Shown here piece after piece: positions 1-64,000 of a stretch of 64,000 nt of DNA. Position 1 is the stretch's first letter. Every line of letters begins with the position of its first letter. Both the position numbers and the translations under genes were made by a program. The stretch spans positions 1 through 64,000 of the forward strand of contig JAUCBJ010002359.1 in assembly GCA_032718475.1 (NCBI GenBank), in the 5' to 3' direction. The notes under the pieces were generated by a model, which had not been told where the DNA came from, did not search any database, and was given only the letters and a program-made list of their open reading frames with translations. Source of the stretch: Nemertoderma westbladi. Lineage: Eukaryota; Animalia; Xenacoelomorpha.

Positions 1-521
1 GTCACCTAACAACCAACGAAGGCAATATACATTGCCAGCCACAAAGAGAGATGAGAGGCTACAAGCCATCTCAGGGGGACGAAGGAAGCTAGCACGTGGG
101 TATCAGAGAACAGGGAGTGCCAAGGGAAGGGAGAATAGGTTAGCCAATGGTGGGGCAGTAAACCATCTGATTGGGATGCATCCATTGGCCAGGCCAAGTA
201 CTCCAGTAGCAATATTCCATATGTGTTAGTAATATAACCGTTGCCTTTATTACCTGTTGTTCAGTTGGTTTGTGTAGAGCTGTGGAAGCAAGACGGTTTA
301 GACCATCGTCGTCATTAACCGTGCTATTATTGTATACTGATTGTGCTATTATTGTATTCTGACATTACGAACAACTGCCACTAAAACTCAGTTATTCTAT
401 CGGCCTCCGGCCTTTCAGATACCACAAGCCTTTCAGCAGCCAACGGACGCGGCGACGCGTACTATCCAAACAGCAAACACACCGGTCGGGATTCCCTCGC
501 CAACTCGGGGATCCCGTCACA
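1..521 (+). mobile_element. LTR (3' or solo; left part outside the window), related to the LTRs at 13447-14004 and 62593-63188
   Basis: Ends ACCGGTCGGGAT...GATCCCGTCACA. Shares CCAATGGTGGGGCAG, GGACGCGRCGACGCGTA and the terminal motif with the reverse complement of 13447-14004. Has CCAAT, TATA-like and TCAGTT Inr-like motifs. Confidence 0.65.
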
Positions 522-1211
522 CGGCCAAATTCGACCCGGACAATTCCGACCCGGACAAATTCGACCCGAACAATTCCGACCCACTCAGAGATCGAATGAA
601 ATTTTGCATGGGTCGGAATTGTTTGGGTCGGAATTGTCCTAGGTCGGAATTGTCCAGGTCGGAATTGTCCGTATCCAGCCAAATAAATAAATCTAATTAA
701 TAGTAATCAATAATACCGGTAATCAATATCAAAAATCTGTGTTCCACAACACTAATCTTATGTTCTTACTTAATAGCTGATATGTTTTAGAAAATTTTCA
801 AAAAAAGTAGCATATAACTAGCTAAGTATTAAAACTTTGGTGGGGTGTGTGCCCAAAACACACTTAGTACCGAATATATTCGAATTCGAAAAAGACAAAT
901 TTTAATTAATTTTAATATTAATACAAATACGAAATTATAAAATTACATAGCAAACGTGTCTAGAACGAAGAATATCCATGGACCCAGCAATCTTATGTTG
1001 AATAATAAAACAATGTAATTTTAAATAAAATTATTAATTATTATTATTTTTAAATTATTTGGGTCGGAATTGTCCTGAGCCGGATCCGGACAAATCCGAC
1101 CCAGACAATTCAGACCCATGAAAATTGCATTCAATCTCAGAATGGGTCTGAATTGTCCGGGTCGGAATTGTCCGGGTTGCAATTGTCCGGGTCGGAATTG
1201 TCCGTACACCG
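522..1211. mobile_element. Foldback/MITE-like element with ~150-bp inverted arms built from 15-bp GGACAATTCCGACCC subrepeats
   Basis: 522-675 matches the reverse complement of ~1085-1211, including the unique core (GAGATCGAATGAAATTTTGCATGGGTC vs GACCCATGAAAATTGCATTCAATCTC). Each arm is internally palindromic and the spacer is AT-rich. Confidence 0.7.
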
Positions 1212-1839
1212 TGTCCGTACACACCCCCCCCCCCCCCCCCCTCCCTATCACCCTCACTAACCCCCCTCCATCACTCAATAATTATTCGCTGTTAACTTTT
1301 TGGGGAACTATTGATTTTCCAAGCACATTGATTGCCCCTCTGCATTAGCGAGAATAGAATTCCCATTAATCACTGCTATATGTTGCTGCTACTGCTATAT
1401 ACAATATACAATATATTAGGTTTAGCAATCAATATAATCCTTCTCGCTGCTCTACAATAATTATATCTAGGCCTAACAATATCTGAGTCAAATTATTATT
1501 TTGTTTCCAATAAATAAATAATATAATATCATTATTTTTTCACTTTATTTTATTGCAATCTATGTAGTTTTATGTTTGCTCAAGAAAGATTTTTTCACAG
1601 TAATTAAATCCAATTGCAACAATGGCCTTTATAATTAGTAGTCTAACTGCAGTTTTTCGTAAGAATACACTTAGCATTAAAGGTAAATTAGCTAAATTAT
1701 TCGCCATTTTTTAATGCTTAGATGCTTTTTCGATAGTTAGACATAATTTCTATTTGGATGGGAAAATCAATTCCTGCGTGGGAGGAATTTATGACTGGAA
1801 TAAAACCATTACCATTATATTTCCTCTAAACTGAGAGAG

Positions 1840-4800
1840 GCTACTAAAACCATTACATTCCGTGGAAGGCTAAGGCTAATAAAACCATTACATTCCGTGG
1901 AAGGCTAAGGCTAATAAAACCATTACATTACCACCTGTGGAAGGCTAAGACTAATGAAACCATTACATTACCACCTGTGGAAGGTTAAGTCTAATAAAAC
2001 CATTACATTACCACATGTGGGGGGTAAACCATTACATTACCACCTGTGGGAGGTTAGGACTAATAAAACCATTACATTACCACCTGTGGGGGGTTAAGAC
2101 TAATGAAACCATTACATTACCACCTGTGGAAGGTTAAGTCTAATAAAACCATTACATTACCACATGTGGGGGGTAAACCATTACATTACCACCTGTAGGA
2201 GGTTAGGACTAATAAAACCATTACATTACCACCTGTGGGGGGTTAAGACTAATAAAACCATTACATTACCACCTGTGGGAGGTTAAGACTAATAAAACCA
2301 TTACATTACCACATGTGGGAGGTTAAGGCTAATAAACCATTACATTACCACATGTGGGGGTTTAAGACTAATAAATCCATTACATTACCACCTGTGGGAG
2401 GTTAGGACTAACAAAACCAATACATTACCACCTGTGGGGGGTTAAGACTAATAAAACCATTACATTACCACCTGTGGGGGTTTAAGACTAATAAAACCAT
2501 TACATGGCCACCTGTGGAAGGTTAAGACTAAATTACATTACCACCTGTGGAAGGTTAAGACTAATAAAACCATTTCATTACCACCTGTGGGAGGTTAGGA
2601 CTAATAAAACCATTACATTACCACCTGTGGGGTTTAAGACTAATAAAACCATTACATTACCACCTGTGGGAGGTTAGGACTAATAAAACCATTACATTAC
2701 CACCTGTGGGGGGTTAAGACTAATAAAACCATTACATTACCACCTGTGGGGGGTTAAGACTAATAAAACCATTACATTACCACCTGTGGGAGGTTAGGAC
2801 TAATAAAACTATTACATTACCACCTGTGGGGGGTTAAGACTAATAAAACCATTACATTACCACCTGTGGGGGGTTAAGACTAATAAAACCATTACATTAC
2901 CACCTGTGGAGGGCTAAGACTAATAAAACCATTACATTACCACATGTGGGGGTTAAGACTAATAAAACCATTACATTTCCACCTGTGGAAGGTTAAGACT
3001 AATAAAACCATTACATTACCACATGTGGGGGTTAAGACTAATAAAACCATTACATTTCCACCTGTGGAAGGTTATGACTAATAAAACCATTACATTACCA
3101 CCTGTGGGATGTTAGGACTAATAAAACTATTACATGACCACCTGTGGGGGGTTAAGACTAATAAAACCATTACATTACCACCTGTGGGGGGTTAAGACTA
3201 ATAAAACCATTACATTACCACCTGTGGAGGGCTAAGACTAATAAAATCATTACATTACCACCTGTGGAAGGTTAAGACTAATAAAAGTAAACCATTACAT
3301 TTCCACCTGTGTGAGGTTGAGACTAATAAAAGTAAACCATATCATTACCACCTGTGGGAGGTTAAGACTAATAAAAGTAAACCATAACATACCACCTGTG
3401 GGGGGTTAACACTAATAAAACCATTACATTACCACCTGTGGGGGGTTAAGACTAATAAAACCATTACATTTCCACCTGTGGAAGGTTAAGACTAATAAAA
3501 CCATTACATTACCACCTGTGGGGGGTTAAGACTAATAAAACCATTACATTACCACCTGTGGGGGGTTAACACTAATAAAACCATTACATTACCACCTGTG
3601 GGGGGTTAAGACTAATAAAAGTAAACCATAACATACCACCTGTGGGGGGTTAACACTAATAAAACCATTACATTACCACCTGTGGGGGGTTAAGACTAAT
3701 AAAACCATTACATTACCACCTGTGGGGGGTTAACACTAATAAAACCATTACATTACCACCTGTGGGGGGTTAAGACTAATAAAAGTAAACCATAACATAC
3801 CACCTGTGGGGGGTTAACACTAATAAAACCATTACATTACCACCTGTGGGGGGTTAAGACTAATAAAACCATTACATTACCACCTGTGGGGGGTTAAGAC
3901 TAATAAAACCATTACATTTCCACCTGTGGAAGGTTAAGACTAATAAAACCATTACATTTCCACCTGTGGAAGGTTAAGACTAATAAAACCATTACATTAC
4001 CACCTGTGGGGGGTTAAGACTAATAAAACCATTACATTTCCACCTGTGGGGGGTTAAGACTAATAAAACCATTACATTTCCACCTGTGGGGGGTTAAGAC
4101 TAATAAAACCATTACATTTCCACCTGTGGGAGGTTAAGACTAATAAAACCATTACATTTCCACCTGTGGAAGGTTAAGACTAATAAAACCATTACATTTC
4201 CACCTGTGGGGGGTTAAGACTAATAAAACCATTACATTTCCACCTGTGGAAGGTTAATACTAATAAAACCATTACATTTCCACCTGTGGAAGGTTAAGAC
4301 TAATAAAACCATTACATTTCCACCTGTGGGAGGTTAAGACTAATAAAACCATTACATTTCCACCAGTGGAAGGTTAAGACTATTAAAACCATTACATTTC
4401 CACCTGTGGAAGGTTAAGACTAATAAAACCATTACATTTCCACCTGTGGAAGGTTAAGACTAATAAAACCATTACATTTCCACCTGTGGGAGGTTAAGAC
4501 TAATAAAATCATTACATTTCCACCTGTGGAAGGTTAAGACTAATAAAATCATTACATTACCACCTGTGGGGGGTTAAGACTAATAAAACCATTACATTTC
4601 CACCTGTGGAAGGTTAAGACTAATAAAACCATTACATTTCCACCTGTGGAAGGTTAAGACTAATAAAACCATTACATTTCCACCTGTGGAAGGTTCAGAC
4701 TAATAAAATCATTACATTACCACCTGTAGGGGGTTAAGACTAATAAAACCATTACATTTCCACCTGTGGAAGGTTAAGACTAATAAAACCATTATATTTC

Positions 4801-6836
4801 CACCTGTGGAAGGTTAAGACTAATAAAACCATTACATTTCCACCTGTGGAAGGTTAAGACTAATAAAACCATTACATTTCCACCTGTGGAAGGTTAAGAC
4901 TAATAAAACCATTACATTTCCACCTGTGGGGGGTTAAGACTAATAAAAGTAAACCATAACATTACCACCTGTGGGGGGTTAAGACTAATAAAACCATTAC
5001 ATTACCACCTGTGGGGGCTTAAGACTAATAAAACCATTACATTTCCACCTGTGGAATGTTAAGACTAATAAAAGTAAACCATTACATTTCCACCTGTGGA
5101 AGGTTAAGACTAATAAAAGTAAACCATTACATTTCCACCTGTGGGGGGTTAAGACTAATAAAACCATTACATTTCCACCTGTGGAATGTTAAGACTAATA
5201 AAAGTAAACCATTACATTTCCACCTGTGGAAGGTTAAGACTAATAAAAGTAAACCATTACATTTCCACCTGTGGGGGGTTAAGACTAATAAAACCATTAC
5301 ATTACCACCTGTGGGAGGTTAAGACTAATAAAAGTAAACCATAACATTACCACCTGTGGGGGGTTAAGACTAATAAAACCATTACATTTCCACCTGTGGA
5401 AGGTTAAGACTAATAAAACCATTACATTTCCACCTGTGGAAGGTTAAGACTAATAAAACCATTACATTACCACCTGTGGGGGTTAAGACTAATAAAACCA
5501 TTACATTACCACCTGTGGGGGGTTAAGACTAATAAAAGTAAACCATAACATTACCACCTGTGGGGGGTTAAGACTAATAAAACCATTACATTACCACCTG
5601 TGGGGGGTTAAGACTAATAAAACCATTACATTTCCACCTGTGGAAGGTTAAGACTAATAAAACCATTACATTACCACCTGTGGGGGGTTAAGACTAATAA
5701 AACCATTACATTTCCACCTGTGGAAGGTTAAGACTAATAAAACCATTACATTACCACCTGTGGGGGTTAAGACTAATAAAACCATTACATTTCCACCTGT
5801 GGGGGGTTAAGACTAATAAAAGTAAACCATAACATTACCACCTGTGGGGGGTTAAGACTAATAAAACCATTACATATCCACCGGTGGAAGGTTAAGACTA
5901 ATAAAACCATTACATTTCCACCTGTGGAAGGTTAAGACTAATAAAACCATTACATTACCACCTGTGGGGGGTTAAGACTAATAAAACCATTACATATCCA
6001 CCGGTGGAAGGTTAAGACTAATAAAACCATTACATTTCCACCTGTGGAAGGTTAAGACTAATAAAACCATTACATTTCCACCTGTGGGGGGTTAAGACTA
6101 ATAAAATCATTACATTACCACCTGTGCGGGGTTAAGACTAATAAAACCATTACATTTCCACCTGTGGAAGGTTAAGACTAATAAAACCATTACATTTCCA
6201 CCTGTGGAAGGTTAAGACTAATAAAACCATTACATTACCACCTGTGGGGGGTTAGGACTAATAAAACAATAACATTACCACCTGTGGGGGTTAAGACTAA
6301 TAAATCCATTACATTACCACCTGTGGGAGGTTAAGACTAATAAAACCATTACATATCCACCGGTGGAAGGTTAAGACTAATAAAACCATTACATTTCCAC
6401 CTGTGGAAGGTTAAGACTAATAAAACCATTACATTTCCACCTGTGGGGGGTTAAGACTAATAAAATCATTACATTACCACCTGTGCGGGGTTAAGACTAA
6501 TAAAACCATTACATTTCCACCTGTGGAAGGTTAAGACTAATAAAACCATTACATTTCCACCTGTGGAAGGTTAAGACTAATAAAACCATTACATTACCAC
6601 CTGTGGGGGGTTAGGACTAATAAAACAATAACATTACCACCTGTGGGGGTTAAGACTAATAAATCCATTACATTACCACCTGTGGGGGGTTAAGACTAAT
6701 AAAACCATTACATTTCCACCTGTGGAAGGTTAAGACTAATAAAACCATTACATTACCACCTGTGGAAGGTTAGGACTAATAAAACCATTACATTTCGACC
6801 TGTGGGAGGTTAAGGCTAATAAACCATTACATTACC
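1840..6836 (+). repeat. Satellite, 40-bp unit GTTAAGACTAATAAAACCATTACATT(A/T)CCACCTGTGG(GG/AA)G, about 125 copies, with 39- and 44-bp variants
   Basis: Directly visible tandem periodicity; the array ends a few nt before the KChIP acceptor AG. Confidence 0.97.
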
Positions 6837-6843
6837 TTCACAG

Positions 6844-7109
6844 ACAACGATTTGGAGGACTTTGAACTTCCTCCGGTCCGCCAACGGCCGGTTTCCTTAG
6901 ACCAGCTGTGCAAGGAGAGTAAATTTACCCGAAAGGAGGTGCAACAGCTGTACCGAGGGTTCAAACAGGAATGTCCAACAGGTGTCGTTGACGAGGAGGC
7001 CTTTAAGGACATCTACTCGCAGTTCTTCCCTCACGGCGACTCCAGCCATTACGCCCGCTTTGTGTTTAATACAATCCAGAAGGACCCCAATGGAAACCTC
7101 ACGTTTCAG
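6844..7109 (+). CDS. KCNIP: KChIP/KCNIP-family neuronal calcium sensor, first visible coding exon (EF1 with CPTG motif, EF2)
   Basis: cag|AC AAC GAT TTG... encodes DNDLEDFELPPVRQRPVSLDQLCKESKFTRKEVQQLYRGFKQECPTGVVDEEAFKDIYSQFFPHGDSSHYARFVFNT, typical KChIP core. Donor CAG|gtgggt, phase 0. Confidence 0.93.
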
Positions 7110-9050
7110 GTGGGTAAACTAGGGGCTTAAACGGCCCGAGCGCTGTGCTCGGTTCAGTTGGGTAGGTTAACTGGGGGCTTAAACGGCCCGAGCGCTGTGC
7201 TCGGTTCAGTTAGGTGGGTAAACTGGGGGCTTAAACGGCCCGAGCGCTGTGCTCGGTTCAGTTGGGTAGGGTGGGTTAACTGGGGGCTTAAACGGCCCGA
7301 GCAGTGTGCTCGGTTCAGTTGGGTAGGGTGGGTTAACTGGGGGCTTAAACGGCCCGAGGGTGAACTGGGGGCTTAAACGGCCCGAGCGGTGTGCTCGGTT
7401 CAGTTGGGTGGGTAAACTGGAGGCTTAAACGGCCCGAGCGGTGTGCTCGGTTCAGTTGGGTGGGTAAACTGGGGGCTTAAACGGCCCGAGCGGTGTGCTC
7501 GGTTCAGTTGGGTGGGTAAACTGGAGGCTTAAACGGCCCGAGCGGTGTGCTCGGTTCAGTTGGGTGGGTAAACTGGGGGCTTACACGGCCCGAGCGGTGT
7601 GCTCGGTTCAGTTTGGTGGGTTAACTGGGGGCTTAAACGGCCCGAGCGGTGTACTCGGTTCAGTTGGGTAGGGTGGGTTAACTGGGGGCTTAAACGGCCC
7701 GAGCGGTGTGCTCGGTTCAGTTGGGTAGGGTGGGTTAACTGGGGGCTTAAACGGCCCGAGCGGTGTGCTCGGTTCAGTTGGGTGGGTAAACTGGGGGCTT
7801 AAACGGCCCGAGCGGTGTGCTCGGTTTAGTTGGGTGGGTAAACTGGAGGCTTAAACGGCCCGAGCGGTGTGCTCGGTTCAGTTGGGTGGGTAAACTGGGG
7901 GCTTAAACGGCCCGAGCGGTGTGCTCGGTTCAGTTGGGTGGGTAAACTGGAGGCTTAAACGGCCCGAGCGGTGTGCTCGGTTCAGTTGGGTGGGTAAACT
8001 GGGGGCTTAAACGGCCCGAGTGGTGTGCTCGGTTCAGTTGGGTGGGTAAAGTGGGGGCTTAAACGGCCCGAGCGGTGTGCTCGGTTCAGTTGGGTGGGTA
8101 AACTGGAGGCTTAAACGGCCCGAGCGGTGTGCTCGGTTCAGTTGGGTGGGTAAACTGGGGGCTTAAACGGCCCGAGTGGTGTGCTCGGTTCAGTTGGGTG
8201 GGTCAACTGGGGGCTTAAACGGCCCGAGCGGTGCGCTCGGTTCAGTTGGGTGGGTAAACTGGGGGCTTAAACGGCCCGAGCGTGTGTGCTCGGTTCAGTT
8301 GGGTGGGTAAACTAGGGGCTTAAACGGCCCGAATGGTGTGCTCGGTTCAGTTGGCTGGATAAACTGGGGGCTTAAACGTCCCGAGCGGTGTGCTCGGTTC
8401 AGTTGGGTTGGTAAACTGGGGGCTTAAACGACCCGAGCGGTGTGCTCGGTTCAGTTGGGTGGGTAAACTGGGGGCTTAAACGGCCCGAGCGGTGTGCTCG
8501 TTTCAGTTGGGTGGGTAAACTGGGGGATTAAACGGCCTGAGTGGTGTGCTCGGTTTAGTTTGGGTGGGTAAAAACTGGGGGCTTAAACGGCCCGAGCGGT
8601 TTGCTCGGTTCAGTTTGGTGGGTAAACTGGGGGCTTAAACGGCCCGAGCGGTGTGCTCGGTTTAGTTTGGGTGGGTAAAAACTGGGGGCTTAAACGTCCC
8701 CAGCGGTGTGCTCGGTTTAGTTTGGGTTGGTAAACTGGGTGTTTAAAAGGCCCGAGCGGTGTGCTCGGTTCAGTTGGGTGGGTAAACTGGGGGCTTAAAC
8801 GGCCCGAGTGGTGTGCTCGGTTTAGTTTGGGTGGGTAAAAAACTGGGGGCTTAAACGGCCCGAGCGGTGTGCTTGGTTCAGTTTGGTGGGTAAACTGGGG
8901 GCTTAAACGGCCCGAGCGGTGTGCTCGGTTTAGTTTGGGTGGGTAAAAAACTGGGGGCTTAAACGTCCCGAGCGGTGTGCTCGGTTCAGTTGGGTGGGTT
9001 AACTGGGGGCTTAAACGTCCCGAGCGGTGTGCTCGGTTTAGTTTGGGTGG
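7110..9050 (+). repeat. Satellite, 52-bp G-rich unit GGGTGGGTAAACTGGGGGCTTAAACGGCCCGAGCGGTGTGCTCGGTTCAGTT, about 37 copies
   Basis: Period of 52 (CCCGAG at 7381 and 7433); the array begins exactly at the donor GT. Confidence 0.97.
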
Positions 9051-9472
9051 GGGGGGGGGGGGGGGTGGGGGTGTTTGGTGCGTCCAATTATAATGGTGCA
9101 AAATGGCTTTTCCTAATAGGAATCCATTAGTCCAACATATCACATCCACTCCCTACAACATTCCAGAAAAACATGCAGATGGAATTATATAATTTTCCTT
9201 ATTTTAATTGTTATTCTTAAATGTTGTTTTAAATGTTTATTCTTATTACATTGTCATTTATGGTCGGAAGCCAATAATTATGACTTCTGACACACACTTA
9301 CACACTGGTACACCAGTATTCAGACGGTCTTGTAGTATTATTGTACCGGTCCGGTACGCTAGACCCAGATCTGGTCTGTTGAGTTGATCCTTTTCCATTT
9401 GTATTTGCATTTGTTCACTTCTTACCTTTTTTTAGGCTGGAAACTGAAAATATTATTTATATGTTTGTTTAG

Positions 9473-9632
9473 GAGTTCCTTAACACTTTATCACTTTTAT
9501 GTAACGGATCGGTACAAGATAAAATCGATTGGGCCTTCTCTCTCTATGATACCAACAATGAAGGAAGAATTACAAGACAAGATATGCTCAGTGTTATAGA
9601 AGCTATGTACACAATGGTGGGCAACTGTACAG
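9473..9632 (+). CDS. KCNIP: KChIP exon (end of EF2, EF3); this frame is not in the ORF track
   Basis: ttag|GAG TTC CTT... encodes EFLNTLSLLCNGSVQDKIDWAFSLYDTNNEGRITRQDMLSVIEAMYTMVGNCT plus 1 nt. Donor G|gttaga; phases match both neighbouring exons. Confidence 0.92.
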
Positions 9633-9648
9633 GTTAGAAACTACTAAG

Positions 9649-9686
9649 ACCACTCTACTGCTGTACCGTATTGTACATTGAACCAC
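9649..9686 (+). repeat. Orphan first unit of the 33-bp satellite
   Basis: ACCACTCTACTGCTGTACCGTATTGTACATTGAACCAC, 16 nt after the donor site. Confidence 0.9.
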
Positions 9687-10464
9687 AGTAGTAGGGGTTT
9701 GGCCGGCTTTGTGACAGTCAGACCACACTCATGACTCATCGCTTAGGAATGTGACACCTAGGGTGTCTTTGGCGCCAGACTGTCTGGGTGACACCTCTCA
9801 ATTAGGCTAATTAGACCCTAATTGACGGGTGTCATTAATTAATTAGTACATTTAATCCCTAATAGGTGTCTTACGACTCCTAATTAGGGTATAATTAATT
9901 ATCCTAATTAATGAGACCAATTAGCGCCCTAACACCCAATGGGTCATCAGTGTTGTCTAACTGTCACAAAGAGGACCAAACGGGTGTCATAAGTGACACC
10001 CCTGATTTTTTCCTATCTACTTTTAGCTATATCAAGGCAGCTTTAATGTTGACCTTTGACCCCAAGCAGCTTTAACCAAGCAGCAGGTATTTAATATTGA
10101 TTATATCCAAGCACCCTGTATTATATCAATGAAGCATGCCTTAACACCCATATTCCTGTATAAGCTCTAGTAATCCTATTCTAATTAGCATAGGGTCCTC
10201 TATTGTATCGGACCTATTTCTATTATACGCCAAGGCTAATGAACCAGCGGTCCCCCTTTGATGACCTCATCTTTGGCGCCACTTTGGCTGCCATTGATAG
10301 CATTGGGCAAACTACTACTCGCCTTCTTCGAGTCAACAAAGCTGGTTCCTCATTGGTTTAATTATAACTAACTTTCCTCCCCCCTCATGCCCCGATTGGC
10401 TGCCTAACTCCCCCCGCGCCCTGATTGGCTATTCCAAAATACAACATACATACAACATACAACA
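9687..10464. other. Unclassified repeat-like segment with a ~45-bp imperfect inverted repeat (about 9697-9739 and 9940-9981)
   Basis: GTTTGGCCGGCTTTGTGACAGTCAGACCACACTCATGACTCAT versus the reverse complement GTTTGGTCCTCTTTGTGACAGTTAGACAACACTGATGACCCAT; many GACACC/GGTGTC words. Confidence 0.45.
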
Positions 10465-11411
10465 GGCATCAACCTGTTGGTTTATTAGCTCCTGTAGATT
10501 AACAGAGTACTGCCTGTTCAGGGACCTAGATGCAGCCTTAACTGCATTCTTGGCCGCTGTAGTCTGTTTGAGTCGGGACTCTTTCTGCGCCTTATGAAGG
10601 TCATTTCCGCACTTCTGAATTTTGTTGTCAGTCCACGGGGCCCTTTTCCTGTTTCGAGGGTATACATACAGGAACTGTTTCTGCAGCTGCTAACTTAACT
10701 GCTTCTGTGAAGGCAGTATAGCCCTCACAGTGATCTGCCACCTCAGAGGCAAGAACCTCATACCTATTGCTCAGCTGTAGTGTGAAGCTGGATCTCACAC
10801 TTGGCTGTTGCAACAGAGAGGACCAGTCATGCTGTGGCAAGGCAGATTTCGTTGTTCTGCTAGCATGCATACTAAGTCTTACCTTGGCTTCTTGTATTTC
10901 CTACGAAACAGAATATGGTCTATCTGGGACTTGTGACCACTGGGTCCACTATGAGTCCATAGCTTTCCAGTTCGCTTCTTGAACTGGGTTCCAGCCGAAA
11001 ACAATCCATTTGCAGAGATAAAATCCCGAAGATGATGGAATTTCGGTTAACACTATCGCTATAGAACCAGGGTGATGTAGGTGATTGATGCAAACTTGCA
11101 TTAAAGTCTCCCAGGAATGTTAAGAATGCATGCTGATCCACTCCATCAGTAGCTGCTTGTAGATTGTGGTAGAAATTTTCCACCTCCTCTACAGGGGCAA
11201 CACTAGTTGTAGAGTAGCACACAATCAGAACCACCCTAGGAAACTTCTTAGCCAGTCTTCCAGAACATGAGAAGTGGCAACGGATGATGCGGTTAGAGAT
11301 TTGGTCTATTTTGTCCAATGCTGCATGTGCTGTTGGATTCATCAATAGACCAATTCCACCATTGCCACTATCATCTGCTGACGCGAGGGCGAGTCGCCAA
11401 CCGCCCCCCAT
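10465..11411 (-). mobile_element. Decayed RTE-like LINE fragment (AP endonuclease region)
   Basis: Motifs GGIGLLM, CYSTTS, LGDFNA. Highly similar to 30058-31052 but has an internal deletion near 10888 and frameshifts. Confidence 0.85.
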
Positions 11412-13446
11412 TATGAGCAAGGGCGCCAGCAAGTCTCGCACTTATCAAAGAAGTTTCAGCCCCATCAGCTAACAAAGCATATGTCATCACTGACCTACCT
11501 GAAGGGGTGGTCATTCATAGAGGAACATACTGTAGTGTAACAACCTTCAAACCACCATGTAATACTAAACTGTTTACATGTTTATGTTTAGTGTTTCGTT
11601 TCAATGAAGACCTATCACTAGAAAACATCTTAGGGGCACCATGCAAAAGCATATGGTGCCGCTTCTTACAACCTGCAACAAGACAGGGATCTTTGACAGA
11701 GCACTCTGATACCCTATGTCCATGAAGTAAACGAACGAAAACAAAGATAATTATCTTTAACTAGATTAGGGTGCTCATGAAGGGGTTTAGACTTAAACTC
11801 TTTACAGTTAGTCAATGAGTGTGAACCATTACAAATACAACAATTATGTTCATCTACCTTGATTGTTATTGGAATGCTTGACTAGACTGCTTGAACCTGA
11901 TTTACTTAACTTGGACTTATCAGTATCCTTGGTTACTGAGGTTGTACAAATTGTTGGAGTTAACTCAGGTGGTGGTGGTCTTAGTTTTTCTGCATTAACC
12001 TTATTGGATGTAAATGCATGTGACTTACCATGACTTGGCTAGTCAACATTTGGCACTGACTTCACCATACGAGCTGCTAACACCTTGTTATTAACCCACA
12101 CACTGATACCTTTCATAGATGGAACTTCTGGTCTCATTTTAATTACCACATTCCCCCAAGATTCTCTTAATTTTGGAGGTAATTTCTGAACTAAATTAGA
12201 CACATTTATACAAGCATACATACATATCTGAGGTATACAATACAGGGACGGATTAAGGGGGGGGGGGGGGGGGGCAACAGGGGCAGCTGCCGGGGGCCCG
12301 TAAGTTGGAAGGGGCCCGGAAGTTGGGAGAAATTTACCGAACATTATCTCCCTGATAAAACAACCTCATTTATTTATTAATTTCTGGCTGTTCAAAAATA
12401 TTTAGAGTATATCTCACATATAGCACCATTCAGAGCACTGTGTCCCATAGAAAGTTTAAAGTGTTTAAAAAATGTTGAAAGTGTAAAGTAATGCTTGAAG
12501 GAAAACTTTAGCAAAAAAGTAGATTTAAAATAATAGTAAATTATTACTATATTACAATAGCAAAAAAATAGATTTAAACTAATAGTAAATTATTACTGTA
12601 TTACAATTAACATTTAATTTACTTTTCAATTAGATTTATCTGAAATCATTCACGAGGTCAGTAGTCACAAAGCTAGGAAAATGCTTTTTTTAAAGTAATT
12701 GTTGTATCTAATTTATTGATTTACCAATATATTTTAAAAATTATATCCCAATCAAAGTCACACATTATTTTTCAGTATGTCACTAGTCGCTACCCAACGC
12801 GTGTACGCTGTCAGTATGGCAGTCGTTCCTAAATATATAATTGATGTCTTTTGGATGGTGTCATTTTAGGAAAAAATAAATATTATTTAAATAATAAATG
12901 ACTATTATGCGAGGAAAAAAAGTAAGACGAAATCACCGCTTTTTTCACTGATTTTCAATTTAGCGAAATTCAACTATTCTGTCCAAAGTGTTTTCTGTTT
13001 CGTTTTTTATGTCGAATATATTGTTTTATTTGGAAAAAATATCACAAGCGTTACTTATTTTTACCAACGGGGTCTAAAATTTTTTGCAATTGGTTTTTCG
13101 TTTTCGGGGGGGGGGGGGGGGGGGGTCTAGGGGCCCGTAAGTTGCGTTGCGACTGCCAGGGGCCCGAAAATCCATAATCCGTCCCTGGAGGAATAACCAC
13201 ATTTTTCTAGCACAGCCACCACACTGTTAAGTTTCAACGAAAATGTTTTTAATGACTCAGTGTCACCATCTCTAACAGATGGAATAAGGTTTATTTGGTT
13301 GACACACTCACTGCCAACCAAATGACGGTCCCCATATATGCGTCGGGGCTCGTTTAAAGCCTCAACATATAAATCGGGATCATCCAGCAACCCAGCTATA
13401 CTATTTCGGACATTCGCAGAAAGTAGGTTTCTAAGTAAGGCCAATC
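11412..13446 (-). mobile_element. BEL/Pao LTR retrotransposon gag-protease remnant, split by the insertion at 12243-13187
   Basis: ORF pieces ...LYVEALNEPRRIYGDRHLV...LEKCGYSS and MYACINVSNLVQKLPPKLRESW resemble Pao gag. Cys/His knuckle remnants at ~11690-11850; protease-like TYALLADGAETSLIS at ~11440-11485 (catalytic D mutated). Confidence 0.75.
12243..13187. mobile_element. Non-autonomous hAT-like DNA transposon (945 bp)
   Basis: 13-bp perfect TIR CAGGGACGGATTA / TAATCCGTCCCTG, subterminal GGGGCCCG repeats, degenerate 8-bp TSD (GAGGTATA plus 5 nt / GAGGAATA). Confidence 0.8.
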
Positions 13447-14031
13447 TGTGACGGTATCTGAGGATCTCGACCGGTGTTTTCTCGTGTATATACGCGTCGT
13501 CGCGTCCGCCAAGTGTATGGAATAGACTGAAAGGCCGAAGGCTGGTTAAATAACAGAGTTTTGTTTATCGTTATTGATAATGTCTGATATATAAGTACTG
13601 GTATAATACAGCACAATCAGTATAGCACAATGGATAGCAGTAACGACGACCGTTTAAACCGTTTGACTTCTACACTCACTAATAACTAGTAACGGTTATA
13701 TACATATTGATTAGAAGGTTACATCTCTACCTATACTTGACTTACCAATAGATGCGCGCTAATTGATGGTGTGCTGCCCCACCATTGGTGGGTTTACCCT
13801 TTGGCCACTCCCTATTTCCTCTGGCCCTATGCTGGCTTCCCCCTGAAATATGTTGCTATATATCTCCAAATGGCACTATATTGCCCTGTTCCCTTCTGGT
13901 ATGCAATATTATGATGGATAATATTGCATACTTAATCGTAATTCGTAAATCACGATACCCCATTTTCTCACTGGGGGGTGTACAGTGGATTGGATTCGCT
14001 AACACTCCCCCCCCCCCCCATACTATCTTCC
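13447..14031 (-). mobile_element. 3' LTR (13447-14004, TGT...ACA) preceded by a polypurine tract (14005-14031)
   Basis: Minus strand reads GGGAAGATAGTATG(n)AG|TGTTAGCG...GATACCGTCACA; homologous to the LTR at 1-521. Confidence 0.75.
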
Positions 14032-14220
14032 CGGTTAGAAGATAGCGTCAACCTAATAGTGCGCTCCATTCCGCTGGAATCCAATCTAATATTGGATGTG
14101 GGATGGAATACTCTTTTCTGGGCCAGTTTTCCAGACTGGTCCCTCTGGGTCTGGTCTCACTACCCACCCTTGTTACATCTGCGAGCTAAGTTGTACCAAG
14201 GCATTTGGTGTCTCTATTTA

Positions 14221-14599
14221 GGGGCCGTCCAAGTATGACGTCTGCACTTTTCCCCAAAATGTTGACCCCCTCCCTCCCCTAAATCAGATGTCATCAGATA
14301 GGCGTTGACCCCCCCCCCCCCCTCCCCTAAATCAGATTAAAAAAAATTTCGCGTCCTAATCACTGAAACATGGTGACTGGTAACTGAAACAGAAGGTCGT
14401 GCTACGGGCCTTCGGGGGCTTCGAACAATTAAAATAGGCAAGCTATTTACTCTTCTGCTATATCTCTTCTAGCACCTATAAATGAACATGCTGACGTCAG
14501 ATTTTGGCTGACCCCCTCCCCTCCCCTCATCAGCACGTCATCAGATTTTCCCAACCCCCCTCCCCCCCTAAAGTGCTGACGTCATACTTGGACGGCCCC
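14221..14599. mobile_element. PIF/Harbinger-type MITE
   Basis: 30-bp TIR GGGGCCGTCCAAGTATGACGTCWGCACTTT (1 mismatch), flanked by TTA on both sides (14218-14220 and 14600-14602). Confidence 0.88.
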
Positions 14600-15050
14600 T
14601 TAGACGATCGCCTCTCCTCCTCTCTCAATTTTGCTTGGATATTATCATCCAGTTTCTCCACCACCTTCTCACCTCATTAGTCCTAGAGGACTCATACTTC
14701 CACCCGGCTCGCTCCCCACATTTGAATTTCGCGCTCTATACCCTTCCTCAAATTCCCTAGCCTCATCATCGCACCCCCTTTTACTCAACCCCATTTTACT
14801 CTCACTCTCCATACTCATGTCGGGTCCCCACAATCTTGCATACGTGCACTGTATATGCGGTAAGTGGGTCCTTTGTCTCGTCCTCCTGTTTCAGTCAATG
14901 AGTTCCCCGTCCCAGTAGCTAATTGGAAAAGGTCACATCTGACTATTGTATGTACATGGTGTTTATATTTCGAATCTATGTAATATTGCACCTTTCGATT
15001 GATTATAAGTACGTATTAATTTAAGTGAGAGTGTAGAGTCAGGAGAGTGA

Positions 15051-18000
15051 CTCTACTGCTGTACCGTATTGTACAGTGAACCACTCTACTGCTGTACCGT
15101 ATTGTACAGTGAACCACTCTACTGCTGTACCGTATTGTTCAGTGAACCACTCTACTGCTGTACCGTATTGTACAGTGAACCACTCTACTGCTGTACCGTA
15201 TTGTACAGTGAACCACTCTACTGCTGTACCGTATTGTACAGTGAACCACTCTACTGCTGTACCGTATTGTACAGTGAACCACTCTACTGTTGTACCGTAT
15301 TGTACAGTGAACCACTCTACGGCTGTACCGTATTGTACAGTGAACCACTCTACTGCTGTACCGTATTGTACAGTGAACCACTCTACTGTTGTACCGTATT
15401 GTACAGTGAACCACTCTACTGCTGTACCGTATTGTACAGTGAACCACTCTACTGCTGTACCGTATTGTACAGTGAACCACTCTACTGCTGTACCGTATTG
15501 TACAGTGAACCACTCTACTGCTGTACCGTATTGTACAGTGAACCACTCTGCTGCTCGCTGTACCGTATTGTACAGTGAACCACTCTACTGCTGTACCGTA
15601 TTGTACAGTGAACCACTCTACTGCTGTGACCCACTCTACTGCTGTACCGTATTGTACAGTGAACCACTCTGCTGCTGTACCGTATTGTACAGTGAACCAC
15701 TCTACTGCTGTACCGTATTGTTCAGTGAACCACTCTACTGCTGTACCGTATTGTTCAGTGAACCACTCTACTGCTGTACCGTATTGTACAGTGAACCACT
15801 CTACTGCTGTACCGTATTGTACAGTGAACCACTCTACTGCTGTACCGTATTGTACAGTGAACCACTCTACTGCTGTACCGTATTGTACAGTGAACCACTC
15901 TACTGTTGTACCGTATTGTACAGTGAACCACTCTACGGCTGTACCGTATTGTACAGTGAACCACTCTACTGCTGTACCGTATTGTACAGTGAACCACTCT
16001 ACTGTTGTACCGTATTGTACAGTGAACCACTCTACTGCTGTACCGTATTGTACAGTGAACCACTCTACTGCTGTACCGTATTGTACAGTGAACCACTCTA
16101 CTGCTGTACCGTATTGTACAGTGAACCACTCTACTGCTGTACCGTATTGTACAGTGAACCACTCTGCTGCTCGCTGTACCGTATTGTACAGTGAACCACT
16201 CTACTGCTGTACCGTATTGTACAGTGAACCACTCTACTGCTGTGACCCACTCTACTGCTGTACCGTATTGTACAGTGAACCACTCTGCTGCTGTACCGTA
16301 TTGTACAGTGAACCACTCTACTGCTGTACCGTATTGTTCAGTGAACCACTCTACTGCTGTACCGTATTGTACAGTGAACCACTCTACTGCTGTACCGTAT
16401 TGTACAGTTAATCACTCTACTGCTGTGCCGTATTGTACAGTGAACCACTCTACTGCTGTACCGTATTGTACAGAGAACCACTCTACTGCTGTACCGTATT
16501 GTACAGTGAACCACTCTACTGTTGTACCGTATTGTATAGTGAACCACTCTACTGCTGTACCGTATTGTACAGTGAACCACTCTACTGCTGTACCGTATTG
16601 TACAGTGAACCACTCTACTGCTGTGACCCACTCTACTGCTGTACCGTATTGTACAGTGAACCACTCTGCTGCTCGCTGTACCGTATTGTACAGTTAATCA
16701 CCCTACTGCTGTACCGTATTGTACAGTGAACCACTCTACTGCTGTACCGTATTGTACAGTGAACCACTCTACTGCTGTACCGTATTGTACAGTGAACCAC
16801 TCTACTGCTGTACCGTATTGTACAGTGAACCACTCTACTGCTGTACCGTATTGTACAGTGAACCACTCTACTGTTGTACCGTATTGTACAGTGAACCACT
16901 CTACTGCTGTACCGTATTGTACAGTGAACCACTCTACTGCTGTACCGTATTGTACAGTGAACCACTCTACTGCTGTGACCCACTCTACTGCTGTACCGTA
17001 TTGTACAGTGAACCACTCTGCTGCTCGCTGTACCGTATTGTACAGTTAATCACCCTACTGCTGTACCGTATTGTACAGTGAACCACTCTACTGCTGTACC
17101 GTATTGTACAGTGAACCACTCTACTGCTCTATCGTATTGTACAGTTAATCACCCTACTGCTGTACCGTATTGTACGGTGAACCACTCTACTGCTGTATCG
17201 TATTGTACAGTGAACCACTCTACTGCTGTACCGTATTGTACAGTGAACCACTCTACTGCTGTACCGTATTATACAGTGAACCACTCTGCTGCTCGCTGTA
17301 CCGTATTGTACAGTTAATCACTCTACTGCTGTACCGTATTGTACAGTGAACCACTCTACTGCTGTACCGTATTGTTCAGTGAACCACTCTACTGCTGTAC
17401 CGTATTGTACAGTGAACCACTCTACTGCTGTACCGTATTGTACAGTGAGTGAACCACTCTACTGCTGTACCGTATTGTACAGTGAACCACTCTGCTGCTC
17501 GCTGTACCGTATTGTACAGTTAATCACCCTACTGCTGTACCGTATTGTACAGTGAACCACTCTACTGCTGTATCGTATTGTACAGTGAACCACCCTACTG
17601 CTGTTCCGTATTGTACAGTGAACCACTCTACTGCTGTACCGTATTGTACAGTGAACCACTCTACTGCTATACCGTATTGTACAGTGAACCACTCTACTGC
17701 TCTACCGTATTGTACAGTGAACCACTCTACTGCTGTACCGTATTGTTCAGTGAACCACTCTACTGCTGTACCGTATTGTTCAGTGAACCACTCTACTGCT
17801 GTACCGTATTGTACAGTGAACCACTCTACTGCTGTACCGTATTGTACAGTGAACCACTCTACTGCTCTACCGTATTGTACAGTGAACCACTCTGCTGCTC
17901 GCTGTACCGTATTGTACAGTGAACCACTCTACTGCTGTACCGTATTGTACAGTGAACCACTCTACTGCTGTACCGTATTGTACAGTGAACCACTCTACTG

Positions 18001-21000
18001 ATGTACCGTATTGTACAGTGAACCACTCTACTGCTGTACCGTATTGTACAGTGAACCACTCTACTGCTGTACCGTATTGTACAGTGAACCACTCTACTGC
18101 TGTACCGTATTGTACAGTGAACCACTCTACTGCTGTACCGTATTGTACAGTGAACCACTCTACTGCTGTACCGTATTGTACAGTGAACCACTCTACTGCT
18201 GTACCGTATTGTACAGTGAACCACTCTACTGCTGTACCGTATTGTTCAGTGAACCACTCTACTGCTGTACCGTATTGTACAGTGAACCACTCTACTGCTG
18301 TACCGCATTGTACAGTGAACCACTCTACTGCTGTACCGTATTGTACAGTGAACCACTCTGCTGCTCGCTGTACCGTATTGTACAGTTAATCACTCTACTG
18401 CTGTACCGTATTGTACAGTGAACCACTCTACTGCTGTACCGTATTGTACAGTGAACCACTCTACTGCTGTACCGTATTGTTCAGTGAACCACTCTACTGC
18501 TGTACCGTATTGTACAGTGAACCACTCTACTGCTGTACCGTATTGTTCAGTGAACCACTCTACTGCTGTACCGTATTGTACAGTGAACCACTCTACTGCT
18601 GTACCGTATTGTTCAGTGAACCACTCTACTGCTGTACCGTATTGTACAGTGAACCACTCTACTGCTGTACCGTATTGTACAGTGAACCACTCTACTGCTC
18701 TACCGTATTGTACAGTGAACCACTCTGCTGCTCGCTGTACCGTATTGTACAGTGAACCACTCTACTGCTGTACCGTATTGTACAGTGAACCACTCTACTG
18801 CTGTACCGTATTGTACAGTGAACCACTCTACTGCTGTACCGTATTGTTCAGTGAACCACTCTACTGCTGTACCGTATTGTACAGTGAACCACTCTACTGC
18901 TGTACCGTATTGTACAGTGAACCACTCTACTGCTGTACCGTATTGTACAGTGAACCACTCTGCTGCTCGCTGTACCGTATTGTACAGTTAATCACTCTAC
19001 TGCTGTACCGTATTGTACAGTGAACCACTCTACTGATGTACCGTATTGTACAGTGAACCACTCTACTGCTGTACCGTATTGTTCAGTGAACCACTCTACT
19101 GCTGTACCGTATTGTACAGTGAACCACTCTACTGCTGTACCGTATTGTACAGTGAACCACTCTACTGCTGTACCGTGTTGTACAGTTAACCACTCTACTG
19201 CTGTACCGTATTGTACAGTGAACCACTCTACTGCTGTACCGTATTGTACAGTGAACCACTCTACTGCTGTACCGTATTGTACAGTGAACCACTCTGCTGC
19301 TCGCTGTACCGTATTGTACAGTTAATCACCCTACTGCTGTACCGTATTGTACAGTGAACCACTCTACTGCTGTATCGTATTGTACAGTGAACCACCCTAC
19401 TGCTGTACCGTATTGTACAGTGAACCACTCTACTGCTGTACCGTATTGTACAGTGAACCACTCTACTGTTGTACCGTATTGTACAGCGAACCACTCTACT
19501 GCTGTACCGTATTGTACAGTGAACCACTCTACTGTTGTACCGTATTGTACAGTGAACCACTCTACTGCTGTACCGTATTGTACAGTGAACCACTCTGCTG
19601 CTCGCTGTACCGTATTGTTCAGTGAACCACTCTACTGCTGTACCGTATTGTACAGTGAACCACCCTACTGCTGTACCGTATTGTACAGTGAACCACTCTA
19701 CTGCTGTACCGTATTGTACAGTGAACCACTCTACTGTTGTACCGTATTGTACAGTGAACCACTCTACTGTTGTACCGTATTGTACAGTGAACCACTCTGC
19801 TGCTCGCTGTACCGTATTGTACAGTTAATCACCCTACTGCTGTACCGTATTGTACAGTGAACCACTCTACTGCTGTATCGTATTGTACAGTGAACCACCC
19901 TACTGCTGTACCGTATTGTACAGTGAACCACTCTACTGCTGTACCGTATTGTACAGTGAACCACTCTACTGTTGTACCGTATTGTACAGTGAACCACTCT
20001 ACTGCTGTACCGTATTGTACAGTGAACCACTCTACTGCTCTACCGTATTGTACAGTGAACCACTCTACTGCTGTACCGTATTGTTCAGTGAACCACTCTA
20101 CTGCTGTACCGTATTGTACAGTGAACCACTCTGCTGCTCGCTGTACCGTATTGTACAGTTAATCACTCTACTGCTGTACCGTATTGTACAGTGAACCACT
20201 CTACTGCTGTACCGTATTGTACAGTGAACCACTCTACTGCTGTACCGTATTGTACAGTGAACCACTCTACTGTTGTACCGTATTGTACAGTGAACCACTC
20301 TACTGCTGTACCGTATTGTACAGTGAACCACTCTACTGTTGTACCGTATTGTACAGTGAACCACTCTACTGTTGTACCGTATTGTACAGTGAACCACTCT
20401 GCTGCTCGCTGTACCGTATTGTACAGTTAATCACCCTACTGCTGTACCGTATTGTACAGTGAACCACTCTACTGCTGTATCGTATTGTACAGTGAACCAC
20501 CCTACTGCTGTACCGTATTGTACAGTGAACCACTCTACTGCTGTACCGTATTGTACAGTGAACCACTCTACTGCTGTACCGTATTGTACAGTGAACCACT
20601 CTACTGCTGTACCGTATTGTACAGTGAACCACTCTACTGCTGTACCGTATTGTACAGTGAACCACTCTGCTGCTCGCTGTACCGTATTGTTCAGTGAACC
20701 ACTCTACTGCTGTACTGTATTGTACAGTGAACCACTCTACTGTTGTACCGTATTGTACAGTGAACCACTCTACTGTTGTACCGTATTGTACAGTGAACCA
20801 CTCTGCTGCTCGCTGTACCGTATTGTACAGTTAATCACCCTACTGCTGTACCGTATTGTACAGTGAACCACTCTACTGCTGTATCGTATTGTACAGTGAA
20901 CCACCCTACTGCTGTACCGTATTGTACAGTGAACCACTCTACTGCTGTACCGTATTGTACAGTGAACCACTCTACTGTTGTACCGTATTGTACAGTGAAC

Positions 21001-22283
21001 CACTCTACTGCTGTACCGTATTGTACAGTGAACCACTCTACTGCTCTACCGTATTGTACAGTGAACCACTCTACTGCTGTACCGTATTGTTCAGTGAACC
21101 ACTCTACTGCTGTACCGTATTGTACAGTGAACCACTCTGCTGCTCGCTGTACCGTATTGTACAGTTAATCACTCTACTGCTGTACCGTATTGTACAGTGA
21201 ACCACTCTACTGCTGTACCGTATTGTACAGTGAACCACTCTACTGCTGTACCGTATTGTTCAGTGAACCACTCTACTGCTTTACCGTATTGTACAGTGAA
21301 CCACTCTACTGCTGTACCGTATTGTACAGTGAACCACTCTACTGCTGTACCGTATTGTACAGTGAACCACTCTGCTGCTCGCTGTACCGTATTGTACAGT
21401 TAATCACTCTACTGCTGTACCGTATTGTACAGTGAACCACTCTACTGCTGTACCGTATTGTACAGTGAACCACTCTACTGCTGTACCGTATTGTTCAGTG
21501 AACCACTCTACTGCTGTACCGTATTGTACAGTGAACCACTCTACTGCTGTACCGTATTGTACAGTGAACCACTCTACTGCTGTACCGTATTGTACAGTGA
21601 ACCACCCTGCTGCTCGCTGTACCGTATTGTACAGTTAATCACCCTACTGCTGTACCGTATTGTACAGTGAACCACTCTACTGCTGTATCGTATTGTACAG
21701 TGAACCACCCTACTGCTGTACCGTATTGTACAGTGAACCACTCTACTGCTGTACCGTATTGTACAGTGAACCACTCTACTGCTGTACCGTATTGTACAGT
21801 GAACCACTCTACTGCTCTACCGTATTGTACAGTGAACCACTCTACTGCTGTACCGTATTGTTCAGTGAACCACTCTACTGCTGTACCGTATTGTACAGTG
21901 AACCACTCTGCTGCTCGCTGTACCGTATTGTACAGTTAATCACTCTACTGCTGTACCGTATTGTACAGTGAACCACTCTACTGCTGTACCGTATTGTACA
22001 GTGAACCACTCTACTGCTGTACCGTATTGTACAGTGAACCACTCTACTGTTGTACCGTATTGTACAGTGAACCACTCTACTGCTGTACCGTATTGTACAG
22101 TGAGCCACTCTACTGTTGTACCGTATTGTACAGTGAACTACTCTGCTGCTCGCTGTACCGTATTGTACAGTTAATCACCCTACTGCTGTACCGTATTGTA
22201 CAGTGAACCACTCTACTGCTGTATCGTATTGTACAGTGAACCACTCTACTGCTGTACCGTATTGTACAGTGAACCACTCTACT
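15051..22283 (+). repeat. Satellite, 33-bp unit GTGAACCACTCTACTGCTGTACCGTATTGTACA (left block), with 37-bp variants and higher-order blocks
   Basis: Direct periodicity; recurring CTCTGCTGCTCGCTG and GTTAATCAC variants; identical ORFs recur 616 and 1006 bp apart. Confidence 0.98.
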
Positions 22284-23496
22284 TTATAAACTAATTTTTT
22301 ATTATTAATTAATCTTACCGGTAAATTTATTAAATCATGAAAATGAGCAATTATAGACATCTATATTTATAAAAAAAAGAAACACCACAAAACTGCAGAA
22401 CAAAGCATGGTCCCTCCAATCTTACACCACCCGCGCGTCCGCATTGGCTACCAAGATTGAGGTATCGGCCATATTGTGCAGAATGGGTCGCCTTAGTGTC
22501 GATCTGCTTCCGCGAACACACATTATTACTGAACGTAATAAAGCAAAGCTGATTTTGCGGCGAAGCCACTGAATTGCTTCATTGTAGCTGATCTCTCTCT
22601 TCACTGCTAACAAATCAGCGAGACGTTTAGTGAAGATACGTGCACTCCAACCCATTCCTCCAGTAGCCGCTAGAATGAAGGGACAGAACGTTGACATTTC
22701 TACATCCCGAACTCTTTCTTCATATTGGGCCCTCTTTCGGTTCTCGTGATGGGTATAAGCTCTATCGACGCCCAAAGAGGAATTGGATGGTGCTAGGGGG
22801 TTAAATACAGAAACATCAATCAACAGTTTCTCATAACGACCTCCCCAGAAACCACTGACAGATACATCTAACCGAGCACCCTCATCCCTTGTGGTTGTAG
22901 AGCGATGGAATGTTTCCCCAGTGATTGGTTGGAGTACAGGCTCGATTGAGATATCATGGGCAACCTCGGTTAATGTGTTGGCGATGAAATCTCTGATTTC
23001 ATTGTGACGGACCGACGGAAAACCACCTGTGGGGCACGATAAAACGTGGTTTACTGTGAACCGCGCCCCACAGGCACATTCCGCCGGTGTCGCCTGCAAC
23101 TGCCATCCGAACCTAAGCTGGATCGCATCCCTGAACTCTGACTTTGTGAGGTGATAGTTGTGCTGGGTTGATGGTCTGGTGTTGAGCCAAGCCGATGCCC
23201 CCTTCTGTGAAGATAAGATTCGTAGTTGTTCCTGAACTGGGGATATTGCGACCTGTATACTTTGTATTTCTTCTGCGACCCTTATGTTTTGCTCCGATTT
23301 GATAGCTTTGGATGTTTCTTTCTGTTTTTCCCTGACATCGGCCATTGTATCTGTTGGAAGTCGCTCCATCAATGGCTCACTGATGGCTCTTGAGTTATCG
23401 TATTCCTTACTAAGATCTGATGGAATGGGTATGCCTAGTCCTCCCAATCTTGTTGGCAGCGCTATTAGTTTCTGTTCGGTTTCAGATAAGTTGTAC
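22284..23496 (-). mobile_element. 5'-truncated non-LTR retrotransposon with restriction-like endonuclease, CRE/Cnl1-like
   Basis: Uninterrupted frame 23496-22422: LPTRLGGLGIP, GASAWL, EFRDAIQLRFG, zinc knuckle CACG..HVLSC, RHNEIRD, RLDV..IDVSVFNP..HENRKRAQY. Short 3' UTR with AATAAA. Confidence 0.88.
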
Positions 23497-25987
23497 CTGT
23501 ACCGTATTGTACAGTGAACCACTCTGCTGCTCGCTGTACCGTATTGTACAGTTAATCACTCTACTGCTGTACCGTATTGTACAGTGAACCACTCTACTGC
23601 TGTACCGTATTGTACAGTGAACCACTATGCTGCTCGCTGTACCGTATTGTACAGTTAATCACTCTACTACTGTACCGTATTGTACAGTGAACCACTCTAC
23701 TGCTGTACCGTATTGTTCAGTGAACCACTCTACTGCTGTACCGTATTGTACAGTGAACCACTCTACTGCTGTACCGTATTGTACAGTGAACCACTCTACT
23801 GCTGTACCGTATTGTCAAGTGAACCACTCTGCTGCTCGCTGTACAGTATTGTACAGTTAATCACCCTACTGCTGTACCGTATTGTACAGTGAACCACACT
23901 ACTGCTGTATCGTATTGTACAGTGAACCACCCTACTGCTGTACCGTATTGTACAGTGAACCACTCTACTGCTGTACCGTATTGTACAGTGAACCACTCTA
24001 CTGCTGTACCGTATTGTACAGTGAACCACTCTACTGCTCTATAGTATTGTACAGTGAACCACTCTACTGCTGTACCGTATTGTACAGTGAACCACTCTAC
24101 TGCTGTACCGTATTGTACAGTGAACCACTCTACTGCTGTACCGTATAGTACAGTGAACCACTCTACTGCTGTACCGTATTGTACAGTGAACCACTCTGCT
24201 GCTCGCTGTACCGTATTGTACAGTTAATCACTCTACTGCTGTACCGTATTGTACAGTGAACCACTCTACTGCTGTACCGTATTTTACAGTGAACCACTCT
24301 ACTGCTGTACCGTATTGTACAGTGAACCACTCTACTGTTGTACCGTATTGTACAGTGAACCACTCTACTGCTGTACCGTATTGTACAGTGAACCACTCTA
24401 CTGCTGTACCGTATTGTACAGTGAACCACTCTACTGCTGTACCGTGTTGTACAGTGACCCACTCTACTGCTGTACCGTATTGTACAGTGAACCACTCTAC
24501 TGCTGTACCGTATTGTACAGTGACCCACTCTACTGCTGTACCGTATTGTACAGTGAACCACTCTACTGCTGTACCGTATTGTACAGTGAACCACTCTACT
24601 GCTGTACCGTATTGTACAGTGAACCACTCTACTGCTGTACCGTATTGTACAGTGAACCACTCTACTGCTGTACCGTGTTGTACAGTGACCCACTCTACTG
24701 CTGTACCGTATTGTACAGTGAACCACTCTACTGCTGTACCGTATTGTACAGTGAACCACTCTACTGCTGTACCGTATTGTACAGTGAACCACTCTACTGC
24801 TGTACCGTATTGTACAGTGAACCACTCTATTGCTGTACCGTATAGTACAGTGAACCAATCTACTGCTGTACCGTATTGTACACATGTACAGTGAACCACT
24901 CTACTGCTGTACCGTATTGTACAGTGAACCACTCTACTGTTGTACCGTATTGTACAGTGAACCACTCTACTGCTGTACCGTATTGTACAGTGAACCACTC
25001 TACTGCTGTACCGTATTGTACAGTGAACCACTCTACTTCTGTACCGTATTGTACAGTGAACCACTCTACTGCTGTACCGTATAGTACAGTGAACCAATCT
25101 ACTGCTGTACCGTATTGTACACATCTACAGTGAACCACTCTACTGCTGTACCGTATTGTACAGTGAACCACCCTACTGTTGTACCGTATTGTACAGTGAA
25201 CCACTCTACTGCTGTACCGTATTGTACAGTGAACCACTCTACTGATGTACCGTATTGTACAGTGAACCACTCTACTGTTGTACCGTATTGTACAGTGAAC
25301 CACTCTACTGCTGTACCGTATTGTACAGTGAACCACTCTACTGCTGTACCGTATTGTACAGTGAACCACTCTACTGCTGTACCGTATTGTACAGTGAACC
25401 AATCTACTGATGTACCGTATTGTACACATGTACAGTGAACCACTCTACTGCTGTACCGTATTGTACAGTGAACCACTCTACTGATGTACCGTATTGTACA
25501 GTGAACCACTCTACTGCTGTACCGTATTGTACAGTGAACCACTCTACTGCTGTACCGTATAGTACAGTGAACCAATCTACTGCTGTACCGTATTGTACAC
25601 ATGTACAGTGAACCACTCTACTGCTGTACCGTATTGTACAGTGAACCACTCTACTGTTGTACCGTATTGTACAGTGAACCACTCTACTGCTGTACCGTAT
25701 TGTACAGTGAACCACTCTACTGCTGTACCGTATTGTACAGTGAACCACTCTACTGTTGTACCGTATTGTACAGTGAACCACTCTACTGTTGTACCGTATT
25801 GTACAGTGAACCACTCTACTGCTGTACCGTATTGTACAGTGAACCACTCTACTGCTGTACCGTATTGTACAGTGAACCACTCTACTGTTGTACCGTATTG
25901 TACAGTGAACCACTCTACTGCTGTACCGTATTGTACAGTGAACCACTCTACTGCTGTACCGTATTGTACAGTGAACCACTCTACTGC
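23497..25987 (+). repeat. 33-bp satellite (right block); about 295 units in both blocks together
   Basis: Resumes in register after the retrotransposon and ends ~60 nt before the next acceptor site. Confidence 0.98.
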
Positions 25988-26047
25988 ACTATGTACCGAC
26001 CGAATTGCACAATCTGCCATATTTAACTACTAAATATCGTATTTTAG

Positions 26048-26163
26048 ATCCACCGGTCGACGCCGACTCAATAAAGGAACACGCTGACACCGCCTTTACT
26101 AGAATGGATTTGGATAAGGATGGATTTGTTAGTAAAGATGAGTTCGATGAAGCTTGTCTGAAG
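26048..26163 (+). CDS. KCNIP: KChIP exon (EF4)
   Basis: ttag|AT CCA CCG... encodes DPPVDADSIKEHADTAFTRMDLDKDGFVSKDEFDEACLK with a canonical EF loop DLDKDGFVSKDE. Donor AAG|gtaagt. Confidence 0.93.
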
Positions 26164-26633
26164 GTAAGTAAATTATTTCTTAGCCTACCAGGTAGTAAAG
26201 TCTTCGGTACATAACTTAGTGCTATGGTAAACTAAATATTTAGAATATTAAATGCCGGCATTCGGTTATAACTAAATATTTGTTTCAATGTAAAACAATA
26301 AAATGTTGGATACTTTTTGTCCAGGCATAGCTTTTCTCTTTCTCCTGTAACTGTTGTCCTGTTTCCGGTACCTCTGATTGCTGATTCGTCTCGTCCCGGA
26401 ATATAATAATATACTGTTAACATACGAATATAGTAATAAGGATCTACATTTTGTGCAATTATTTGTGACTACCATTTTGTTACGTTGCCCTTTAAATGTG
26501 CACGAAAGGTAATATTTTTGATGTGGTCGGTGGTCATTAATTATTCATGTTTATAGCCAATCACATGTTGGTATTTATATCATTTGAAAGATCCGTATAA
26601 CTTTGTAGATTATTTATTGTAAGGAATTTTTAA

Positions 26634-26720
26634 ACGGGATTCCGATCCTGATCTCGAAAAATCGGGATCCCAGCGAAAAATGCAATCCCGATCCCGACTT
26701 TTTTGGAACGGGATCCCGAA
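26634..26720. repeat. Short cluster of CGGGATCCCG-like palindromic words, probably a MITE remnant
   Basis: CGGGATTCCG, CGGGATCCC, ATCCCGATCCCG and CGGGATCCCG within 90 bp. Confidence 0.4.
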
Positions 26721-26849
26721 GATTCTTAAGTAAATTTGTTAAATATCTTATAAATAGTTCTAGCGGAACTATTACTACTACTACTACTAGGATCGGCATG
26801 CTGCATTGCAGCTGTTTTATATATATATATATTACATATATTTTAAAAT

Positions 26850-28070
26850 TCTGTACCGGCTTGTCGACAAAATTGTGCCGCCACAACTCCCCATCACCCA
26901 TGACAATTGCTAGATCATCCGCATATTCAAGGCCAGTGTCGTTTAAGTTGCGTCTCAAGGAAGTTATGGGCTGTCCACCATGCTTATTCACTCCATGAGG
27001 CCGCCAAAGCACACGATTATGCACTGGGTGTTCCTCACGGCGAAAGCATTGTCCTGCAAAGCGGAGGTGGCTTTGTTCTAGTGTCAAGCTTGGGGGAACC
27101 AATGAGACACCTCCAATGTTATATAGTGTCTGGTTGGAGATGTGTGCATTGTACTTGACACAATGAACCCGGCGTAGCATTCTTGAGAATGTGCCATCCA
27201 GAGATTTGGTGTCCTCAGCAGTTAGAGCCCAGCATGGACTCCCATAGAGGAGTACTGAAACTAGTGCTGCTCTAAATAATCGGACCTTAAGTTTCCGATT
27301 AATTCTCGGTGACTTCCAATTTATGGATAGCCTATTCAAGGCTGCCCATGCCTTTCCCTTACATATTCGAAGGTCATCATCTGTCTTCCGGATCCATGAT
27401 CCCAGGTAATAGAAGTCGTAATAGAAGTCATGCTCAAGCATACCATCATTTGGGCTTATGCTCATCCGCTCAGAGACTTGCTGAGGACTTTCAAAGTTAA
27501 CTGTCAAAATTTTGGTCTTTTTTGGAGTTAATAAAAAGACCAACACTAGAAGCAGCATGTTCTAATGAGCTGAGGAGCCGTGGGCTCCATCTAGTGATTC
27601 TGAGAGTACTCCTAAGTGATCAGCAAAGTCTAGATCAGTTAGGTACTTGGCAGGATTTCCTCGACGTCTGGAGCCAATAGGTGGAGTTACCATCACCCCA
27701 TCATCATTATGATGATCTAAGGACATGCGTAGAACATAGTCAACCACAATTATGAACAAGAATGGCGCAAGTGTGTCTCCCTGGAGAACTCACCATAACA
27801 TTTCAAATGGTTCTGTGTCACCATCAACAGTAGATACAAATGTTGTCGAACCATCGTATACTGATCTGATTGCTGCAATAATTTCATCAGGAATCCCATA
27901 TAATGAAAGTATGCTGAACATACGTGAGCGAGAGACTGAATCAAAGGCCTTGAAGAAATCAACAAAGATAAACAGCCTGTCAGATAGATGCCTGTCTTTC
28001 TTTTTTGATAACTCTTCAATTATACTTCTAAGTGCCAAAATGGCTCCATGGTCCCAACGACCTTTACGCT
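26850..28070 (-). mobile_element. Decayed RTE-like LINE, reverse transcriptase to C-terminus
   Basis: Motifs FVDFFKAFDSV, LAPFLFIIVVDYVLR, DLDFADHL, FYYLGSWI, SVLLYGS, LRFAG spread over frameshifted ORFs. Confidence 0.87.
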
Positions 28071-28172
28071 TTCTCATTTTTCACCAGTTTTAGCTGTTTT
28101 TCTTGTTTATTTTCTAACTATTCATAAATAATCCCTAATAAATTGTGAAGTGATATTAATTTTGTATTTTAG

Positions 28173-28220
28173 AGTTGCGATGTTTCTAAGACTACGGGTA
28201 TATTCAACGCCTGTTTGTGA
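28173..28220 (+). CDS. KCNIP: Probable terminal KChIP exon SCDVSKTTGIFNACL*
   Basis: Acceptor tttgtattttag, phase 0. Its 15 aa have the same length and Phe position as the KChIP C-terminal helix (DENIMRSMQLFENVI type). AATAAA at 28801 and 29041. Confidence 0.7.
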   Translation, partial: SCDVSKTTGIFNACL

Positions 28221-28437
28221 CTCTAACGTTACCATGGCAACTTGTCCGATGAGACTTATCCGTTTGTTAGCATGGAAACATCCGCAGTTAAAATGTGCAG
28301 TGTTTATATCTAATTATGGTATTTATTTATTTCATTATTAGTACAGAACGATGACTACGCCATGCCTTCTAGGATGAACTTACTAATTCGTATTTATTAA
28401 AACTTATTAATTATACTCTGTAATTCGTTACTTATTA

Positions 28438-28584
28438 AGCCATTATATATCATTCATTGGTGTCATTCATCTTTATATCATGATTAACTCGTAATCTTAT
28501 TGGCTCAGCCATTATATATCATTCATTGGTGTCATTCATCTTTATATCATGATTAACTCGTAATCTTATTGGCTCAGCCATTAT
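28438..28584 (+). repeat. 69-bp tandem duplication in the probable KChIP 3' UTR
   Basis: AGCCATTATATATCATTCATTGG...CTTATTGGCTC repeated at 28438 and 28507. Confidence 0.9.
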
Positions 28585-29751
28585 TTCCTGTTGTCATTCG
28601 GTTGTTTTTTTCTTGACAACGTCATGCTTTTTACAAACACAGGTTGTTTGTTACCAAGGTTACACAGGTTGTTTGTTACCATATGTTTTTATGGAGTTAC
28701 AGGTACAATATCCATCCACTATTTGGTAATCAACCTCATTTAGGTCATATCTGGGCGATTTATTTTAGAGATTAATATTTAGTGCATTATGTACAAGGAA
28801 AATAAAATATTATAAGTTAGTATCACCATTTTCACACAATTTGTTTATTAAATGTTATTTGTGGCCGACAATATTGTTGCTAAGAGACTGGCCGTGACGT
28901 AATGTACTGCGTTTTGATTCGTTTAAACAATATGGTGTGCTAATATTGTATAATTTGTGATAAGTGAAGTAATATTTAAACAATTTGTTCAATTTGTTTT
29001 CATTGACATTATTATGTAGTGATATATTAATTGTTATTAAAATAAATTATAGTAATTAATTAATAGCTACTTTTATACATTGCTATAATAATTTTCACCC
29101 TTTTTATGTTGCGTTTTATAAGTTTTTAGGGTTGGTAAGTTAAATTTCGTACTATTCATTAAAACAAATTAATTAATATACCTTAATTATTATGGATCCA
29201 TTCACAAATATTTTCCCTGTTCCAGTTAAAATGTAACAATAAATAATACCGAACATTATTAATATAATACTGCACACATAATATATTTATTGTTATAATT
29301 AGTTGCTGATTGTATGTACTGTGAATGCTTATCATATTTAATTACATCAATTAATTAATTGGCCTCTAAAAATTAAAAAATATATATTTATAGTTCAATT
29401 ACGTCATTTGATGTAATTTTAATTGAATGTCTCACAACTGGTGCCAATAATTTCCAATCTATTGTACGTTTCTAATTTAGGTATGTATTGCGGAGCCACT
29501 AAGGGACACGGTATAGTTAACTCATTATTACATGGTAAATCTCTACGCACACAAGTTGTTCAATCCAACCCCCCCCCCCCCCCCCCCGTTCCCTCCCCTT
29601 AGTTTCTTAGATGGGTCGTCGCCTTTGGGAGACCGTCGACTGGTTTTCTCGTTGTGCTGCCACCGCCCGTATAGCCGTGTTTCTCTCGATTACAAAAATA
29701 AATACAAATAATATTAATAAATTATGATGGGATAGATTAGGGATTATCTAC

Positions 29752-31052
29752 TATGATGGGATAGATGAGCTTTAAACACTCAGGTATTTTAAAGACCTCA
29801 GGGGGAACACCATCTACTCCACTGGCACGATTGGTCTTAATGCTCTTTGCAGCAGCCTTCACTTCTGCAAAGGGAATATCTGGGAGTACAGACACGTCAT
29901 TATTGAGGAGCTTTTCAAAGTGTGCCTTCCAACTATTGTGGCGATCGGCTGGTGATTCAGCCTTAACCTTGGTGGTTGGTTGGCTTTTTCGACCAGCAAG
30001 CAAGTTGATCGATCTCCATGCCTGGGATGATTGCCTGCTGTCGTCAGCATCATTGATGGCATCAACCTGTTGGTTTATTAGCTCCTGTAAATTAACAGAG
30101 TACTGCCTGTTCAGGGACCTAGATGCAGCCTTAACTGCATTCTTGGCAGCTATAGTCTGTTTGAGTCGGGACTGTTTCTGCGCCTTGTAGAGGTCATTTC
30201 GGCACTTCTGAATTTTGTTGTCAGTCCAGGAGGCCCCTTTCCTGTTTCGAGGGTATACAGGAACTGTTTATGCAGCTGCTAACTTAACTGCCTCTGTGAA
30301 AGCAGTATAGCCCTCACAGTGATCTGCCGCCTCAGAGTCACGAACCTCATACCTGTTGCTCAGCTGTAGTGTGAAGCTGGATCTCACACTTGGCTGTTGC
30401 AACAGAGAGGACCAGTCATGCCGCTGCAAGACAGATTTCGTTGTTCTGCTAGCACGCAGACTAAGTCTTACCTTGGCCACAATAAGGCGGTGATCACTGG
30501 AGAAGGGTCGAAGTGTAAATGCATTACAGTCTTGTATAGAGCTCCTGTATTTCCTACGAAACAGAATATGGTCTATCTGGGACTTGTGACCACTGGGTCC
30601 ACTATGAGTCCTTAGCTTTCCAGTTCGCTTCTTGAACTGGGTTCCAGCCGAAAACAATCCATTTCCAGAGATAAAATCATGAAGATGGACGGAATTTCGG
30701 TTAACACTATTGCTATAGACCCAGGGCGATGTAGGTGATTGATGCAGACTTGCATTAAAGTCTCCCAGGAATGTTAAGAATGCATGCTGATCCACTCCAT
30801 CAGTAGCTGCTTGTAGATTCTGGTAGAAATTTTCCACCTCCTCCACAGGGGCAACACTAGTTGGAGAGTAGCACACAATCAGAACCACCTTAGGAAACTA
30901 CTTAGCCAGTCTTCCAGAACATGAGAAGTGGCAACGGATGATGCTGTTAGAGATTTGGTCTATTTTGTCCAATGCTGCATGTGCAGTTGGATTCATCAAT
31001 AGACCAATTCCACCATTGCCACTATCATCTGCTGACGCGAGGGCGAGTCGCC
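29752..31052 (-). mobile_element. RTE-like LINE endonuclease and linker region, the host of the Polinton (continues at 49610-49730)
   Basis: Motifs CYSPTS, LGDFNA, SQIDHIL, SDHRLIVAK, ASGVDGVPPEVFK; contains stops and frameshifts. Confidence 0.88.
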
Positions 31053-31438
31053 AGTAGTATATAATTGTGTGACATGGCTTCATGGTCACCCGTAGCCCAT
31101 CATTACCATCCATTTCTAGTACTGCATCCAATCAGAAGCCACCATTTCAACCTTTAGCAGTAGTCGTTATTATTTCAACCAATCAGATGTCAGCATTTCA
31201 TCCGTAACCATGGTAACTTCTCAAGTTCCCGCTTATTCCGCTAGAGGCGTTATTAGTCACCCAACGCTAGTACTGCATCCAATCACCAACCTTTATTTTA
31301 CAGGTGTTCGGGTGTCTACACTTAGCATCAGGTAACTTCTACTATTTTTCAAATCGCAATTTTTCACCAACCTTTATTTTACAGATGCTAGGAGTGTCTA
31401 CAAGTAACGTCTACTATTTTTCAAATCGCTATTTTTCA
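31053..31438 (+). repeat. Polinton left terminal inverted repeat
   Basis: Reverse complement of 49224-49609 with about 3 mismatches seen by eye; contains ~80-bp subrepeats and CCAATCA boxes. Confidence 0.95.
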
Positions 31439-32109
31439 GCAACCAGTATTTTCATATTCACCAACCTTTATTTTACAGACGCTAGAGGTGTCTACACTTA
31501 GCATCAGGTAACGTCTACTATTTTTCAAATCGCTATTTTTCACCAACCATTGCATATTCATCTTCGCGTAGCCTAACCTCTCGACGCATGGCTAGCCCCC
31601 CAACACATCACCACTCGATCCAGGCTGTTACCCACCCACCAACCAACCAACAGCGATGCTTGCCTAACCCGCCATTTTACCACCACCGCCACGCTACCAC
31701 CACTGTATACTGTATATGGTGACGACGTGACCATCTACACACACACATCGCACATATATTATATTATATCGATTGCCAACTCCTTGACTGCTGTCGTCAA
31801 ATCAACAAACCAACCAGTATGATACATGAAATTCCGCCACGTTCCAGCTACGTGTATACGAGCATTAGTGATTAGTATTATTATTACGCAGAACCAAATA
31901 ATTTTTGATTATACAGTAGTTCCCTACCGGCTAATCAACCAATCAATAAATCGAATTTAGACTATTTCTCAGTTTAAGACCTGTATTATTTTTGAAAATA
32001 TCTTATATATAATCTCTTGCTTTAATCACAATTAATCATTTGTAATGGTTTTAGTTTAAAAGTTTTTACTTTGTTTGTTTGATTTACAATAAAATAAATT
32101 AATTAAATA

Positions 32110-32553
32110 ATGTCTTCTAATTCCGATATGGTTATGCCAATAGTAAGGCATTCATTTTTTGCAGAAGATGGTGAAGCCTATATTGTTATTGATTATACAA
32201 TTTACCGTCGGGGAGATGATAAATATAAAATTGAGTTTTCTGAAAAAGCCAGGAAAGTTTTAAGCTCAATTGATATTGATGCTTCTGATAATAGTATTCA
32301 TCTCTTAGATTACAACCTGAAAGTTGAGCATGAGGGAAAATTAATCAATATCTTACTATTATCCATGATAGAGGGGTTAATTGTTATTACACAATACAAC
32401 GAAGCTGGTGAAAAGTTTGAAATACGGCTAAATCGGCATAGCCCCTACGAAATTATGTCTTTCTTTATTGTAATGATTTCAAAAGAATCCTTTGTCGAAA
32501 CTGAAGAATCAACAGATAATGTTGAATATGTTGATAATATCATTGATTCTTGA
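32110..32553 (+). CDS. Polinton hypothetical acidic protein, 147 aa
   Basis: ATG-initiated ORF in AT-rich context (AAATAATG); no recognised motif. Confidence 0.55.
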   Translation: MSSNSDMVMPIVRHSFFAEDGEAYIVIDYTIYRRGDDKYKIEFSEKARKVLSSIDIDASDNSIHLLDYNLKVEHEGKLINILLLSMIEGLIVITQYNEAGEKFEIRLNRHSPYEIMSFFIVMISKESFVETEESTDNVEYVDNIIDS

Positions 32554-32711
32554 CTTTCCCGCTATATTATAAATATTTTATGATTATTTATAAAATTTTG
32601 ATGTTTTTAAATAATCGAAAATTGTAGTAGTAATTGTATATACAGTATAACAGATTTGTTTGTTGTTGTGTATTGAGGTAATTATTTTCAATTTACTTTA
32701 AAATTTGGAAA

Positions 32712-33164
32712 TTGGATATTTTAAATGAAAAATGTCCAGTTTGCTATTCTAAGTTATTGCAACAACATCGAGATTATTATAAATGTGAAAATAAACATGC
32801 AACTTGCGTACAATGTATTGTACAATATTCCGAAATGAATAATTATTGTTCTAAAATTTGTCCTATTTGTCGCGCACCCATATCTAAGTTTAATATAAAG
32901 TTGGCAAGATACCAACCCTATTATTGGAAAGAGCTTCGCAATATAACTTATATTTCTGCGGAAAGTAATGATCCAGGAGATTTATTTACAATATTGGAGA
33001 ATATTTTTTATAGAAATGTAGTACGACGGTGTTGCTACTATATTCCTTATTTTTTTAGCAGCGAACATAAAAAAATCATTAGCGCGAAATTCTCGGGAAG
33101 TGATTTCCAAACCGCCGATGTTACCTATCATTATTTCGCGTATAAAGATGCTCACCATGCTTGA
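32712..33164 (+). CDS. Polinton RING-finger (C3HC4-type) protein; start codon uncertain
   Basis: CPVC-x13-CENKHATCVQC-x-CPICR; no in-frame ATG before the RING (the ORF track uses TTG). Confidence 0.75.
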   Translation: MDILNEKCPVCYSKLLQQHRDYYKCENKHATCVQCIVQYSEMNNYCSKICPICRAPISKFNIKLARYQPYYWKELRNITYISAESNDPGDLFTILENIFYRNVVRRCCYYIPYFFSSEHKKIISAKFSGSDFQTADVTYHYFAYKDAHHA

Positions 33165-33348
33165 AATTACATTGAAAATGAGTCTATACTATAATTGGAA
33201 ATAGCACCTTTTGTTGCAGCGAGCGTCACATACTGTAGTTGTGTCATATGTTAATTAAATATACAGTACTCTAATATTTTAGTTGCCTCAATTATTGTTA
33301 TATACATAGTAATGGTGATGGTTTATTGATATTGATATTTATATTATA

Positions 33349-34983
33349 CTAGAAAGCCCGTGGCCTTCGGCCACGGCTTTCTAGTTCACAAGCTTCTATA
33401 ATCAATCAATCAATGGACAATATCAAACATAAATAAATTAATTAATTAACTTAACAAAACTTTACATACGACTAACAGACTGATCCCGTTTTAGTTGCAG
33501 CTACATACAATAATAAACATAAGGCTTTATGTTGTAGTAGATACCTCCCAAGTAACACCTCCAATGGATTACAAATAATAAAATGGGAAAAGGTTTAAAC
33601 TGTGTGTGATATTTCCCCCTTAGTGGAAAACTGTATAACTGCAGAGTAGTGGTTAGCGTCCTCGCAAACATAATCTATAGTGCAGTAGGTCACTGCAGCA
33701 ACTCTATCGTATTAAAATGGAAGGTTTTAATTTCAGACATTTCGCCCCCTAGTGGCAGACTGCATAATTCTGCACTGGTTAGCGTCCTCCCCAAACACGA
33801 AGACTATGGTGTAGTAGTCCTCTGCCAAGTGCCAAGTATCAGCAAAAAAGCATTCATAAACAACAAAATTGTAGGTTTCCTCTTTTAGACAATTCATCCC
33901 CTAATAGCGGATGACTGGGGAACTGTAGACGATTCTGTGACTCCGTATGGTGTAGTAGATAGCTACCAAAGCATTAAAAACAACCAAATGAGATCAGGTT
34001 TTCACTATCGGACAATTCGCCCTCTAGCGGCGGACGGTGGAACTTCAGACGGCTCTGAGTATTACTTTGCAACGAGTTTGGGCGAGACCTTTCTAACAAG
34101 CTATATAATAACATAATAGCTATATAACTAACAAAACAATAAACTAACACAATAGAACAGGTTCCAGTTTTATTTTTGAGAATAATCAGCTGTTATTTGC
34201 GTCGAATTTCCCCTGGAGAGGGATGAATTAGTATTGCCCCTATCTGAGCCGATGATAAACACACACCCACACCAGACAGATAATAATCGATATTTATATT
34301 TAATAGATTTTAAATGTATGTATAATATTAGATAAAATAATAATACAGTAAGTAGGCCTACAGAAATTATCACTTTTAATATTCAGAACAGTAAAATAAT
34401 AAAAAAACTAAAATGTTATAAACCTCTCTTTCCACGCAGCCATTATTGATTGAGAAAGCAGAATTAGTCTTGGCTTGCTACTTACCTGTGCCCAGCCAGC
34501 TACGAGTTCAATAATTACCTAACGTTGCTATGATACAGATAAAAATCCTTCCCTATTCACTAACAATAGGCCCATTCGATCCTGCATGTCGAATATGACA
34601 TATTTATACACTATTTGATTTTTAATCAATAAATAATCATGCATATTTATATTAAACACTCGAATAAAATAAAAACTTTGTGAGAATGGGACACGGCGAA
34701 TCTACTCATGTTAATTTTATACCAGGTGGGATAAATGTTACCCCTCTAAATAATTAATTACCGATAGAAGAACCGAAATAATTCGATAAATTTCGCCCGA
34801 ACGAACACAAAATACGCATTCACGCAAGCAAACGCGTGAAATTAGCCTCGAGATAGCGATAGTTTACGTGCTCAGGACGAGAGCTTTCGATTGATGTATC
34901 ATTTGCTCAGATTGGTGCATGTGTGTCGGAGCGTATAGCTTGGACAGACTCACAGGCAGACAGAGGATATTTATATATATAGA
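33349..34983 (-). mobile_element. Non-autonomous Helitron, unit 1
   Basis: Minus strand starts TCTATATATATAAATATCCTCTGTCTG and ends with hairpin GCCGTGGCC-GAA-GGCCACGG then CTTTCTAG|T. Confidence 0.85.
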
Positions 34984-46100: not shown

Positions 46101-47076
46101 GATAATCTATGTTCCCGTTGTCAAAAATAAAATGATTCATGTAATCTGTGTACTGCGAAGTACGATGTTTGTTATCTTTCACTTTGCTGCTAAATTTTGT
46201 GGCTATAATAGCCCATTTGAAACAGTCATTATCAGCCGTTTGTATATTTATAACATATTGTTTACTCGATAGAGCCTTAGGTAACTCCATATAACCGTGA
46301 CCTTTATATTCCAGTGACCTACACTTGGATTCAGCTACTTTAATTTCCACTCTTAATAAAGATTTAACGCGCCACCCTGAGCCACGAGTGTTAAATATGG
46401 CTATTTTTTGTATTAATTTTTCTAGTACATACTCAAACCATGTGTCAAAACTTTCATGTGAATCTACGGTATTAACTGCACCACCTGAAGAACTAAAATA
46501 GAAAGTTTCTTCTTGGTCACCCTCTGCAAAATGTGATCGATACATGAGTATATTCACACCTAGCCAGGGTCTAAGTACATTCATTTCGCTAAGTTTTCCT
46601 AATAATAAGTTTTTGATGTGAGGTAGAATATGAACTATCGATGAATGAATATCAGGAAAATCTTCATCATTCGGAAGATTGTAAACATAGATTTCTAAAC
46701 GGTTATCGTGTGCGGCTCGTTCGAGGCTAAAAATTGATGGACCTTGACCAGATTTCAGTCTTTTTCTAGATGCGACAGTATTGTTTTGGTTCCATTGTGG
46801 TGGTCTAACATGATAATAACGTTGGTGACAGTCGTGACGTAAATAATTCTCATATAAATACTCTTTATTACAAGTAGGGCAAGTTTTTTCATACACGCAA
46901 AACTTCATTTCTTTACAACCCGTAGTTGATTCATGTCGTTTGCAAATTTCTTCACGTGAACATTTCACATGACAATTAAAACAATTAAATTCTTGAAAAT
47001 GTGATTTCAAGTGAGTTAAATAATTTCGTTTAGAAATTTGAAGAGGACAAAATGGACATTTCAATTGTTTATCCAT
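43116..47076 (-). CDS. polB: Protein-primed family B DNA polymerase, split by a 1-nt frameshift at about 44718
   Basis: N-terminal Cys/His zinc fingers, RGSGW, exonuclease FDIES and HNCNHYDLHFL, HHSHITGNYIAAACNACN insert, RKGIFPYEY. Polymerase motifs DFNSLY, KLLNNSLFGK, SDTDS. Removing one base restores YLKLDVCLLADIFENFR. Confidence 0.95.
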
Positions 47077-47629
47077 CTCTTTATTATCCTAAAAACAATT
47101 TAAAATTAATATGAATATTGTTATATATATAATCAAAAAAAATTCATAAGCTACTCAACACAAATAAAATATAATATCTAAACTTTAATTAATTTAATAT
47201 TTTCAGAATGAGCTCGATTGAATCAGTTGAGCTCTTTATATATATATTTCAAGTTTCTACTTATACCAACCAATCATAAATAACAGTTACATTGGAAACT
47301 AATATCATAAATAAAGTTGCTTTTACAACTGAATTCTTTATAATAAAATCAAGTCTAAACCAAGATGTGCATAATGTGTTTTTAATTTTCATTGATAAAG
47401 TAGGTTTTACATGCTAATGTTTTATTATGGTGGTGTAAACTCATGCATTTACATGCGAATGTTTTATACCTAATCCCATGCTCACATTAAATATAAACTA
47501 TCACCAATATTTACTCAATAAAGTCACCTTTACATGCAAATACTTTATAATAATCACGCTTTGTGATAAAAAGTTACCTTTACAAGTCAGTGTGAAACTG
47601 AAAAAGAAAAGTCTCTAGTTAATAATAAA

Positions 47630-47917
47630 TCAATCTGATACTGTTTTTATATGTTCCTTATTGTAATCTGCTACCTCTTCACTTGCTTTTGTAACTTTTA
47701 TTTTCTTTGTAGGTATAGAATCATTGTTGGGAATGGAAGATGTTTGAGATGTAGATCTGCGCTTTCTATCACTCGATGTCTCTTCGATGTATGTCTTTGG
47801 ATTAAATGTGGATGAAACTGTTTCTGGAAATGACTTATTAACCTTAAACTTCCAAGTTGGTTGATATAGAATCGCGAAACCGTCTGCTATATCAGTTGAT
47901 GAAACCTTTTCCATCAT
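47630..47917 (-). CDS. Polinton hypothetical protein (may start near 48015 if the A8 run was originally A9)
   Basis: The frame is open upstream to the poly-A run at 47999-48006; NLS-like RKRR and KKIK. Confidence 0.4.
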   Translation of the reverse strand: MMEKVSSTDIADGFAILYQPTWKFKVNKSFPETVSSTFNPKTYIEETSSDRKRRSTSQTSSIPNNDSIPTKKIKVTKASEEVADYNKEHIKTVSD

Positions 47918-48007
47918 ATCATAGAGAAACTCTATATGAGGTATGTCTTTATCATAATGTAACTGTAAATATTTGCTTTCCTTGTCTGTAATAATTACTT
48001 TTTTTTC

Positions 48008-48673
48008 TTATACATTTATTTTTACTTTAAGTCGGTCAGATAAAGCTTTATCGCTCGTATCTAGCTCTGAAAAGACACCTTCGTTACTAATTTCATAATT
48101 CCATTCATACCACAATGAATTTACATCCGATGCTGTTAAGTTAAACCCATTATAATACCTAAGACCAATAGCATCAGAATATCTAGCTGAAATCTCCCAT
48201 AGTCCCATATAAGTCGTTCCTTTATATTTGCTTACAAAACCAACAAAAGATGGGTTGGTTAAATTAACAACAGAACACTGATTTATTATTTTGAGTGGTG
48301 GTGATAACAATTCAAATATTTCTGTCTTACTCTGAAGCAATAAATTAATGAGTGATTTGTTTAGAATTTGACATTTGCCTTGCTTCTGAATATATACGTT
48401 TTCAGTAATAACACAGGTGGAAATATTTAACTTTCCTCTTGTAAATTCTATATTAGGATAAATATTACCTCTTGAAACTGGTGATTCCTTTTGTCGGTTG
48501 ATTAATATTTCTAAGACGTCTAGAAGGTAGAGTGTATCCCGGTAAGAGAAGCATGTTGTTACATTGCTATTGCTTGAGTGTAATATAAAGTACTTGCCAT
48601 AAACAATACTACAGGTATATTTATTACATGTAAATTTCCAAGTATTGCTTGAAGTTTTTTTAAATAAATCCAT
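48008..48673 (-). CDS. Polinton hypothetical protein, 221 aa, possible PC4-like ssDNA-binding C-terminal domain
   Basis: FVSKYKGTTYMGLWE...NGFNLT loosely resembles the PC4 beta-hairpin and GISL pattern. Confidence 0.5.
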   Translation of the reverse strand: MDLFKKTSSNTWKFTCNKYTCSIVYGKYFILHSSNSNVTTCFSYRDTLYLLDVLEILINRQKESPVSRGNIYPNIEFTRGKLNISTCVITENVYIQKQGKCQILNKSLINLLLQSKTEIFELLSPPLKIINQCSVVNLTNPSFVGFVSKYKGTTYMGLWEISARYSDAIGLRYYNGFNLTASDVNSLWYEWNYEISNEGVFSELDTSDKALSDRLKVKINV

Positions 48674-49223
48674 AATTAGAATGAAAACTATTTTGAAAAA
48701 TAAAAACTAAATAAATGATTATTAGAATGTAAAACTTCTGTTTATATGGTTGCTTTAATACAACAGAGTGACTTACAGTGAGGAATATAGTAGCTTTGTG
48801 TAACAGATGCAACGTGTACAGCTAAATTTATTACATTAGCGTGAGTTAGAGAGTGAAATAGCAGTAACATGTAACAGATGCAACGTGAACAATGCTAGCC
48901 CTGTCATTCTAACTTATATTTAACTTAGTTGACCGACCAGTCACATCGATAAAAGAAATCATTATTATTAATAGTCGAATTAATGTATTCTATGCTATAG
49001 TAATTATGTTAAGGAACTAGAAGCTATTTATAAACATCTGCTACCAGTGATGAAGATGAAGAATTCAATGACTATGGTATAACTCAGATATTTATCGCCT
49101 TTTTCTCTCGAGGTTGGATGGAAGACTGATTGGTGAGTTGTGAGGAGTTATAACGGTGCCGGGTTCGAACCCTGTTGAATATTTTGTTATCTGAAAAATT
49201 GCAAAATTAAATTTAGTTACTGG

Positions 49224-49609
49224 TGAAAAATAGCGATTTGAAAAATAGTAGACGTTACCTGTAGACACTTCTAGCATCTGTAAAATAAAGGTTGGTGAAA
49301 AATTGCGATTTGAAAAATAGTAGAAGTTACCTGATGCTAAGTGTAGACACCCGAACACCTGTAAAATAAAGGTTGGTGATTGGATGCAGTACTAGCGTTG
49401 GGTGACTAATAACGCCTCTAGCGGAATAAGCGGGAACTTGAGAAGTTACCATGGTTACGGATGAAATGCTGACATCTGATTGGTTGAAATAATAACGACT
49501 ACTGCTAAAGGTTGAAATGGTGGCTTCTGATTGGATGCAGTACTAGAAATGGATGGTAATGATGGGCTACGGGTGACCATGAAGCCGTGTCACACAATTA
49601 TATACTACT
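49224..49609 (-). repeat. Polinton right terminal inverted repeat
   Basis: Ends ...CACACAATTATATACTACT followed by the TSD GTCGCC. Confidence 0.95.
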
Positions 49610-49730
49610 GTCGCCAACCGCCCCCCATGTCCTTAATCAGAACCTCATCAGTCTGTCCAGTCTGCATTCGGTGCTCTTGAACACCCGCTGCACTAAGAGA
49701 AAGCTTATCTGCCAAGGCAGTCAGCTCACC
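49610..49730 (-). mobile_element. N-terminal continuation of the RTE-like LINE endonuclease, cut off by the satellite
   Basis: GTCGCCAACCGCCCCCCAT matches the uninterrupted copy at 11393-11411; minus strand encodes ...AAGVQEHR (AP endonuclease QE motif). Confidence 0.8.
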
Positions 49731-52700
49731 TTGTTGGGGGAACCCAAGTAGGAACAATTACTGAACACATTGGCATTCTATTGTTGGAGGAACCCAAGTA
49801 GGAACAATTACTGAACACATTGGCATTCTATTGTTGGGGGAACCCAAGTAGGAACAATTACTGAACACATTGGCATTATATTGTTGGGGGAACCCAAGTA
49901 GGAACAATTACTGAACACATTGGCATTCTATTGTTGGGGGAACCCAAGTAGGAACAATTACTGAACACATTGGCATTCTATTGTTGGGGGAACCCAAGTA
50001 GGAACAATTACTGAACACATTGGCATTATATTGTTGGGGGAACCCAAGTAGGAACAATTACTGAACACATTGGCATTCTATTGTTGGGGGAACCCAAGTA
50101 GGAACAATTACTGAACACATTGGCATTCTATTGTTGGGGGAACCCAAGTAGGAACAATTACTGAACACATTGGCATTACATTGTTGGGGGAACCCAAGTA
50201 GGAACAATTACTGAACACATTGGCATTCTATTGTTGGGGGAACCCAAGTAGGAACAATTACTGAACACATTGGCATTATATTGTTGGGGGAACCCAAGTA
50301 GGAACAATTACTGAACACATTGGCATTCTATTGTTGGGGGAACCCAAGTAGGAACAATTACTGAACACATTGGCATTACATTGTTGGGGGAACCCAAGTA
50401 GGAACAATTACTGAACACATTGGCATTCTATTGTTGGGGGAACTCAAGTAGGAACAATTACTGAACACATTGGCATTATATTGTTGGGGGAACCCAAGTA
50501 GGAACAATTACTGAACACATTGGCATTCTATTGTTGGGGGAACCCAAGTAGGAACAATTACTGAACACATTGGCATTATATTGTTGGGGGAACCCAAGTA
50601 GGAACAATTACTGAACACATTGGCATTCTATTGTTGAGGGAACCCAAGTAGGAACAATTACTGAACACATTGGCATTATATTGTTGGGGGAACCCAAGTA
50701 GGAACAATTACTGAACACATTGGCATTCTATTGTTGGGGGAACCCAAGTAGGAACAATTACTGAACACATTGGCATTCTATTGTTGGGGGAACACAAGTA
50801 GGAACAATTACTGAACACATTGGCATTCTATTGTTGGGGGAACCCAAGTAGGAACAATTACTGAACACATTGGCATTCTATTGTTGGGGGACCCAAGTAG
50901 GAACAATTACTGAACACATTGGCATTCTATTGTTGGGGGACCCAAGTAGGAACAATTACTGAACACATTGGCATTCTATTGTTGGGGAACCCAAGTAGGA
51001 ACAATTACTGAACACATTGGCATTCTATTGTTGGGGAACCCAAGTAGGAACAATTACTGAACACATTGGCATTCTATTGTTGGAGGAACCCAAGTAGGAA
51101 CAATTACTGAACACATTGGCATTCTATTGTTGGGGGAACCCAAGTAGGAACAATTACTGAACACATTGGCATTCTATTGTTGGGGGAACCCAAGTAGGAA
51201 CAATTACTGAACACATTGGCATTATATTGTTGGGGGAACCCAAGTAGGAACAATTACTGAACACATTGGCATTCTATTGTTGGGGGAACCCAAGTAGGAA
51301 CAATTACTGAACACATTGGCATAATATTGTTGGGGGACCCAAGTAGGAACAATTACTGAACACATTGGCATTATATTGTTGGGGGAACCCAAGTAGGAAC
51401 AATTACTGAACACATTGGCATTCTATTGTTGGGGGAACCCAAGTAGGAACAATTACTGAACACATTGGCATTCTATTGTTGGGGGAACCCAAGTAGGAAC
51501 AATTACTGAACACATTGGCATTCTATTGTTGGGGGAACCCAAGTAGGAACAATTACTGAACACATTGGCATTCTATTGTTGCGGGAACCCAAGTAGGAAC
51601 AATTACTGAACACATTAGCATTCTATTGTTGGGGGACCCAAGTAGGACCAATTACTGAACACATTGGCATTCTATTGTTGGGGGAACCCAAGTAGGAACA
51701 ATTACTGAACACATTGGCATTCTATTGTTGGGGAACCCAAGTAGGAACAATTACTGAACACATTGGCATTCTATTGTTGGGGGACCCAAGTAGGAACAAT
51801 TACTGAACACATTGGCATTCTATTGTTGGGGAACCCAAGTAGGAACAATTACTGAACACATTGGCATTATATTGTTGGGGGAACCCAAGTAGGAACAATT
51901 ACTGAACACATTGGCATTCTATTGTTGGGGAACCCAAGTAGGAACAATTACTGAACACATTGGCATTCTATTGTTGGGGGACCCAAGTAGGAACAATTAC
52001 TGAACACATTGGCATTCTATTGTTGGGGGAACCCAAGTAGGAACAATTACTGAACACATTGGCATTCTATTGTTGGGGAACCCAAGTAGGAACAATTACT
52101 GAACACATTGGCATTCTATTGTTGGGGGAACCCAAGTAGGAACAATTACTGAACACATTGGCATTCTATTGTTGGGGGAACCCAAGTAGGAACAATTACT
52201 GAACACATTGGCATTCTATTGTTGGGGGACCCAAGTAGGAACAATTACTGAACACATTGGCATTCTATTGTTGGGGGAACCCAAGTAGGAACAATTACTG
52301 AACACATTGGCATTCTATTGTTGGGGGAACCCAAGTAGGAACAATTACTGAACACATTGGCATTCTATTGTTGGGGAACCCAAGTAGGAACAATTACTGA
52401 ACACATTGGCATTCTATTGTTGGGGGACCCAAGTAGGAACAATTACTGAACACATTGGCATTCTATTGTTGGGGGACCCAAGTAGGAACAATTACTGAAC
52501 ACATTGGCATTCTATTGTTGGGGGACCCAAGTAGGAACAATTACTGAACACATTGGCATTCTATTGTTGGGGGAACCCAAGTAGGAACAATTACTGAACA
52601 CATTGGCATTCTATTGTTGGGGAACCCAAGTAGGAACAATTACTGAACACATTGGCATTCTATTGTTGGGGGACCCAAGTAGGAACAATTACTGAACACA

Positions 52701-55700
52701 TTGGCATTCTATTGTTGGGGGAACCCAATTAGGAACAATTACTGAACACATTGGCATTCTATTGTTGGGGGAACCCAAGTAGGAACAATTACTGAACACA
52801 TTGGCATTCTATTGTTGGGGGACCCAAGTAGGAACAATTACTGAACACATTGGCATTCTATTGTTGGGGAACCCAAGTAGGAACAATTACTGAACACATT
52901 GGCATTCTATTGTTGGGGAACCCAAGTAGGAACAATTACTGAACAAATTGGCATTCTATTGTTGGGGAACCCAAGTAGGAACAATTACTGAACACATTGG
53001 CATTCTATTGTTGGGGAACCCAAGTAGGAACAATTACTGAACACATTGGCATTCTATTGTTGGGGGAACCCAAGTAGGAACAATTACTGAACACATTGGC
53101 ATTCTATTGTTGGGGGACCCAAGTAGGAACAATTACTGAACACATTGGCATTATATTGTTGGGGAACCCAAGTAGGAACAATTACTGAACACATTGGCAT
53201 TCTATTGTTGGGGAACCCAAGTAGGAACAATTACTGAACACATTGGCATTCTATTGTTGGGGGAACCCAAGTAGGAACAATTACTGAACACATTGGCATT
53301 CTATTGTTGGGGGAACCCAAGTAGGAACAATTACTGAACACATTGGCATTCTATTGTTGGGGGACCCAAGTAGGAACAATTACTGAACACATTGGCATTA
53401 TATTGTTGGGGAACCCAAGTAGGAACAATTACTGAACACATTGGCATTCTATTGTTGGGGAACCCAAGTAGGAACAATTACTGAACACATTGGCATTCTA
53501 TTGTTGGGGAACCCAAGTAGGAACAATTACTGAACACATTGGCATTCTATTGTTGGGGGACCCAAGTAGGAACAATTACTGAACACATTGGCATTCTATT
53601 GTTGGGGAACCCAAGTAGGAACAATTACTGAACACATTGGCATTATATTGTTGGGGAACCCAAGTAGGAACAATTACTGAACACATTGGCATTCTATTGT
53701 TGGGGAACCCAAGTAGGAACAATTACTGAACAAATTGGCATTCTATTGTTGGGAGAACCCAAGTAGGAACAATTACTGAACACATTGGCATTCTATTGTT
53801 GGGGGACCCAAGTAGGAACAATTACTGAACACATTGGCATTATATTGTTGGGGGAACCCAAGTAGGAACAATTACTGAACACATTGGCATTCTATTGTTG
53901 GGGGAACCCAAGTAGGAACAATTACTGAACACATTGGCATTCTATTGTTGGGGAACCCAAGTAGGAACAATTACTGAACACATTGGCATTCTATTGTTGG
54001 GGGACCCAAGTAGGAACAATTACTGAACACATTGGCATTCTATTGTTGGGGAACCCAAGTAGGAACAATTACTGAACAAATTGGCATTCTATTGTTGGGA
54101 GAACCCAAGTAGGAACAATTACTGAACACATTGGCATTCTATTGTTGGGGGACCCAAGTAGGAACAATTACTGAACACATTGGCATTATATTGTTGGGGG
54201 AACCCAAGTAGGAACAATTACTGAACACATTGGCATTCTATTGTTGGGGGAACCCAAGTAGGAACAATTACTGAACACATTGGCATTCTATTGTTGGGGA
54301 ACCCAAGTAGGAACAATTACTGAACACATTGGCATTCTATTGTTGGGGGAACCCAAGTAGGAACAATTACTGAACACATTGGCATTCTATTGTTGGGGGA
54401 CCCAAGTAGGAACAATTACTGAACACATTGGCATTCTATTGTTGGGGAACCCAAGTAGGAACAATTACTGAACACATTGGCATTATATTGTTGGGGAACC
54501 CAAGTAGGAACAATTACTGAACACATTGGCATTCTATTGTTGGGGAACCCAAGTAGGAACAATTACTGAACACATTGGCATTCTATTGTTGGGGAACCCA
54601 AGTAGGAACAATTACTGAACACATTGGCATTCTATTGTTGGGGGACCCAAGTAGGAACAATTACTGAACACATTGGCATTCTATTGTTGGGGAACCCAAG
54701 TAGGAACAATTACTGAACACATTGGCATTATATTGTTGGGGAACCCAAGTAGGAACAATTACTGAACACATTGGCATTCTATTGTTGGGGAACCCAAGTA
54801 GGAACAATTACTGAACAAATTGGCATTCTATTGTTGGGAGAACCCAAGTAGGAACAATTACTGAACACATTGGCATTCTATTGTTGGGGGACCCAAGTAG
54901 GAACAATTACTGAACACATTGGCATTCTATTGTTGGGGGAACCCAAGTAGGAACAATTACTGAACACATTGGCATTCTATTGTTGGGGGACCCAAGTAGG
55001 AACAATTACTGAACACATTGGCATTCTATTGTTGGGGAACCCAAGTAGGAACAATTACTGAACACATTGGCATTCTATTGTTGGGGGACCCAAGTAGGAA
55101 CAATTACTGAACACATTGGCATTCTATTGTTGGGGAACCCAAGTAGGAACAATTACTGAACACATTGGCATTATATTGTTGGGGAACCCAAGTAGGAACA
55201 ATTACTGAACACATTGGCATTCTATTGTTGGGGAACCCAAGTAGGAACAATTACTGAACACATTGGCATTCTATTGTTGGGGAACCCAAGTAGGAACAAT
55301 TACTGAACACATTGGCATTCTATTGTTGGGGGACCCAAGTAAGAACAATTACTGAACACATTGGCATTCTATTGTTGGGGAACCCAAGTAGGAACAATTA
55401 CTGAACACATTGGCATTATATTGTTGGGGAACCCAAGTAGGAACAATTACTGAACACATTGGCATTCTATTGTTGGGGAACCCAAGTAGGAACAATTACT
55501 GAACAAATTGGCATTCTATTGTTGGGAGAACCCAAGTAGGAACAATTACTGAACACATTGGCATTCTATTGTTGGGGGACCCAAGTAGGAACAATTACTG
55601 AACACATTGGCATTCTATTGTTGGGGGAACCCAAGTAGGAACAATTACTGAACACATTGGCATTCTATTGTTGGGGGAACCCAAGTAGGAACAATTACTG

Positions 55701-58700
55701 AACACATTGGCATTATATTGTTGGGGGAACCCAAGTAGGAACAATTACTGAACACATTGGCATTCTATTGTTGGGGGAACCCAAGTAGGAACAATTACTG
55801 AACACATTGGCATTATATTGTTGGGGGAACCCAAGTAGGAACAATTACTGAACACATTGGCATTCTATTGTTGGGGGACCCAAGTAGGAACAATTACTGA
55901 ACACATTGGCATTATATTGTTGGGGGAACCCAAGTAGGAACATTTACTGAACACATTGGCATTCTATTGTTGGGGGACCCAAGTAGGAACAATTACTGAA
56001 CACATTGGCATTCTATTGTTGGGGGAACCCAAGTAGGAACAATTACTGAACACATTGGCATTCTATTGTTGGGGAACCCAAGTAGGAACAATTGCTGAAC
56101 ACATTGGCATTATATTGTTGGGGGAACCCAAGTAGGAACAATTACTGAACACATTGGCATTCTATTGTTGGGGGAACCCAAGTAGGAACAATTACTGAAC
56201 ACATTGGCATTCTATTGTTGGGGGAATCCAAGTAGGAACAATTACTGAACACATTGGCATTCTATTGTTGGGGGAACACAAGTAGGAACAATTACTGAAC
56301 ACATTGGCATTCTATTGTTGGGGGAACCCAAGTAGGAACAATTACTGAACACATTGGCATTCTATTGTTGGGGGACCCAAGTAGGAACAATTACTGAACA
56401 CATTGGCATTCTATTGTTGGGGGAACCCAAGTAGGAAAAATTACTGAACAAATTGGCATTCTATTGTTGGGGGAACCCAAGTAGGAACAATTACTGAACA
56501 CATTGGCATTCTATTGTTGGGGGAACCCAAGTAGGAACAATTACTGAACACATTGGCATTCTATTGTTGGGGGAACCCAAGTAGGAACAATTACTGAACA
56601 CATTGTCATTATATTGTTGGGGGAACCCAAGTAGGAACAATTACTGAACACATTGGCATTCTATTGTTGGGGGACCCAAGTAGGAACAATTACTGAACAC
56701 ATTGGCATTCTATTGTTGGGGGAACCCAAGTAGGAAAAATTACTGAACACATTGGCATTCTATTGTTGGGGGAACCCAAGTAGGAACAATTACTGAACAC
56801 ATTGGCATTCTATTGTTGGGGGAACCCAAGTAGGAACAATTACTGAACACATTGGCATTATATTGTTGGGGGAACCCAAGTAGGAACAATTACTGAACAC
56901 ATTGGCATTCTATTGTTGGGGGAACCCAAGTAGGAACAATTGCTGAACACATTGGCATTATATTGTTGGGGGAACCCAAGTAGGAACAATTACTGAACAC
57001 ATTGGCATTCTATTGTTGGGGGAACCCAAGTAGGAACAATTACTGAACACATTGGCATTCTATTGTTGGGGGAATCCAAGTAGGAACAATTACTGAACAC
57101 ATTGGCATTCTATTGTTGGGGGAACACAAGTAGGAACAATTACTGAACACATTGGCATTCTATTGTTGGGGGAACCCAAGTAGGAACAATTACTGAACAC
57201 ATTGGCATTCTATTGTTGGGGAACCCAAGTAGGAACAATTGCTGAACACATTGGCATTATATTGTTGGGGGAACCCAAGTAGGAACAATTACTGAACACA
57301 TTGGCATTCTATTGTTGGGGGAACCCAAGTAGGAACAATTACTGAACACATTGGCATTCTATTGTTGGGGGAATCCAAGTAGGAACAATTACTGAACACA
57401 TTGGCATTCTATTGTTGGGGGAATCCAAGTAGGAACAATTACTGAACACATTGGCATTCTATTGTTGGGGGAATCCAAGTAGGAACAATTACTGAACACA
57501 TTGGCATTCTATTGTTGGGGGAATCCAAGTAGGAACAATTACTGAACACATTGGCATTCTATTGTTGGGGGAATCCAAGTAGGAACAATTACTGAACACA
57601 TTGGCATTCTATTGTTGGGGGAATCCAAGTAGGAACAATTACTGAACACATTGGCATTCTATTGTTGGGGAACCCAAGTAGGAACAATTGCTGAACACAT
57701 TGGCATTATATTGTTGGGGGAATCCAAGTAGGAACAATTACTGAACACATTGGCATTCTATTGTTGGGGGAATCCAAGTAGGAACAATTACTGAACACAT
57801 TGGCATTCTATTGTTGGGGGAATCCAAGTAGGAACAATTACTGAACACATTGGCATTCTATTGTTGGGGGAATCCAAGTAGGAACAATTACTGAACACAT
57901 TGGCATTCTATTGTTGGGGGAATCCAAGTAGGAACAATTACTGAACACATTGGCATTCTATTGTTGGGGGAACCCAAGTAGGAAAAATTACTGAACAAAT
58001 TGGCATTCTATTGTTGGGGGAACCCAAGTAGGAACAATTACTGAACACATTGGCATTCTATTGTTGGGGGAACCCAAGTAGGAACAATTACTGAACACAT
58101 TGGCATTCTATTGTTGGGGGAACCCAAGTAGGAACAATTACTGAACACATTGTCATTATATTGTTGGGGGAACCCAAGTAGGAACAATTACTGAACACAT
58201 TGGCATTCTATTGTTGGGGGAACACAAGTAGGAACAATTACTGAACACATTGGCATTCTATTGTTGGGGGAACCCAAGTAGGAACAATTACTGAACACAT
58301 TGTCATTATATTGTTGGGGGAACCCAAGTAGGAACAATTACTGAACACATTGGCATTCTATTGTTGGGGGAATCCAAGTAGGAACAATTACTGAACACAT
58401 TGGCATTCTATTGTTGGGGGACCCAAGTAGGAACAATTACTGAACACATTGGCATTCTATTGTTGGGGGAATCCAAGTAGGAACAATTACTGAACACATT
58501 GGCATTCTATTGTTGGGGGACCCAAGTAGGAACAATTACTGAACACATTGTCATTATATTGTTGGGGGAACCCAAGTAGGAACAATTACTGAACACATTG
58601 GCATTCTATTGTTGGGGGAACCCAAGTAGGAACAATTACTGAACACATTGTCATTATATTGTTGGGGGAACCCAAGTAGGAACAATTACTGAACACATTG

Positions 58701-61700
58701 GCATTCTATTGTTGGGGGAATCCAAGTAGGAACAATTACTGAACACATTGGCATTCTATTGTTGGGGGACCCAAGTAGGAACAATTACTGAACACATTGG
58801 CATTCTATTGTTGGGGGAACCCAAGTAGGAACAATTACTGAACACATTGGCATTCTATTGTTGGGGGAACCCAAGTAGGAACAATTACTGAACACATTGT
58901 CATTATATTGTTGGGGGAACCCAAGTAGGAACAATTACTGAACACATTGGCATTCTATTGTTGGGGGAATCCAAGTAGGAACAATTACTGAACACATTGG
59001 CATTCTATTGTTGGGGGACCCAAGTAGGAACAATTACTGAACACATTGGCATTCTATTGTTGGGGGAATCCAAGTAGGAACAATTACTGAACACATTGGC
59101 ATTCTATTGTTGGGGGACCCAAGTAGGAACAATTACTGAACACATTGTCATTATATTGTTGGGGGAACCCAAGTAGGAACAATTACTGAACACATTGGCA
59201 TTCTATTGTTGGGGGAACCCAAGTAGGAACAATTACTGAACACATTGTCATTATATTGTTGGGGGAACCCAAGTAGGAACAATTACTGAACACATTGGCA
59301 TTCTATTGTTGGGGGAATCCAAGTAGGAACAATTACTGAACACATTGGCATTCTATTGTTGGGGGACCCAAGTAGGAACAATTACTGAACACATTGGCAT
59401 TCTATTGTTGGGGGAATCCAAGTAGGAACAATTACTGAACACATTGTCATTATATTGTTGGGGGAACCCAAGTAGGAACAATTACTGAACACATTGGCAT
59501 TCTATTGTTGGGGGAACCCAAGTAGGAACAATTACTGAACACATTGTCATTATATTGTTGGGGGAACCCAAGTAGGAACAATTACTGAACACATTGGCAT
59601 TCTATTGTTGGGGGAATCCAAGTAGGAACAATTACTGAACACATTGGCATTCTATTGTTGGGGGACCCAAGTAGGAACAATTACTGAACACATTGGCATT
59701 CTATTGTTGGGGGAATCCAAGTAGGAACAATTACTGAACACATTGGCATTCTATTGTTGGGGGACCCAAGTAGGAACAATTACTGAACACATTGGCATTA
59801 TATTGTTGGGGGAACACAAGTAGGAACAATTACTGAACACATTGGCATTCTATTGTTGGGGGACCCAAGTAGGAACAATTACTGAACACATTGGCATTCT
59901 ATTGTTGGGGGAATCCAAGTAGGAACAATTACTGAACACATTGGCATTCTATTGTTGGGGGACCCAAGTAGGAACAATTACTGAACACATTGGCATTCTA
60001 TTGTTGGGGGAATCCAAGTAGGAACAATTACTGAACACATTGTCATTATATTGTTGGGGGAACCCAAGTAGGAACAATTACTGAACACATTGGCATTCTA
60101 TTGTTGGGGGAACCCAAGTAGGAACAATTACTGAACACATTGTCATTATATTGTTGGGGGAACCCAAGTAGGAACAATTACTGAACACATTGGCATTCTA
60201 TTGTTGGGGGAATCCAAGTAGGAACAATTACTGAACACATTGGCATTCTATTGTTGGGGGACCCAAGTAGGAACAATTACTGAACACATTGGCATTCTAT
60301 TGTTGGGGGAATCCAAGTAGGAACAATTACTGAACACATTGGCATTCTATTGTTGGGGGACCCAAGTAGGAACAATTACTGAACACATTGGCATTCTATT
60401 GTTGGGGGACCCAAGTAGGAACAATTACTGAACACATTGGCATTCTATTGTTGGGGGACCCAAGTAGGAACAATTACTGAACACATTGGCATTCTATTGT
60501 TGGGGGAACCCAAGTAGGAAAAATTACTGAACAAATTGGCATTCTATTGTTGGGGGAACCCAAGTAGGAACAATTACTGAACACATTGGCATTCTATTGT
60601 TGGGGAACCCAAGTAGGAACAATTACTGAACACATTGGCATTCTATTGTTGGGGGAACCCAAGTAGGAACAATTACTGAACACATTGTCATTATATTGTT
60701 GGGGGAACCCAAGTAGGAACAATTACTGAACACATTGGCATTCTATTGTTGGGGGAACCCAAGTAGGAACAATTACTGAACACATTGGCATTCTATTGTT
60801 GGGGGAATCCAAGTAGGAACAATTACTGAACACATTGGCATTCTATTGTTGGGGGAACCCAAGTAGGAACAATTACTGAACACATTGGCATTCTATTGTT
60901 GGGGGAACCCAAGTAGGAACAATTACTGAACACATTGGCATTCTATTGTTGGGGGAACCCAAGTAGGAACAATTACTGAACACATTGTCATTATATTGTT
61001 GGGGGAACCCAAGTAGGAACAATTACTGAACACATTGGCATTCTATTGTTGGGGGAACCCAAGTAGGAACAATTACTGAACACATTGGCATTCTATTGTT
61101 GGGGGAATCCAAGTAGGAACAATTACTGAACACATTGGCATTCTATTGTTGGGGGACCCAAGTAGGAACAATTACTGAACAAATTGGCATTCTATTGTTG
61201 GGGGAACCCAAGTAGGAACAATTACTGAACACATTGGCATTCTATTGTTGGGGGAATCCAAGTAGGAACAATTACTGAACACATTGGCATTCTATTGTTG
61301 GGGGACCCAAGTAGGAAAAATTACTGAACAAATTGGCATTCTATTGTTGGGGGAACCCAAGTAGGAACAATTACTGAACACATTGGCATTCTATTGTTGG
61401 GGGAACACAAGTAGGAACAATTACTGAACACATTGGCATTCTATTGTTGGGGGAATCCAAGTAGGAACAATTACTGAACACATTGGCATTCTATTGTTAG
61501 GGGAACACCAGTAGGAACAATTTCTGAACACATTGGCATTCTATTGTTGGGGGAATCCAAGTAGGAACAATTACTGAACACATTGGCATTCTATTGTTGG
61601 GGGAATCCAAGTAGGAACAATTACTGAACACATTGGCATTCTATTGTTGGGGGAACCCAAGTAGGAAAAATTACTGAACAAATTGGCATTCTATTGTTGG

Positions 61701-62592
61701 GGGAACCCAAGTAGGAACAATTACTGAACACATTGGCATTCTATTGTTGGGGGAACCCAAGTAGGAACAATTACTGAACACATTGGCATTCTATTGTTGG
61801 GGGAACCCAAGTAGGAACAATTACTGAACACATTGTCATTACATTGTTGGGGAACCCAAGTAGGAACAATTACTGAACACATTGGCATTCTATTGTTGGG
61901 GGAACCCAAGTAGGAAAAATTACTGAACAAATTGGCATTCTATTGTTGGGGGAACCCAAGTAGGAACAATTACTGAACACATTGGCATTCTATTGTTAGG
62001 GGAACACCAGTAGGAACAATTTCTGAACACATTGGCATTCTATTGTTGGGGGAATCCAAGTAGGAACAATTACTGAACACATTGGCATTCTATTGTTGGG
62101 GGAATCCAAGTAGGAACAATTACTGAACACATTGGCATTCTATTGTTGGGGGAACCCAAGTAGGAAAAATTACTGAACAAATTGGCATTCTATTGTTGGG
62201 GGAACCCAAGTAGGAACAATTACTGAACACATTGGCATTCTATTGTTGGGGGAACCCAAGTAGGAACAATTACTGAACACATTGGCATTCTATTGTTGGG
62301 GGAACCCAAGTAGGAACAATTACTGAACACATTGTCATTACATTGTTGGGGGAACCCAAGTAGGAACAATTACTAAACACATTGGCATTATATTGTTGGG
62401 GGAATCCAAGTAGGAACAATTACTGAACACATTGGCATTCTATTGTTGGGGGAACCCAAGTAGGAAAAATTACTGAACAAATTGGCATTCTATTGTTGGG
62501 GGAACCCAAGTAGGAACAATTACTGAACACATTGGCATTCTATTGTTGGGGGACCCAAGTAGGAACAATTACTGAACACATTGGCATTCTAT
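49731..62592 (+). repeat. Satellite, 50-bp unit TTGTTGGGGGAACCCAAGTAGGAACAATTACTGAACACATTGGCATTCTA, about 257 copies, with 49-bp variants
   Basis: Direct periodicity, highly homogeneous, with zoned variants. Confidence 0.98.
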
Positions 62593-63188
62593 TGTGGATA
62601 TATCTAATATTGGGGGATACGAGGTTAATCACAAATTGGGGGATATTGGGGTCTAATATTGGGGGATACGAGGTTAATCACAAATTAATCTCGTATCACC
62701 CCCAATAACGGGGACAACATATAGCCCCAAAGAGCCACACAAAAGAGGTTAGAGGTCAAGCTAACTCGAGAAGGGAAGTGACAGCAGCGGGGCCGGGGGG
62801 GGGGGGGAAACACTCCCACAGAGGTGGGAGCCGAGAATTAGGTTGTTAGCCAATGAGGGGCGAGGGAGAGCATCCGCTAGGTAGTAAGGCCACAGTAGCG
62901 TAGGGGTGAATATATATTACCAGTTAATTATATTACCGTTCAGTTAACTCAGTCACACAGTGGGGACCAGTGACATTTTGTACCATCACCGTAACGTCAC
63001 CTAACTTCACCACTACTACCTGTACAATCCATTAACATTTATCTGTATATTACCATTAAACTGTGCTATCATATTTTATACCATACCGCCTATATCAATA
63101 TCAGAACAACAACAAACTATTATCTTTTCTCAATTATACGGTGATGTGTAACGAAATAAACCGGTCGGGATCCCCTGATCCCGTCACA
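62593..63188 (+). mobile_element. 5' LTR (TGT...ACA, ~596 bp) of an LTR retrotransposon
   Basis: TGTGGATA...ACCGGTCGGGATCCCCTGATCCCGTCACA. CCAAT near 62849, TATATA at 62911, TCAGTT at 62940, ATTAAA at ~63031-63060; followed by an ORF. Confidence 0.7.
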
Positions 63189-63241
63189 GTACAAAATACC
63201 TGAAAACTGTGACTGCCAGCCACCACGATAAAAGTTAAAAG

Positions 63242-64000
63242 ATGAGCACAGAGCCCCAAGATCTAGAGGGAGAGAGGACACCGCCGCGGACCCCGGACGA
63301 TACCAACGAAACGATCCGTGAGGCCGCGACACGACGGTATCGACCCGCAACGCCGGACTCGCCGGAGAGAGACGATCCGGCAGCCCAAGCGGAGGGTGGC
63401 CGTCTACCACAACGAGGGATTAGCGAGTCGAGAGGACGAGTCGACGCACGATGGTGGTCGAAGTGCCGATGTCGCCGGCCAGCCACAGGCCGAGGGCGAC
63501 GGACGGCCCACCGGAACGGTGACGGTGGGGCCGTCGGTACGACGCCGAACCAGGAGGGGAGGAGGAGAGGTCGACGACGAGGACGTCGGAACCAGTGATC
63601 GGCTCCGACGAGCCTACAACGTGACGAAGAAACAGCTCAGGGAGGCCAGAGAGGGAGCAAAGGTAGACCAAGGGAAGTTGAGCCAGCGACTAGGTGAGTC
63701 AAATAAACATTTTAGATACCTAGTTCGCTTCGGACAGGGAGAACTAGAACTATTTGAACTGTGGCGATCCGGGATTATGGAGCCCCAGATAGTGTACATA
63801 GGGCCGTATTTAGTGGATGCTAGGGGAATTAAGTTAGTGGGTTGGGCAGACCCGCACGAGGGCGAATCCGAGATTAACCCCGAGGATTCGGTCTCGTCGG
63901 TTAGCGAGAACCCCAGAAAGCGGGGGAAAGTTAGCAGGACAGAGAGGCGACGGGGGTCCGTCGCGACCGATAAGTCCGCTACATCCTCCACAAAAGCAAG
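63242..64000 (+). pseudogene. Probable gag-like ORF with a frameshift, running off the window
   Basis: ATG 53 nt after the LTR. A second frame is open from about 63560 to the end (EEEVDDEDVGTSDRLRRAYN...EINPEDSVSSVSE); purine-rich coding-like composition. Confidence 0.45.

What the first reader, a model, noticed from the sequence alone, without database searches (positions are those of the whole stretch)
62940..63215. LTR retrotransposon with no tRNA PBS but a Tf1-like self-priming RNA fold
Seen: the 9 nt right after the LTR end (GTACAAAAT, 63189-63197) do not start with TGG and are the exact complement of ATTTTGTAC (62975-62983) in the presumed R region. The next 10 nt (CATCACCGTA, 62984-62993) pair perfectly with U5 TACGGTGATG (63137-63146). 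A 7-bp U5 hairpin lies between (CGGGATC-CCCT-GATCCCG, 63166-63183). An outer helix CAGTCACA (62950-62957) / TGTGACTG (63208-63215) nests correctly. Known: fission yeast Tf1 and the Tf1/sushi group prime reverse transcription by annealing the mRNA 5' end to the PBS and cleaving it with RNase H at such a junction. Inference: cleavage after 62983 would give a self-primer. With TATA at 62911 and Inr-like motifs at 62940/62949, the primer would be ~33-42 nt and bipartite, longer than the 11 nt of Tf1. The clade of this element cannot be seen in the window.
Basis: partly seen in the sequence, partly recalled or inferred. Interest (0 to 1): 0.8.

Follow-up and report, generated by a model that had tools for sequence, protein, structure and literature searches.

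The report
Likely self-priming BEL/Pao-like retrotransposon
The front end of an abundant animal jumping gene, probably of the BEL/Pao group, has no tRNA landing site; instead that site matches a stretch of the element's own terminal repeat, so it likely starts copying itself with a piece cut from its own RNA, a trick proven so far only in fission yeast.

Summary
All four helices are in the sequence as described. Two related solo LTRs in the window end at the same GTCACA, fixing the LTR end at 63188. No TGG follows. A 9-nt PBS complement flush with a 10-bp helix arose in 0 of 20,000 shuffles and in none of 27 tRNA-primed BEL LTRs. The second helix is kept in three LTR families with three double changes, not significant at n=3. 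An Inr-like motif 41-42 nt upstream suggests a primer of about 41 nt; the start site is unmapped. Against: folding gives the R/PBS helix about zero probability, and the outer helix loses to a local hairpin. R/PBS covariation could not be tested. The clade is probably BEL/Pao, not Tf1/sushi: only a short Gag linker motif supports this (E=0.006), and pol lies outside the window. The scan already noted BEL/Pao self-priming in other genomes (e1-7803594; spliced form e1-7882409, e1-7811049). This element is the unspliced form. Verdict: likely self-priming (about 0.65), a new variant of a known mechanism.

The parts
62593..63188 (+). 5' LTR (TG...CA, 596 nt), sitting at the end of a 50-bp satellite array (49731-62595); start inferred, end confirmed
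62911..62918 (+). TATA-like element, 29-31 nt upstream of the Inr-like A at 62942; a second TATA-like run starts at 62929
   Evidence: same 30-nt spacing in solo LTR B (233 to 263)
62940..62945 (+). Inr-like motif, predicted transcription start at 62942 (not mapped)
   Evidence: Inr consensus recalled
62942..62983 (+). predicted self-primer (42 nt); its last 9 nt (62975-62983) are complementary to the PBS
   Evidence: inference
62950..62957 (+). R segment able to pair with leader 63208-63215 (outer helix); a near-copy of the LTR end; not kept in sister LTRs
62984..62993 (+). 5' arm of the R/U5 helix, flush with the primer end; predicted cut site lies between 62983 and 62984
63137..63146 (+). 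3' arm of the R/U5 helix (pair probability about 0.99)
63148..63157 (+). imperfect second partner for the primer end inside U5 (competes with the PBS in the minimum-energy fold)
63160..63167 (+). 8-nt block invariant in three LTR families, containing a 6-nt palindrome; role unknown
63166..63183 (+). U5 terminal hairpin, 7 bp; longer stem and loop in solo LTR B, two mismatches in solo LTR C
63189..63197 (+). non-tRNA primer-binding site directly after the LTR end
63206..63215 (+). leader segment that pairs either with the LTR end and PBS start (63183-63190) or with R 62950-62957
63242..63998 (+). gag-like 5' region, broken in this copy: the ATG frame stops at 63598 and a second frame (63267-63998) runs off the window
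   Evidence: no homologue found
63873..63896 (+). I-x-P-x-D-S-V-S motif followed by an S/R-rich linker, as in the Gag N-terminus of a subset of BEL/Pao elements
1..521 (+). sister LTR B (cut by the window start; followed by flanking DNA, no PBS)
13447..14170 (-). sister solo LTR C (far end approximate; no target duplication found)

Best explanation
This is the 5' LTR and leader of an abundant animal LTR retrotransposon, probably BEL/Pao, whose primer site has no tRNA match and pairs with its own R region, so it likely primes reverse transcription with the 5' end of its own RNA. Shown: LTR end, absence of TGG, exact 9-bp R/PBS match flush with a 10-bp R/U5 helix, a U5 hairpin, and retention of the R/U5 helix in three LTR families. 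Inferred: transcription starts near 62942; Gag or another chaperone shifts the RNA from a closed fold (primer end paired in U5, PBS start held in a leader hairpin) to the primed fold; the element's RNase H cuts between 62983 and 62984, as shown for Tf1; the capped piece of about 41 nt stays paired by its last 9 nt and primes minus-strand strong-stop DNA over 63188 to 62984.
For: Geometry 0 of 20,000 shuffles. 27 of 27 TGG-type BEL LTRs score at most 10 on the same statistic versus 19 here, with PBS complement at most 6 nt versus 9. R/U5 helix pairs in 26 of 30 cells over three LTRs, with 3 double changes; slid controls pair 22-53% versus 88%. At the one junction position where solo LTR C mismatches, most other copies carry the pairing base (depth 571.7 of 603.2 in X1, 429.4 of 429.4 in X2, 763.3 of 812.6 in X3, 88.6 of 88.6 in X4), and no variant at 3% or more is listed over C's predicted primer end 13652-13659 while 13630-13651 has many. 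Inr-to-junction distance 42 (this LTR) and 41 (B), and 40 in a C subfamily (read by eye from a loose end). Two other post-LTR sequences in sister families share the first 3-4 bases, then differ and show no TGG, which does not fit one shared host primer. Primer-leader duplex -19.4 kcal/mol in isolation. Confirmed BEL/Pao elements with the same Gag motif (L126, L130, L138, L059) also lack TGG after the LTR.
Against: In the ViennaRNA ensemble the R/PBS helix has probability about 0 at 10-37 C and for longer fragments; the primed fold is -51.2 versus -57.4 kcal/mol (no coaxial stacking or pseudoknots in the model). The 9-bp duplex is weak (7 A-U pairs, -7.0 kcal/mol). Covariation is not significant (75 of 500 shuffles reach 3 double changes) and the double changes are transitions of the kind CpG decay makes. 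B has one mismatch in the helix and its own fold does not use it. The prediction written beforehand for family C could not be tested: no contig other than C's own locus reached its LTR end. The helical part before the Gag motif does not match the BEL profile (130 of 1000 shuffles score as well). No pol, 3' LTR or transcript was seen.
Confidence: 0.65

Rival explanations
1. Same self-priming fold, but the element is a Ty3/gypsy (Tf1/sushi-like or Gmr1-like) element and the Gag motif match is incidental; it would then be a new member of a known self-priming group.
For: The LTR end fits the CGTNACA end listed for rGmr1 and resembles the Sushi end in PMC3601003 Table 3. The window's motif score (16.4 bits) is below all four held-out BEL/Pao elements (24.6-43.8) and the region before the motif does not match. 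The motif-bearing BEL LTRs fetched here are T-rich, contain introns and look unlike this LTR.
Against: The motif with its S/R-rich linker outscored all background among 12,673 ORFs (best background 10.7 bits) and 1000 of 1000 shuffles; the window frame is cut off before the helix that follows the motif, which lowers its score. No gypsy control set was available, so specificity against gypsy is untested.
Confidence: 0.2
2. The primer is the same R-derived RNA but is not made by RNase H cutting in cis: it is a short, prematurely ended or host-cut transcript of about 41 nt from any LTR of the family (including solo LTRs) that anneals to the PBS in trans.
For: About 41 nt is in the range of promoter-proximal paused or terminated Pol II transcripts (own knowledge). 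The family is very abundant (4707, 2435, 2723 and 44 contigs laid in four runs). It would avoid the unfavourable cis fold.
Against: It does not explain why a conserved R/U5 helix starts exactly at the primer's 3' end in three families; a free primer also prefers the U5 partner in the model.
Confidence: 0.12
3. The functional structure is the closed fold: a hairpin spanning the LTR end and the leader (63183-63213), like the Conserved Hairpin Site of fungal GalEa copia elements, and the R/PBS match is secondary; priming uses an unidentified host RNA or tRNA fragment.
For: That hairpin has probability 0.99, includes the last LTR bases and a palindromic PBS start, as described for GalEa (PMC5445492 passages). 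No host tRNA set was available to exclude a fragment primer.
Against: It leaves the 9+10 flush match unexplained (0 of 20,000). No Rfam tRNA, snRNA or spliced-leader match at E up to 10. Post-LTR bases vary between sister families.
Confidence: 0.15
4. Splice-junction priming as noted by earlier scan reports: the primer is made by removing an intron inside the LTR.
For: It fits other BEL/Pao loci here: L130 gives 11 Watson-Crick pairs across a GT-AG junction versus 8 unspliced; L138 11 versus 8.
Against: For the window no GT-AG junction improves on the unspliced 9 nt (best spliced 0 strict, 4 with G-U).
Confidence: 0.03

Closest known systems
Tf1/Tf2 (Schizosaccharomyces pombe), Tj1, Tosmo1-3 and the Tf1/sushi chromoviruses
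   Same: No tRNA site; PBS directly after the LTR pairs with an R segment; further LTR duplexes and a U5 stem-loop surround it (PMC10085805, PMC7175516, PMC4600332 passages).
   Different: Tf1's primer is the first 11 nt of the RNA; here the 9 pairing bases are predicted to lie about 33 nt inside it. The R/U5 helix here is 42 nt away from the PBS rather than adjacent. Gag N-terminus resembles BEL/Pao; no chromodomain or pol could be checked.
Belpaoviridae (BEL/Pao) as described by ICTV
   Same: LTR length within 0.2-1.2 kb, TG...CA ends, animal host; Gag linker motif shared with Pfam-confirmed Pao elements.
   Different: ICTV gives an 18-nt PBS for host tRNA-Arg or -Gly (PMC8742986 whole text); absent here.
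Plant TAR (Ty1/copia) and Tcn1 (gypsy) lineages
   Same: Self-priming predicted from LTR/PBS complementarity, i.e. already proposed outside Tf1/sushi (PMC6317226 passages).
   Different: Plant hosts, other superfamilies; primer length and helices not compared here.
Fungal GalEa Conserved Hairpin Site; bivalve TRIMs
   Same: No canonical PBS; a hairpin at or near the LTR end.
   Different: Those papers found no LTR sequence complementary to the site, or proposed no mechanism; here there is an exact R complement.
BEL/Pao self-priming and splice-junction priming noted earlier by this scan (e1-7803594, e1-7882409, e1-7811049; unchecked AI notes)
   Same: BEL/Pao-type element, no tRNA site, PBS complementary to its own LTR.
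   Different: Another genome; here the complement is unspliced, flush with an R/U5 helix, in a TATA/Inr-type LTR.

Membership tests
Tf1/sushi group | No tRNA-complementary PBS | tested here: met
   No TGG in 63189-63260; no Rfam tRNA match; host tRNA fragments not testable
Tf1/sushi group | PBS complementary to a segment of the 5' LTR | tested here: met
   9 nt exact
Tf1/sushi group | Self-primer is the extreme 5' end of the RNA | tested here: inconclusive
   TATA/Inr spacing predicts a start 33 nt upstream of the pairing bases; no RNA data
Tf1/sushi group | Three-duplex pretzel with PBS-adjacent duplexes | tested here: inconclusive
   Leader/LTR-end duplex and U5 hairpin are PBS-adjacent; the R/U5 helix is not; central duplex disfavoured in the model
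Tf1/sushi group | Ty3/gypsy chromovirus pol with chromodomain | not testable with these tools
   pol lies beyond 64000; no genome held; Gag motif points elsewhere
Tf1/sushi group | RNase H cleavage releases the primer | not testable with these tools
   needs biochemistry
Belpaoviridae (BEL/Pao) | LTRs of 0.2-1.2 kb | tested here: met
   596 nt; start inferred
Belpaoviridae (BEL/Pao) | 18-nt PBS for host tRNA-Arg or tRNA-Gly (ICTV) | tested here: not met
   note that Pfam-confirmed Pao elements L126, L130, L138 and L059 also fail it, so the feature is not universal
Belpaoviridae (BEL/Pao) | Pao-type pol (PF05380, RT clade, domain order) | not testable with these tools
   outside the window
Belpaoviridae (BEL/Pao) | Gag N-terminal P-x-D-S-[VAI]-S motif with S/R-rich linker (diagnostic trait of a subset, recalled, not a formal criterion) | tested here: inconclusive
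   16.4 bits, E=0.006, above 12,673-ORF background but below held-out members; upstream part does not match; no gypsy control
Splice-junction-primed BEL/Pao (scan notes) | PBS pairs with an exon-exon joint inside the LTR | tested here: not met

The most novel reading that the evidence does not exclude
A whole lineage of animal BEL/Pao elements has independently arrived at Tf1-style self-priming, with a capped primer of about 41 nt cut at a flush R/PBS-R/U5 junction, and a built-in two-state switch (primer end parked in U5 and PBS closed by a leader hairpin, versus primed) that times reverse transcription; with the splice-junction forms, tRNA-free priming would be a general trait of one BEL/Pao branch.
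Probability: 0.35. Interest if true: 0.78.

Novelty: new variant of a known kind. Interest (0 to 1): 0.55.

Why it matters
Self-priming has been demonstrated only for Tf1 and predicted for its relatives and some plant lineages; ICTV describes BEL/Pao as tRNA-primed. If this element is BEL/Pao and self-primes, tRNA-independent priming arose again in a third LTR superfamily, with a much longer primer than Tf1's. It would explain why LTR finders report 'no PBS' for many animal elements, free such elements from host control through tRNA fragments (inference), and give a sharp, cheap test: post-LTR bases should track each family's own R segment.

Tried and rejected
No genome is held for the window, so pol, the 3' LTR and full-length copies were unavailable. 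No RNA holder listed: no evidence on expression or start site. Gag searches found nothing: Pfam, word-indexed searches, HMMER over 1.84 billion representatives, ESM Atlas, viral contigs. The U5-end pattern found nothing in viral contigs or metagenome contigs; a looser pattern gave 2 chance matches in phage genes. The Pao RNase H pattern found 0 viral contigs. The covariation test on family C was undecided. Rfam: 0 at gathering level in the window, 4 weak matches judged chance near the LTR. ARAGORN: 0 tRNAs in the window and only 2 doubtful ones in the fetched loci, so no real tRNA-fragment test. The sequence supplement of PMC3118150, which holds published BEL/Pao elements and could settle clade and covariation, was not readable (50 characters). 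Metagenome records could not be extended. The bacterial promoter scan does not apply to a eukaryote. The B and C pair listing printed was off register and was replaced. The sum (-57.1) is not a valid energy and is not used. Splice-junction priming rejected for this copy. A poly(A) signal could not be placed: AATAAA at 63155 and ATTAAA at 63056 are not kept in B or C, so the R/U5 border is unknown.

Full report
Observation. The window ends in the 5' part of an LTR retrotransposon lying at the end of a 12.9-kb array of a 50-bp satellite (49731-62595). The LTR end is fixed independently of the missing 3' LTR: a pattern for the U5 end matches three places in the window (0 expected). The two others are sister LTRs, B (1-521) and C (13447 to about 14170, minus strand), and all three sequences diverge immediately after GTCACA. 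After 63188 there is no TGG for at least 72 nt, so there is no site for a mature tRNA's CCA end (established knowledge).

Chance. With the LTR shuffled (dinucleotides kept), a 9-nt complement of the first post-LTR bases appeared in 0.28% of 20,000 shuffles, and a complement plus flush second helix totalling 19 bp in none. The statistic was chosen after seeing the feature, so I applied it to real LTRs. A recalled Pao RNase H pattern fetched 120 metagenome loci (of about 670 estimated; flanks for 80) and 18 loci from genome contigs. Of 36 LTR pairs examined, 4 were dropped for unclear ends, 27 had TGG sites and scored at most 10 with a complement of at most 6 nt, and 5 had no TGG and scored at most 10 (one of these, L058, has a truncated LTR). 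The window scored 19. Most TGG loci come from one assembly, so they are not 27 independent lineages.

Conservation. The family is abundant: 4707, 2435, 2723 and 44 contigs laid in four DNA runs from at most three samples. In the three-LTR alignment the R/U5 helix is paired in 26 of 30 cells with three double changes, and the U5 hairpin in 19 of 21 cells with none. The shuffle control is not significant (75 of 500), and the double changes are transitions that CpG decay could produce, so this is support of modest weight. At the junction base where C itself mismatches, nearly all other laid copies have the pairing base, and no variant at 3% or more is listed across C's predicted primer end, while the helix arm carries minor variants. 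All three LTRs have AC just before the helix, matching the GT that starts the PBS, but their 8-mers differ. I wrote down the predicted PBS for B and C and tested C; no contig except C's own locus reached its LTR end, so the test was undecided. Two other post-LTR sequences seen share the first 3-4 bases with this copy and then differ. One of them is complementary over 8 nt to an R variant of a C subfamily seen, one base off the expected register; the two contigs are not linked, so this is a hint only (read by eye).

Primer length. A TATA-like run at 62911-62918 lies about 30 nt before an Inr-like A at 62942; B has the same spacing. The Inr-to-junction distance is 42 nt here and 41 in B, and 40 in a C subfamily (by eye); solo C itself lacks a clear motif there. 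A second TATA-like run at 62929 would give a start near 62959 and a 25-nt primer. No RNA run was listed, so the start is a prediction.

Folding. The region folds better than shuffles (z = -2.4). The R/U5 helix and U5 hairpin have pair probabilities near 1 (one terminal hairpin pair excepted), but the R/PBS helix has about 0 and the outer helix 0.01. The model prefers a closed state: the primer end pairs with 63148-63157 and the leader pairs with 63183-63190, covering the first two PBS bases. The primed fold is 6.2 kcal/mol higher. The model omits coaxial stacking, pseudoknots and protein chaperones. In Tf1 the flanking duplexes join PBS-adjacent sequence to LTR sequence (PMC10085805), which the leader/LTR-end duplex here resembles, so it may coexist with the primer duplex as a pseudoknot rather than compete; I could not compute that.

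Clade. pol is outside the window and no genome is held. The gag-like region is broken in this copy and has no detectable homologue. It carries an I-x-P-x-D-S-V-S motif followed by an S/R-rich linker, which I recalled from BEL/Pao Gag. The strict motif occurred in 7 of 120 metagenome loci, each 3.2-3.6 kb upstream of the RNase H motif, and in 4 of 18 further loci. Five such elements tested are Pfam-confirmed Pao elements. A profile from 16 sequences (9 of 10 proteins plus 7 loci) scored the window frame 17.4 bits, above 1000 of 1000 shuffles, but the part before the motif did not match. A shorter profile ranked the window directly below the 11 motif-bearing elements (four held out: 24.6-43.8 bits) at 16.4 bits, E = 0.006, and above all other ORFs of 12,673 (best 10.7). 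No gypsy control was available. I put BEL/Pao at about 0.7 and do not file it as a member, since ICTV's tRNA criterion is not met and pol is unseen.

Relatives without tRNA sites. L126, L130, L138 and L059 also lack TGG after the LTR. Following earlier scan notes I tested splice junctions: L130 and L138 gain from 8 to 11 strict pairs across a GT-AG joint (any GT-AG allowed, so chance is not small); L059 pairs 13 of 14 by eye but scored only 7 in the script, which stops at the first mismatch; L126 showed nothing. The window gains nothing from splicing. So it is the unspliced form, with an LTR unlike those T-rich, intron-bearing LTRs.

Mechanism. Most likely (0.65): Tf1-like self-priming with a primer of about 41 nt, cut at 62983/62984 by the element's RNase H after a switch from the closed to the primed fold. 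Shown steps are the sequence relations; start site, fold, cut and enzyme are inferred from Tf1. Rivals: same primer supplied in trans (0.12), leader hairpin with an unknown host primer (0.15), splice junction (0.03). The gypsy-clade rival (0.2) concerns identity, not mechanism, and overlaps the main reading.

Literature. Tf1 mechanism: passages of PMC7175516, PMC4600332, PMC10085805. Predicted self-priming in plant TAR and Tcn1: passages of PMC6317226 and PMC2864245. PBS-less elements: passages of PMC5445492, PMC6934838. LTR ends: passages of PMC3601003. BEL/Pao: PMC8742986 whole text; passages of PMC554778, PMC3118150, PMC6238403 (no occurrence of PBS or tRNA in their main texts), PMC8220671, PMC9094657. 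The primary papers of Levin, Lin and Levin, and Butler were seen only in reference lists. Nine searches listed no paper whose title or shown abstract reports self-priming in BEL/Pao; the library lacks most subscription journals, two searches used a single spelling of BEL/Pao, and the sequence supplement of PMC3118150 could not be read. The scan itself has noted the idea before in other genomes; those are unchecked notes, not support.

Verdict. Real feature, far beyond chance, most simply read as self-priming; new variant of a known kind. Interest 0.55: held down by the unseen pol, the untested R/PBS covariation, the unfavourable computed fold and earlier notes of the same idea; it would rise to about 0.78 if clade and covariation are confirmed.

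Noticed in passing
window 31049-49613: 393-nt inverted repeats (99%) enclose about 18 kb with an integrase (PF00665, E 9.5e-11), a P-loop ATPase-like ORF and several long unassigned ORFs: Polinton/Maverick-like element.
   Followed up: no
window 63160-63167; 481-488; 13468-13475: An 8-nt block with a 6-nt palindrome is invariant in three LTR families whose surroundings differ; could be a dimerisation or integrase-related signal.
   Followed up: partly
window 62608-62707: U3 begins with a repeated 26-nt unit and a long hairpin (62657-62707); solo LTR C has a different hairpin at a similar place.
   Followed up: no
window 63426-63533 and 63804-63965: Summed contig depth is far higher here than over the LTR body, suggesting many related families or non-autonomous derivatives share these gag segments.
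   Followed up: no
window 521-1205 and 14220-14600: Small elements with terminal inverted repeats (MITE-like); LTR B ends directly against the first.
   Followed up: no
window 1862-6836, 7112-9051, 15050-25987, 49731-62595: Four large tandem arrays with periods 40, 52, 33 and 50 nt; the 33-nt array has a higher-order period.
   Followed up: no
window 26614-30897: Broken LINE-like remains: endonuclease domain (PF14529) and a weak DUF6451 match.
   Followed up: no
L130 about 1000-1880; L138 about 1000-1790; L059: Pao elements whose PBS pairs better with a spliced LTR junction; in L130 and L138 the predicted primer ends right before an AATAAA.
   Followed up: partly
L126, L128: Pao-type elements with identical LTR pairs, no TGG after the LTR and no self-complement found by either test (L128 not tested for splicing): priming unexplained.
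   Followed up: partly
L121-L138: Animal or algal-type BEL/Pao elements sit in contigs of bacterial and archaeal genome bins, most likely host contamination.
   Followed up: no
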